From Oikopleura dioica (lineage: Eukaryota > Animalia > Chordata), in the NCBI GenBank assembly GCA_907165135.1, contig OU015569.1, forward strand, positions 8,494,001-8,558,000: a stretch of DNA of 64,000 bases. Direction: 5' to 3'. A model generated the notes under the pieces. It saw only the letters and a program-made list of their open reading frames with translations, was not told where the DNA came from and ran no database searches. This document shows positions 1 through 64,000 of the stretch, in pieces (within the stretch, counting starts at the first letter, position 1; each line of letters begins with the position of its first letter). Position numbers and translations under genes: made by a program.

Positions 1-1044
1 GTACGCAGGATAGGCATTGGATTAATTCGTTTGTTGGTCGAGTTCTCCTTCGAAAACTGATTCTCGTTACCCGGCGGCCGGAATTGAAGAGTGATCGGAA
101 ACAGTCGACCAGGGACCTGGATAATAGGACATCCTTTAGTTTAGTCGGCGAAATAAAATTAACAACTTACCTTCAAAGTATTTGCTGAAGAGCTCAATAT
201 TGATCGTAGCCGACATCAGAACCAGCCGCAAATCATCCCGTTTCATTATCACTTCAGCAAGAAGACCGAGTAACAAGTCGGATTGCAAATGCCGCTCGTG
301 CACCTCGTCGAGCACGATGACATCATATTCCTTGAGCAAAGTATCCATTTGCATCTGGCGCAAGAGAAGGCCCTCTGTTAAGAAGATAATGCGCGTTGCC
401 TTCGTGGACGTTCCATCAAATCTAACTTTGTATCCAACGTGGCTGCCATACATATTGAGCGTTTCATAACCAACCCGTTTAGCAAGCGCTATCGAGGCGA
501 TTCGTCTTGGCTGGGTCACCGCTATCTTCCGGAAGCCGTGATTGAGTAGGTACTGCGGTACCTGAGTACTCTTTCCGCAACCAGTGTCGCCAGCAACGAT
601 AGTCACTCTCGATTGCGCCACCGCTTCACAGATTTCTTCTTCGTAAGTCTTCATGGGAAGCTCTTTCTGTCGCTTGCGTAGCTGCTGCAACTTTGAGAAG
701 GACTGATTTTGATTGAATTGAAGAAACACTTCTAGTGCGTTGCGGACAACATCAACACGATCTTTTCGTGCTTTTCCATTTGCGTCAAAAACTTCTTGCA
801 CTTCGTTATCGTATATTATAGGGTTCTTGTGACGCGGATGATACTCGGGGAGATTAAGGCGTCCACTTTTTGAGTTCGAAGGTGGAGGCAGCTTGGCTGT
901 CGCGCTTATGTAACGATCAAAGAACAGCCAGAAATCTTCCCAGAGCTTGTCCCTAACTCGAAAAATTGGCCACTGCTTACCACCATCTGAGAACAGAATA
1001 CGATCCGCCTCGCGTTTAATTTCTCGAATTCGCCCTTTATCCAT
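1..1044 (-). CDS. DHX34: DEAH-box RNA helicase DHX34, 5' part; runs off the left edge
   Basis: Walker A GDTGCGKST, TQPRRIA, DEVHER and MSAT motifs. After a 37-nt intron (GT...AAG) the frame continues GCPIIQVPGRLFPI. The N-terminal region fits DHX34. Confidence 0.85.
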
Positions 1045-1413
1045 TTATTAGTACCATCTCAAACTGAATTCAATGGTTTTGCGTAAACAAGATATATTAA
1101 TGACCTTATTTCGTTGTCATCACCGATAGACGGAAAACGTATGAAAACTACGATTGATAACAGATTCATAACAAGTTATCGCGCGTTCGTTTCGAACGAG
1201 TAAGCATAATTTTCAAATTGAGGAAGGGGCCATCAAGTCACTCGTGAAAAAATACAAACATGAAAACATAGAGATGAAATTTGAACACTTTGAATAATAT
1301 GGAAGCCATAAAGAGCAGTTGAATAGATTTGAAGAAAGCTGGAAAATAGGTACGAAAGAATTGAAGACATTTGTTTGTTCGGAAAAACGGGGGAGTGAAG
1401 GAAAGGAGCAAAT

Positions 1414-2559
1414 TTACGTAAAGACTTCGCGCTCGGGTGAGTCATTTTCATCCAAAAGATTTGTCGTGATCTCCGAGCGTGTAAGAATGAAGGAAAGACG
1501 CTTTTTCCACAGAAGAACGCCAATAAAAACGATAGCACAGATACCAATTACTCCTAACAATACAGCAAGTGTAATCTCGACTTCTTCGGCTAAATTTTTA
1601 GATGATCTGAAGTGTTTTGCCAAACTAGGACTTACAATTTCTTGAATTTTCTCCGTGAGAGGCGTTATAATTGTGCGAGGGCTCAAGAAATGAAATGCAA
1701 AGATCTTTTGATCCGACTACTTCATAATCATTTTTGAAAATGCCCTAAAATGCGGTCTTTTGAAGCTGCTATTAGTGAATATGAGTCACCTCGCAAAAAG
1801 CAGTAGACGATGAAAACCAACTATCGATACGTTTACAAGTATCAGTCGAGTTCTTGCACAAATTCCTCCACTTGCCGTCTACATTCTGTTCCCAGCTGAA
1901 GCCTCCGTACCAGTCATCAGTGCAGGTGAGTTCAGCCTTGCAAGCATTCCACCAGGCATCACAGTCGTTTCTGCATAGTGGCACCTTCCAAAGACGATGG
2001 CTTTTGGTCCGCTGCGAGTCTCTGAATTCCTGGAGCAGTTCGTAGTCCGAGACGTTGAAGATACTATCAAAAGCGGAGTCGTCATCGGAATCCTTCGCAT
2101 TGACGATATTGAGCGCCGGGTCGGGGTAGTAATCGCTTGTCTCCGGCTGCGTGTAGTTTATTACCCACTAAAACAAAAGAGTTGCTACAAAAACATTTCC
2201 CGAAATTACCTTTTCCAGGTACGGGTCACATTGATATAAACACCACTGACGCTGCATCATGATCAAACACTGATCACTCAGCTGCCCACAATGGTCTGTT
2301 TTGTAGTCTGTCTTTGACGTCTTGAACGAATATTGCTTGTATCCTACAGTCATGTTCGTGATGCGTAAATAACCTGTAAATTACCGTTTGCCATGCAGCA
2401 TGAGTTGCTCCTCCATTGTCGACACTCACCGTTGAGGTTCGGTTCAGGCGATGGAATCGGCTTGTGAATGTGCGAAAGAAGACAAGAGCCTTTGTCATCA
2501 CTGTCTTCCTCTTGCGACGATACGATGGTTGCAAAACAGAATAAACGAATCATTTCCAT
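1414..2559 (-). CDS. Folate receptor / riboflavin-binding-protein family member with a C-terminal transmembrane helix
   Basis: Signal peptide and the FOLR cysteine pattern: CLLSHIHKPIPSPE, ECRQWRSNSCC, HCGQLSDQC, CLYQCDPYL, VPLCRNDCDAWWNAC, FCEGIF. Spliced C-terminus ITLAVLLGVIGICAIVFIGVLLWKKR plus an acidic tail. Confidence 0.8.
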
Positions 2560-2849
2560 GCTAAAATTGAAGATGCAGAAGGTCGGGTGAATAAGGAGAG
2601 TTTTAAATAAGAATTATGAATACAGAAAGAATTGTAACGAAAGTTAAGAACACGGAGGTCAGTGGAAATCAAATTGAGACGACAGAAATATCTTTGAATA
2701 TGATGAAATAGGAACATTGTTTTTAACTTAAAAGGTATGCAAGTAGGTAGCAAAAGGGTGAAGCCGTCAAGAACGATAGAGGGATAAAAGTAACGGCACG
2801 GTCCGTCACACGGATAGGTGACTGGGCGATGGCTGTGCTCGATGGAGAC

Positions 2850-5800
2850 TCAAGTACTGAGATTCTTTCGAGTTCTGCTCTTGGGAAATTTGAGCGGTTT
2901 CTCACGATCGTTCTTCTTAAAGCGCATCTGAGCAACGAGAAAGGCTAGAGCGGCACCGCACGCGGCGAATACAAGAAACACAGTCCAAAGAGAAAGCTTA
3001 ATTAATTCATAAAAACGTCGCCTGAGAAATAATTACCGTCTCGCGATGGTTTGAAGGCAGTGGTTTGTAGCTTTGAACATCTGAATTTTCTTCGTCCCAG
3101 TCAATCGATAATAGCGGACCTTGAAATAATATCTTTATTAACATGTAAATGAAACGCAGCTTACGATTTTTCCAGGATAACGCTGATTTCGAAATCGATT
3201 CTATCGATTCGTTCAAATACTGGGGAGTCAAATACACGTGTTTTTTGCATTCTGGGACGGGTTTCTTTTTCATACTCAGTCCTGGAACCAAGACCTTACT
3301 AAATCTGAAATCACAATTAATCGACGTCTACGATTCGAGATAATACCTGTGAAGCTGGTTGCCGACAAAGCGCTCCGGCGCTGAAATGCTTCCAAATTGA
3401 TCCTTAACAGCGCTCCACTCTACTAAGTCATTCGACATTTCCTCAGCGAGCGTATCCGTTCGGAAATACTGCAGCATTTCTTCAACTAGCCAGTAACACT
3501 CTTTCTGCATGTGAGCTCCGTCGATACAATTCGAGTCGCCGTAAACAGCGACTTTTCCAAGGTTATACTCGTGTATTCCGAATATAGCAACAGCATTCTC
3601 TCGAGGCTAAGAAGCATTTTTCGGAGTGACGAGTTAAAATCCAACCTTGAAATTCTCATTATTTTCATCGCGAGTGATATCGGCTCCTTGGTCGCGCAAG
3701 TTTCTGACTAGAACTTTTCCTTCATCTGGAAACTGGATAAAACTAGCGCCCGATGCGAAGAGCATTTCTCTCTCTGAGAAAGAAAATTCTCCATCGCTAA
3801 CGATGCTTCCGAAAGCGATGTCGAAATGCTCAAGGAGGTCGTTCAGGGCAGGGATGTTAGCACCTCTAAACCGAATTAATGCTTAAAAACTTATAAATAG
3901 AAAACCCAGTGTCCGGAATCCACCATTGTCTCGTGTTTTCATCAAAGAAGCGCACCTTCTTCATTACTTCACTATTAAACCAGTCTCCAAAGACGATCAA
4001 ATTGAGTCCCTCTTCAACATCCTCGGCGATCTTTTCAAGTTCCTCAGTGAAAAACTCTTCCTCGCTGTCGATTATCATCAACGTCCCATAATTCGAAGCA
4101 TCAAAGCAGCTGAATGGCTCTCCTAGAACATCGACAAAGTAACCAGCCGCCCGTAGTCTTTCGTATAAGTCGCGAAAATTAGTGTGAATATGATCCCCGT
4201 TCCAATCGAGAGGATCATTTTTCATCTTCAGGTTGTCGCGGGGAAAATAGCCAGGTGGATAACGAAGATTGTGGTATTGATCCCACAAAATTCTTTGCCA
4301 ACGTTTTGGACTGGGTATAACAGAAATCCTAAGAGGAAGCTTCATTTCGGATAAATAATTTTCGTCTTCATTTGTTTCTTCATCGGTTTCACTACCCGTG
4401 CTTTCTGATTGAATAGTGAATTCTATATGGCCGTTGATGATCCCCTCGAATTCAGCGCCTTTTTCATTTATCGTAATAGTAACAGCGATAAAACCAGTCC
4501 AAGGCCAAATGATAGACGAATGCGTAACGGATATATCTACGAAATTTCCTGTTTCTTGGTCGTATGGACGCCAAATTGGAGTCCCTACAATTTTCGAGGA
4601 CACAGAGATCGCATTCAGTATCGTTACGTTAGCTATTGTCGGCATTCCAGTGAAGAAGAGGGGCTGCGAACAGTAAGGCCACATGTAAGGACAGTCCATG
4701 AAATCAATGTATGGGGGCGAGAGAGTGGCTAAATATCATTCGTAAGAATCGCATGATGATCGGGGAGATTGATTTACCTTGGGGTTTGTAGGATTTAAGA
4801 ATTTTCCATGACTGAATTAAGTCCACGCGTCCTGCCCCTTGCTCAAACATGTTTGTTCCATCAATCCGCTTTGCTCCATGCATCAGCGCTTGTTTCATAC
4901 TCGCAGGATTGATGGAGTTCCTCTTTTCTTCTGGAACAGTCGAGAAGAGAAGGGTAACCACACCAGCAACAACTGGGCTTGCAACGGATGTCCCGGAGAG
5001 AGTTCGACACCCGGAGTAAATTCCGGATCCCCTGACAGACGATCCATACGTAACAATGTCAGGCTTCAGTCGCCCATAGCCACCTGGGAGCTCCCAAGTT
5101 GTCATCCCGCGCGATGAGAATTTCGCTATATTGTGAGCAAAGTCAGTTCCACCAACACCAATAACATCCATCTGGTCCGCTGGATTATTTAGCGTCCCGT
5201 AAAGAGGTCCATCGTTTCCAATAGCAGAAACCATTATTATACCATTTGCCGACATCTCCCAAACTTTATCGACGAAAGGCGTATCCATAAAGTCGGGCCC
5301 TCCGATGGAAAGGTTGAGAACGTTGATTTTGTTTAGAATCGCATAGTTGAAAGCGTCAAGAAACCAGCTGGTATAAGAAACTTGTTGATTAGTGAAAACG
5401 CGATAAATGTGAACGTCAGCGTCTGGAGCGAATCCCATGCATTCCGCACTAGATGCAATGACACCTGCAACAAACGTGCCATGGCCGAGTCCGTCGTCGA
5501 GACTCTTCTCATTAGTCCAGTTTGTTCGGTCTTTTACATTTCGAAAGTGTGGATGGTTTTTTGGTAGGCCAGTGTCGAATATAGCAACTTTAATGCCTTG
5601 CCCGGTAAATCCCATATCCCACAAAATGTCTGCTTGAAGTTCATCAGTCACAGGTTTCACAACCGAACGCATGAGTTTACGTGACCGTAACTTTTCACTT
5701 CCAAACCAATAGTCACTCGATGACACTGACTGTGCTTTCCTCTGTCCTGGCCGGTGAACACGGGCCTCAGAAGGTAAATGCGCTTTCTTACAGTTCTCGC

Positions 5801-6395
5801 AGTTGGAAACGTGTTCTTGAGTTTTGACATATTGAAGCTTTCTAAGAATCTGTTTTTGCTGTTTGACCTCTTTTATGTCCTCGTGGTCCTCCAAAAGATC
5901 AATAAATCTACGACGTTCGTCATGAGGCCAAAGTAGAACGTCAAAGTCAGATTCAAAAATAGCTGCCGGGTTATCACGGGGGACGATTTCAACATGTTCA
6001 CCGGATAAAGCAGTAGCGATCACACTGTGCCGATGCTCTTGGGAATAGTACCCATCGAAAATCACCAACCATTGGTCTTCAATTACTTTCGTTTCGAAAT
6101 CCGAACTTTCATCATTTGCAGAAGTTTGAAGTTGTCGCTTGCTTCTGAATATCATAACGCATTCGATTAGCAAGATTTATTTATACCTTTTGCGGCGCCA
6201 TTCCAACACTGATCTCTTGATGTCTTCTGCGCTGTACACACTAAGTGCGATAGCAGTGGACGTTTGAGGCAAGCAACTTGAACATGGCTTGACGGTTATA
6301 TCAACGATAGCGATAGGGTCTAATGTGCGAATTGTGTCCGGCAACACGAGGCTAAGAAAACAGATGCTGAGCGCGAGGAAACGAAGTATCGTCAT
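2850..6395 (-). CDS. MBTPS1: Membrane-bound transcription factor site-1 protease (S1P, subtilisin S8)
   Basis: Catalytic D (AIFDTG), H ([10 protein letters not shown]) and S (SGTSVASP); [11 protein letters not shown]; [19 protein letters not shown]. Signal-peptide exon 6177-6395 is spliced to the large exon. The terminal TM exon [21 protein letters not shown] ends at TGA 2850-2852. Confidence 0.97.
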
Positions 6396-6553
6396 TTGCG
6401 ACGCTTTCTCCTTGTCAGCATGACGATCTCAACTGGATCAGTACTCTTAATAGAAGGCGCCTAGTAGCGAGTATGTATAAAAATATATTTATTTATAGTA
6501 TAAAAGAAAAGAATAGTTTAGCACTGAAAGGAAATACTGGAACGTTGAATTTT

Positions 6554-8328
6554 CATTTTTTAGATTGGGTAGGCGCGGGAGTAATCGGCGCAGCGGGCGT
6601 TAGTGGAGGAATCGTCAGCCCATGATTCTGAAGACACTCTGCCCATTTGGTCTTTTCGAGTTTTCTCACAATTTCGATGAACTGTTGCGTAGCTGAATTC
6701 AATTTTGATGTTGATTTATAAGAGATTTAGAATTGCCTTGAAAAGCTTCTGTATCTTCAAAAAATTTCCAGCTCTTCTGGTTAAGCGCGAGATTGACTTG
6801 TCGAAGAGCTATGGCATCTGTTGTTCGTTCAAGTTGTTCTTCCAGGATTTCAGCAAGACGCAGAATACCGAAAACGGTGAGCTTTAAAAGCCGAAATAAT
6901 GTAAAGAACGCAGAATAAGAAGCTTACGTGGTTAGCGCTCAAGTTCAAGTGACAAAGGTGTCTATTGCCAGGTTGGAGCATAATTTTGTCCTCACGCTTG
7001 ATACCTGTATCATCTGGAATTGTCACCGTTTTAGGAGCGGCTTTTGGTGGAGGCTTGGATGTGTCTGTGGAGCTAGATGTCGCCTTTAATGGACTTATTA
7101 CTTTGATCAAGTTTTGATTATTACCCAGGTTTGACTCTTCCGCTTTTTGTCCGGGGCATCTTTATTTCCTCGAGTTTTTCTAGGAGGCGGCGTAGATTTC
7201 GCTTTATCGTCTTTTCTCTTGTTAGGGACCAGACGAAGCTGAGAATCAGAAGTGAAAACAAGTGCCATCCGTTTTTTCCGCCATTCATATATTTCTGACG
7301 GAATCATTTCGACCATTTTTGCAAAGGCTACGCGGATGTGCTCGATACAAGTGTCTGTTAGGCCACAGTTGCTCGCCGAAATAGAAACAAGTTTCTTGTT
7401 TTGAATCAATGAGCGGAAGATGTAATGAAAAATTTCATCGCCCATCTGAGGATTGTTATTCAGCTTGAGAGTTATCAGTGATGTGTTGAGACGTAGTTCA
7501 TTTGCCATGGGAATAAGGTCAGCACTTCTTAAAGAATTTCCCTGGAATCCAAGATGTGGTATGCCTTTTCTGTCATTCGTTTTTTACTTTTTGAATGATC
7601 GTTAACCTTCTTTTTTTCAGACCAAAGTTGCCATCAATTATCATTATTGCATGAAATCAAGGAAGAAAGCTACATATAGAATTGGACATGCATTAAAGTA
7701 ATGCCGATAGAAAAAATTCATACACAATCATAAAAAACCTTTCCTAAGTGCAGCTAACCAGAGATCTCCAGGATTTGGGTTACCGTAGATCTGCACAGTT
7801 TTGACAGAGGATGGTAGTGCTATGAGATTGAAGATATCACCACACAGTCGACTTCGGAAAAAATATACAGATTCGAGTTTGTCAAGCTTTGTCAGACATT
7901 GACTTATAACCTTGGCCTCAATATCTCGGATATGAAAGTTTCGGAAATGAACAGAAGTTATGTTTTGCACCGTTGTTTTTCCTTCTGGCTCTTCTTTAAA
8001 GAGAACGTTTACTCGTGGCAGGTGCTTAACTATGATATATTGTCCGTTGAACTGATTTAAAGTCTAATCTACTGGATTGAACAAGCATCAATCTTACCAT
8101 AGGGGCTTCCTGGTGGGACTCGATTTCTTCATTTTCCGCAAGATTTGTTTTGAAAGAGTAAACAACTGGTGGATGAGTTACGCCAAGCGCTCTCAAATAC
8201 TCCGGTAAGTCAACTTCAATATTCCCTGTCAGTGCATAGCCTGAAGAATCAGCAGGTGGCTTCTCATCTAGGATCGGTTCCGGTTTGATGTCGGTCTTCG
8301 AGACTCCCGCTTTCTTCTTGGGAGGCAT
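6554..8328 (-). CDS. LRRC71: Leucine-rich repeat protein LRRC71-like
   Basis: LRR segments (ELRLNTSLITLKLNNN, LVSISASNCGL) and LRRC71-like blocks ALTGNIEVDLPEY and REDKIMLQPGNRHLCHLNLSAN. One internal junction near 7560-7640 was not resolved. Confidence 0.75.
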
Positions 8329-8413
8329 TCTTAAAAAAATAATTTATAGAATTTGTTGAAACGAATAACAGGTATTTATCTGGAAAGACGGACAGAAATT
8401 ATGCAGACAGATA

Positions 8414-9569
8414 TTAATCGGAGTCACTGTCGGAACCGTAGTCAATACCAAAAGGATTGGACGAAGAAGAAGAGGGTTCATTTTCTGGCGATGTTGAGGG
8501 TGTTGACTTTGATGGAAGTTCAGACGTATCTTTCGTTGTCTGAATATTCAATCACTCATCAAATAAAATTAAATAAAAACCAATATGCATTATAAGGATA
8601 TCCAAAAATTTTACCTGTGTTATAGATTTTCCCTTGACTTTTATTCCACCAAATCCTTTCGAGAGCGCTTTTTTCGTATCGACAGTTTTCTTTTTCTTTC
8701 CAGGTACTACTGGAGGAGCCATTTCTGTTTTTCTTTTTCGTTCTTCAAGCACCCTAAATCGATCGTTTTTATTAAAATTTAGGTAGTTGCGTTACTTCTT
8801 GAAAGTCTCGGTCTCTGGCTCATCCTCATCTAACTCTTGCTCCTTACGCATGACTTCTCGCGCAAGCTTTGTCAATATAAGATCGTCTTGTTTGGCTTTT
8901 TCTTCTGCACCTTCAAGAACGTTCATTAGCAACAGGTCGTCGGATATCTTTAGCTTAGCTTTCCTCTCTTCTGTCAGCTCAGAGAGTTTCTCCATTAGAA
9001 GCATCTCTTTCTGGGAATCTTAAAAAGACATCCTTAGTGTCAAGAATGACTAAAAAATAAAACCTTGGGTTCTTTTCTCTAAAGCTGCCATCGGATTTTC
9101 TTTAGCATCTTTTTCGCGTTTCTCCTTTTCTTCTTTTTCCAAGGTCGCATTCAAACGTCTGGTTTCGAAAAGTCGTGTTGCACCCGCTTCCATTGCATAG
9201 TCCTAGAATTATTGTTGGGAAACCGAAAGTGAAAGGTAAACAAACAATAGCTTCTGGATCTGTGATGAATGTAATGTTGCTGACACAGTTAAGGCAACGA
9301 ATGTAGAATCTTCTAATCGTTATGTACTCCAAGTACTTCGGATAGTCGGTGGCCGCTTCGACTCTTGAGTTGAATTTCGTTCCACGGTACATGTAATGAC
9401 CGCAAGTGTTGCATCGAATGTTCCAAGGCAACATAGTACGGATTTCCATAATACGGTCGCGACCTTGACCGCCCTGGCCCGACCAGTTTTTGAGCGTCTT
9501 TAGTCGCGGCAACTTCTCCGGATCATAGTCCGGAGGATAGTACTCATTCATGCATTTGTGATCTCCCAT
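8414..9569 (-). CDS. YJU2: Step-1 splicing factor YJU2/CCDC94
   Basis: YYPPDYDPEK, CNTCGHYMYRGTKFNSR, CLNC and ITFITDPEAIDYAMEAGATR (spliced), then a coiled coil and the C-terminus GIDYGSDSDSD-stop at 8414. Confidence 0.9.
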
Positions 9570-9673
9570 TTTTTATGACCTTCGACAATCTATTAATGGT
9601 CAAGTTTAGCTATCATCTGTGTTGCAACAGCACTTAATTTCAATCAGAAAAATCGAATTCATTTTTAGTTTAT

Positions 9674-10796
9674 TCATAAATGATCGGGAATATCAGAATC
9701 AACAAAATGATTGAGCAGGAAAGACGCTTGCACTTCGCACTTTGAGTATTGCGTACTCGACAAATTGTTCTTTTTGGCAAATGCATCGGCTCTGGTGTCG
9801 CCGATGTTGATAACGAAAACATCCTTCCCATGACTGATAGCTTCTCTGATGAAGCGAAAGCCTGACCAAACAAAGAGAGACGAACCGACTACAAGGCAGG
9901 CATCGTTGTTTCGAACTACAAACAAAGATAACCAACTGCCTTTTTAGTACTATTTACCGCTTTGATAGCAACTTTGAACAAGATTGTAGTTAACATTATC
10001 ACCAAAGAAAGTGACATCAGGTTTCAGAACACCGCCGCAATATGGACAATCGCAAACTTGGAAGCCTTGTATCTGGTCTGGAGTTAAAACAGAGTCCGCA
10101 TCTGGTGCCATGACAGTTTCCTATAATAAGTCTTAATCAAATCATCCGTTGCGACTCACCTCTGTAACGGGGGTTTCCCAATTGACGTTTGCCACGTCAA
10201 GTAATGTTTGAAGCTTGGCCCTGGCAATGATACGATGACAATCAAGGCAAACTACTCGGTGATTGTTTCCGTGAAGTTCCACCAGATCGTGGCTGCCAGC
10301 TTTGAGATGCAGCCCGTCGACGTTTTGCGTAACAAGATTTTTAATCTTTCCGCGCTTGATGAGTTTGTCGATAGCATCGTGATTCGCATTTGGCTGCCGA
10401 ATGGAAAAGTACTTGTAGCCAACGTAATTTCTTGCCCTTAATTATCAAAACTCAATATAAATCGAACGTTTTTAATCAAGCTTTAAGCTCGGTAATACCA
10501 ATAGCGCTGCCGATTTTTCGCCGAGCGAACAAACTCTTGGTGAGTGATTGGTTTGTGATTTTCTCGGTCGTACAATCCTACGCCCTTGCTTCGGTAATCG
10601 GGAATACCAGATTCTGTTGAGATCCCGGCCCCTGTCAAACAAAACAAGGATTCGTTGCGATTTAAAAACATCGAAAATGCCTAAAATATTCATCATCTCA
10701 TGAAATTGTTGACTCGCTCACCTTCAAATCGTAATCTGTCAAAGAACGCGCCGCAGGCACGAACATGCTCTTTACGCTTTGTTTTGCTTGTTGCAT
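9674..10796 (-). CDS. SIRT4: NAD-dependent deacylase sirtuin-4
   Basis: [79 protein letters not shown]. The start codon choice is uncertain. Confidence 0.93.
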
Positions 10797-11147
10797 CTTT
10801 ACTTCAGTATTTATCGGTTGAAATGAACTCTTTTTCAAAAATCTTCATCAATCCAAAACGAATTGCCCCCAGACTTGGCAACGTTGCGTCGAGATGATCA
10901 CATGTTACGTAACTACTTCTAGGTAAGGAGCTCTCGCATACTAGAAAATTATTTTTGATGATTAAAAACGATAGAAGAATAATGGAATATTGCATTTGAA
11001 TGAATGAATGAAGAATCGTTTGTTCATAAGGGCAAGTGTTTTCATTGGAGTTGAAGAAAAAAATCCGGTTCTATGGGCTTTAAGAGTTCAGTCAGATGTT
11101 CCGAAATTCTACTATCTTTTCACTTTAAAGCTTCAAGTCTATAAAGA

Positions 11148-12775
11148 CTATAGACTGAAGTAGTTGTCTATCGAGACTGACCATTCCTTGTAAGATGTTC
11201 CGCCAATGAGAGGTTCATCTATGGTGCCGGAGATTTGAATTTCGGAAGAAGATTCTTTGTCAAGGACTGATCCTTCTATCCTCTGCTCGCTGAGATACGA
11301 AAGGGTGATGGTTTGTTTGAGCTCTCGATTTTGCATTTCCCATTTTCCGCTCCACGATAGAGAAGGTGTACTGAGAGGGTGGTGAATTCTAACACTGGGC
11401 ATTTCGGTGACGTTCCAGAACTGTATACCAATATTTAAATCTAAACAGCAGATTTAAGCAATGAACCATGTATCTTCCTCAGCTACCTGTCATCAATGGC
11501 TGGATAAAAAACGGTCTGCCGGGTCCTTGAAAATTTGACTTGAAAGATAGAGTGAATTTGATCAGCAGTCCATTGGCAATCGATACTTTAAAAACAGGTC
11601 CAGGGAAGGCTTCGATTTGAAGATGCTTTTCGCCAAATTTACACTCGTAATACTGCGGTGACTTTGAAGGGATTCGATTTCGAAAAACAGAACCTTAAAG
11701 TGAATGATTGAACATGTAGTTAAATTTGTTACATACTAGGGCATTTTAAAGACAAAAGCCATTTCGCGAGATCTGACGGGTCCGTCGTGTCTGGACAATG
11801 GCGACAAAGGTAGCCGATGTACAATGCTCCAGAGTTTCTGAATCTTTGCAAAAGGAAGAATTCAAAACTAGTTTACTTTGATATCGACCAGCTAGGCCAG
11901 GATCCAGAAAGTAAGTTTTCCCCTAAAGGAATCGTCTGCATTATCGAGACCATATTGTCTCTTTGATCATCACTGTACTCCACGAGCGGCTCTTCGAACT
12001 CGATTTTTTTCGGCACCCAGGGCGAACGACTCTCTTCCTCGACGTCACTGTCGTCTGACAGTTCACTCTTCCTCTTTTCTCTTTCCAGTTCAGTTGGATT
12101 GGGCATTTTCCGCAATTCGTTTCTCCCGAAGAAAATGTTTCGTTCGGCAATGTCCGTGGCACGCTCTAGTGACTGGATAGCCGACCTCCCATAAGATTTG
12201 AGCTTCAAATAGGTCTCGTTCATCGGCAATCTGTCGCACTAAATCAAGGATTTACCGATCTGATAACTGGAAAGGTTGTGAACCTGATCTTCGATTTCGG
12301 ACAAATATTTTCTCGCCGCAGCGAGACTTTCTTTTGCAGCCTGAAGATGTTCCACATTTTTGGTGGCATAATTATCGGTGATCTGATGATTCGTCACTTG
12401 TGAGACATACTCTGGTGGAAGCGGTTTTTGAATTCCTTTAGCCGCAGATCGTAACTGATCTATCCAAATCTGCCGCGAACGAGCGTCAGCCGCTTTCAGC
12501 TTGAAAATATAGCCATTTGAAGCTGTGATAGTAAACCCATGGCCGTCTTCGTCCGGCGTCACCACTGCATCTACCAAAGGCAGCACTCCCCGACGGTTAG
12601 ATCTGTCCCCTTCGGGATCCCTGAACAAGCTCATCAATCGAATTGTCTCGCAAAGATAATCAATTCGAAAAGTGACCTGCCTCAAAAAGTACTCCAGTAA
12701 ACCATTTTCAATGATAAAAAATCGTCGTTGCCAACCTCTTGCAAAGTTTGTATATTTGTACAAAGTCCCATTCAT
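11148..12775 (-). CDS. OSBP-related protein (ORP9/10/11-type PH domain) with a degenerate, shortened lipid-binding domain
   Basis: PH domain LYKYTNFARGWQRRFF...RGVLPL...FKLKAADARSRQIWIDQL. The downstream exons align only loosely with the ORD (QRDNMVSIMQTIPLGENL; EMPSVRIHHPLSTPSLSWSGK). Confidence 0.75.
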
Positions 12776-13000
12776 TCTAAAGTCTACGATGCTCTTTAAT
12801 TCGAAGATTGATGCTTTTCAACGTGGAAAACAAGAATATTTTTGCGATTTTTTATTGAAAAATGTATTCCAGCTTCTACTGACTTGATTGCACAACGATA
12901 ACTGATAGGAGTCAGTCGGATACTTTTGTAGTAAGGCCTTTTTGAAGTAACAGGCGATTTGTTAACTTTTCCAAAATTAAATCTAGTCCAAGTCGAGACC

Positions 13001-15046
13001 CTAAAGCGCTTCTAGCCGCCGTCTTCGTAGTTCGTTTGCATTTTCTGGCTCGTCCTCTTCGCTATTTTCCACGTCTCCCTCTAGTTGGGGTTCTTCTTCC
13101 TCAGATGAATCAGTTCCATCCTTCGTAGCACTAGGGATAGTCTCAACCCTCTCACTCTCTTTGGATTGAGAAGATGGGATATTTGTGGCAGGGTTTGCTG
13201 GCCCGTCGAAATACTGATCCATTTTGAAAACGGCGGCGTCGAGCAGGAGTCGGATTTCCCTGAAATTTTGAATTGATAAAAGAAAAAATGACTTTCTCTT
13301 ACCTGAGATGCTTTACTCGAGCTTCCACGCCGGCCCGTTCGACCGATTCCATTAGACGAAGTTCGTCTTCGGTTAATTTTTCGAAGTTTGTTGGAGGGAA
13401 TGGCGGTGGTGGAGGTCGCGGATGACGCTCCAGATTATTGATTAGATTTTGAACTTGAAGTACATCGTTGCTATTATTTAAATATCCGAGAGCCGCGTCT
13501 CCGAAGATGAGCGGTGCCACAGGATTCCTTCTTGTACTTGAAGTGTTTCTCTGACTAGCGTTTTCTTCATTTTGGCTCGCTCTGGGCGCTCTTTCGTTTT
13601 GTTGAGCAGCACCACGTCTCCCTTCAGCAGCGTTTTGAGCATTTCCTAGGAGGTTATTCTGCAGCTCTTCTAAGGCAGCTAGAAGCACTTTCTTGAAAAT
13701 ACGAATGTAGTTCGATTGTTACCTCGTTGTCTAGCTAATTGGTCGGGCTCACGAGCTTCTCTCGCGGCAGGCGTTCTAGCCCTCAACACGTCAAGTCGAC
13801 AAGTAGGGCAAGTTTGCTGACGCTGAAACCATGAACGAAGACAAGCTGCGTGAAATATGTGACCACAGGGAAGTTTCTTCGAACTTAAAGACCTTTTACC
13901 GGCGATTATTTATATGGGCACGCTACCTTGTGCCAGCCACCATTTCTTCTCGGCAAATAATACATGTGCTATCATTTGCCAGCTCTTCCTCTGTAGCATT
14001 CGCATAGAGATGAAGTTGATTGATTGCACGGCGTGAAAGAACAATGTCTGACAGTGCTTTTCGGAAAGTGCGAATCGCCAGATACATAGGTCGAAGGGCG
14101 AAGATTGGGAGTGTGTGGATCTTCATTCAAAGTTTGTCAATTTTGTCAAGCTCTACCCGCTTACCTTGAACATGATACAGATGAAAGTCGCGTACAAAAG
14201 AAGGCGGGAGAAACTGACAATCAAGTCCAAATATAGCATGTACCTGGCAAAGGACAAATAATGTGTTCTTAGATATTATAGTTGACTTACATTGACTTAT
14301 TTTCCCAGGGATCCTCGCTGCGTAAGTCGATCGAATGAAGAATGAATTTGAAAAAGGCAGAGAAAGCGATGGTAAGAAGGATGGCGTATTCAAAGCCGAA
14401 AACGAGTTGGACGGTAGCACCTTTTGTCATGGTTCGTTCATAAGCATACCAAACTCCAAAGCTAGAAATAAGCTCGGAACGGTTTTTATTCGAAGACGAA
14501 TTACCTGTCAGCGAGAGAGAGAATAGCAAGAAGAGATGTGATTCTTATTTTAAAGAGCCATGTTATCACTGGAGATCGCTCCATGTAGTCTACTCGATCC
14601 TTGATTTATTATATAAGAGAGAGAAGAAGTTAATTCTTTACCTCGCAGAGCCAGTGGAGACCTTTTAGCAAGAAGAAAATCGTGAAAGCAGCGACGAAAC
14701 CAGGAGAAAGGTCGTCACGGAACATTGTGAATGCAAGGCACGTATCAATGATCGCGTACCATGTGCGTTCCATCAAGTTCTCCGCTTCGGCAGGTCTTAG
14801 AGTTCCGAAAAACACCTGAATCAAACGTAAGTTCGATCATTTGATGCATTGATTCACCTTTCCGACGAGTTTGGCGAAAAGAAAAACAAGAACGAATGCT
14901 TGTATGTAAAGAATGAGCATGGACTGATTGCTGCGGGTAAGGTGGACAACTGTTGGATAAAATTGCTTCTTCTGCATCCACGCATTAGTAACGACCGCGG
15001 TCGTCATTGCCAAGGAGCCAAGGACGGCAATACCAGTTCTCAGCAT
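13001..15046 (-). CDS. SYVN1: ERAD E3 ubiquitin ligase HRD1/synoviolin
   Basis: [61 protein letters not shown], and RING-H2 CIICREEM...[28 protein letters not shown]. Confidence 0.97.
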
Positions 15047-15217
15047 TTTTCTCGATTTCTCTTCTATTTCAACGTCAAGGTCGTATCTAAAAAAGAAAAA
15101 GGATTCAATCAAATAGCTACGAAAGTGACATTAATTGTATAAAAATATAACAGCTAGACAGTAAGAAACTAGAGTTGATAATCTGAAGAAATGAATATTG
15201 CGAGAGTTCACTGAACT

Positions 15218-16174
15218 TCACTCTTTGAGGTAATCGTCTTCGTTGTCGGGCACTTTCGCGCGGAGCTCCTTGATCTGGACGTTCTTCTTGTCCAGCAAGA
15301 CTTTCATGTTTTTGTAGACTGATGTTTCTCTAAATTTCGCGTCGAGTTCTTTTTCTTTGGCGAGTAAATCTGAATTGTTTGATTTGATTATTTTGTATTT
15401 TGAATTGTCTGGGTGCACTAACCATTCTTTACGACCAACAGCTCGTTTTTCATTTTCTCCAAGTCACCGCTATCTGCGTTTTTCACCGAATTCAGCGAGC
15501 TCTGCGCTGCAAAAAGGTAAAAATTAATTGGGATCCGGTGGTCGTACCTTTCGTCTTCTCGGAAATAGTGGAAGAGAGACGCTCTTCTAAATTTGCGTTT
15601 TTCTCTTTGAGATTTTGATTCTCGAGGCTCATTCTGTCGATCTCTTTTGCAGCAGCTCGATGGGCCCGTCGCCCTGGATTGGGGTCAACTTCGATGGAGA
15701 GCTGAAAGAGAGTATTATGGTTGGAAGCGAGGACGAAAGACGTACGTTTTTGTTCCACTCTCGTTTTGCTCGAACTCGCGGATGAGACTCAGTAGCTCCA
15801 GGTTTTCGACCTGTTTTACATCGCAGGAGAGTTTGAGTTTCCATTTGTCGGCTTGCTGCATGACCTGGCGCAGCAGGAGTGCGGAGACATCGCATGAGTT
15901 GATTAACTCTGATTCTACTTCGTCGACGATGCTTCGCTGCAGTTCGTTGACCAGGTCTCGCACCTAGACAATAAAATATTCTAGAAGCAAATAAATCCCA
16001 AAAACTCACCTCGTCCTGGGTGAAAGTGTCTTCTTCCATCACTCGTGTATCCACAAAATCTTGAAAAGCGAGCTCGATTCCGATAACCTTCTCTTTCCGC
16101 TTGTATCTCGAGTAACGGAGGAGCTCGAGAATTTGATACTTATGATGCTCAGTTAGCCCAAGGGAATTCTCCAT
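15218..16174 (-). CDS. LZTFL1: Leucine zipper transcription factor-like 1 (BBS17); apparent 1-nt frameshift at 15645-15648
   Basis: LGLTEHH, EDTFTQDEV, EVESELIN, LLLRQ, ENLELL, KELDAKFRETSVYKNMK. The frame switches between ELLQK and EIDRM. Confidence 0.92.
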
Positions 16175-16290
16175 TTTTTCTCTAAAATTTTAAATTTAAA
16201 AATATATATTAATGTTATCGGGAATACAGTATGGTGGTTAAAATAAACGCGGTCAGTATTTCGGATCCCTCTTGAAAAGGCAACGAAAGC

Positions 16291-16298
16291 TGACGTCA
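16291..16298. promoter_or_regulatory. Perfect CRE/ATF palindrome TGACGTCA about 120 bp upstream of the first gene of the co-directional cluster
   Basis: Motif is directly visible upstream of the LZTFL1 ATG; function is inferred only. Confidence 0.3.
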
Positions 16299-16437
16299 CG
16301 CTCCAGGCACTGCTGCGTCATCGTAGAACCAAACTAACCTCGCTTCTCCGATTTAATATTCTGACTATGCGTAAAGTCTCGAAAAAATATATTTATTGAA
16401 TATGAGATATATCTTTTCGGGTTGACTTCGTTAATAG

Positions 16438-16638
16438 ATCATATGATTTTGTATCGAACGTTTTCGTTTATTGGATAAACTTCATCAGGATATTTTATGT
16501 TGAGAGAGCAGTGTGAAATTGCTAACAGTTAGCTTACAGTTAGCTAACAGTTAGCAATTTCACACTGCTCTCTCAACATAAAATATCCTGATGAAGTTTA
16601 TCCAATAAACGAAAACGTTCGATACAAAATCATATGAT
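16438..16638. repeat. 201-bp near-perfect palindrome (foldback/MITE-like)
   Basis: Two 89-bp perfect inverted arms (16438-16526 and 16550-16638) around a core of 3 x GCTAACAGTTA. Both ends are the self-complementary ATCATATGAT. Confidence 0.9.
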
Positions 16639-17063
16639 GAATATGAGATATTAAGAATATTGTTTCTTTTAGTTTTTCAAATCATTTACAATCAAAAAAA
16701 AATATAACTCTTTTGTGAAAACGGTTTATATTATTTTTGGCTGAGTTTAAATGAAATAAAAAATCGCAGAATTTTCTTCTTTGGTGATTAAATCATACAA
16801 AGATCTTTGATAAAAATCTTCCCGAGTTCTTCGTCGTCGTTTGAGGAGTTCTGATTGAGAACTTCTGAGGCTTCTGAGCATAAAGATTTGTGGGATCAGC
16901 GAACTGCGTACAATAAATAACACTCTAGTTACTTTGAGCTGGGACTTTATTGTTAAGTACAAATATGGAAATGGTGAATGCACGGAAGTTACATAATAAA
17001 GTGGTGATCGAATAAGTACAGTCTGTCGAGTCCCACAGATTTTAAGATATGAATCATATCATA

Positions 17064-17204
17064 CCGCGGTTGGCATTTCTGACTGACTAATTTTATTTTT
17101 CTAGATAGGTTACAAGGGCCTAGTTAGCACAAACGCCCTATGTTTTAGCGCTGCGAAATGTGCTAATGAAATGTGCTTTAGTCAGTCAGAAATGCCAACC
17201 GCGG
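17064..17204. mobile_element. 141-bp MITE, Tc1/mariner-like
   Basis: 27-bp perfect TIR CCGCGGTTGGCATTTCTGACTGACTAA, flanked by TA on both sides. Confidence 0.8.
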
Positions 17205-17999
17205 TATAATTGTAGAGGGATGAAGAGATTCTTTCCCTTTTAGCGCGTTCCGAGGAGCTATTGGTTCGAAGCGAATGAAAAGGGAAAAGAGGCCTCTGAC
17301 GTACGATTCTTCTTCCTTCAGGCATTCTGTCAAAAAGTTTGGAAAAGAAGGGGGTGTCCAAGTTCGAAGCGACTCTGAATGGTGCGTCAACGCTTTGACC
17401 CAGAGTTTGTAAAATAGAACACTTCAATGTGCTTCAGAATAAAGTGCACTTTTTGCGGCGCACGTGAAGTAGGAATTCCGAGCCATTTTTTAATACAACT
17501 AAGCTTCAAAATGAAGCACTAACTGCATATTTTTAAAGCGCAGGGGGAAGTGTGTTATTTTATCGACTCTGGTTTGACCGGTATATACAACCCTCGAGAA
17601 CATCACGGCCTTTTCAAACAAATCAAAGAAGAGGAAAGAAAACTTTGCTGTGTTGAATATGTTTACGTGCGACGGAACCGTGAATTTGGAAATCAAAAAG
17701 TAAATCAACTTGGTAATCGACCAATTTTCAATTCTATTTATATCCTGTTTAGCCCAGGATGCTGCCAAACAACATCGAAATATGAACAACTAGAAGTCTT
17801 CTCCATAAGCAACAGAACTCTATTGTTAGCTCCTTTCTTTCACATCTTATTTCGACATGAAAATTCTTCACTGCACTAGTTATCTTTTCCTATTTCTCCT
17901 TGATTTCAAATTGACAATAAATTTCAAATTCGAGCTTGATGATTTATTAGAGACGGTCGCGACTAATTGTGAGTGAACTTTTAAAACAGAAGAAATGGA

Positions 18000-18600
18000 C
18001 TAGTAGCCACTAGGACCGCCGTTTTCGTGTCCGTACTTGATGAGACGTTCCCGTTCGGCCATTTTATCCAGCTGGAAGGCCATTTGCGCAATGACAAGGT
18101 TCATGCAGCAGAAAGCAGCGCAGAAGTCCTTGCACCAGTGTCCTTTGTACCCGTAGGTTGTGCGGAACTCGTTGCGAACGAGGTAGACCATACACTGATT
18201 GCAGCAGTTTGGCATTGCGCAGCAGCCACAAGAAACTGCCCCCGCCGCAAAAGCTGAGAAAGGCGTGTATCCTTAGTTAGGACTGTTAAAAACTAATTAA
18301 GTTCTTCTGCAAACCTATTCGTGTGAGGATATCAGCGATACCCAGGGACGGGCAACAACAGGCAATACAGAAATCTGTTGGTCGATTGCCGCAAGTCCAG
18401 CAAGGACCAGTGCCGAGAACACCCTTGTCCCACTCTCGCTTGCCTAAATATTATAATATCTACTAGTATTCCGGAAGAAATCGCTCACCATGAATGTGAT
18501 TGTGGATTTGCTTCCCAGTGTTAATCTGCATGACTAGTGGAGTCACTTGAGGTTGTTGAAGCACGGTTCCAGGTGAAGGTTGAACTGGAGTAGAGTTCAT
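18000..18600 (-). CDS. PLAC8/cornifelin family cysteine-rich protein
   Basis: Three exons: QQPQ-rich N-terminus, REWDKG, FCIACCCP, VRNEFRTTYGYKGHWCKDFCAAFCC...IAQM. Confidence 0.85.
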
Positions 18601-19322
18601 ATCCGTAAAAATTTGGAGTCGTGGAAGTGAGAAAATTCAAATTTGTGCTATCTCTACTCGGTGAAATGACACGTCTGAAAACGCTCTCCGATTTTAATCT
18701 AGGTTCTGTTTTTTCGAATTCGCTTGCCTGAGGTGACTCCGCCCGAGATCCAAGGAATGATACTGATGACGAAGAACTCTTCTTTGATTTCTGCGTCTTT
18801 GATCATAGGAAGTACGAAAAAAGTGTCTTTGTATAACGTACCCCACCCCCTAGCTCGCTCGCATTTTGTGAACATTTTTCCCTTACTCGCTAAGTTAAAC
18901 TCCAACAAGATCCCCCTTGGTCGCTCGCTTTTTGTTACCATGTACCGTTGGTCGCTTTCCTTCTTTTGCATTCTACGCCCCCTTGTTCGCTCTCCTTGGT
19001 TTCGACGGCGCACCTTTGCTCGCCCGCCTCTCTCCGTCATTTATCCGTTGTTCGCTCTTGAAGCCCCGCGAGAACGCTTTATAACGCGTAGCTCATTTTT
19101 GTTTTCATTTTTAAAAGGCATTTTAACTTTGATTTTCATGATTTTTTCCAAGCAAACTTATCTTTTATTTTTTTATGCTCTCTTACGTCCATTTTGTCAA
19201 ATTTTCATATCTTCTTCATAAGAAGAAAATTTGGACACTCCATTTCGAGTAAACATAAGTACTCGAAATACTTGGATTGAAACTTTGAGACTGTTTTTAT
19301 TAAAAATCTCATGCCTAGGTTT

Positions 19323-19728
19323 CAGTGGATTGAGCGGTTAGTGTATCCCTATTTTTCACCTTTAACCTTACCCCGCCAAATCGTCATTTTATCCTTACCC
19401 GCCAAAAACACCTCAGGAGGTGCATCGGCCCTTCAAAGGGGTTATCAATTGATATAATTTATATCATACAAATATGACATAAAATCACATATTGATACAG
19501 AAATATATTTATTACATTTTCGACCTCTGTGTCTTAGGAGGTGTACCCTGGCGGGGTAAGGTTAAAATTCATATCTTTCGAGTCAGGTGAGATTATTTGT
19601 TTTTGAAACAAGAAATGAAATTCTCACGTCGTCATTTTGTATAAGGGACAAATACTGTTCAAAGAAATTCCAGAAATCCACTCTAATTTTTGAAAACTGC
19701 AGGGGTACACTACCCGCTCAATCCACAG
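19323..19728. mobile_element. Tc1-like MITE nested in the 18834-20086 element
   Basis: 28-bp imperfect TIR CAGTGGATTGAGCGGTTAGTGTATCCCT vs reverse complement CTGTGGATTGAGCGGGTAGTGTACCCCT. The right flank is TA and the left flank is TT. Confidence 0.7.
19366..19561. mobile_element. 196-bp piggyBac-like MITE, the innermost nested element
   Basis: TTAA target-site duplication (19362-19365 and 19562-19565) and a perfect 13-bp TIR CCTTACCCCGCCA. Confidence 0.85.
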
Positions 19729-21080
19729 TACATAGAACGCTAGAGTGAAATAAAATAGATAAGTCGGGGAGATTTCCGCGGCGTTTAAAAAAATATTCAT
19801 GAAAATGAAAAATATAGTTCCCTTTGAAAAGCTTGAGTCGAAAGTACAGTAAGAGCTATAAGAGCGACCCAAGCCGAGCTAGGCTTTGGCGGTCTCGCGG
19901 CGAACAAGGGATAAATAGGTGAGGAGGAGCGAACAAGGGCGCGCGAGGTAAAAAGAAGGATGGCGACTAATGGAGCGCGCTGAAACAAGAATGAGAGCGA
20001 GCAAGGGGACTTTGATAAAATTTAACTAAGCGAGCAAGGGGAAAATGTTCACAAAATGTGAGCGAGCTAGGGGGTGGGGTACGTTATATTAGGTGTTACT
20101 GAAAAGCCGGGTAATTTATTCAAAAATCTAGCAAACATCTTGCTGATGCGATTTAATTAAAGGGTATCGAATTTGAATACCGGTATTCTGTAAACATTAT
20201 TGCCGCGATTATTCTACCACTTTAGTTGATACTTATAGCAAATTTATTGGCCATATAATATGGCTGACAATTGAATTAATAAATTAAAAGATATTTTTCT
20301 TTGCTTTTTATTAGTATTGGTAACCGTCAAAAAAAAAGAAAAATAAATATTATTTGGGAAGAAAGGCTTATTCTGAAAGAAGGAAACGATGTTTGTGAAG
20401 AGATGAACATGAAATAGAAAAGTGGAAGGGAACTCGAAGAAGTAGAAATAGCATGGGCGTAGGGATCTGGCGGCCTTAGAACTAGAATCGGGTTTGATGA
20501 ACTTTTGGAGATTGGACGATCACATAAGAGAAACGGAAATTGTAATTTCAGATGAGGTTAGATACAGTATTATGTTGTCTTTGTTGTTTTATGTTATCGT
20601 TTACAGGACTCACTGTGTTGGCAGGTTGTGGTGGAGAAGCGATTATGAACAGAACGGAACGGATATGCTGAGGAGAAGGGAGAAACAGCGAAGATAAATT
20701 TATAGATAATATGAATATCCGAAGGCGTTTGCCTCCAAAAAGGGGGCATTGAACTCTGTTGTGTCTTAATAAATAGATCCATAAAGTGCATGAATGTTGA
20801 AAAACACTTTTGGCAGGGACTTTATACAAAGGGTAAAACTTAGATAGCTGTTTGGTGCAAGGAGTTTTCTGCTCTAGAGGCGCTGTCTTGCTCATAAGTG
20901 GAAGTGAGCAATGCTGTTGTTATCAGTTAAGAGGATCCTACAACATTCAGCATTAAAGTCATGGTAGAAAAACTGTACAATGATCAGGCATAGCTTCTCC
21001 GACATTATCATTGCAACTCCTTTTGCCGTCAAAAATGATATGATAAGTAGAAAAGCTATATCCAAATCAACCGAATAAAC

Positions 21081-24000
21081 TTAGTCAGTAAAGGCTTGAC
21101 AGGCTTTTTTCCAGCGACACTGGGAGCACCATTTGTGTCTGTTCTCCACACCGTATATTTTGCGACATTTTTTTCCATCACCCGGACGCTTTGTAACGCC
21201 TCTATCGCCGATCCTCTGCGCGACGCCAGTGCTTCGGAATTGCGGCGGAGGAGCAATCGTCTCGGCACCGCGGCTAGGCAACGACATAGATGTCTGAGCA
21301 GAGCTTGTCGGGGAGGCGGGACCCGTCGAAAAGGCGAACTGGTTTGGAGAGAGGTGATACTGATTTACTTGTTGCTGGATGAACTGAAAACATGTTAACG
21401 ATACAGACACAGACAGATGATTTTTACCCTTGCTTGTGAGTCGATCGAAATTGATGGTACTGTATTTGGCGACCCAATGAGTAAACCAGACGCGGTAAAG
21501 ACGGGTGTCCCAACTGGAATCGGTACAGAATGAGCCTAAAATTGTTTTAAATTGTGAGTTCTGAAAAATCTACAATGGATCTACTGAAGAAATTCAACTT
21601 ACGGATAAGTTTCCTTTTGGAGAATTACTGGAGATCGGGGTGCCGGAAGGTGTGCCTGTGATCCGGAGACACTTAATAATAAAATTATTCAGGTATATTT
21701 GCCATTATTGTGTACCTTAATTCCACCGATGATTTGTGGAGAAGTTCCCCAACCGGAATGGCTCGGAACGATTGGCACCGATCGGGAAAATCCAGAAATT
21801 CCGGACATACTGTCGGTTACAGTTGGACTTCTGCCACCGCTGACATGCTGCTAAAACCACATGAGCATAGGATCGAGTTTATCTTATATTTTTTTGATAA
21901 GTTATCCGCAATGGTTACCTTCGGAGAGTGTGCCTGATCGATCTCCATATCGTCGCAGGCATTATCAATTTCAGCTAGAGGATCGTCGTCGATTCGCTCG
22001 ACATCGATGTCACTATCAATGTCACTATCATCCATGTGAGGATTCGCTGGAGCCTCATAGCTTGAGCTCGAGGCTGACAGCGAGCTCGACGGATTCTCAC
22101 AAATCACGGAATTACGGTCGCGCGAGAGCTGGGCTAGCTTTTTCTCCCGCTCATTGACTTCGTAGTTTCTCTCCCGCTCCATGTCTTCGAAATCAATAAT
22201 GTCGGTTCTAAAGCGACAGAGATACTCTCAAATTCGTAATATCTTCTCTTTACCTTAGACTCACGAGTGTGCGAGCAACGTCGAACTCGTCCTTTGATCT
22301 ATGCTCGGACGATGCTGTCGATGCAAAACTAGACGGGCGTCTGCGTGCTGCGTCTGACTGAGTTCGATTTCGAATGCCCATCTAAATGAAGTGTTATACT
22401 CTTGGAATATTTCTAATGACAAGTGTTATCAAAAAATGAGTGGGGAAATTTTCTTACGAATGAGTTATCAAGGCTCTGCCAACGCTCCCTGATCGGAATG
22501 CCATAAGACAATTTCCATGAGTCTTCCTCAAAGACCGGTGTCGTGCGCATCATAATGAAAGATTAAAACTTTTATTAATTCTCTTATGGAACCAGATCAA
22601 TTAATACTTCTGTAATGTTAAACTAGATATTCTATTATCATTTCCGTGCTTTTTATAAATGTGAGGAGTGGTGGCGCTTTCGGTATTAATCTGCTACATA
22701 AAGAGGGCGCCAGCAGTTTAAAATGTCCGATGAATTCTATGCCGCGATCGGAAGCTATAGTAGGTCTGTTAGACGGCACCTTTTCTATCATAAACACATT
22801 TAGGATCAATTTATTATTAAACTAGCTGAAGACATAGATGAGAACCCCAGTGTCTATCATTAGACTTTCGAAATCGCTTACCGTATCTTTCAGCAGCCTG
22901 ATCTGATCTCTTTCCACTGTGATTTGTCGACCTTCAATGGCGACAACGTAGGCTCCTGTATCAATTGTATTGCGGATAATTCCGATTATCTCCTGTCTAG
23001 AGATTTCTCCTTTGCTATATCGTTTGATAATGTTTTATCATTTAGCTATCTTAGTTCGAGCATAACTTCAGATTCAGCCCACTGTTATTCGCGATTAAAT
23101 AATTAATAATCATTAAAGGATTTAACTAGAGTAACGCAACTTTCCCTACATCCGTTTTTAGAAGTAATATCAAGAATCTACATTTGCTTCGTGAGTCTAA
23201 TGAATATAAGAAAGGCTTTAATTGAGAAAATCCTTTCCTTTTCATCAACCGTCAGAAAAACATTTTGATCTGGTTGAAGTCGTACATCCTTGACGTCGGT
23301 TAAATTCTAAAAAAAGTTAGTCGTCTCCCTTCTCGATGCGGAACTCTCGATTTTTTTCTCAATGTGGGCGCTTGTTTGTCACATGATTTCGCAAGTTCAT
23401 TTCTTGTTTATAAGTGTTGAGACACAATTTCGTTAAATTAGTCTGGAGAACGAACTTCTAAATGAGTAATCGGGTATTTTTGAGGTCTCGTCTCTTAGAA
23501 AACTTGGTGAAACACTGGCCGACCTTGGAACGCCATTAGTACAGGTGGCCAGACAAAAAAGACCTAGAGATCACCAAGAGAGGAAAGTTAAACGAGTGTT
23601 CATTCTTGAAAATTCCACATCACCAAAGATGGGCACTAGTATAGTTGTCTGCTGATACTCATTATTTGGCCTAAACAACCGTGGCATTTCTGACCCTTTA
23701 CTGAGCCTGGGAAATCTATGTTAAATTCGTGATTACAATTCTTACCTTCCCAACAAGCTGCGTCTTTTTGAAATACTGCTCGACCGATGTACCGTCGAAT
23801 CTCACCCTGAAAACAACGATAAGGACTTCTGAGAGAAAGTGTCCGTCTCACACACAGACTTATCGAGCTCTGACGCCAATTATTGTCTGTTATTGAGTTT
23901 GGCTTCTCTGGGAGGATCGTTCCTCTACGGAGTAACTTCAATCCACAGTCGCCAATTTTACTCGACAAACTTTTCAACCAAAACAATTTTGCTGACAGCG

Positions 24001-24287
24001 TTAAAAAAGTAAAGACACCACCATCAGCAAAATGTTCCCCAGTAGATTGTCTATTTTATCAATATTTGGCGAATAATGTGCGATATTTAATAATTCGAAT
24101 TTCTTAAAAAAATCCCATATATTCACCGACATTTGCCGGTAGAGGAATAATAATCAATTATTTCATACCTGATAAGTTCGCCATCGGCCTCGTCTGGCAC
24201 TATGCCTGTAATCGTGGCAGGATGAAAGATTCCATCGGAGGGTGCGGCGACGGCGCAACCGACGAAATCGGTGAGCTCCCTTCGCAT
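21081..24287 (-). CDS. ZNF395/ZNF704/SLC2A4RG-family C-clamp DNA-binding protein
   Basis: C-terminal C-clamp [34 protein letters not shown] is clear. A proposed first exon (24169-24287, [30 protein letters not shown]) resembles the invertebrate N-terminal domain and joins in phase 2 across a 1.79-kb intron (22382-24168). The 5' model is less certain. Confidence 0.75.
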
Positions 24288-26374
24288 TCTCGATCAAATA
24301 AAGCTCGTTGCCATCGCGGCTAAAAAATACCCCTAAGATGATCATTTTTTGATGGGTCATAGAAGTCTTCAGACCTGAAGGCTTACTATTTTTTAACAAC
24401 GAAAAAACCGAATAGGTAAACATAAAAATTATTGTATAACTTTCCCTTCCCAAATAATTTTCCTTTCATTGTTGAATGAATCATACTCGGAGCAAGGTCA
24501 TATTCTGAGCCTCAAGTGTATCTAACCTGTCTTACCGGCACGAGCAAATACATTTAAGTTGGGTTTAATTTTCTAACCGGAAAAAAAAAGTAATAATATG
24601 TTAGAAAGCAATCAGCGATCGTAAGTAAACAAATCATTTCATGTCGCCGTGAAAATATTTACCAAGCAACTTACTGTAAACTGTATGTATCTAGGAAGAT
24701 TCTTTTCCACTCTCTAAATTGGTTTTACTCTCTTCTAGTGTTTTCCTCGTTGTTTTTGAGTTCGATTGACAGGAATTTTCGAGAAGTTTGTTGTTTCCTC
24801 GTCGACTGACTTCCGCTTTCTTAGGGTTGTCTTCTGATGGCGGAGGTGCTGCTAGTTGCACCAGACTGAGTTTTGGAGTAGATGCTTTGATTAGCTATTT
24901 ACTCAGAATGTTGCTCGGGGCTACAGCGCTCTACACACTTCTTTCAAGTAGTGAACTTGAGTTGGGTTCGCTGGCTGATCAGAGCAGAGCGCGGGCGGCT
25001 CTTCTTCTTTTCAAAGAGTAAAACGATCCTCTCGAAAAAATGGTGATTTTTTGGCTCTGGCTCCTTTGGCCAGATACTAACTTCATGTGATGCACGTGGC
25101 TGGCTCGAACACGTGACCACACCGGTTTGAAAACAAAGTAGCCGCGGACGAGTAGCCGGCCCGTCGATACGTCCTCCACTGTCCCGAGGGATGACGGACA
25201 GCCGAGGGGGCCAATCGTCAGAAAGAGCCTACGCGTTGACGCCGAAAACAGCAACTCCGTCGATAATTTTGGCAGAGGCACGTATTTTTTAGGAAAAGAA
25301 ACTCAGATGACCTCTCAACTGTCGCGTTGGTGGGTGCTTGGCAATGACCTTCAGCTACTGACCAGCGCCAGAAACAAGAGACAAATCTGATCGAGCCCTC
25401 AGAGCATCCAAATGAGCATCAAATATCTAGATGTCCTCCTCGGAGCGTTTTCTCGCCGCCGAAGGCCGGTAAAGGACATTTACTAGACGAGGTCTTGACA
25501 AAAGCCTTGTCAAAGATTGTGCTTCCTCTGCAGAATACAAAAGAACAAAGAAACTACTCAAAAACAGGGTCAATAGAGTAGCGCTTTTCAGAATTCCGTC
25601 GCAATTAATCATTGACCGTGCCGTCGGCAGGGCCGCCCGGCAACCATTCCAGAAGTTCAGCAAATACCGAGCACTCCTCCGATATTGCCTCGTAAAATGT
25701 GACGAATCATCATTTATTTTGTCTTCAATTCTATGCTTATTTGTATAAGACCATTACGGTGAAATAAGAAAACAAATGTCGAAATTCGATTGAGCTCGAT
25801 TGTAAGCGTATCTAAAAGTACACTCAGCCCATCTCTTGAGCAAGAATGTGCGCAAAACTGACGAAAGGCAATAAGGAAGAGACTAATTTAAGTCCTTTTA
25901 TTACGAAGCCGGCCTTCCGACAGTAGAATCTTATCCGTAATTACTTCGGCATTCATTGAATATTCAAACGATATTCTCGAGGAGGCTCCTGAATAAGCTT
26001 AAAACTACTCGATTGGAACTGTGGCCCTGAATTTTATGAATACCGACTGACAAACAAAACACTTTGTCGCTTCGACAACCCGGCGCCGTGTTTTCGAAAT
26101 GGTGTTTTTTACGCTATAGTTAATGCGTAATAACTAATAATAAGGATACTCTTGATGAAGGACTACTGGAACGTACAGCTTACGAACCTGAAAGCTCTAC
26201 GTTCCGATTGCTACCGGGGGTTTTTTATTACTTGATCTTGTTTTCGGAGAAAAGAGTCAGTAACCAACTCCAATAAATAATTTGGTTTCCAGAACGTTAA
26301 TCTAGGGAGGAGACATAAGGACAGAGCGGTTGAAAGACAATTTCGTTCTTATTTAATTGACAAGGGTTGTCTAT

Positions 26375-27292
26375 TTACTCATCGTCTTCCTCTTCGGCGG
26401 CTCGGACTCGGTGAAGCTCTCGGATCTTGGCGTTGAGGACGGCGTCGCAGTACATGAGACCTTCAGGCTCGGAGAGAGTCATCTCAATTCGTCGCTCGTG
26501 GGCAGCGGTGGTTCGTCGGATAACTGGAAATTAACTGGATAATAATTATTGGATAGTAGAGAACTTACATCCGAATTCCCAGTAGGCGAAGTGAACGGTG
26601 AAAAGAGCGAGCATTCCCCACCAGATCATGCTCATTCGGCTTCCCATATCATACCTGGAAGATTCCGGTAGATTAATTAACTCTCTATTTGTTCACTTAC
26701 TGTTGGGACCAGATTGGGGGAACAGCGAGGTGTCCCTTAGCGGTAGATCGCTGGAAGGAACCTTCTACGACCTCGACAACCTTGGGAGCTTGCTGAAAAT
26801 TTTAATTAAACTAATGCTGAATCATTTTGTATATCTTCGGTTATCTTAAATTTAGATTCTATATTATAGTCTATAATTTATAGACTCTATAATATAGAAT
26901 ACTGACAATATATTGTTTTTATCAATGTTTTTAAGGCTGAAGAATAGCATCACACAATAGCATCAAAGAGCTTTAGCATCTACAAATTAAGATTTCATGA
27001 TGTCTAAACAGTATACTAGAAAGTGTATAGTCTAACCTGTGTAGAGGTAAGGCTTCGTTATTATAGTTAATTGTCGTGCGATTATTTTTAAAGGGCTTTT
27101 GATGTAAATAATATATGCATATGATATGTGTTCACAGAGATTCATAAAAATCATGTGAATCAATTTCTCACAACTCATAAACTAACTCATTAAAATATTT
27201 TCATGGTCAAAAATAAGAAAGATCGCGCCTCGTCTTACCTGAACGGCTCCGGTTCGGGAGAAAACTCGGGCGGCGAGGCTTCGTCGGAGCAT
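26375..27292 (-). CDS. Small nuclear-encoded mitochondrial single-pass membrane protein; possibly a divergent respiratory-complex accessory subunit
   Basis: Four exons with canonical sites: transit-peptide-like MLRRSLAARVFSRTGAVQ, TM helix MSMIWWGMLALFTVHFAYW, C-terminus ...RAAEEEDDE-stop. Codon bias suggests high expression. Confidence 0.75.
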
Positions 27293-27826
27293 TCTGAACA
27301 AAAATCAACGATTACTACGGAAGAATGATTATTATTTGATGTTTTTTCTTTTTTAATAATAAATTCTCTTTTGTTTAATGAAGAAGGTGACTCAGGTTAC
27401 TCGCGCGGCGCCCTGAAATGACTCAACGCTTTGTGAGATCATCTACTAAGATTGTAATGAAAAAATCGCCGTTCGAGTTACCAGAGCAAAATTTGAGATC
27501 AAATGAAAGGATGGCAGTAAGATAAAAACCGACAATATGAACTAAGAAGCAGAATTTGTTGAAGAAGCCTGCTTCAAGCAGGTTGAATGACGGGAGAACG
27601 GGCCGAAAACAGTCGCGTTGGCAATCTAAAATAAATGATTCTAGAGAAAGCTTCTCGGTCGATGATGACACCCTTAGCAGAAGTAGTGACTCTGGTTAAG
27701 TTTGAAGTGATTCAGCATGACAAATTAAAGATGGTACAATTGTGCAACCAGCAACGAGAATCAAAATCTTTGATTTTCAAGTGATGTGAGAATCAATTAA
27801 AGCGATGCAATGCAAGCGACATGATC

Positions 27827-29291
27827 TTACCATATTGAAATGTGTCTCATGGCAGGCAAAACGGTTATCGGACGGCCGTGCATAAGTGTGCCAGTTATTC
27901 GGTCAACAGAGGCTTGAGCATCTCGCGCTTCAAAATAAGTAACTTCACATTTCGCATCAGATAGCTGCACTCTGTCTACACCGCCGACGCGCTCAAATAA
28001 GTCCCTATAGTTTCAATGAGTCAAAAGCAGATATCTACCCCAGTACCGTATTTCCTGTGTAGTAACAGTTATATCCAAGTTTCTAATTTCAACACGAGTA
28101 AAGGGCTCTCCGTATCCTGGTCGTGCAAGACTCGGGTCGTTCGGATCGTAAGGAGGCATCACCGGATGAGCTGGCGGCGGTCTCGTCACAGGAGGAGGAG
28201 GTGCGAAATTTCTTGGCGGATAAGTGTTTGAAAATCCGTATTTATCTTCCTCAAAGCTATCTTGCTCCATCACTTTACGCTTGTCGCCATCGATTTTTAC
28301 CATTAATTTTCGGCCACATAGTTCTTGTTGGTTCAACAGAAGCACAGCTCGGATAGCGTCTTCTTTCTTGAAACAAAAGTCAGTGTGCTTCCTCTGAAGA
28401 TGAGCATCTTACCGAGGAAAATGTAATAACAGCGAGGCCCGGTTTGGGAATGTCTACGTCTATCACCGATCCGGCGAGGGAAAAGACGTCTTTCAGTTCT
28501 GGAATCGTAACGTCAAACAAGATATTACTATAAAAGTCTTATAAGTTATAAGTTATAACGTTACTGTTATTTTACTAATTAGTGATCACTCCCGGGGTTT
28601 CACAAGAATGCCTGAACTTACTGGACAAAAATAGAATTCGAAATAGGTCCTTCTCCGAGACGCTGTATTGTATCGTCATCAACATCGAAGCCCGGTATGG
28701 CTTCTAGTATTGGAATTCCATTTAAGGTAGCCGGCGCTCCAGGTCGCCGGTCACCTGATCCGCCCAGATACCCGCTTCCAGATTGAAATTGTTTCTGTGG
28801 AAGGTTTGTCATAGAAAGACCCTATAAGAATCTGTCAATATTCAACCGTCGGACTAAACTGATATCATTTAGTCACTACTTTTGGGATTCCTATGAAAAG
28901 GAATACTCCCAAAATGACAAAAGTAGAGGCATAAGGCTCCTTACCGCGAGTTGCATACATTCACGAAGTTCGACCTCATCGCTGTCGCGAAATATTTTTA
29001 TGTCTCGCCCTTCAAAGGGCTTCCGGTGCATCTGACGAATACATGTTTCCATATCGCCGTGATTGGAAAACTCAGCGTAGCCGAACCCAGCACTGCGCCC
29101 ATCAGCAAGCTCAACGACGTTGACGAACTTAACATCACCAACAACTTCTTTGATCTTATCTGAGAGAGAGCTTGAAACGTGCACTGAGAAAGAAGGTTAC
29201 CTTTGAGGGTCTTCCACTTCACGCTGAAAGGAAGATTCTTTATAATAACTTGAAATTTTCTACGTTCGCGTGAAGGTGAAAATCGATCCAT
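27827..29291 (-). CDS. hnRNP M / MYEF2-like three-RRM protein
   Basis: RRM1 IIKNLPFSVKWKTLKDKIKEVVGDV...GRSAGFGYAEF; RRM2 SIFVHNILFDVTIPELKDVFSLAG...GRKLMVKID; RRM3 VEIRNLDITVTTQEIRDLFERVG. Confidence 0.85.
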
Positions 29292-29347
29292 GACTTTCTT
29301 AACCGAAAAACTTAAGCGAAATGGAAAATTTTCGCTTTTTGTACAAA

Positions 29348-29918
29348 GATGAATTACCATAACAATTTTTTGGCCGAAAAAAATTTTTTGAGATAATGGC
29401 ATATTCTGAAAGCCCAAGTCAAAATTAGTCGATCCCCAAATTTCTAGGGCTCAATGACGTCATTATGACGTCATTTATGATTAATAAATGTCCGAAAAGG
29501 CTCCAAATTCATGAAACTTTGGAACGTTTTTTGAGACGGTTATCGTTTAAAATATATTTTTCTGCCTATAGCATGTTGTTAGGCAGGAAAAATTACGTGG
29601 GGACCCGAGGTTAATTTTTCGAACCGACCGGTTTCGAAAATTACCGGACACTAGAACCGGTTGGTAATGATGGTTTGAGCCCGGGTCCCCACGTATTTTT
29701 TCACGAGGAATCCGAATCCGCCGAGAAAATAAGGATTAAAAAACGTTTTTGGCTCTAAAAAGCGTTTCAAAGATAAAATTTTCAAATGAGCCGGATGACG
29801 TCATAATGACGTCACATGGCCCTAGAATTTGGTGATTCTGTCTAATTTTTTATGGGCTTTCAGAATATGCCATTATCTCAAAAAATTTTTCGGCCAAAAA
29901 TTCTTATGGTAATTCATC
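29348..29918. mobile_element. 571-bp MITE with GATG...CATC termini and 4-bp TSD (CAAA); family copy 1
   Basis: About 125-bp imperfect TIRs, each with two TGACGTCA; internal inverted ACGTGGGGACCCG / CGGGTCCCCACGT. Lies about 57 bp upstream of the hnRNP M ATG. Confidence 0.85.
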
Positions 29919-30242
29919 CAAAGGTACATCTAAGCGGCCGGGAGTAAATCGTTTCAATATAAACATTAGTGTTGAAGAAGAATGCTATAACGTCTCGTGG
30001 GGACAGATGTCCAAATTAGCATTAGTTACTGAGAACAAGGATGACTATGGCGTTAGTCTACATGTTACGCCGCTATCTGTTACGACAAATATTCGGTTTT
30101 ACTGCCACAAGGATGCCGGGTATTGACGTAAATGAGTGTCGGTTTATTTCTAGAAAAAAGAAACAGAATAATTACTGATAGTAATAGAAAAATATCGTTG
30201 GAAAGTAAAAAAATATGAAAGAAAAGCGAAAAGAAGAGGAAA

Positions 30243-32446
30243 TCAATGAAGCTGCTCAGTTAGAATGGGCACTTGCTCGGGTGATGTCGACCAGAGTTTG
30301 TAAAGATTTGATGACATCTCCTCGAAAGCTTCCAGAACGCCAACATTTTCTCTAGCAGAAGTCTTAAAATCGTAAATGACTTAACTTAGGAAGAGTAACA
30401 CCTTGAAATATTTTAAGCCGAGATTATCAGCAAGGCGTCTTGCTTCTTTATCTGTTACAACGTGGCGGTCAGGATTAATGTCATCTTTATTGCCAATGAG
30501 ACAGCCGGGTACTTTGACATCTAGCGCGCGAAGCTTGCCAATCCACTTTTCGACATTATCAAATGACTTTCGATTCGTCAAATCGAAGACAACAACAACG
30601 ATAGCTGAAAGTGAATTTAACGATTGCCTGTGCTAAGTGAATACGATGAAATTCCATAAGAATTTTTCGGCAAAAAATTTTTGTGAGCTATCAGTAGGGA
30701 AGTCACTAATAATTTGAGCATTTTTTCTAGCTTAGTAGGGTGGGCATATAATACAGTTTTAGAATCCTCAGAAGCTGAGGATCATTTTGACTATTGATAG
30801 TGAGGGGTCATCTCGTACCCTGAGGGCATTTTGGTACCTCCAAAAGTCCAAAATTCTGGCCAATTTCGGAAATCCGTAGTGATGACCCCCTAACCCCCGC
30901 TTTTTCGCGCACGGTTTAGATATGTTGTAGCCCAGGCTCTGAGGGTCATTTCTAGGGGTCGGAAAGTATTGATTACCCCCATTCCAGAGGCGCTAGAGAC
31001 CTCTGAAGTTTGGGAAATCGACCAAAAATAGGTACTTTTTGGAAAAAGTGCATATTTTTCATCAGTTATGCTTTAAAAACGCCTGTTATCACTTATGCTT
31101 TCCTTTTTCAGAGTAGAGACATAGTTTGGTGTCATCTGAGGTCATTTGGGATCACTTATCATAATTTCAAGAATTTTTATAATTTTCACCTCAGATGACC
31201 TCGGATGACACCAAACAATGTCTCTACTCTGAAAAAGGAAAGCATAAGTGATAAAAAGCGTTATTAAAGCATAACTGATAAAAATATGTACTTTTTCCAA
31301 AAAGTACCTATTTTTGGTCGATTTCCCCAACTTCAGAGGTCTCTAGCGCCTCTGGAATGGGGGTAATCAGTACTTTCCGACCCCTAGAAATGACCCTCAG
31401 AGCCTGGGCTACAACATATCTAAGCCGCGCGCGAAAAAGCCGGGGTTAGGGGGTCAACACTACGGATTTCCGAAATTGGCCAGAATTTTGGACTTTGGAG
31501 GTACCAAAATGCCCCCAGGGTACGAGATGACCCCTCACTATCAATAGTCAAAATGATCCTCAGCTTCTGAGGATTCTAAAACTGTATTATATGCCCACCC
31601 TACTAAGCTAGAAAAAAAGCTCGATTATTAGTGACTTCCCCTAGCTATCAGCATATTCTGAAAGCCCGTATCAGAATTAGTAGAATCCTAAATTCTAGCA
31701 CTTGATGACGTCACGATGACGTCATCACTGATGATTGATGGTCCAGAACCGCGGAACCTTAGGTACGCTTTTTGAAGACGTTTTTGTCGAAAAAATAATT
31801 TTTTTCTTTGCAGGAGGTTGTTCAGCATCGAAAACTACACGGGAATCCGGGTTCGAACCGGCCATAACCAGCCGGTCATTTTGGCGGTTCAATTTGTAAC
31901 CGGTCGGTTCGGAAAAATTCTTCCGGATTCCCACGTAGTTTTTGATGCTGAATAACCTCCCGCAAAAAAAATTGCTTTTCAACAAAAACGTTCTCTAAAA
32001 GCGTACCTAAGTTTCTAGGATTCTTCACCTTCAATCATCAGTGATGACGTCATCGTGACGTCATCAAGTGCTAGAATTTGGGGATTCCACTAATTCTGAT
32101 ACGGGCTTTCAGAATATGCTGATAGCTCACAAAAATTTTTTGCCGAAAAATTCTTATGGAATTTCATCATACCCTACTCACCGATCATGTCAAAATGGGG
32201 CTCAATAAGCGGCTCGAATAGGTTCTCACCCGCCAAGTCGGTTAAAATAAGACAAATCTCGTCCTCCGTTTCAGTCAAGTCGATTATTTTCGAGGAAAGA
32301 TTAACTGAGGTTGTCATCTGGTAGTTCTTGGGAAACTCAGCGCCGTCTGAGACCAGTGCTTGACATAACGCTGTTTTGCCGACTGAAGCATCTCCCACTA
32401 TTCCGCATTTCACCATTAGAGTCTGGCCGTATGCATCAAAGCCCAT
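30243..32446 (-). CDS. IFT27: Intraflagellar transport GTPase IFT27 (RABL4/BBS19)
   Basis: KCGIVGDASVGKTALCQALVSDGAEFPKNYQMTT, DLAGENLF, FDLTNRKSF, PGCLIGNKDD, KYFKTSARE. Three exons; intron 1 spans 30605-32181. Confidence 0.92.
30645..32168. mobile_element. GATG...CATC MITE family copy 2 (4-bp TSD ATAC) in IFT27 intron 1, interrupted by a hAT-like foldback
   Basis: Same TIR layout and paired TGACGTCA as 29348-29918, with the interior in opposite orientation. It is 567 bp after removing the nested element and one TSD. Confidence 0.85.
30695..31643. mobile_element. 949-bp hAT-like foldback element
   Basis: 8-bp TSD GCTATCAG (30687-30694 and 31644-31651), TAGGG termini, about 450-bp near-identical inverted arms and a spacer of about 40 bp. 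Confidence 0.9.
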
Positions 32447-32528
32447 TCTGAAACGAAGAAAATAAGAGCAAATAGCAAGGCACTCAAGCACAGGTTTAAC
32501 AGCGCGAGTAGGTGTTACAGTAGTTGGT

Positions 32529-32967
32529 TTACTTGGCGAGTCCATTTTCCCGGGCAAGACGGTAGATAGAGTCGTCGGACTCACCCATGCGTCGGAGAGC
32601 GCCGCAAATGGCGAAGGTGGTGTTAGTTCGGAGCATCGTTCCGGTGGTGGGGTCTACGTCACAGAAGTTCAATTGGATTGAAGACTTGTCCTGGGTTTTG
32701 TTTAAAAGACTGATGGAATATCCCGGCATAAGATTAATATTGCTAGATCCTATCACCTATAAAAGCAGCAAAGATGTTCCCACCGTTATTTTGAAATACA
32801 CTTAAATGTATCAAGAGGTACCCAAAATGGCTCTTTTCTAACCTAATTCCCATGCCCGGCGACTTTTTAATTTTTTAAGCAATTACCTTTGCTCCAATGA
32901 GCCTGTTTGAAGCAGTGCACTTTCGGGGGATGTACAAATCAACAACACGTCCTTCGTCGTTTTGCAT
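32529..32967 (-). CDS. RPS21: 40S ribosomal protein S21
   Basis: [27 protein letters not shown] | DKSSIQLN...[21 protein letters not shown]; one 196-nt intron (32691-32886). Confidence 0.98.
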
Positions 32968-33174
32968 TTTGAGTAAATACCGAGTCTGAAAACGGACGCC
33001 GTTGAGAGTGGTATAGAATGGGGTAATATTCAAACGAAATTGCAGGTCTGGACAGAAAACGAAGAAACACACTACACAAGAGTTGCCCTTAGAATGATCT
33101 TAAAAAAGTTGTTTGATGGTTCAATTGAAATGAAGTTGAGAAATATTTTGCAATTGCAGGCGCTCTACGCATTG

Positions 33175-35279
33175 TCATCTTCTGCTACGATATCGATCGG
33201 ACCGGCGATGTCGTTCACGTGATCTGTCACGGGAGTAGCTTCTCCTCCTTCGCCTGTGTCGATCCGAGGATCGACTGCGTGATCGGCTCCGGCGATCACG
33301 TCTCCGCTCTCTGAAAACCGCTCAATAAAAATTATTCCATTGTGTGACAAACCGAGAACGCGACCGCGCTCTAGTATTTTCCGATGATGATTGTCTTTTG
33401 TTGTATTCCTCTTTGTGCTCTTCACAGTATGCCCCTAGGTCTGCAAGTCGCTTTCTCAGCTCGATAAATCCCAAGTGCAGCTTTCCACCAAAGTGATCAG
33501 CCAAACGCCGGTCGTTATCGTGAAGTCCAAGATAAGAGGAGCATACTGAGACAATAATAAAATTTATCCAAATTGAGTTAAAACTTACTGTCGCAAACTC
33601 GTAGTCTTTGTTGTTGCAAAAGCAGGGTGGCTATTTTGGATTTGGGGGTTAGTTGGAATTGGATTGGATCCAATCCAATAAGGTTTGGATGGAATTTGGA
33701 TGGCCAGGGTACCGGATTTTGTTGGGGAAAATTGGGCAATTGGGGGAAATTTGGGGAATCGGATCCAATAAAAAATATATCCCTAAGCTATGCAAAGTAG
33801 GGTCATTTTCATGATGAAAATGAACAATTTCAGATAAAAAAATCATCGTTTGGCAGAGTTGATCCTCCTTTCTGATAAAAACTTACTGTTTCCTTTCTTT
33901 TTAAAGTACTAGAAGCCTTGGAAAAATTGGAAACCCAATTGGATCCAATTGGAATTGGGGATTATTGGGAAATTGGGTAAAATTGGATTGGATTGGATTT
34001 TGGATGGATAGCTTCGACTCAAAATTTATTGGATGGAAATTGGATGGCCAGACCCCGAAATTTTGTCCAAAATAGCCACCCTGGCAAAAGTGAAGATGGC
34101 ATAGAGTTGCGGTAGTTTTGCTCTGCTTGTCTTTTTTCTTCGCGAAGGGTCTCTACATCTCGTAGAATCTGTGATACAATATAAGCAGTATTCTTTTTCG
34201 ACTGACTTACTTCCTGTGACTTTCCGACTTCGCCTTCCATTCCTGCCTTTTCCGCATCAGCAAGAAGCTTGCCGATCTTTTCATTGATTTCATGGACGCC
34301 ATTTGCTTTTTCTTCGATTTCCTTAACCGAATATGGTTACGCGAGGGTTACTTCAGCGGGATTACCTTAGATATATCGGCTTGTTTTTCAGCTAATTTAG
34401 TTTTCGAAAGTTCTATTCGTTCATCAGTTTCATCAATAAATTTCTTCAGAGCACGGTGGGCCTAAGAGTAATTTTGTGATTAGAATATGCGAATGAAAGG
34501 GAGAAGAAATATGTTGAAAATTGTGAAACACCACTTCTCTTTCATCTCGCACTTACAAACGAGTTGAGCGACTCACCGAATCGGTTTAACTATAGTTCTC
34601 GGTTGTAGAATGCGCGAGATAATATCTGGGATATTTAGAAGCAAAAAAAGATAACTCACGATTTTTATTTCCCACGAAATTTTGGTAGGTAGAAATGCCA
34701 AGACTGAGGCGACTGAATATCAAATCTTAGCTCGAGTTCTGTTTACTCGGATTGAGAAGCGGGCTCGTCAGCTGCTGTTTACCGCAGTAAAAGACGAGTC
34801 TGACTACTCTAAGCAGAAAGCGGCGAGAAACTTCATTTATGATAGTAGGAATTGCTTACAGTAATCAACTCTAAGCTTACTTACATCGAATTCATACATC
34901 AGCGAGTTGTTCTGTTGTCGGACTCTCTCGTAATCAGAGCGTAGAGCCAACGAATGTTCTAGTGGACAGTTGCCGATATCGGCTCTCTAAGAGCACATGT
35001 TATTACCCATTAAAAGATAGCATTAATGACCGTAGACGTCAGGACATCGTGTGGGCAGCATTTGAGGAGAAAGGGTCGGCAAACGTCGCGACCTTCAAAT
35101 CGGGTAGACATAGTTGGTGTCTCCCCGTCTTCATTCTAGTTTATGTTTAACATGCCCGGAAAAGTCAGATGGAAATGAAACCCTGGCTCTGTGGAAAGAT
35201 AAAAAGTTCGTCCTACCTGATCATTGCGACCCGATCCCATGAGCTCGTTGAGCATCGATCTCATATAGTCCGTAGCCAT
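33175..35279 (-). CDS. LUC7L: U1 snRNP-associated LUC7-like protein; one coding exon interrupted by a MITE
   Basis: MLNELMG, VCRPFLLKCCPHDVL, HSLALRSDYE, YRNSMP, QQQRLRVCDICSSYLGLHDNDRRLADHFGGKLHLGF and an RS-rich tail. LUC7L and LUC7L2 are not distinguishable here. Confidence 0.93.
33623..34083. mobile_element. 461-bp hAT-like MITE inserted in a LUC7 coding exon
   Basis: 18-bp perfect TIR CAGGGTGGCTATTTTGGA, 7-bp TSD GCAAAAG (33616-33622 and 34084-34090), and about 25 internal TTGG motifs. Confidence 0.92.
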
Positions 35280-35501
35280 GCTGAATGGAAACGAATTAAC
35301 TTTAGGTATTTTCAAGTGTAAAAAAATAAAAATTTGATTATAACAAAATAGATGTACAAGTGCACTTTGGGGTGATTAAAAAAATAATGAACAGAAATAA
35401 ACTTGGAAGGCAAACAGTGTGAAAAATATAAATTGAGAGAATGGTTCTATGGGAATGAAAGGACAAAGTAGGAAGTAAGTTGCAAAATGGAAAAGTTGAG
35501 A

Positions 35502-38500
35502 TCATTTGTCAAGTTTAAGGATTTCGCGTTTCATCGCGGCGCGGTCAAGCTCACTTCTCAGTGTTTCGAACTTGTCTTTGTGTCCCTGGAGCTTCATTTT
35601 GAGCTCCTGGTTTTCGACGCTGAGTTGAGAGTTCTTTTTCGTGAAGGACAAAGCTTCATCTTTTGCGGCATTCAGCTCGTCATGAAGCTGTCTTCGGGAC
35701 GACGAAAAGTCTCTTGATAAGAGATTGAAATACAAAAAAAGGAATTTTTGTTACCTTGATTGCTTCTCGATTTTTATCTTTGATTGCTCGAGCTCGATTG
35801 TCACTTGTTGCGTTTTCGCTAAGAGTGCCTCATTGCTTTAATTCGAGTTAAAAGAGGGAATTTCTTTGCTTCAAACCTTTGTTGTAATCGTTCGATAAAG
35901 CCGGGAAGTTCATTGATAGGAACGTCAGATTCCTCCCGGCTCTTAGCGATCGCGCTTGAATAAAGATATTTAATCAGGAATAATTATTTTAAGGATTACC
36001 AACTGCGTCGTAACAAAATCTCTAACTTCGAAACATCTTGGCGCGATTGAAGCAGTTCTTTTTCAAATTGATCGCAATTATCCTTGACAGTTCGGTTCTT
36101 CGCAATGAGCGTCTCGTTCGCTCGTTTAGATTCCTGAAAAATTATGGCTTAAGATTAAAATCCTTATTCTCTGACATACTTCGAGCTCGATAACGGTCAT
36201 TTTTAGCTTAGATTCAGCATCTCGGAGCCCATCGCGAGCAAGTTTAGCTTTATCGGTTTGATGTTTCACTTCGTCCGTAGCAGCTTTATAAGGATATTCA
36301 TTGAAAATGATAAGACCATTACATTCGAATTAGGCAATCTTGACTTTTTTGAATTCCACTCCTTTAAGTTCCGCTCGCAGGGCTGTGTTCGCATCTTGGG
36401 CGTTTTTGACATCCTGAGCTGAGGCACTGGAAAGAGTGACAATTCGTTCATCCAAGAGTTTCTTGTCACGTGCGTGCTCTTCGCGAAGGCACTGAATTTG
36501 GCGTTGGTTCATTGCCTGATCGCTATTCAATCGTTCGTTCAAGTTCTCCAAATCGCGTTGAAGCATCTGGTTCTTTGCCTGCTCATGTGAGAGCTTTTCT
36601 TTCGTGGATTGAAGCTCGTCTTTGAGAGAGTTGCTTTCTTCGCGACTCTTTACGATCTCCCGCTCGAGTTGATGCTGCAGTTGCTGACTTGTCCTGTTTG
36701 TGTCCTCAACTCTCGATGCGTGTTCAGTGGTTTCACGCAGCTTTCTCTCCGCCGTGAAGAGTTGAGACGCAGTTTGGCTCTGATGTTCTTCTGATGTTAC
36801 TAGTCGATTCTGAAGCGACGTAATTTCCGCTTCCATTTCGGAAATGCGAGCTTTTAAACATCGGTTCTCAGCGTCGTTCTTGATCGCTTGATTTTTAAAA
36901 CGTTCAGCTTCTTTCTGGATCTCGACTGTTTTCGTTTCAAATGCTCCATTCCTCTCTCGGACGGAATCTAGTTCTGCCCGAATCGAAACCTCACGAAGTC
37001 TCGCCGCGTCTACTTTTTCTTTGAGCTCAGTCTCTGATTCGGCGGTGACGCTAAGCTTTTTCGAAGTGGTAACTAGCTCATCTCGAATGCGAGTATTCTC
37101 GTTCCCAAGTTGTTCTCGAATGAGTTCAGCTTGTTTTAGTTGTTGTGAGATGTTGTTTGATTGAGTCTGAGGACAATTAAGATTCCCTATAAAAGGATTT
37201 TACTACCTTTGCTGTGTCTAAATTTTCTGTCAGACGCTTTGTTTCTGCAAGAAGGTGCTCAGATTGAGTTCGGTGTTCTGCGACTTGTCGGCCCAACTGA
37301 GCAGTTACCCGTTCATTTTCGTTGTGCAGACGCTTATCCTCAACTTGTTCAAGACGCAATTTCTCGATTTCCTAAAAGAATTTCGCTGTAAAAGATAGCT
37401 GTTGAAATGAAAGTCATAAATGCAATTGCGCTTGCTCGATAATTGTAAAAGAAAACCTGAGACGGAAACAAATCTTCCCATTTGTGGACTTTTGCACCGA
37501 AGGCGTCGGTACCTCCGCTCAACCGCTCTGCGTGCCTTGTTCTATAACGTAAGTCTTGTGGTGAATTTTGAGGAGTTGGAATGTATTCATGTCTTGAATC
37601 CTCTGAATCCGAGGACTCGGTAACCGATAAGGTCAAATGTTGGTCGTAATAATCTCCTTCAACGCTGCTTATATCTAGATTTCTTTTAGTTAACTTTCAT
37701 GCTTGCTTCTTGCGTGTAAATGCGTTAACTGTCAATAACTTGGGATGTTCTTGAGACCTGTGAATGAATCGTCAAATTGCTCCAATGTCTGACTGGTGTT
37801 AGCCTCTGTCGCGTACTCATCCTGTGCTATCCTTATTGGCCTCGGACTCACCTGAATCAAGCTCTGACAGTCCTTGCGAAGCTTGGCATTTTCCGCCTGA
37901 GTGTCTGACATTTCACGCTGTAGCTCGTAATTTCGTCCTGAAACAGTCTCTGCTCTCTCAGAGACAGCGCTAAGATGTTGTGTTAGAAACTGTTCACGAT
38001 CTGATTTTTCTTTAAGCTTCTTTTCCATCGAGTTACGTTCCTCTTCCTCAGCTAGTTTTGCTTTTATCTAAAAGTCAGTTAATAATTTAATCCAGAAAGA
38101 TTCAATTACCTGTGATTCAGCAAGCTTTTGTCGAAGATCTGCGATCTCCTTTGCTTGATTTTCTTTTTCGGAGCTTACTTCGAAAATCTTTGCATTGATG
38201 CGCTGGAGATTTGTTCGGATCGCATCTCCGTCAGATGGGAAACTTGTTGGAAAGTGCTCCTTATGGGTTGATGCAGTTCCCGGGTCGATCGCTGCTAGAG
38301 TTCGATTTACATCGTCACGTAGCCTGATCAATTCGCTCTTCACATGACTCGCTAGAGCACTTGCGTAAATCAATCAATATTTCATTGAGATCTCGTAGTG
38401 TATCTCAATTTGAGATTAGCGAACCACTGCCTTCTGGTCACTTTGAGGTGATACGCGGCTGTCTGAAATGATATTCTCTACCTGGCGCATTCGTGAACCC

Positions 38501-38675
38501 ACAGACTCAATCTTATCAGCGACGTCGTCTATTCGATTTAGAACATCGCCGGAAAATCTCACTGTTCGTGGCACTAAAATAAATAATTTCTTGGTCTCGT
38601 TGTCGGGGTCAACTCCTTCGCACCTTCTGGTAGACGACGCCGATATTCAAAAGCAGAGCTCTCAGAGGAACTCAT
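35502..38675 (-). CDS. Long coiled-coil protein, probably centrosomal CEP128-like
   Basis: Multi-exon coiled coil. The N-terminus MSSSESSAFEYRRRL...GSRMRQVENII and HFPTS resemble the CEP128 N-terminus as recalled from memory. Several junctions were not resolved. Confidence 0.6.
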
Positions 38676-39282
38676 TCGAAGAGTCTTAAAGGCTTACATA
38701 GACGTTTTTGGGTTTAATTACTGTCATTGTAATACAATGACTGTATTAATACAAGACAATAGTGAACTGGTTGGTGTAAATATATTTTATGTTTCATTTT
38801 AGAAACTCACCCAGAAGAGAGCGTAAGTGAACTTGACAGGTCATGGGAACTGGGAGCGAAATAAAGCTAGCAACGATGATGCTAGAATTTAAATTAATTA
38901 AATAGATTATCTAGAAGAAAAATGACATGACAGGGAAAAGCGCACAATCGATTCGGAAATCGCTTGTTCAGGCGTTATCAATAGGTGCAAGCAACTGTTA
39001 TTTGTAGCAGTCATACCCAGAGCTATTCGGTTGGCAATAAGAAGGTCTGATGCGAATTAAAATAGAAAATCTGCTTTTTGCGATGAAAGTGGCGCAGATA
39101 AAATATTCTCGAACACTGAGCGGTAAATCATGGAAAAGGTCTAATCAAGTGGATAATTGGAGCACCTAAATAGTAAATAAGTAATGATTGCAGAAAGCAC
39201 ACACTTTCAGAAGTGATAAAATCGGTAAATCTCGATTCTTTTTAAGAACATATTCGGAAGACTCCTGAACATGTGACGGAGG

Positions 39283-42097
39283 TTAGTTGGCGAATGTACT
39301 ACCCATCGGGAGCCAGATGTTTTTGCACTGGGTGGAGTGGTAGAGGAACTCATGTCCTTGTCCCTGAGCGTTGTCGGCCCAGTCTCTGGTTCGACCGTAG
39401 TTAACCCATGTGCGCTTGATATTTTCGGCAGAAGTATGTTCGACGAACTTTGAACCCTCCAGAGATCCGAAATACCAGGCAGCTTGTACGTCTTGATGTT
39501 CAGCCAAGTGCTTCATCAAGTGATCGCGGCTACCAGTGAGGATATTTACCACGCCTCCAGGAAGGTCGGACGTTTCGAAAACTAGGGAAGGTTACGCTTA
39601 TATGTTTGCAGGATAATCTACCTTGGTAAAAGTCCAAGGCGGAGAGGGGGAATTTCTCTGAAGGAACAACGACGACAGCATTAGATCGTACAATTGCTGG
39701 AGCGAAGAGAGAAACAAAGGATAAGAGAGGATTCTCATCTGGGCAAGCAATTGCAACAACTCCGACCGGTTCTCGAATGCAAACAGTTGCGCCGTAGAGG
39801 TTAGTTTCCTGAACGTTGCCTCCGAACTTATCAGCATAGGCGCCCCAGTAAAAGAGACGAGCAATAGCAAGATCAACCTCGCTTTCACAATCAGCTAGTT
39901 CTCGTCCAGTGGCCTCCTGGAGTTTAGCGGCGAACTCAGCTCGTCGTTGCTCAAGGTTCTCAGCCATGTAGTAGACTATCTGAGCTCGGTTATGAGCAGC
40001 ACGCTTACCCCATCCAGGGGCAGCTTTTCGCGCAACTTCGACGGCGTTTCGAACATCCTTACGGTTTCCTTCTCCGACGTAAGCAATAATTTTACCTTCA
40101 GAAGAGGTAATAGGTCGGCAGTAGTTTCCGTCGGGTCGCTTTTGAGCACCGCCATAGAAGAACTTGTAAGTCTTGTCGATCGATGGAACACCTTGGATTA
40201 GTTTTGTTTGGCTTTGACCAGATCCAGGGACAGGTGCGATATCGCCGCCAAAGCTAGCGCCAAACTTTTTGAGATCAATCTCGGGAGACTCAACAGCGAG
40301 GCGGGGTTGCCAACTTGGCTTCGCATACTCGTAGAGACCTTCTTTGCCACCATCTCGACCAAAGCCAGACTCCTTGTAGCCACCAAAACCTGCAGCAGCA
40401 TCAAACAGATTGTGTGAATTTACCCAAACAGCGCCAGCTTTGAGGCTAATTGCGACTTCAAGGGCCTTCGGAAGCGAATCTGACCAAACTGAGGAACCTA
40501 GACCGTAGTTCGTATTGTTTCCAAGGTTAATAGCTTCTTTAGAAGTCCTGAATTAAGGCTTAGACGAGAACTAAGGCAGCGAGTAACCTGAATGGCATGG
40601 CAACAGCGACAGGCCCAAAGATTTCTTCTTGGACTACACGAGCTGCAGTTGAAACGTTTGTAATGAGCGTTGGCTTCCAGTACAATCCATTAGAAGGAAG
40701 TTCAATGTCGGGCTGGAAGACCTCGCCTCCTTCTTCAAGGGCACTTTGGCAGTATTCGTCGATTGTTCTGTATTGAGAAGCATCGACAAGGGCAGCCATA
40801 TCAACAGCCTAAACAAGAGTTGACCACAAAATAAAATATAATAAAATAAATACCTTGTCGAGGGAGTTCCCAACGCGGAAGTGGGATAGACGCTCCTTGA
40901 TCTTGGCGATTGCCTTTTCATAAATAGTCTCTTGAATGAGGAGACGCGAACCGGCTGAGCAAACTTGGCCTTGGTTGAACCAAATCGCATCAACGATCCC
41001 TTCAATGGCGCTATCTAAGTCACAGTCGTCGAAAATGATGACAGGGCTTTTGCCTCCCAGTTCCAAGCTTAGCTTTTTCCCGGTTCCCGCGGTAACACGT
41101 CGGAGAATTTGGCCTATTCCAGTACTAAAATGAATTAAGAAGTATAAATACAGTTGATTAATTACCTTCCAGTGAACGCAACTTTGTCCACATCTGGGTG
41201 TTTAGCAAGAAGCGTTCCAAAGCTACCTTTACCAGTAACAACACTGAAGACACCTTTTGGAAGACCTGCCTCAGCGCAAATCTCAGCCAGGAGAAGGGCA
41301 GATAGTCTGGTGTAAGTTGCTGGCTTGAGAACAACAGTGTTTCCCATTGCTGAAAATCGTTGATCGGAGTTGGAATTTTTATACTCTACCTAGCGCAGGA
41401 GCGACCTTCCATGTAAGAAGCATGAGGGGAAGTTCCATGGAACGATAGCACCAACAACTCCAACGGGTTTCCAGCCATCCATTTCTTCTGGCATTAGCTG
41501 TGCCCAGCCCGCGTGGTGATAGAAGTGTCGTGCAACCAGGGGGATATCACAGTCTCGTGTCTCCCGAATCGGCTAAATTGGGGTTTATTTAATAATTTAT
41601 TAAATATAATAATAATATATAATAATAATATCTATTTAATAGATATTGAACTGGTCTCAGATATACCTTTCCGTTGTCGAGAGCTTCTACGACTGCAATA
41701 AGTCGGGAATGCTTCTGAACAGCGCGTGCAATGGCATAGAGATGGCGAGCACGAACATGTGGTGCTAAGACAGCCCATTTAGTCTGTGCTTCTTTGGCAG
41801 CTGCAACAGCAATGTTCACATCATCTTCATTTCCCTGGATAGTGTCACACAAGACTTGCTCGTTCATCGGGCTAAATAAGGATATCCTCCAAACAAGTAA
41901 ACCTCCTGACACCTTTTGGTTGTGTAGTAGTCACGGCCCTCAGGGTGATACCATTCGCCGTTGACAAAATGGCCAAGCTTTCTGTTGTGCGCATCGAGCC
42001 ACTGCTGGGCCTGGGCATCGGACTCTGGCGCAGGTCCGTAACTCATGCTCTCGAAGATTTTGGCGACCTCAGACTGCTGTGGAGTCAACCCTGCCAT
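39283..42097 (-). CDS. ALDH16A1: Aldehyde dehydrogenase family 16 member
   Basis: [61 protein letters not shown], plus the ALDH16-specific second Rossmann-like domain ending IWLPMG. Confidence 0.93.
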
Positions 42098-42238
42098 TTT
42101 TAATCTAAAATTAAGCATACTAGTGCTTCAGCAGCTCGAATGAGAACAGTACTTTAGTACGCAAATTATATGGTACAGGAAAGAAGGGGAAAAGAGCTTA
42201 TAAATAATTAATGATTTAAATCATTACTAAAGTCAAAG

Positions 42239-43614
42239 AAGTTATGCATATTCTTTACAGACGTTGCCTGCAATAACGAGTCGCTGAACTTCCGATGTGC
42301 CTTCGTAAATTTCTGTGATTCGTGCATCCCGATAATGTCTTTCTGCGGGCATATCTGAGACAAATCCCATTCCACCGAGAACTTGAATAGATTGGTGAGC
42401 AACCCAAGTAGCAGCTTCGGATGCTGCTAGTTTGGCCATGGCAGCGTGTTTTGTGTATGGCTAGAAAAGCGTAAATGGTGCGTTTCAAGGCGAACCATAC
42501 CATTCCGTTGTCTTTAAGAGTCGCTGCTTTATAATTCAAGAGTCTAGCGGACTCGATCTTGACCTCCATATCAGCAATCTTCTGCTGAATAAGTTGATGC
42601 TTGGCGATGGGAACGTTGAAAGACTTTCGCTCAAGGGAGTACTTCACTGCGCAGTCCATGGCCGCTTGAGCGATGCCAATGGCCTGAGCGGCAATACCGA
42701 TTCGACCACCATCAAGGGTATTCATAGCGATCTTGAAGCCAAAACCAGGCTCTCCGATCAAATTTTCTTCTGGAACGAAACAATCTTCGTAGATAAGGCA
42801 CGCAGTGGAGCTTCCACGAATTCCAAGCTTATCTTCTTTCTTTCCGAGAGAGAAACCTTCTGCATCATTTGGAACAACAAAGCAGGATATACCCTTAGGC
42901 ATTGAGCAAAGACATTCAACCTACATTCTTACCTTGTGTTTCAAAGACTTGTCCGTGGTCGCGAAAATGACGGAAGCATCGGCCTCATACGCGTTAGTGA
43001 TCCACATTTTCGTGCCGTTGATTAAATACCCTCCATCGACTTTGGTAGCAGTAGTAGAGGCTGCACCAGCGTCAGAACCATTTCCTGGCTCGGAGAGACC
43101 AAAACAGCCGATCTTTCCAGTAGCCCAGTCGGAAACCCACTTCTCTTTTTGCGCATCGTTGCCCCAGTTGACAATGGGGGCGATGTACAGAGAGTTATGG
43201 GCGCTGAATCAAAGATTTTCAAATTCTAAAGAAAACCGCAAAACCTCATGATTACACCAGCTGAAGCACATCCTCGGGAAATCTCTTCACAAGAGACTGC
43301 ATAAGCGAGAGCGGACATGCCAGCGCCTCCGAATTGCTCGGGCACGTTAATGCCCATCAGACCCATTTCAGTCATCTGTGCGATCTGGTCTTTGGGATAC
43401 ATATGCTTCTTGTCGACTTCGGCCGCAATCGGAGCTAGCTCATTATCAGCAAAAGTGCGGCACAAGTCGCGAATCATCTCAACGTCTTCGGGAAGACGAT
43501 GGAAGGCCCTCTAAAACGAATTAAATAGCCAAGTTTCATACTGGCAAGACTCACCATCTGACTGAGTTTGAGTTGACGAGATCGTGCCACTGACAAAAGT
43601 CCTCGAGCGGCCAT
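42239..43614 (-). CDS. ACADS: Short-chain acyl-CoA dehydrogenase, mitochondrial
   Basis: [94 protein letters not shown]. Confidence 0.95.
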
Positions 43615-43925
43615 TCTTAGCGACGTCAGAGTAACTCTAAATATGATTTTGATAAGTTAACGCTAAATGCATTGAATCCGTTATATAATGTCAAGAGTCC
43701 AGAATAAGGTGACAGAGAATTTTCTCGTAGTGGAATTTGCCGTGTCCCTATTGGACGCAATTATAGCTCAGCCAACAAAAGCGCGGCGAATGCGCCCAAG
43801 CAGTCTTCATTGAAGACTCTTCAATCGAAATAGCCGCATTACTCTGTCTATTATTAATTTCCTATTAGAAATCACTGTAAAAACAAGCTGCGCATAATAA
43901 ATTGAAAAAGTACTGTTCATCTAGC
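43615..43925. promoter_or_regulatory. Putative bidirectional promoter between ACADS and TANGO2
   Basis: 311 bp between divergent ATGs; contains ATTGG (reverse CCAAT) near 43750. Confidence 0.5.
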
Positions 43926-44929
43926 ATGTGCTTGTCCTGCTTCGTCATAAATCCAAAAACGGTAAAACTTCTTCTAAGCCTACAGTAAATGACAAAGTTC
44001 GATTCAGAGTACTCACCAGTACAAGTTTATCCTCGGGAAAGGGTTATTCTTTATGAGCGAATCTATCAAATAATGGTTAACTTAACTCTAGAAAGATTCA
44101 ACAGAGATGAGTTCTACGCGCGCGAGAATGCTCCTTTAGAATGGCACGATTCTCTTTTGGGCGGGTGGGACATGGCACCGGGAAGAGAGTACGGTAGCTG
44201 GCTCACCATGAGCCGCACAGGAAGAGTCGGAATCCTGACGAACGTGTTAGTCCCTCGACCTGACCCAAACGGACTGGCGAGAGGCAAACTTGTCACCGAC
44301 TTTGCTTCCTCGTCCTTCTCCCCGGAAGACTACTTCCGCAGTTTACCACTGGACCAGTTCAATGAATTTAATTTGTCAGCAATTGACCTGCTTACCAAAC
44401 ATGGTAAAATTCAACTGTAATTCAAATTTGTTTCAAAAAAATAATTGCAGGCGCGTGGATATCCAGCAAAGACAGCAGAAAAACGATTTTGTCCGAAGAC
44501 AAGAGATATGTGATGAGCAATGCTCGGCAGCTAAACTCGAAATGGCTGAAAGCTCAGAAGATCAAGACTAAATTCGACGCCGTCGATCTCGATCGTCCAA
44601 AAGACGAAATAATCGATGAAATGCTGACGCTTCTTCAAGATAGCGAGTCCTGCGGACAATGCCCACTCATCACGGAACAGTCCGAAGGCTTCGTTGAAAA
44701 AGCGATCGGTATGGAGCGATACAACTCCATCAAAATTACGGGTTCGGTAGGAAATTAGGGCGAAATAAAGAGTCAAGTTTTAGGAGATGAGCGATACGGT
44801 ACGCGGACACACTCGGTAATAATCGTGGATAAAAAGAACCAGTGTACCTTCGTTGAACTCGATCGCAAGGCAAATGGACAGTGGCATCGTCGATGCGAAG
44901 AATTCGAGCTTGAATCTACACTTCGTTGA
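43926..44929 (+). CDS. TANGO2: TANGO2 (NRDE family)
   Basis: N-terminal MC, FNRDEFY, GSWLTMSRTGRVGILTN, RGKLVTDF, FNEFNL, SNARQLNSKWLK, YGTRTHSVIIVD. Confidence 0.93.
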
Positions 44930-45843
44930 AGTAAATCTACTGTAATTATGGCCAGCTGAAACTGAAGAAAATTAAAGATTATGTCACCCGCTATTAAGAG
45001 TACTTTAAATATTCAATTGGGGGAGAATCGAAAATACAATTAGAGGAAACCGATCCGGATTAAAAGAATAATCCAGTCATTTTTTGAATAGATCTAGAAT
45101 TAAACTTATACCTAGCACTGAGTTACCGTTTAAACTGGCGTCATACGATCGAGAAATTTAGTTAGGACTAAAAATAATAGCTAAAATTGCTAAAAAATAC
45201 ATTTGCATCATAAATTAAATTTCAACTTTAAGATACGTCGAATTTATCGCATTATAATCGTAAGAATGGTAATCTATAAATCTAGAAACAGGGTGTTTTT
45301 CGCGGTTGGAGACGGAGAGAGATGAATTCTGATTGGATGCGGATTGCGCGCGACACAGAACACCCTTCGGCCTACGAAAATGCGTCGCGAAAAAATTCTC
45401 GATCTTTGTCCTTTCGCGAAATTTCGGAAGATCAACCTATCAGAGAATTTCCGAAGACTCACTCCACTAATCGCTGTCTTTCTTTTTCTTTGAAAGTCAA
45501 CGAATGCCGGTTTTTGGAGCTTCAAATCGACCAATCGCTCTTCCTCAATACTTAGCAAATAACCTCTTTTCAAACTAGAAGTCTGAGTTAAAATCTCAAT
45601 TATACAATCTGTTTTTCTTCACTCATTTTGTATGTTATAAGTATTATTTAATAATGTGTATTATTACTTAATGATTTTAGGGTGTTCAGAAAGAATTTGT
45701 GTAAATTTAGAAGAAGAATTCAATTCGATTATTTTCTAGATCGATCTCAAAGATGTTTATTTTTTGGCGAGTTTCCGATCATTTTTCTGTTTCTTGTTCT
45801 GTTGGTGCCCGATTGCTGCAATTAACGGTTTACTTTGTTCAGG

Positions 45844-46949
45844 ATGGTTCAGTCGAAGCTGGCACGACCCATGTTGGGTCTCCGAACTTTCGCCACCTCT
45901 GCGAAGGTCGCCCGAGCCGCTGTCCTCCCTCTGACCGAGTCTCCTTTCGCGTAAGTAGAATCACTTCCAAACTAATGCCTATATTTACGTCACCACTTCC
46001 ATTATCGTCGTTTTCACTCCATCAATATCCGTGATCTTTTCTCTCAAAAGGAAGATTATGGAAAAAGTGTAAATGCCGAAATGACGTAAATTCTTCGAAA
46101 CTGACTTTTTCTTCAGTCGACCCGAAGTCGTCGACATCGCCACTTACAAGTACCCCGGCGAGCCCAACTACCCCGGTATGGGTCCTAAAGCTATTCCCGA
46201 GCAGTGGGAGACCGACGAGCGAACCGTCCACTACATGATCCCCAAGACCTTCGTCGACAACCTCATTGCCCCCAAGATGGGCTCCACTGGTCTTTACACC
46301 CTTGGCTTCGGCTCCGTTTTGTACCTTCTCAGCCGAGTAAGTCTTTTTCCCCGCGACAATTGGAGTGATTGAGCTGCTTTAGGAAATCATCCCCATGCAC
46401 GCCGAGACCGCCTCCTTCGTCTCTTTCATGATCGCCGTCACTTACTACAACATCCTCGTCGGTGACACCATCCGAGAGACTTTCGAGAAGGAGTACACTG
46501 CTGAGTACGACAAGTTCTACGCTTGCAAAGAGCACGACATCGCCGGTAAGTAAAGTAAATTTAGGCTTTTGAATAACTGATGATTTCAGCGTACACCGAG
46601 ATTGTCTCCAAGTACAAGGATGCCCAGGAGCAGGCCCAGGGTCAGGCTATCTACAACGAGCAGAAGCTGACCAACTTGTCCCTCATGCTCGAGACCGAGT
46701 ACCTCAACCGACAGAACGAGCTTGTTGACTCCGTGACCAAGAAGCTCAACTACCAGGTATGAAGAATTTCCTCTTTAATCTTCTCTATTAATTGTATTTG
46801 TTAAGGTTGCCGTCCAGAACGCTCTCGAAGATCAGGAAGCCCAGCATATGATCAACTGGATCGAAGACAAAGTCAACGAAGAGATCTCGAACTTGGACCA
46901 GGACGAGATGATCCGAGTTTGCGTCGCTAACCTCAAGAAGCAGGCTTAA
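45844..46949 (+). CDS. ATP5PB: ATP synthase peripheral stalk subunit b
   Basis: Transit peptide, MIPKTFV...KMGSTGLYTLGFG...SREI, LETEYLNRQ, KKLNYQV, HMINWIEDKV, CVANLK. Confidence 0.9.
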
Positions 46950-47768
46950 ACGACGAAGACGATCAGAAATAAAAAAAAACGAAAAAAATTCCTATTCATA
47001 TTTCCTCCCCGTTTTCCCGTTCAAACATTATTTATTCAAGTGCACACGAGACAAGAAAAGATAATTCGAAATTCTGCTTGGTCTCGAGTGCGCGAAGCTC
47101 TCAATTGAGAGAACTTGCTCAAAACAACCAAAAATAAACAACAGACTTAGGAGACATGTTAAAAGTCGAAGGGAAAACTTAAAATCTCTGATTATTTCAG
47201 TATTTTGAGTCCCAGTATTGTTGATTTTGTGCACTTTTCCAAATAAAAATTCGACCCGGGAAATACTGTTTCTCCTCATCATTAAACAGAAAGGAGTAGA
47301 TACGGAAAGAACACGTCTGACTCATTCGGCGATTGCATTTTAATGCCCCGGAAATATCGATAATGAGCTATTCATTAGATCATCTCAGTGCCCCGTAACG
47401 TTCTCTGTCGCCCGTGGAAATTCGATTACTCAAGTTGTAACCTTTGCAAATTGAAATTTGTTTGAACTGGCGATTGTCTGTGCCCCAGTCGCTGACCACG
47501 AAATTAACATGGCGGTTCACCGATCTGCAATCTGGTTGCAGCGATATGAACAATTAAGTGAGCAACAGGCAATTATTGAGGCTAATTAGGAGTAAAGGTG
47601 CCCAACATCCTCTCTTCTAATCTCCCGTAACCTAGGGCTTTCTAAAGTCAAGTTCTAATTCAACTCGTCTTTATTCTTAATTACTATATTCGATGGCCAA
47701 CACGCTTGAAAGGAATTGGGCATACGAAGGCTGTTTACGACCTGAGGCACTATTCAAACATCTTAAGA

Positions 47769-48841
47769 ATGAGCTCTCGGCAAATTCTAACGAAATTCGG
47801 AGTTATCGACGCTCTCCGAAATGGATCAGAGAAATCAGCGGCAATGCTCTGGGTACCGGGCTTTTTGGGTACAATGGTAAGGATCTTACCCAAAAAGCCG
47901 AAAACGATGAAAAATACTAGAACGGAGTCAAAGCGGAGGCGATTGAAAAATGGAATAGAAATGTGTTTTCTCAAACGCTCTGGCGTTTCAACTATTCTGG
48001 AATAGGGCATTCAACAGGTCCTTTGGGAAGGTCAAAAATAGAATTTATCGGTTCTTTTTCTTTAAAAAGTGTTACTTGGAAAATATTGTTTTCGATCTTG
48101 GAAGTAGACATTCGAGAACTGGATAGCAGATGCAAATGCCGTACTTGAAGAAGCTGCGCGTGAATGCGATCAGCCGGTTAATATTGTCGGTTCTTCGATG
48201 GGCGGACTCATTTCGCTCCATCTCGCGGCGCTTCAACCTGAGTTGGTGCGCTCTCTTTATCTCTGTGCTCCAGCAGTGCATTTCCTCAAGGATCGAATAG
48301 ATTTAGTTGACCATAGTCCTGGTGAAAATATTCCGATTCCAGACGATTACCTTCACTCTTCCGGTCTAGTGATGGGTTATTTTTATGTCTTTTAATTTCA
48401 TTACGCCAGAAAATAATGATCCATCGAAAGATCATATCCCAAAGACTTTTCTCAAAGGTTGATAAACTTTAAATAAGTCATTTCAAAGTTAGTATTAAAA
48501 ATAGGAGTCGAAGGAAGTTGGCTAGAAGACATTGATCTGAATAATATCGAATCCATTCCCATGCATGTCCTGCATCCAGAACTCGACGATATTTGTCCAT
48601 TAGCTGGATCAGAAAAACTGAAAGAGAAGACAGGCTGTACGCTGGAAATCTTACCAGGGGCGACTCACTAACGGATTTTCAAAGTTTTACTTTTACTACT
48701 TTAGTTTTTTTTTATTTTGCACGAACAACGAAGTGTATGTGTAAGTTTATTTGCGTACAAAATCCAATTCAGTCGATGTCGGATCCTGCAGCGTTGTCTT
48801 ATTGGAAGAATTCGTTGACGAAGTTTATTTCCAGCGTTTGA
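47769..48841 (+). CDS. ABHD10: Alpha/beta-hydrolase ABHD10-like
   Basis: PGFLGTMNGVKA, RFNYSGIGHSTG, nucleophile elbow VGSSMGG, LHPELDDIC (Asp), LPGATH (His). One junction is unresolved. Confidence 0.8.
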
Positions 48842-48934
48842 TATTTCAGTGTTTTTCAGAAAAATGCACAGCAAACATAATTAATAAGCATCCGCGCTAA
48901 GTGATCTCATTCATCAATGGAATGAAGTTTAGAA

Positions 48935-49618
48935 ATGAATCGTGACGAATTCTATAAAGCGCTCGTGGCCGACTTTGTAGCACTCATTGGCGAGTCCGAT
49001 GATGTTATTTCCAATACAGCAAATCTTTCCTCTCTCATATTCACGCGCCTCAGGGCTCAATATGGCAACGGATTCAAATATCTATCCTAATCTCCAGCTA
49101 CTTCTAGTTTGCAATTTTATATTCGCTGTTTTTAATTCGCATCAGAGAGGATGCAACTAACTGGGCCGGTTTTTATTTCCGATCTTGCGAAGACCAGCTT
49201 AAACTTGGACCGTTTTGTGGAGAACCTGCCTGTCAATTGTTGCGATTTAACAAGGGTGTCTGTGGAGCAGCGGCGAGGGATAAAAAGACCTTGCTTGTTG
49301 AAGACGTTCATGAATTTCCAGGACACGTTGCGTGTGATGAGCGAAGCAATTCGGAGCTCGTTGTTCCAATTTTCTTTTCACCGAAGGGTAAAAGCCCCAT
49401 CGTAATTGGGGTTTTAGGAAATGGTCAAGAAATTCTAACGTGTTAACCTATTTTAAAGCATCACAAAGACTGCTTAAAAAGACATGGACTCTCCTAAAAT
49501 CGGAGGCTTCTCTGAGGTTGATCAGAAATACTGCGAGAAGCTGGTGAAGGTTCTCGAAGAACGATGTGATTTTCAAAGAATTCTTGACTATTACAATCTC
49601 AAAACCGATCCGCTCTAG
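48935..49618 (+). CDS. msrC: Free methionine-R-sulfoxide reductase (fRMsr/MsrC, stand-alone GAF domain)
   Basis: NTANLSSLIF, NWAGFY, LGPFCGEPAC, KGVCG, VEDVHEFPGHVACD, SELVVP, GVLDMDSP, FSEVDQ; three exons. Confidence 0.93.
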
Positions 49619-49667
49619 ATTATTAACGAAGTAAAAACTTGTTTTCACATAAACGCCTAGTATTAGA

Positions 49668-50663
49668 ATGGATATAATTTGTGCCGGATTCCCTAAAACT
49701 GCGACTAAATCTTGCTCCGCAGCTCTCCGAGAAATAGGCTTCAATGTTGCTGATATGAGGGAGACATTCTTGCATCTTATGCCAGTCTTTGACAAGTATT
49801 TCAAAGGACAAGCAACAATAGAAGATGTGATCAGCGAGTATGAAAATATAAAATGCACTGTTAATCAAGATTGGCCTGGAAATATGCTCTGGGAGGAACT
49901 CTACAGGGCATCTCCCCATGCAAAAGTTATTCTGACAGGTTGGCAAAATCTCCATCGCCATAACTCTAATCCGGTTCAAATAAAGTACGAAAAAATGATA
50001 AAGAGTGGTTCGACAGCCTCATCAAGTTCATGATTGCGGAGCGTTCTGCCTGTGGCAATTTTCCCTGGTACTTTTTGAGCATGAAATTTCTCGACTGGGG
50101 GTTCTTGGGAAAAACTTTTCACTTATCTGGTTAGAATAAATGTAATGTAGCAATTTATCGGATAAACATAGATTGGATCGCACGAGAAAAAATGGAGCTT
50201 TACCTACCCGGAGTATTTTATTGGGAACGTAGTTGGACTTGGGAAACATCGATCGAAAATATCAAGAAAAATGAAAATGTCCTCCGCCAAGCTTACAGAA
50301 AACATATTGCTTATGTAAAAAGCGTGGTCCCAGCTGATCGTCTTCTAATTTGGGATTTATCAACTGGCTGGCAGCCTTTGTGTGATTTTCTCAAGGTCGA
50401 AGTCCCTCTCAGTCCAATTCCAAAGGTCGATAAATAAGCTAAATATTCTTCTCAGTGCATTTTAGGTCAACAAAACTGGGGACAATTATTTAATGGCAGA
50501 AATGGGGGATGTCTTCAAAGAAGTGCTGCCAGAGTTCGGAAGAAAAAAGAATTTTTTTTATGCATCAATAGCTATTCTTACTGCAGCAGCTGTATACCCA
50601 CTCATAAGAAAAGCTGATCTTCTGTCGATGAACAATAGCTTGGCGGTCTTATTCCGGAAATAA
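49668..50663 (+). CDS. P-loop sulfotransferase-like protein (Sulfotransfer_4-type) with a C-terminal hydrophobic anchor
   Basis: IICAGFPKTATKS (5'-PSB-like), LYRASPHAKVILTVR...WFDS, VKSVVPADRLL, GWQPLCDFL, PIPKVN. Confidence 0.85.
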
Positions 50664-51256
50664 AAATGACTTTTGATTGACATACTAATAAGATAAACGA
50701 CGATATAAATTTCGAGTTTATCCATTATTTATTTTCCCTAATCTCTCCCGGTGCCTTATTATAATAAATGATATGATGACAATGCACCAGCCGATAATTA
50801 GTGCTCATGATCGGATTAGAGACGCTATTTTGAGAACACATTGCCAAAATTATATTCTCTTCGAAATACCGAAACCGATTCCTAAAAGAAACTGAGCAAA
50901 CGCCGTTGGTATCTTCCTGTCGAAATTTTGCATGTTGACTTGATAAGAGACTCTGAAACTTGTATTACAAATCACTCAAAAACCTAGTTATTACTTTGTC
51001 ATTTTGAAGGTTTGCTAAGGAAAAGAAATTAGTGTGTCTGATAACTTGGTGCTCCAAATGCGTGACAAATTCGAATAAATTTTTAAAGAAATTAAACACT
51101 TACCTGTTGGAGCGAGTTCTTTTCACTCAAGTGAACAAAACTGTCACATTTGCAGATCGAGTTACTGATATGTCCCGTGCACTATGGAATTGTTAAAAAT
51201 ATGGCATGTAATGCAGCCAACGTAGAGCCACTTCGTTTGTGTTTTTGCCGATTAGC

Positions 51257-52560
51257 ATGCTTATAATGTCGGATTTCGCCGTCAATCCGGTGGCGCCCTT
51301 GGAAGCAAGGAACGGTGTTACTGCAGAGTTCAATAGAGAAATCATTCGCGTGACTATCAAGAGCGACGATGAAGTTTTTGCATTTCTTAGGAACTGGTTA
51401 ATAGAAAACAAAGAGATTGGAATCATCGAAGAGTAGCGCTTCGTCTTTCGGGAATTCGCTTGATTTTTCTTTGCAATAAAAGTAGTAAGTAACCACTCAA
51501 AAGCACTTGGAAAAGCACAAGAAATCGTTGAGATTGATGGAGACTCCACGAACGCCGTAACCATGTTTCAAATTTTTGAAGAAAGTTATTTTATTTTATC
51601 GCAAAAGTTGATGATTGTTGATGATTTTCGAGAGATTTTCAAATGAGCAAAAAATAACTCGATGTGAAGACAAATTTGGAATTCCGTTGGAGAACATCGA
51701 TGACTCGCGGAGCTCGTTGGACTCGCGCTTGCGCGTTGGCAGAAAACTTTCTGATAGCAATTCTGCTAACGAACGCCGTCAGGCCTTAATAAGAATCATG
51801 TTTAATGTTTTAAGCGGACGTAATAGAAACAACAAGTCATTTATTCGAGAGTTGTTCAATTATGGCTGCCACTGTTACCCGGGTGGTTCAAAGAACATCC
51901 TAAAAAGCGGAAGAGGAAAGCCGCTGGATACGATTGATGAGTATTGCCGACAGCACAAAATCTGCTACAAAGTATGCTTGCCTTGATCAAGGAGAGTTAT
52001 GAAAGCTTTAAGTGTATCAATTCGATCTTTAACGATGGACAATGGAATGGTGAAGAGTCGCGTTGCAACCCGGCCGAGAGCTCATACAAAATGATCGCGA
52101 ATATGTCAGCGTACACAGTTAAGTGTAGTGAGGACCAAAACCCATGCAGGAAAGCCATTTGCGAGTGCGACTTGCATTATGCTGAGCAAGTGACAAGTCT
52201 CGATTTCGAAGCAAATCATAACCCGGCTTATCTTCAAAGGAACGTATCAAAAAATATATTAAAATTATATCCTGGAAAATTGTTCAATACGGAAAAAAGA
52301 AACGGGTTCGATTACGATTCTAGCTGCATCAAACGTGGAAACTACCAAGGCGAACATCAATGCTGTGGAGATCGTAACAGCTTCCCTTATCCGTACGTGA
52401 ATAATTTCTTTTGAGAGCTTCACACGTTTTCAGACAAATTATGACAAAGCAGAAGAGCGAGTGCTGTTCGACGGTGGCTTTCAACCCTAATCGCGAGGAA
52501 TGCTGCTACGAAAACGTTGTTGCGAAAATAGGAAAATGCGATACTCAAGGCCCATACTAA
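51257..52560 (+). CDS. Secreted phospholipase A2-like protein (Lys in place of the Ca-binding Asp); 5' end uncertain
   Basis: NYGCHC...GKPLDTIDEYCRQHKICYKC, CRKAICECD, and a C-terminal Cys-rich tail (CCG...CC...CC). Confidence 0.75.
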
Positions 52561-53538
52561 ATTACGGTAGTATTACTAATTACCGTCACTTGCGCGTGAA
52601 TTCAGACTTATTTAGTCACGCTTCGAGCAATAAAACTGTACAGCATTTTGATGCGTCTTACGATAAGATGAGTTTCTATAATACATGTATATTTCATTTG
52701 TAAAGCCACTGCTTCCTTACCAAATCGTTTTTATTCTTGCCGTCGGAAATAAAATTTTTGAAATAACTGAAAACGTCACAATTTACAGAACTATTTTTAA
52801 TTTCTCATATTGTACAGATTGACAGACTATTCGAAGATAATGCATCATAAGTTCATAACTCAATCGGAAGAACTCGTTCTCCAGGATTTTCTATAGAGTC
52901 AAATTCTCCCTCAGAGTCCCAGTCAAAGTCCAACTCGGATTCAAAGTCTGAGGCAAGATCTTCTGAGCGAAGAACATCAGATGCTTCAACTCGAATGTAG
53001 ATGCCGAATTGATTTCCAGCAGATGTCGTCTTGTATAGCGCGTAAGAAGCAATCAACCCTAAGCGCGTATCAAAATATTTAGCTCAAATACTTCTAGCTG
53101 CAGTACCAAAAACTAGGGGAGCTAAAACGTCTGCGTAGCTATAAAAAATCGACATATGAATAGTTTGCGATGTTTTTCTTTAACTAGCATCTGAAAAATA
53201 ATCAGATTTAAATTCATGTTGTATTCTAGAGCTTCACTGTTGTTCGGATAAAATAGTGGGATTCTCAAATCGACGAGTTATTGGCAATAACTTATTGCTT
53301 GATAGGTTGGTTCCCTCCGTGAGTTTAATGCACAAACACTCTCTCACGTGTCAATGCTTTAGTTTCTCGATCATCGATCGCTTTTTTCAAAAATATTCTG
53401 GTCCCATGGAGCGATATGCGAAGTCTTCGATGCCCTGCTCGCATGATGGGAGATTACATGATAAATAACATTAGTTTAGTTTCATTATTTTTTTACTAAC
53501 AAGAAGACTGTTACCACAGTAAAAAAGATGCACAGAGC

Positions 53539-55318
53539 TTATTTCTGAGATTCAGCCTTCGCAGACTTCTCGTTTTCTTCCTGGGATTTGCCAGCGTTGG
53601 CCTCCAGAACATCCTCTTTCTCTGAAAATACAGATTTAGATCCTAGTTAGAATGAAAAGTTTACCTTCGGGAGCTTCAGGAGCCTTCATCGTGTTCTCCC
53701 CTTCATCAGCGGGGGAAGGAATCACTTGACCCAAGGATTCGGGAAGTTGTGGGTCTTCTTCTACAAAAATAGTACAATTAAATTATTTGACACGTTTTTC
53801 CATTACCTTCGCCAAAGAGGGAGGAGCCAGTCTGAGAAAATGAATCCTGGTGAGCTTTCTTCGGGCTAGTTTGAGTTCCCTCGTTGATTCGCTGGTAGGG
53901 GTTTCCCGTTCGCGCTCGTTTCTTCGCCATCTTGCCAGATCGAAGTGGGTGACGACGGATTCGGTTGGCCCAACTCCCGCAGAGTGTGAACGTGCAGGAG
54001 GGGTCAAGCTGAGTGAAGGAGATGCAAGGGACCACGCCGCCGGTGTGAACTCCTGCAGAGACTGCTCGTGGGCCCAAGTTGGCGCAAGTCTCGGTGTGAG
54101 TCCTTGAGTAAACAGTAATTAGGTGCATGTTGAGCCGGAAATCAAGATCAAGCTCAGCCTGGATAATCTTCAAAAATGAAGATATGGAAGACTAAAAATT
54201 AGAAGTCTCTGAAAACTTCCATGATAGGGTAAAATTTGATTCTGATTTTGATGCCGCTATCGTTAAAGTCTTTTGATGTAAGATTTTTGAAATAAATCAC
54301 TTCCAATTATTATCAGCTGCTTAAATCAAAGTAACTTTCTTAATTGCTTCCGGTTGGAAGATTTGAAAAACAGCTGAAGAAAGAACAGAAATCATGATTT
54401 TTATAAGGAAAAGCTTCATTTTTCTTTCGTTCAAAATGTGTGATTACCAGAAAATAGCAGATACTTTACCGATTTCGAAGATAACTGATATTTCACTCAT
54501 CAAACTTTTTTGAAAATGAATTGTTCTTGTTTGAATCTTCGCAAAAAAACTTGAATTTTTGACATAAGAAACACATTCCAACTCCACAATCGTAATCAGC
54601 ACTAAATTTTACCATAGTAGGTATGTTTTCAGAAAATTCCATATTTTCTGTCTTCCATATCTTCATTTTTGAAGATTATCCAGGCTGAGCTTGATCTTGA
54701 TTTCCGGCTCAACATGCACCTAATTACTGTTTACTCAAGGACTCACACCGAGACTTGCGCCAACTTGGGCCCACGAGCAGTCTCTGCAGGAGTTCACACC
54801 GGCGGCGTGGTCCCTTGCATCTCCTTCACTCAGCTTGACCCCTCCTGCACGTTCACACTCTGCGGGAGTTGGGCCAACCGAATCCGTTTTCCCCCATCGA
54901 AGTTGATAGCCTAAACGAGGAGTTTTTATTCAAGAAAATAAAAAATATATTAGGGATACCTTCTTGGGAGGAAGGATTAGTGGAAGCATCGTCCCAAAAT
55001 CTCCAGCCCTCTACATCAAAACCACCGCAGTCTACACGGGAGTTGCCACCGTTCTCAACGATCGCCCCTTCACCGGCGACAGTTTCCTCGTCTGGTTTTT
55101 CTTGGGAAGAAAGCTCCGTCATCTTCTGAGAGAGTTGCTTCACCTCAGCCGTCTAAACAGAAAATAAAAGTAATAAAAATGAAAATTAAAGTGCGAAAAT
55201 TTACCTCAGGTTGCGAACTTGGAGCAGGTTGGGAATCGCTTTTTGGCTGAGCAACTTCCTTGTTTTCCATCTCAGGGACTACCTCAGACTTCTGAGTCAA
55301 TTCTGGCTGAGACCCCAT
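53539..55318 (-). CDS. Orphan low-complexity acidic/charged protein; exon 3 interrupted by a foldback element
   Basis: Five exons join in frame through canonical GT-AG introns once 53947-54895 and one TSD are removed (...SSQEGYQLRSGKMAKKRARTG...AESQK-stop). No homologue recognised. An in-frame TAA at 55391-55393 lies upstream of the chosen ATG. Confidence 0.6.
53947..54895. mobile_element. 949-bp foldback element with 8-bp TSD and GGG termini (Mutator/Merlin-like)
   Basis: TSD ATCGAAGT (53939-53946 and 54896-54903); 238-bp identical inverted arms (53955-54192 and 54650-54887) with a diverged inward extension and an AT-rich core. Confidence 0.88.
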
Positions 55319-55823
55319 CGCTCTGTTTCTTGCTTTTTTGAAGATTTTCGAAAAAACCGATTTGTGAGGTTTTTGAATGATTACGACTGCTTATATAGGC
55401 GATTCCCACGTGGAGTTTTCGGGCCACCATCGCAGTCGCTGGTTGGTATTCTTCACGCCTCTGCTTTTTTTCCCTGGACTCTCCATCGTCCAGGGTAGCT
55501 TTGAAATCGGCTCGAAAATGGCACCTCGCTCGAGTCGCAAGCAAGATTTCTTCAGCCCGAGGTTTCTTTTAATTTTATCACACTTCTTACCGTCAAGTTG
55601 CCGGCGTCAACTCCCAAAAGCAGCTGATTATCAAGCTTTTAATTGCAAAATATCGTACGGTACTTTCTTTTCAATGATTACGCTATTTACGTCGCTGCTT
55701 TCGAAAACCGGCACTCAACGAGATGAAATCATTTCGAAACCCTGTTTTCGGAATTGAGCAATTTATTAGATATTTAGAAGAAATTTCAGAAAGTAAAATC
55801 AAAAGGAAGTGTTGCGTTGAGGG

Positions 55824-57480
55824 TCACATTCTTTTCGTGAGGCAAAGTCGCTGGCCATACTTGTCCCGAACAATAGGCTGCTCTTTCTTTTCTGGCTGGC
55901 CTTGAAAGCCGTTGACTTGGATTTTACCGGCTAAAATTTATGATAAGTTTTAGTCGAAACCTAAATTTAGGAATTACCGTTGCGTCCGATTTTTGTAGTA
56001 ACTTTCGTCTGTTTAAGAGGAATCGTTTGTTTTCCAATGATCTAAGAACGGAATAAATAAATGAAAATCGGAAAACTAAATCTTACCAATTGGTTGCCCC
56101 TCAGCATCGTTGAAGTTGCGATGGGCTTTGCGAGTTTTCCCCGCTGAGTGGTTGTTTTCGATGCGACTTGCTGTCTTTGAGTAGATGCTCTGGTTGTCCT
56201 TCGTTTTTTCGCCACCGGTGCATCAGGTGATTTGCGAGCTCTTTTGCGGGTCATCATTGTGTCTGCCACTTGAATTGCGTGGGGCTGAGCGCTGTTTTCG
56301 GACTCAGACGTTGGCGCCTCCCACGGCGAGGACTCGACTAGCTGGAGATCGACAGGGTCGTTGCTCTGGAAATGTGTAAAATGAGATAGCGAAGGGTCGA
56401 CGGGGCTGCTTTGAGAGGGTCGGAGTTGAAATTGAGATGCATCGATCATCTCAACTGGGCTAGGGGCTTCACTTTCCAGCTGAACATCGTGCTGACTGTA
56501 GCTCTGGATAAAGTCTTTAGTGTAAGGATCGAGCTCGTCTTCAATAAAGTCGAGGGAAGAGAAAGGAAGTGACACTTGACTTTGAGTGTCTTCTGACGGG
56601 CCAAGTTCTTTGTGATCGGTGGACTCTACGGCAAGAGGCGTTTGCGTTGATGCTGATCCTAACTGGTAGTAAGCTCTCTCCCGCTTGGTTTCGTAGAGGG
56701 ACTCATCGCTGCAATTGTAGTGAATAGAATCGTAGTTGCCTGAACTTTCAGTAGGACAGGAGAGTTGCAATTGATCTTGATCTGGCAGTGGTTGTTCGTT
56801 TTCGTCATGTGTAGGCTGTACCTTCCTTTTTTTGTGGGGATCACGCACGATTTGTACTCGAAGAGAAGGAAGTGACTCGTCACGCGGAGGACCGCTTAGA
56901 AGTGGCACGCGCGAACATTGCTTCGAAAATGCTTGCACGAGCAGATCTCCTTCAGTGAGTCTATCCGTCTCGGAGGGCACGGGCGTTGAGACTCGTGAGA
57001 TCAGGGGCGCGTCACAATTATACGGAATCAACGAGGAGGACACAGTGGGTGTGTTGCTGCTGGGAGGAGAATGGAATGTGGCGTGAGGAAAGGGAGTGTT
57101 CGGAGCTGGCTGGAGTTCGACGGTTTTAGGCTTTCGCGCTCGACCAGTTGGAGTAAGGCGGTAACTTTTGGTCTGGGGCTGAGTGGTTTCAATATTTATC
57201 TCTTCACTGACAGAGCTGGGCATCTGGGCTTCGTCGACAGTATTCCAAGCTTCATTAGAAGCGTCGTTCGACGACGAATTAGGACTAGCACAGACGCTGC
57301 CTGAGTCGGAAGCGGTTGATTTTGTTGGGAATGGTGGAGTTCGATTATGCTCGCGCATGTGTTGGAGAAGAGCTGATCGGTCTCCTGTCCCCCAATTGCA
57401 AATCTTGCAAATGTGTGAAGAGCAGACAATTGTCGCAGGTGCTCGAGTCCAATTCGTAGTAGACAATGGAAGACTTGCAA
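55824..57480 (-). CDS. Orphan protein with one C2H2 zinc finger and a long S/P/Q/T-rich disordered region; 5' exon(s) unresolved
   Basis: 474-codon ORF with CKICNWGTGDRSALLQHMREH (C-x2-C-x12-H-x3-H). Two further small exons join in frame to TGA 55824-55826. Confidence 0.65.
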
Positions 57481-59371
57481 CTAAGAAAAAATAGTTTAGC
57501 CAAGTGTACCAGAATTATGTTTTCTATTTTTCTTATAAAGAAAAATCTTTATTAATTTACAGTTTTTGCCACATTAAAACAGTGTTTTTCTTTATTTAGC
57601 TTAGGGGCGCACCTTCTCAAAATGGAAGGCTTGTTTCAGCTCTTCCCTGTTGGTCAGATGCTCGGGCTAGTAGTGGGAGAGTTAGCCATCACTTTCTCAA
57701 GTTTTTTTCCCGACTGTAAATTTATCGCTCTTACTACGCTCCGTTTCAAACTGGTCGACTGGTCTGGTAAAATAGTTTTTATAACATCAACAAAACATGG
57801 ATAGTCCATTAGTTCTGCTGCCTTAGATTTATTTATCATTTGGGTAGTCGTTAGGTGAAGACCCTGGCTTAGTCAAAATATTCTAGTGGATGAGACGTCT
57901 TTAAGTGAGTTTCTTTTCTCTAGAAAACACGTACCTGTTTCGCTCATTTAAGCTTTTCGACGATTTGTGTTGAATATTCTCGATGTAGAGATTTCGGCGT
58001 TTTGTCGAAAATTCACGATCAAAGTTAGGGGTTTGAGAAAGGATGGTGGTTTTAAAACCGACCTAGGAAATATGTCGCTGTATTCAGAGATGCTTTGCCT
58101 AGTCTCGATGGGCGCCTACGCCACAAAAGCGCAATCGAACCACGGTCGCCCACACAGCTTGTGGCTCGGGCCAGAAGCTAGGGAAATCGTAGCGCGATTC
58201 AGCGATCTTTTTCCTAGCGCGCTCGTTCACACGGCTGCCCGTCCAGCGTGAAACCGATCTCACCAAGCTACCACACTGCACGGGCCCGATTGAGCCATTG
58301 CTCCCATTAGACCCACATTGAAGAATTTAGCGTCCTCGTTTTCAACAAACGAATCAAACAATATTTACGATTACGATTTAAGGAGATATGAAGTTTATGA
58401 AATATACATTTAACGGCTTACGAATGAAAGGTTGAATATCTATGAATTTAAATAATTATTGAGACTAATCAATAAACTCAGTTGCAGCTAATGATTTCCA
58501 TATGGCAGCAGGAAGGATCCTTCGATACCATAAAAATAATCGGTATTCTTACTTCTTTGCATTCAGAAGAGAAGAATGGTGCAATTTTGAAAGGCCGCAT
58601 TTTAAGTTTAATAAAACTGAACTCACTCTATGACCGCTTTTCAAATGAGTGTAACGCTTTCAAACGGCAAAAATAACTCGTCCTGCGGGATCAGTGAGAC
58701 TCTGAACCCGTGGGACGAAATTGAAATCTTTTCCCACTGCCCCGAGCTCATCCACCACACAAATGTGAAGACTGGCTTTTTAATGTACCATCAATTAGGA
58801 GACAACTTTATTTTTTCCACAATCAATACGAGTGGAATTTATGCATGCAAAATGAAGATTAGATTTCTTCCGCTAAGTTCATTTACATCATAAATATGCT
58901 TCATTCAATAATAGTAAGGTGGGAACAGCTGATTGTTTTGAAAGAGCGGCCGTAGAGGCAGATGTTTATAGCTTGCCTTCTTTTAAACGTTATCTGCCCG
59001 AGATCAACCTTTTGATAAGGCACTAAAATCCTACATCCCGTAAACAGGCGGAAACGTAATAAAACAGGTTGCCTCTTTTTGAAAAAATGTGCGAAGAACC
59101 TGTGCAAAAGAGGGGCAAAAATATTCTCCTTGTTGATGCCGATTCAAAGAAATTGTTGCGCATAAGTCGATGAATTGCGCTCACAGTCAGACCCTGCTAT
59201 TGTAATGTAGCGTTTTATTCTGAGAAAACTGCATTTTCAAATTTCCAACTTAAATTTATTTTCAGGTGATCTCGATAGCTACATGTTTGAAGTTTGAAGA
59301 CAGAGACAAGCAGCATGAAGAAATTAACTAGCTACAGAATATAGAAGTATTTGGACGTTATACCGTATTAC

Positions 59372-60894
59372 TTATACGTGATAACTTTTCACTATTGTTG
59401 TTTTGAAAATATCAAAGAATATCGCGCAGTGATTTGAAGGTACTGAAAAGGGTCTGAATAGCTCGGATACGTTGATGATCCGAAGGCACGCTCGCCTGGA
59501 ATTCTTTTTTCGACTGCTGGCTCGATTTGAGTTCCCTAATGATAATTAATTACTCTCATGTTTAGTCGTCAAACAGATGAGTTAAAAACTAACCTCGTGC
59601 CATTCATTGAACGAGGTAATTGAAATTATTTTTGGTCTGAGTTCGAGTGCAGAATCCCAGTATTTTGTATAGTATTCGCCCTCTGCTCTTGATTTTGAGT
59701 TTTGTTTATTCCATGGTCGAATTGAAGTATCGTCGTAGCCCGGGCCAACTGAGGGGATGAAATCGACGTTATTCCTGGTTAAAACAGAAACAATTCTTCA
59801 ACGGGGCAAATTACACGGAATAGAAATTTTGCTGATTTTGGAGTAGATAAGCTAAGTTGTAAAAATAGTATTCGGGAGCCCATTCCTTCTCCAGTTTTTC
59901 GGAGTACAGCCGAAAGAAAAGTCCAGTGCAGCGAAATAAGAGTACGCAGCGGAAAACTGAGAGGCAATGATGTGTTCGATGTGACCGAACTCGACAAGCA
60001 GGCCGATCGTGTAAGCTGTCTTACTGAGCGACGGGATGACTCTTGAATAAAGTCGATGAATACAAATAAAACCAATAATCTTTGAGGATTAGTAAAACAC
60101 CTCACCTTGCCCATTCCGCAGAATTCACTTGATAAGAGTCGTAAAGATAAAATACTAGCTTCCCGTCGACTTTAGCAGCGCTGGGATGTTTGCTGTATTC
60201 TTTCACGGTAGAGCGGATATCATCAGCAACAGAAAAGGCTGTTCGCCCGTTGTACGGTTCCATGTGAAAAGCGATTTTTATTCCGAATGGCTGGGCTCTC
60301 TCGAGAAGAAGACGCACAACGTGTTCAAAAGGAATCCCGTTGTCATCAGTGCGCCCTTTCGCAAAGTAACTGACCACAAGAGTACCAATCCCGGCTTCCG
60401 CGGCCCACTTAAGATGCTGATCGATAATTTTAGGGTCAGCAGAAGAGTACGGTCCCAGAAAAGGATAGTAAGTTGAGCCTGTTCAGTTTATCGACTGGTT
60501 ATTTTATGAAGTTGGAAATTTTATGAAATAAAAGTTGAATCTCTAAACTGCCTATATCATCAGGAGGTTGATGAACTTTGCCGATAGGATACTGTGCGTT
60601 GACTCTAGCAATCCAATGAGGCAAAACTGGATGATTCCAATGCGACCACTGCCCGTCTACATCTGCAGAAGCATACCAAGGATAATAAAATGCATGGACA
60701 GCCTCGTTCAGATCATACTTGACGGGGACTGGGGTCTCTACCTCCTCTTCCAGCGGTGGAGGCTCGTCGCTAATTATTGAGATACGATTGCGGCGAGACT
60801 TTGAAGCGCCTCGGACACTTTGAAATTGGTAAAGCAAGGTCGTGACTCCGAGGGCGACGCATAAAATAAATGTTCGGAAAGAAATTCGAATCAT
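59372..60894 (-). CDS. MANEA: Glycoprotein endo-alpha-1,2-mannosidase (GH99)
   Basis: Type II anchor, HAFYYPWY, HWNH, PPDDIGSNFYP, FHMEPY, YLYDSY, FIPSVGPGYDDTSIRPWN, ITSFNEWHEGTQIEPA. Confidence 0.96.
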
Positions 60895-61297
60895 CGGACT
60901 TAGAACGGGTGCGTAAAAGAAAGTTAGGTCGACGAACGCTCGATGTCTCTTTTTTTGTTGATCGTGCTCTGTGATTTCAATGCACCCTTTGCCATACTCG
61001 AAGTGGAAAGTTTGTTTTTGCCTGTCCCGAGTGAGCAGTTCAAGGTGATAGTAGTAGAGTTTGGTGGAGGTGCTCGGCTGGGCGTGGGTTGCGCTGGCCT
61101 ATTGACCAAGCAACGCACGGGCATCGAAACTCGCCCAATTGCGCAAAAAGCGTGGGCGTGACTGAGCGCTCCGAGACTTAGCGAGCAGCTCACGACTAAG
61201 GGAAAACGTTCTGGACTTAGTCTCTGAGGCGAAAATTCGAGAGTGACCTTGAGTGACCCCTCGAGCACAGAAGCGAGCACGGCAGCAAGCACAGGCG
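60895..61297. promoter_or_regulatory. GC-rich putative bidirectional promoter between MANEA and CEBPZ
   Basis: About 400 bp between divergent ATGs, GC-rich, with CCAAT near 61135. Confidence 0.45.
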
Positions 61298-64000
61298 ATG
61301 GTGCAGGCGAGCAGCGACGCTGAAGCTCACCAGCTGCTCAAGAGAGAAATCCTTAGCCTCGGCGGCGACCTCGACGATTTCGAGCTACTCAAACAAGTTG
61401 AGGACGGCGAGGAAGAAGAGTGGCGCCCCAAAAAGGCCACCCAGGGACAGGTACGTTCAACAAACTTATTTTTCTCTGCAAGAGGGCTGCCAAGTTCAGT
61501 CAAGCAGTGATCGCTAGAATGGAGACAAGATCGGCGCGCTATTAGTGAAGGGCGCCAAAGTACTTGTTACGTCAGTGCAACGCCGTAGATCTTCGAGTAC
61601 AACTTAAAATTTTCGCATTTTGGAAAACCTATCCGCCGTCAGTTATTTTTTATGACTGAAAGACTGCGCCGGAGAGGCTCTTTTAAGCTGACGGATTTGA
61701 ATAATATGGCAGATTTTAGGACACCTTTGACGACTCCGAATTCAAGAAGTTCTTCGCTAAGTTGGACTTTGCTGCTGCGAAAAAGTCGATCGAACGATCA
61801 AAGGAGTCAGAAGACGGAGAAGATCAAACTTTCGAGGAAGAAGATGAGGAGGAGGAAGAGCAGGAACCAGTTTCATATTTGGATGTTTCCGAAAAACTTA
61901 TCGGTATGTTTCTTTTTACAGTTATTTTCAAAGGGGAAAAAACGAACTCGCTAAAGGTTTTGTTCAGCTTCAGTATCTAAAGCGAAAATAATTCCGAAGA
62001 AGTTTTCCCTGATCCGCTTTGAAGAGGAGCAAACTTGGTACGAAGCTCGCGACGATTTCGTTTCCGAGCAAAGAATTCCAGAAGGAAGCGAAGAAAAGTC
62101 CCTTGATAAGAATGGAAAGTTTATACGTGTTTTGCGCGAACGAGCGGAAAAGTTACTCAAGAATGAGGGGGAAGTCGGCGCTGCGAAGGTAAGTCCGATC
62201 TTAGAACGATGATTTGAAAAAAAGAATTATTTAGGAGCGCAAATTCTTTCAAATGGCGGCGGAATCTGGTACTCAAAAAGATAAAGTAGCGGCGATGGTA
62301 TTGAAAGTACAGAACGCGCCGGTCTCGAACTACGCGATCCTGGAGCAACTCGTCAAAATTGTCAGAAAGAGAGTGCGCCGTGAATTTGTCTTGGCCAGCA
62401 GTCACGTAAAAGACCTCTTTCTTTCGAGCATTTTGCCTTGCACACGACCTCTTCGCGAGTTTTACGAAAATACGGAACTGCTTCTCTTCGCCGCCGAAAA
62501 TGTGGACACACAAGATGGAAGTAAAGCCCTCCTTTTCGCAATTTACGAAGACTACGCGAAGAAACAGTTTGGCTTCTTCCTCGACGGACTGGACGAGGTC
62601 CTCTCAGATCCGATTGAAGAAATGAAGATAGTCTCTCTTCAAATTATCAAAACATTGCTTGAGGAACAGCCTGAAGCGGAAGGTCGACTTCTGTCTTGTA
62701 TAGGAAGCGTTTTTATCTAGTTTTTGACGACACGGTCTTCTATTAGACTAGTGGTATCTCAAACGCTCGATAGTAAACAAAATCGGTGATCCAAAGAAAA
62801 AGGTCGTAGACCGCGCCTCGAAGTTTATTACCGATTTGCTTTTCAAGCACCCAAACATGCAAGAAGTCGTTGGATACGAGATTGAGAACTTCCTCTGGCG
62901 CTCGAACCAGTCCGATGCAAGTGTTTTGGCTGGAATCAATTTGCTAAATCAGTTCGTCTTCTCGAGTGATCGCCACGAGGTTCCATCCAGACTGATTCGC
63001 GTCTATTTCCAATTCTTTCAATCCGAAATTGCCAAGAATCAGAAGAAAAACAAGAAAACAGAGCTCAGTCAGAAGATTCTGTTCTCGCTGCTGACGGGTG
63101 TTAATCGAGCATTTCCTTATGTAACTACCGGCGACGATGCCGATCTAGACGTTCATATCAACAACACTTTTTCTTTGGTACACCAAGGGACTTTTACTGT
63201 TGCCCTGCAAGCGTTGAGCTTTCTATTCCAAGGTTAGTGATGAGTTCTTACTCAATAGAATGAATTTTATCAGTTATTTTAAGCTTTCAATTCGAGAGAA
63301 GAACTGGGTGATCGCTTCTACAACTCGCTGTATCGTCTTCTCTTACGCCCAGAATTAGGCACTGAGGTAATATATTGTCAACTATCAAAACATTCACAAT
63401 TTTCATTCAGCAAAAGCGACACACAGTTCTATTGAATTTGTTGTATCGTACGCTCTCAGAAGATAAAAATGTAACGCGCGGAAAGAGTTTTCTCAAGCGT
63501 GTTCTATCTATTTGCCATGCATCGAAGACTCCCTTTCAGGCTGGCTCCTTGGTTTTTGTTGGTAAGATATTTCAATTTTTATATATTCTGGGCAACGAGT
63601 CAAAGCAGTGTAATTTTTACTAGTTGAATTTCTTCTTCATGTCGCTCCCAGCGTATCGCCTAAGCGCAAAGTTTATATAAAGCCCGGATTGAGGCTCACC
63701 TCGATTTCAAATTTTGTGCCCTAAATGGTTTCTGCCGGTTAATGTCGGGTAATCTGAACAGTTGAGTCCTATCTTTTATGCTGTCTCTTTACCTAGTTAC
63801 AGCTGGTATGTTTGAATGTTTTTCTTTTGCTAAAAACCAGGGCATATCCATACCGGCTTGCCTAAATGAAGAATTTCTGGTTTGTATGGCTGGCTTTTTT
63901 GGATTTAAAACTCCGTAGACTAGCGAAAAATCTCGAGAGGAAAGATTTATATCCTTGTCAAAATGATGATGCGTTTGTCGTGCTCATTATCTTCTTTGGA
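61298..64000 (+). CDS. CEBPZ: CCAAT/enhancer-binding protein zeta (NOC1/Mak21), 5' part; probably continues past the right edge
   Basis: ILSLGGDLDDFELL, SGTQKDKVAAM, LLFKHPNMQEVV, LLTGVNRAFPY, DRFYNSLYRLL, FLKRVLSIC, KPGLR. Confidence 0.92.

What the first reader, a model, noticed from the sequence alone, without database searches (positions are those of the whole stretch)
33606..34090. Transposon inside a LUC7 coding exon that carries its own splice signals: candidate newborn intron (introner)
Seen: the 461-bp element splits the conserved YRNSMPSSLL / QQQRLRVCD exon and has internal stops, so it must be spliced out or the allele is null. On the sense strand its TIR begins CAG|GGTGGC; the other end has ACTAAC (33648-33653) 18 nt before a TAG (33631-33633) lying within the TIR. 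A GG-AG intron 33631-34080 (450 nt) restores frame and adds PATLLL. Alternatively, a GT intron 33606-34079 to a host AAG gives SSLLPGLRVC. GT with the TIR TAG frameshifts. A CAG|GG donor is also the best-fitting donor in the fRMsr gene of this window. Inference: a MITE family pre-adapted to be spliced through non-canonical donors, here in a 5'-splice-site selection factor.
Basis: partly seen in the sequence, partly recalled or inferred. Interest (0 to 1): 0.85.

Follow-up and report, generated by a model that had tools for sequence, protein, structure and literature searches.

The report
Young transposon splitting a LUC7 exon
A 461-bp miniature transposon very recently landed in a conserved coding exon of the splicing-factor gene LUC7 in a planktonic tunicate (Oikopleura); another individual still has the uninterrupted site, and no RNA could be read to show whether it is spliced out as a new intron or simply breaks this gene copy.

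Summary
A 461-bp element (33623-34083) has perfect 18-nt terminal inverted repeats and a 7-bp target-site duplication. It splits exon 6 of an otherwise intact 8-exon LUC7-like gene, inside an invariant peptide block. Retention gives a stop after 21 codons.

New here: the insertion is polymorphic. One DNA run of the same species has a contig with exactly 468 bp missing and almost identical flanks. Another run has flank, duplication and inverted repeat as in the window. Element words are about 100-600 times deeper than single-copy flanks, so the family is abundant.

The intron reading is untested. The two raw RNA runs came from a 5-10% divergent lineage whose exon is uninterrupted, and they gave no reads from this allele.

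There are 33 in-frame, stop-free G*-AG solutions, and every shuffled element also offers one.

Verdict: a very young, segregating MITE insertion. It is a candidate newborn intron of a known kind (introners, larvacean MITE introns, maize Ds1), but about as likely a broken allele carried beside an intact one.

The scan has noted several similar exonic insertions elsewhere in this genome, none with RNA proof.

The parts
33623..34083 (.). 461-bp non-autonomous DNA transposon (MITE). No protein domain and no known RNA family. Member of an abundant family.
   Evidence: inverted repeats and duplication; exact absence in the X25 contig; element words at depth 8,000-41,000 against 69 for the flanks; no Pfam or Rfam match.
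33623..33640 (+). Terminal inverted repeat, arm 1 (CAGGGTGGCTATTTTGGA). On the gene's strand it ends ...AAAATAG|CCACCCTG and holds the candidate acceptor AG at 33632-33631.
34066..34083 (-). Terminal inverted repeat, arm 2. On the gene's strand it begins CAG|GGTGGC. Candidate GG donor at 34080-34079, candidate GT donor at 34079-34078.
34084..34090 (-). Target-site duplication, upstream copy (CTTTTGC on the gene's strand)
   Evidence: 'both = 7' at the 33615|34084 joint.
33616..33622 (-). Target-site duplication, downstream copy (CTTTTGC)
33589..34168 (-). LUC7 exon 6, interrupted. 85 nt upstream and 34 nt downstream of the element, counting one duplication copy on each side. Without the element and one copy it encodes ILRDVETLREEKRQAEQNYRNSMPSSLLQQQRLRVCD.
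33175..35279 (-). LUC7-like gene: 8 exons and 7 GT-AG introns (42-81 nt, plus one of 423 nt). The product is 305 aa once the element and one duplication copy are removed.
   Evidence: 90.8% identical to O. dioica CBY34037 = P0160. (Pfam PF03194).
33648..33653 (-). ACTAAC motif about 17 nt upstream of the repeat-borne TAG. Branch-site-like and present in this orientation only.
   Evidence: Function not tested.
33606..33607 (-). Host AAG| candidate acceptor, used in the GT...AAG model that replaces QQQR with PG

Best explanation
This is a very recent, still segregating insertion of an abundant non-autonomous DNA transposon. The element is a MITE with an Ac/Ds-like CAGGG... terminus and a 7-bp target duplication. 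It sits in exon 6 of the single-copy LUC7-like gene of an Oikopleura dioica lineage.

Shown: the insertion, its structure, its presence/absence polymorphism, the intactness of the rest of the gene, and the stop codon if the element is retained.

Inferred: in the absence of any RNA evidence, I take the allele to be most likely a loss-of-function or strongly weakened copy. The element would be retained or mis-spliced, giving a premature stop. Such a copy would persist because it is young and carried beside an intact allele. At most part of its transcripts would be rescued by fortuitous splice sites.

Nothing in the sequence shows that the element is built to be spliced.
For: - Structure: perfect 18-nt inverted repeats and identical 7-bp duplication copies.
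- Empty site as DNA: the X25 contig (3,317 nt) joins 33615|34084 with 0 and 2 mismatches over 716 + 1,121 nt of flank. Its depth is 68.8 against 73.0 for the next single-copy contig.
- Filled site as DNA: X31 contig 8 runs 32900-33640 with 0 mismatches. Its depth is 40.9 against 86.1 for the adjoining contig, which is compatible with heterozygosity.
- The rest of the gene is intact and 90.8% identical to O. dioica LUC7-like, so this is not a decaying pseudogene.
- Retention gives a stop after 21 codons, and skipping exon 6 shifts the frame.
- Frame-restoring splice pairs are no more than chance gives.
- The repeat-borne GT donor frameshifts with the repeat-borne TAG.
- Both repeat-borne sites lie inside an 18-bp perfect stem.
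- Any scar would fall in the block NSMPSSLLQQQRLRVC, which is invariant in all larvacean LUC7 sequences recovered.
Against: - No RNA from this allele was seen, so disruption is as unproven as splicing.
- 461 + 7 = 468 is a multiple of three, though this has a one-in-three chance.
- A repeat-to-repeat GG-AG splice would leave 18 nt in frame. O. dioica is known to use about 10-12% non-canonical introns, GA-AG being the type named in those sources (PMC8008620, PMC7072748).
- Native donors and acceptors of this gene are themselves weak (GTCATT, GTTTGT, AACTAG, GTTAAG), so weak sites may suffice.
- Earlier notes of this scan list many other exonic transposon insertions in apparently essential genes of the same assembly. 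If real, that is easier to understand if such insertions are tolerated.
- The half depth in X31 is a contig-wide mean and is not proof of heterozygosity.
Confidence: 0.5

Rival explanations
1. Newborn intron through G*-AG splicing. The permissive Oikopleura spliceosome removes most of the element and leaves a small in-frame scar or deletion. There are three routes. (a) The reader's repeat-to-repeat GG-AG, 34080..33631, adding 18 nt (PATLLL). (b) GT 34079 to the host AAG at 33606, removing a net 6 nt (PG replaces QQQR). (c) GT 34053 to the repeat-borne TAG at 33631, adding 45 nt.
For: All three are in frame and free of stops. Route (a) would leave the same 18-nt scar (3 + 8 + 7) at any insertion phase and in either orientation, because both sites lie in the inverted repeats (inference). 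An ACTAAC lies about 17 nt before the TAG. The window's fRMsr gene needs a G[G/C]-AG intron and a GA-AG intron. O. dioica has about 10-12% non-canonical introns (PMC8008620, PMC7072748). Introners that add a few codons are known (PMC9860276, Aureococcus, +12 bp).
Against: No RNA evidence. Such solutions exist in 100% of shuffled elements. The candidate intron is 420-475 nt, in a gene whose introns are 42-81 nt with one exception. The repeat-borne sites are sequestered in an 18-bp stem. The scar or deletion hits an invariant motif next to the second zinc finger.
Confidence: 0.3
2. Exact removal at the RNA level. The element plus one duplication copy (468 nt) is cut out precisely with non-GT/AG ends. 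The paired inverted repeats would bring the ends together, as in the MITE-derived non-canonical introns of Fritillaria.
For: 468 = 3 x 156, and exact removal restores the invariant peptide. The predicted RNA folds strongly (-119 kcal/mol, z = -4.96) with the ends paired. Fritillaria introns carry inverted repeats and duplications and use AG-AC, AG-AT and other ends (PMC11282704, PMC13326754). First-reader notes report CT-AG-type junctions with terminal stems near this window (unchecked).
Against: None of the eight possible registers has a G at the start together with an AG at the end (one search gives ends GC..TG on the + strand). GT/AG and GV/AG introns are the commonest class (43-90%) in four of the six tunicate genomes compared in PMC13326754, a group that leaves out F. 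borealis and F. pellucida and so should include O. dioica; the U2AF duplication linked to non-AG ends is reported only for the F. borealis lineage. In RNA this outcome looks the same as transcripts of the empty allele, so it needs genotyped animals.
Confidence: 0.08
3. Assembly artefact or dead duplicate. The interrupted copy would not be the functional LUC7 locus.
For: None positive. It is considered only because a stop-containing exon in an essential gene is suspicious.
Against: An independent contig of run X31 carries the flank-duplication-repeat junction with 0 mismatches. Flank depth equals single-copy depth in X25 (68.8 against 73.0). The empty-site contig is the same locus. All other exons and introns are intact.
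Confidence: 0.02

Closest known systems
Introners: transposon families that create introns on insertion (Huff et al. 2016, cited in PMC13326754; Gozashti et al. 2022, PMC9860276)
   Same: A short non-autonomous element with inverted repeats and a target duplication, in many copies, found inside a coding exon of an aquatic eukaryote. Splice sites could come partly from the element and partly from the duplication or host. Cases that add a few codons are documented (Aureococcus, +12 bp).
   Different: Introners are defined by being spliced and by many genic copies serving as introns. Neither is shown for this family. The repeat-borne GT gives a frameshift here, and only a non-canonical GG donor or host-derived sites keep the frame.
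MITE-derived non-canonical introns of Fritillaria borealis (Henriet et al. 2019, as summarised in PMC11282704; PMC13326754)
   Same: Same animal class (larvacean tunicates). Introns with inverted repeats and target duplications at species-specific positions. Spliceosome tolerant of non-GT/AG ends.
   Different: In Fritillaria 95% of introns are non-canonical, and the lineage has duplicated U2AF subunits. In this gene all seven resident introns are GT-AG. No exact non-canonical removal has been shown here.
Maize Ds1/Ds insertions in exons that are spliced from the message (Dennis et al. 1988 and Wessler 1991, cited in PMC3260210; PMC5395267)
   Same: A short non-autonomous element with a CAGGG... 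terminus (Ac/Ds: C/TAGGGATGAAA) lying in an exon. Sites in or near the termini could be used, giving leaky alleles with small scars.
   Different: Ac/Ds makes 8-bp duplications and this element has 7 bp. Splicing of Ds alleles is experimentally shown and usually partial; here it is hypothetical.
Ordinary segregating transposon-insertion null allele
   Same: Presence/absence polymorphism, near-identical haplotype background, a stop codon on retention, and an otherwise intact gene.
   Different: Nothing differs on present evidence. Only RNA or homozygote viability can separate this from a newborn intron.

Membership tests
MITE / non-autonomous class II transposon | Terminal inverted repeats | tested here: met
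   18/18 complementary arms at 33623-33640 and 34066-34083
MITE / non-autonomous class II transposon | Target-site duplication and an empty site elsewhere | tested here: met
   7-bp CTTTTGC on both sides. The X25 DNA contig lacks exactly 468 bp, with 7 ambiguous letters at the joint.
MITE / non-autonomous class II transposon | Short, non-coding, many copies | tested here: met
   461 bp with no Pfam domain in its ORFs. Hundreds of contig pieces are laid on it and its word depth is about 100-600 times single copy in X25 and X31. Shorter deletion variants exist. The copy number is rough only.
hAT superfamily | Terminus of the C/TAGGG type | tested here: met
   CAGGGTGGCTA... against Ac/Ds C/TAGGGATGAAA (PMC3260210)
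hAT superfamily | 8-bp target-site duplication | tested here: not met
   The duplication is 7 bp. No 8-bp register fits. Only one copy was examined.
hAT superfamily | Related autonomous element with a hAT transposase | not testable with these tools
There is only one copy in the window.
Introner | The element is removed from the mRNA by the spliceosome | tested here: inconclusive
   The RNA runs X11 and X12 gave no reads of this allele and come from a divergent lineage with an uninterrupted exon. No transcript-derived protein of this lineage was found.
Introner | The element supplies or recruits functional splice sites beyond chance | tested here: not met
   There are 33 formal in-frame solutions. 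All shuffles give a G*-AG solution and 53% give a GT-AG one.
Introner | Many family copies serve as introns in genes | not testable with these tools
   No access to other copies. The metagenome scan for the inverted repeat gave only chance 18-25-nt matches.
Fritillaria-type MITE intron | Exact removal of the element plus one duplication copy with non-GT/AG ends | tested here: inconclusive
   The arithmetic allows it (468 = 3n). No RNA was available, and the outcome looks the same as the empty allele without genotyping.
LUC7 (host gene) | LUC7 N-terminal domain with two zinc fingers | tested here: met
   Pfam PF03194 on exon 7 (E = 1.7e-13; a weak sub-threshold match on exon 5, 22 bits against a cut-off of 33). 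90.8% identity to the O. dioica LUC7-like protein.

The most novel reading that the evidence does not exclude
The family is a phase-proof introner. Because both candidate sites (CAG|GG and TAG|) lie in the inverted repeats, every copy, in either orientation and any codon phase, would be spliced by Oikopleura's permissive spliceosome. Each would leave the same 18-nt, stop-free, in-frame scar (3 + 8 nt of repeat + 7 nt of duplication). That would make exonic insertions of this family nearly harmless, here even in a 5' splice-site selection factor.
Probability: 0.1. Interest if true: 0.75.

Novelty: new member of a known kind. Interest (0 to 1): 0.35.

Why it matters
Intron birth from transposons is accepted in outline but is rarely caught at the presence/absence stage in an animal. 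This site offers a clean natural experiment. The same locus exists filled and empty on almost the same haplotype, in a culturable chordate with a permissive spliceosome and no minor spliceosome. The hit lies in an invariant block of an essential-looking splicing factor.

If carriers splice it, the junction would show directly which weak or non-canonical sites Oikopleura accepts. Together with the other exonic insertions noted in this genome, it would show how a compact genome survives transposon bursts. If they do not splice it, this is an ordinary deleterious insertion allele.

Tried and rejected
- RNA evidence: the single read-laying run went to two raw RNA runs with the same species label (X11, X12). 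They are from a lineage 5-10% divergent, covered LUC7 at only 1-4x, and show an uninterrupted exon (LQQQRLRVCE). They say nothing about this allele. With hindsight the metatranscriptome contigs X1-X3 should have been laid.
- Metagenome scan for any junction form (both exon anchors with a 0-30 nt gap): 0 hits.
- Metagenome scan for the inverted repeat: 20 loci, all chance 18-25-nt matches and no family member.
- Protein searches for transcripts or gene models of the window's lineage found only other larvacean lineages, all with an uninterrupted NSMPSSLLQQQRLRVC.
- Exact look-ups of four window ORFs in public contigs: nothing on record.
- A splice-site weight matrix from heuristically called introns of the window failed.
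- LUC7's long 423-nt intron was checked for inverted repeats as a possible older insertion: none.
- Rfam and Pfam on the element: nothing.
- Rejected: a dead paralogue or an assembly error.

Full report
**What is there.**
On the minus strand the window carries a LUC7-like gene. The ATG is at 35279 and the stop ends at 33175. It has 8 exons, and all seven resident introns are GT-AG: 81, 44, 423, 44, 42, 43 and 42 nt.

Exon 6 (34168-33589) is interrupted by a 461-bp element at 33623-34083.
- The element has perfect 18-nt terminal inverted repeats, CAGGGTGGCTATTTTGGA. This is the only pair in the window; 0.05 matches were expected by chance.
- It is flanked by a 7-bp direct repeat, CTTTTGC on the gene's strand, at 34090-34084 and 33622-33616.
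- It has no Pfam domain and no Rfam match.

Removing the element and one repeat copy (468 nt = 156 codons) gives a 305-aa protein.
- It is 90.8% identical to the Oikopleura dioica LUC7-like protein CBY34037, with residues 120-195 around the insertion point identical.
- Pfam LUC7 (PF03194) matches exon 7 above its cut-off; exon 5 gives only a weak match below it.
- The interrupted peptide NSMPSSLL|QQQRLRVC is invariant in every larvacean LUC7 sequence recovered.

**Which organism.**
- The closest named protein is from O. dioica.
- The DNA and RNA runs that hold the stretch are of one species label or are marine plankton metagenomes and metatranscriptomes.
- Reads on the neighbouring RPS21 gene carry a leader that, from my memory of the O. 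dioica spliced leader, matches it.
- Earlier notes of the scan call this genome Okinawan O. dioica (not tested here).

**The insertion is real, young and polymorphic.**
- Empty site. Run X25 has a 3,317-nt contig covering 32900-33615 and then 34084-35204 with nothing between. It skips exactly 468 bases, with 7 letters that fit either side. Mismatches are 0 on the left flank and 2 on the right. Its depth is 68.8, against 73.0 for the next single-copy contig.
- Filled site. Run X31 has a contig running 32900-33640, that is flank, duplication and the full 18-nt repeat, with 0 mismatches. Its depth is 40.9 against 86.1 for the adjoining contig. This is compatible with heterozygosity but does not prove it, because these are contig-wide means.
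- Abundance. Words of the element have summed depths of 8,000-41,000 in X25 and 2,500-16,900 in X31. Hundreds of short contig pieces lie on it, and some join 33703 to 34061, which indicates shorter deletion variants. The family is therefore abundant, although these sums are not a copy number.
- Age. Identical repeats, identical duplication copies and about 0.1% flank divergence between the filled and empty haplotypes all point to a very recent event.

**What the RNA data say.**
They say nothing about this allele.
- The two raw oligo-dT runs chosen (X11, X12) map at 95-99% on RPS21 but only at 90-95% and 1-4x on LUC7.
- At 34088 their reads leave the window sequence and continue, on the gene's strand, CTT CAG CAG CAA AGA TTG CGC GTC TGC GAG. 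That is LQQQRLRVCE, the uninterrupted exon of the CBY34037-type lineage.
- No read touches the element.
The metatranscriptome runs X1-X3, which hold 15-22% of the gene's words at near-identity, remain the obvious untested source.
- Other routes also failed: a scan of metagenome contigs for any junction form, protein searches for transcripts of this lineage, and exact ORF look-ups.

**Are the splice signals more than chance?**
  - Retention stops after 21 codons.
  - GG-AG 34080..33631 adds PATLLL.
  - GT 34079 to the host AAG at 33606 replaces QQQR by PG.
  - GT 34079 with the repeat-borne TAG frameshifts.
  - Skipping exon 6 frameshifts.
- An exhaustive list gives 33 in-frame, stop-free G*-AG solutions.
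- Counting only solutions that remove at least 80% of the element, the real element has 3 GT-AG and 22 G*-AG solutions. Of 300 dinucleotide-preserving shuffles, all gave at least one G*-AG solution and 53% a GT-AG one. The real counts are unremarkable: 15% and 32% of shuffles reach them. The reverse orientation does as well.
- One property is specific. Because both repeat-borne sites lie in the inverted repeats, a repeat-to-repeat GG-AG splice would always leave 3 + 8 + 7 = 18 nt, whatever the phase or orientation. This is an inference. A scar length divisible by three has a one-in-three chance, but it is a clean family-wide prediction.
- Against it, both sites sit inside the perfect 18-bp stem of a strongly folding RNA (-119 kcal/mol, z = -4.96). 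The would-be intron is about ten times longer than the gene's usual introns.

**Context from the literature.**
- O. dioica has about 11-12% non-GT/AG introns, with GA-AG prominent (PMC8008620, PMC7072748).
- The window's fRMsr gene indeed needs a GA-AG intron (49418-49481) and a first intron that is either GG-AG or GC-AG.
- Transposon-born introns are an established kind.
  - Introners with inverted repeats and duplications, some adding a few codons (PMC9860276).
  - MITE-derived non-canonical introns of the larvacean Fritillaria borealis (PMC11282704, PMC13326754).
  - Maize Ds1 elements spliced from exons (references in PMC3260210; PMC5395267).
- The terminus CAGGG... resembles Ac/Ds C/TAGGGATGAAA, but the duplication is 7 bp rather than 8 bp. 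hAT membership is therefore not established.

**Verdict.**
- It is a newborn transposon insertion in a LUC7 exon.
- That it is an intron, or that the family is pre-adapted for splicing, is not shown, and the sequence argument for it is no better than chance.
- I put about 0.5 on a disrupted or weakened allele carried with an intact one.
- I put about 0.08 on exact non-canonical removal, and about 0.02 on an artefact.

Earlier notes of this scan describe several similar exonic insertions elsewhere in the same genome, in POLA1, OATP, SAC1, astacin and others. None has RNA proof, and at least one is likewise absent from other individuals. That pattern is a lead worth a genome-wide test, not evidence.

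Noticed in passing
window 32875-33072 (minus strand), boundaries at 32988 and 32903: An RPS21-like gene ([27 protein letters not shown]...) lies about 190 nt downstream of LUC7 on the same strand and is highly expressed (about 400x in X11). 353 reads in X11 and 119 in X12 end at 32988 and continue with a leader. Its reverse complement reads CCATTTTTGAGTCCGATTTCGATTGTCTAA, which from memory matches the O. dioica spliced leader. This suggests SL trans-splicing and perhaps a LUC7-RPS21 operon.
   Followed up: partly
window 48935-49618 (+): An fRMsr-like gene with no GT-AG introns. Intron 1 is either GG-AG (49054-49145) or GC-AG (49055-49149); both keep the frame. Intron 2 is GA-AG (49418-49481). 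No RNA check was made.
   Followed up: partly
window 53946-54896: A foldback with 254-nt arms, 98% complementary and 443 nt apart.
   Followed up: no
window 29377-32171: A cluster of nested inverted and direct repeats (arms of 53-217 nt, 76-98% alike), starting about 1 kb downstream of the LUC7 stop, beyond RPS21. It is probably a nest of transposons.
   Followed up: no
window 16438-16638: A near-perfect 100-nt + 100-nt palindrome (98%, 1 nt between the arms).
   Followed up: no
window 34462-34884: LUC7 intron 3 is 423 nt, in a gene whose other introns are 42-81 nt. It has no terminal inverted repeats, so it is not an obvious older copy of the same kind of insertion.
   Followed up: yes
window 33703-34061 (within the element): X25 contigs join 33703 to 34061 with 11-12 other letters between. 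The family therefore also has short variants of about 110-120 bp that lack the central part.
   Followed up: no
runs X11/X12 against the window: RNA runs filed under the same species label differ from the window by 1-5% in RPS21 and 5-10% in LUC7 exons. The label therefore covers deeply divergent (cryptic) lineages, and runs must be chosen by lineage, not by name.
   Followed up: partly

What the first reader, a model, noticed from the sequence alone, without database searches (positions are those of the whole stretch)
48935..49618. Intact free methionine-R-sulfoxide reductase (fRMsr/MsrC) in an animal genome
Seen: a stand-alone GAF protein with all three redox cysteines in their motifs (GEPAC, KGVCG, GHVACD; equivalent to E. 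coli C84/C94/C118), two spliceosomal introns, and animal genes tightly on both sides, which argues against bacterial contamination. Known: fRMsr is described from bacteria, archaea, fungi and protists and is generally regarded as absent from animals, which use MsrA/MsrB. Inference: horizontal acquisition or rare retention giving a capacity to salvage free Met-R-O.
Basis: partly seen in the sequence, partly recalled or inferred. Interest (0 to 1): 0.8.

Follow-up and report, generated by a model that had tools for sequence, protein, structure and literature searches.

The report
Free methionine sulfoxide reductase in Oikopleura
The planktonic tunicate Oikopleura dioica carries an intact, transcribed gene for an enzyme that repairs oxidised free methionine and that animals are usually said to lack, but a 2021 survey had already listed it for this species.

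Summary
Window 48935-49618 (+) carries a three-exon gene for a 179-aa stand-alone GAF protein. It matches solved fRMsr structures at E 1e-24 to 1e-34 and keeps all 14 residues that define the family.

A spliced marine metatranscriptome contig confirms both introns. Both are non-canonical: intron 2 is GA-AG, and intron 1 is GA-AG in three other lineages but starts with CA in this window.

The host is an Oikopleura dioica lineage. The gene order abhydrolase > fRMsr > sulfotransferase > PLA2 is the same in the Bergen reference, dN is 0.13 against saturated dS, and more distant intron-bearing relatives occur in Tara metagenomes. It is therefore a resident, constrained gene and not contamination.

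The protein is of the eukaryotic type. It shares a 6-residue insertion with fungal and protist fRMsr that about 97% of bacterial-type sequences lack, and it sits among eukaryotes in the tree, with weak deep support. The data cannot separate vertical retention from eukaryote-to-eukaryote transfer.

This is not new. Hage, Rosso and Tarrago (2021, Table S1) already list O. dioica CBY16434.1 and CBY13678.1 as fRmsr genes. No enzyme activity has been assayed.

The parts
48935..49065 (+). Exon 1 of the fRMsr gene (ATG to the first two bases of Gly44).
   Evidence: ORF and translation. The spliced RNA contig covers 48991-49064. CDS assembled.
49066..49145 (+). Intron 1, 80 nt. It reads CA..AG in this window (equally GC..CA if cut one base to the left). 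The homologous intron starts with GA in three other O. dioica-type lineages.
   Evidence: Joint 49064>49145, 80 nt skipped, one base of ambiguity. Alignment of the donor across the window, L011, L006 and L013/L014. Bergen intron solved as GA-AG.
49146..49417 (+). Exon 2. It holds the GAF core with W50, Y54, C73, C83, the HVACD motif (catalytic C107) and E114.
   Evidence: Translation. Pfam GAF_2. Alignments to 1F5M, 5HL6 and 3KSF. Residue audit.
49418..49481 (+). Intron 2, 64 nt, GA-AG. The codon of Asp135 (yeast Asp149) is formed across this junction (G|AC).
   Evidence: Joint 49415>49480 with two bases of ambiguity. Same position and GA-AG ends in the Bergen gene.
49482..49618 (+). Exon 3. 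It holds the D-M-D substrate-binding motif, the C-terminal helix and the stop codon.
   Evidence: Translation. The RNA contig covers 49480-49604. Alignment to solved fRMsr structures through the orthologue P0004.
48198..48671 (+). 3' exons of the upstream alpha/beta-hydrolase gene. Its stop lies 263 nt before the fRMsr ATG.
   Evidence: ORFs. Weak Abhydrolase_1 hit. The same neighbour in the Bergen contig is annotated Hydrolase_4/Abhydrolase_1.
49668..50437 (+). Downstream Sulfotransfer_4 gene. Its ATG lies 49 nt after the fRMsr stop, so the two genes may form an operon.
   Evidence: Pfam PF17784 at 7.9e-16 and 1.6e-18. Same neighbour at 48 nt in the Bergen contig and in a third lineage, L012/L015.

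Best explanation
This is the resident gene of Oikopleura dioica for a free-methionine-(R)-sulfoxide reductase (fRMsr, the MsrC/YebR/Ykl069w family). The product is a cytosolic, single-GAF-domain thiol oxidoreductase of 179 aa.

Inferred mechanism, by homology:
- Free L-Met-R-sulfoxide binds in the GAF pocket lined by Trp50, Tyr54, Glu114, Asp135 and Asp137.
- Cys107, in the H-V-A-C-D motif, attacks the sulfoxide. Methionine is released and a sulfenic acid forms.
- Cys83 and/or Cys73 resolve the sulfenic acid into a disulfide.
- Thioredoxin reduces the disulfide.

The gene is transcribed and spliced through two non-canonical introns typical of Oikopleura. It sits in a conserved gene neighbourhood and has been kept under purifying selection across deeply diverged O. 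dioica lineages. It probably also occurs in other appendicularians.

Its sequence is of the eukaryotic type, not the bacterial type. It therefore reached the appendicularian stem either by descent or from another eukaryote. I favour eukaryote-to-eukaryote transfer at about 0.6, because the other animal lineages surveyed in the literature lack the gene.

Shown here: gene structure, a spliced transcript, residue conservation, conserved gene order and sequence constraint. Inferred: enzyme activity, the electron donor and the origin.
For: Family membership:
- Exon 2 matches yeast fRMsr 1F5M (2.4e-24), S. aureus fRMsr 3KSF, E. coli YebR 1VHM and N. meningitidis 3MMH.
- The full-length orthologue P0004 matches the same set at 1e-21 to 1e-34 over 160 residues.
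- All 14 residues that Hage et al. name as defining are present: W50, Y54, P66, G69, C73, C83, H104, V105, C107, D108, E114, V116, D135, D137.
- For the orthologue P0004, the ESM Atlas holds a confident model (pTM 0.92) whose nearest structures are GAF/fRMsr clusters.

Expression:
- A 470-nt metatranscriptome contig is spliced at both introns and in frame. The 8 differences the tool listed split into 5 synonymous and 3 conservative changes.

Resident gene:
- Named O. dioica proteins P0003 and P0004 were found.
- The order abhydrolase > GAF > Sulfotransfer_4 > PLA2 is the same on FN653210.1 of GCA_000209535.1.
- Sulfotransfer_4 also lies downstream in a third lineage.
- TANGO2 and PLA2 genes lie nearby in the window.
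- dN is 0.13 with saturated dS against the Bergen orthologue.

Wider relatives:
- L001 and L002-L005 from Tara metagenomes carry 4-5 short introns and form a 100/99 clade with the window's protein.

Eukaryotic type:
- The loop between the conserved N and the NW motif has 21 residues here, as in most of the 66 eukaryote-type rows. It has 15 residues in 284 of 293 bacterial-type rows.
- Every named member of the surrounding clade is a eukaryote.
Against: - No enzyme assay exists for any appendicularian fRMsr.
- The only RNA evidence is one assembled contig from a mixed marine sample, from an individual 2-3% different from the window.
- Three RNA-seq runs labelled with the species laid no useful reads, so they are no test.
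- The window's own allele has C instead of G at the first base of intron 1. Its splicing is therefore unproven.
- Deep nodes of the tree are weak (UFBoot 30-45). An AU test does not reject placing the clade outside the other eukaryotic sequences (p 0.44).
- Absence from other animals was not surveyed here. It rests on the literature.
Confidence: 0.85

Rival explanations
1. Vertical retention. The gene descends from the fRMsr of the opisthokont ancestor and survived only in appendicularians among chordates. It would have been lost independently in almost every other animal lineage.
For: - The sequence is of the eukaryotic type, with the shared 6-residue insertion.
- It lies among eukaryotes in the tree.
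- The AU test does not reject a clade with the springtail sequence (p 0.34).
- The gene is old within appendicularians: a 100/99 clade with 59-66% identical relatives.
Against: - It needs roughly nine or more independent losses, given the absence reported for other animals.
- The clade is not sister to fungi or to the springtail in any tree.
- The springtail sequence pairs with a Mucoromycota fungus instead (95/79).
- No holozoan or other tunicate sequence turned up among the named hits.
Confidence: 0.2
2. Direct horizontal transfer from a bacterium into the appendicularian lineage, as with tunicate cellulose synthase, followed by gain of introns.
For: - Identity to bacterial fRMsr (45-52%) is as high as to eukaryotic ones.
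- Over the core alone, bacterial hits rank first after the Oikopleura-type sequences.
- The AU test cannot exclude a position outside the eukaryotic set.
- Tunicates have documented bacterial acquisitions (PMC7464555 and PMC6523144, listed).
Against: - The 6-residue insertion before the NW motif is shared with the eukaryotic rows and is absent from 284 of 293 bacterial-type rows.
- No tree places the clade with a named bacterium.
Confidence: 0.1
3. The copy in this window is a splice-defective or mis-assembled allele. G>C at the first base of intron 1 would block normal splicing. Retention of the intron meets a TAA at 49088-49090 and truncates the protein.
For: The window reads TATGG|CAACGG where L011 (the 97%-identical lineage), the Bergen reference and a third lineage all read TATGG|GAA. 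The spliced RNA came from a different individual.
Against: - The rest of the gene is intact, with every catalytic residue present.
- An in-frame alternative exists: a GC donor at 49065 with the AG at 49146-49147, an 83-nt intron that removes one residue (read from the sequence).
- The change could be an assembly error.
Confidence: 0.15
4. Bacterial or protist contamination of the assembly rather than an animal gene.
For: None beyond the unusual taxonomic distribution of the family.
Against: - Two introns, one with the Oikopleura-typical GA-AG ends, are removed in RNA.
- The GC content is the same as the flanks.
- Host genes lie 49 and 263 nt away on the same strand.
- The gene order is identical in an independent assembly of a diverged lineage.
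Confidence: 0.01

Closest known systems
O. dioica CBY16434.1 and CBY13678.1, listed as fRmsr genes in Table S1 of Hage, Rosso and Tarrago 2021 (bioRxiv 10.1101/2021.02.26.433065). These are probably the proteins found here as P0003 and P0004; no call linked the accessions to those ids.
   Same: P0004 is the orthologue of the window's gene:
- 179 aa in both.
- Same two intron positions.
- Same neighbouring genes.
   Different: - The window comes from another cryptic O. dioica lineage: 32 of 179 residues differ and synonymous sites are saturated.
- Intron 2 is 64 nt here against about 266 nt in Bergen, where it holds a tandem repeat.
- The intron 1 donor reads CA here and GA in Bergen.
- The paper only lists the accessions. 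[quoted passage not shown]
Saccharomyces cerevisiae fRMsr (Ykl069w; PDB 1F5M, 3KO6)
   Same: - Single GAF domain of about 180 aa.
- Catalytic Cys125 in the H[I/V]xCD motif.
- Cys91 and Cys101.
- Trp66, Tyr70, Glu132, Asp149 and Asp151 are all conserved.
- Extended, eukaryote-type loop before the NW motif.
   Different: - Shorter loop after the GFY motif.
- Gln86 is replaced by Cys, giving C-G-E-P-A-C.
- A 5-residue insertion before the GVLD motif in O. dioica.
- The gene is interrupted by introns.
Bacterial fRMsr: E. coli MsrC/YebR (1VHM), S. aureus (3KSF), N. meningitidis (3MMH)
   Same: Same fold and same catalytic and binding residues; 45-50% identity.
   Different: The bacterial proteins lack the 6-residue insertion before the NW motif.
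Springtail fRMsr (Orchesella, Folsomia), another animal occurrence
   Same: A eukaryote-type fRMsr encoded in an animal genome (Table S1 of Hage et al.).
   Different: It is not sister to the appendicularian clade. It pairs with a Mucoromycota fungus (95/79), which points to a separate acquisition.

Membership tests
fRMsr (GAF-type free methionine-R-sulfoxide reductase; MsrC/YebR/Ykl069w) | Stand-alone GAF domain of about 150-180 aa, homologous to solved fRMsr structures. | tested here: met
   phmmer against PDB chains: 1F5M, 5HL6, 3KSF, 1VHM and 3MMH at 1e-15 to 1e-34. Pfam GAF_2 and GAF on exon 2 alone score below the gathering cut-off. The Atlas model of P0004 (pTM 0.92) lies nearest to GAF clusters.
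fRMsr (GAF-type free methionine-R-sulfoxide reductase; MsrC/YebR/Ykl069w) | Catalytic Cys (yeast Cys125, E. coli Cys118) inside an H[I/V]xCD motif. | tested here: met
   H104-V-A-C107-D108. The Cys column is invariant in 359 aligned homologues. Motif definition taken.
fRMsr (GAF-type free methionine-R-sulfoxide reductase; MsrC/YebR/Ykl069w) | Resolving cysteines at yeast positions 91 and 101. | tested here: met
   C73 and C83.
fRMsr (GAF-type free methionine-R-sulfoxide reductase; MsrC/YebR/Ykl069w) | Substrate-binding residues Trp66, Tyr70, Glu132, Asp149 and Asp151, plus Pro84, Gly87 and Val134. | tested here: met
   W50, Y54, E114, D135, D137, P66, G69 and V116. D135 exists only in the spliced form shown by RNA.
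fRMsr (GAF-type free methionine-R-sulfoxide reductase; MsrC/YebR/Ykl069w) | Thioredoxin-dependent, stereospecific reduction of free Met-R-sulfoxide. | not testable with these tools
   This needs recombinant protein or genetic complementation.
fRMsr (GAF-type free methionine-R-sulfoxide reductase; MsrC/YebR/Ykl069w) | The gene is expressed as a mature mRNA. | tested here: met
   One spliced 470-nt contig in a marine metatranscriptome, 97-98% identical to the window. Runs labelled with the species gave no reads and are no test.
Eukaryote-type fRMsr subgroup | An extended loop (19 residues or more) between the conserved N and the NW motif, against 15 residues in bacteria. | tested here: met
   21 residues in the window's protein. 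The loop has 19 or more residues in 65 of 66 eukaryote-type rows and 15 in 284 of 293 other rows.
Eukaryote-type fRMsr subgroup | Phylogenetic placement inside the eukaryotic sequences. | tested here: inconclusive
   Quick tree: a 66-row set with SH-aLRT 97. Careful tree: same picture, but UFBoot is only 30-45. The AU test for a position outside gives p 0.44.
Gene acquired by recent bacterial transfer | Nested within a bacterial clade, bacterial-type sequence features, and absence from sister lineages of the host. | tested here: not met
   The clade has no named bacterial neighbour. It carries the eukaryotic insertion. The gene is present in at least three O. dioica-type lineages and in more distant relatives.

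The most novel reading that the evidence does not exclude
The appendicularian fRMsr is the last chordate survivor of the ancestral opisthokont gene. In that case, free Met-R-sulfoxide salvage persisted on the chordate stem until after tunicates and vertebrates split, and it was lost many times independently. Oikopleura would then be a natural animal model for the function that Lee et al. (2018) restored artificially in Drosophila.
Probability: 0.2. Interest if true: 0.6.

Novelty: already known. Interest (0 to 1): 0.33.

Why it matters
Reviews and experimental papers still state that fRMsr was lost in Metazoa. On that basis, yeast fRMsr was put into flies and extended their lifespan (PMC5798039).

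Oikopleura is a chordate that keeps a constrained, transcribed gene of this family. It is a natural counter-example and a tractable system for asking what free Met-R-O salvage is worth to an animal.

- The gene model, with non-canonical introns.
- Evidence of a spliced transcript.
- Conservation across diverged appendicularian lineages.
- The eukaryotic, not bacterial, type of the sequence.

This is incremental and not a new kind of system.

Tried and rejected
- A first gene model with a GC-AG intron 1 (49065-49147) and a GT-AG intron 2 (49424-49481) was replaced by the joints seen in RNA. The GC-AG form survives only as a possible rescue for the window's odd donor.
- NCBIfam gave no hit for the separate exons.
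- Three species-labelled RNA-seq runs (X7-X9) laid next to nothing at 88% likeness. They are no test of expression.
- tblastx of the flanks found no shared gene order between the window and the distant relatives L001-L005.
- The word-based protein search with the full orthologue returned almost only bacteria. It could not be used to survey animals.
- The Atlas look-up did not separate bacterial from eukaryotic relatives.
- The AU tests of animal monophyly and of exclusion from the eukaryotes were both uninformative.
- Antisense ORFs at 49448-49858, 49623-49979 and 49132-49326 have no Pfam match, and no Rfam family lies in 48000-50600.
- Contamination was considered and rejected.
- No structure prediction was run, because homology to solved fRMsr structures is unambiguous.

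Full report
**1. What is in the sequence**

On the + strand an ATG at 48935 opens a frame that runs for 43 codons before it needs splicing. A second open stretch, 49150-49422, encodes the GAF core with the motifs GEPAC, KGVCG and GHVACD. A third stretch, 49484-49618, ends in a stop codon.

Exon 2 alone matches the solved fRMsr structures:
- yeast Ykl069w, 1F5M: 2.4e-24
- S. aureus, 3KSF: 4.4e-23
- E. coli YebR, 1VHM: 5.9e-19
- N. meningitidis, 3MMH: 8.7e-15

The three cysteines align with yeast Cys91, Cys101 and Cys125. Pfam sees only a weak GAF_2 signal on the isolated exon, and NCBIfam sees nothing.

**2. Gene model and expression**

One marine metatranscriptome run holds a 470-nt contig that lies on 48991-49604 in three pieces. 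Its joints are 49064>49145 (80 nt skipped, one base of ambiguity) and 49415>49480 (64 nt skipped, two bases of ambiguity).

With AG acceptors, the introns are 49066-49145 and 49418-49481. The CDS is 131 + 272 + 137 = 540 nt and encodes 179 aa. That is the same length as the annotated O. dioica protein P0004.

Intron 2 is GA-AG. Its junction (G|AC) creates the codon of Asp135.

The eight differences that the tool listed between the contig and the window are five synonymous and three conservative changes.

The RNA-seq runs labelled with the species laid no reads at 88% likeness and are no test. The expression evidence is therefore real but thin: one assembled contig, from another individual.

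**3. Host and residency**

I confirmed this: the best named hits are 'unnamed protein product [Oikopleura dioica]', P0003 and P0004.

P0004 lies on FN653210.1 of GCA_000209535.1. The gene order there is abhydrolase, GAF protein, Sulfotransfer_4 (48 nt downstream), PLA2. The window shows the same order:
- abhydrolase ending at 48671
- Sulfotransfer_4 starting at 49668
- PLA2 at 51615-52414
- TANGO2 at 43989

A third O. dioica-type lineage in Tara metagenomes again has Sulfotransfer_4 downstream.

Against the Bergen orthologue, 150 of 540 nucleotides and 32 of 179 residues differ. dN is 0.13 while synonymous sites are saturated. This indicates strong purifying selection over a long time.

GC content is uniform across the region. 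Contamination is excluded.

**4. Wider relatives**

The following form a 100/99-supported clade with the O. dioica proteins:
- P0006, a marine eukaryote transcript catalogue entry, 59-66% identical
- P0124
- the metagenomic loci L001 and L002-L005

Their genes carry four to five short introns at mostly different positions. One of these is non-canonical and is flanked by a GA(C)TAG direct repeat.

Given these features and their marine plankton source, I take them to be other appendicularians. This is an inference, because no marker gene was checked.

**5. Family membership and mechanism**

Hage et al. define fRMsr by these features (yeast numbering):
- catalytic Cys125 in the H[I/V]xCD motif
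- resolving Cys91 and Cys101
- Trp66, Tyr70, Glu132, Asp149 and Asp151
- Pro84, Gly87, His122 and Val134

In an alignment of 359 homologues, the window's protein has every one of them: W50, Y54, P66, G69, C73, C83, H104, V105, C107, D108, E114, V116, D135 and D137.

The full-length orthologue aligns end to end with solved fRMsr structures at up to 8.9e-34. The ESM Atlas holds a confident model of it.

From what is established for the family, I infer this mechanism:
1. Cys107 attacks free Met-R-sulfoxide held in the GAF pocket.
2. A sulfenic acid forms.
3. Cys83 and/or Cys73 resolve it to a disulfide.
4. Thioredoxin reduces the disulfide.

The protein has no N-terminal extension, so it is probably cytosolic. 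None of the chemistry was tested here.

**6. Origin**

A HMMER search of 1.84 billion representatives with P0004 found 3484 relatives. In a 165-row tree, the appendicularian clade falls in a 66-row set with SH-aLRT 97.

Every named member of that set is a eukaryote:
- six fungi, Gregarina, Blastocystis, Vermistella and the springtail Orchesella
- two further members sit on contigs with eukaryotic genes

No named bacterium is in the set.

A careful 100-row tree keeps this picture, but its deep nodes have UFBoot of only 30-45.

An independent character agrees with the tree. The loop between the conserved N and the NW motif has 15 residues in 284 of 293 bacterial-type rows. It has 19 or more in 65 of 66 eukaryote-type rows, and 21, the modal eukaryotic value, in the appendicularians.

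The AU tests do not help. Animal monophyly with the springtail is not rejected (p 0.34). A position outside all other eukaryotic rows is not rejected either (p 0.44).

I conclude that the gene is of the eukaryotic type and is old within appendicularians. A direct bacterial donor is unlikely. Retention and eukaryote-to-eukaryote transfer cannot be separated with these data. Because the literature reports absence from other animals, I favour transfer at about 0.6 over retention at about 0.2.

**7. Comparison with what is known**

Lee et al. 2018 (PMC5798039) state that fRMsr was lost in Metazoa.

Hage, Rosso and Tarrago 2021 searched nr and list a handful of multicellular eukaryotes with fRmsr in Table S1. 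The list includes:
- O. dioica CBY16434.1 and CBY13678.1
- two springtails
- two mites
- an ostracod
- an ant
- a blowfly
- cork oak

Their text does not discuss the tunicate. The core claim of the finding is therefore already in the literature.

**8. Caveat on this allele**

At the first base of intron 1 the window reads C (TATGG|CAACGG). A 97%-identical individual (L011), the Bergen reference and the third lineage all read G, which makes a GA-AG intron.

The spliced RNA came from another individual. Whether the window's allele is spliced is therefore unknown. The possibilities are:
- splicing as CA-AG
- splicing as an in-frame 83-nt GC-AG intron that removes one residue
- no splicing at all
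- a base-calling error in the assembly

**9. Verdict**

This is a real, ordinary member of a well-known enzyme family in an unusual host. It is already recorded for this species. Interest is modest. The open question worth pursuing is its origin and its physiological value in an animal.

Noticed in passing
window 49066 (first base of intron 1); L011, L006, L013 and L014 at the homologous site: The window has C where three other O. dioica-type lineages have G at the first base of the intron (CA-AG instead of GA-AG). This may be a polymorphism, a splice-impairing allele or an assembly error.
   Followed up: partly
window 49619-49667; L006 6906-6952: Only 49 nt (48 nt in the Bergen reference) separate the fRMsr stop from the ATG of the Sulfotransfer_4 gene on the same strand, and I saw no AATAAA in the spacer. 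The pair may be an Oikopleura operon resolved by trans-splicing.
   Followed up: no
L006 6503-6768 (Bergen intron 2): The homologous intron is about 266 nt in the Bergen reference against 64 nt in the window. The extra length is a tandem array of a unit of about 17 nt (TTTTCCCCGATTTATTT-like).
   Followed up: no
L002 about 1675-1745 (also L003-L005): In a distant relative from Tara metagenomes, the intron that splits the D-M-D motif has neither GT nor AG ends under any in-frame cut. It is flanked by a GA(C)TAG direct repeat, as expected for an intron born from an insertion.
   Followed up: partly
window 49136-49156 region of the protein: residue 68 (codon in exon 2, within GPFCGEPAC): The position that is Gln in 295 of 359 homologues is Cys in most appendicularian sequences. 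This gives C-x4-C with the resolving Cys73. It may be an extra redox cysteine. Only 12 of 359 rows have Cys there, and 8 of those are appendicularian.
   Followed up: partly
tree: P0130 (Orchesella dallaii) with P0151 (Jimgerdemannia flammicorona): The springtail fRMsr pairs with a Mucoromycota fungal sequence (95/79). This suggests a separate, fungal-type origin of the gene in Collembola.
   Followed up: no
window 51615-52414 (+): Two adjacent ORFs carry the two halves of a secretory phospholipase A2 domain. They are probably one gene split by an intron or a frame change. The same gene follows the sulfotransferase in the Bergen contig.
   Followed up: no
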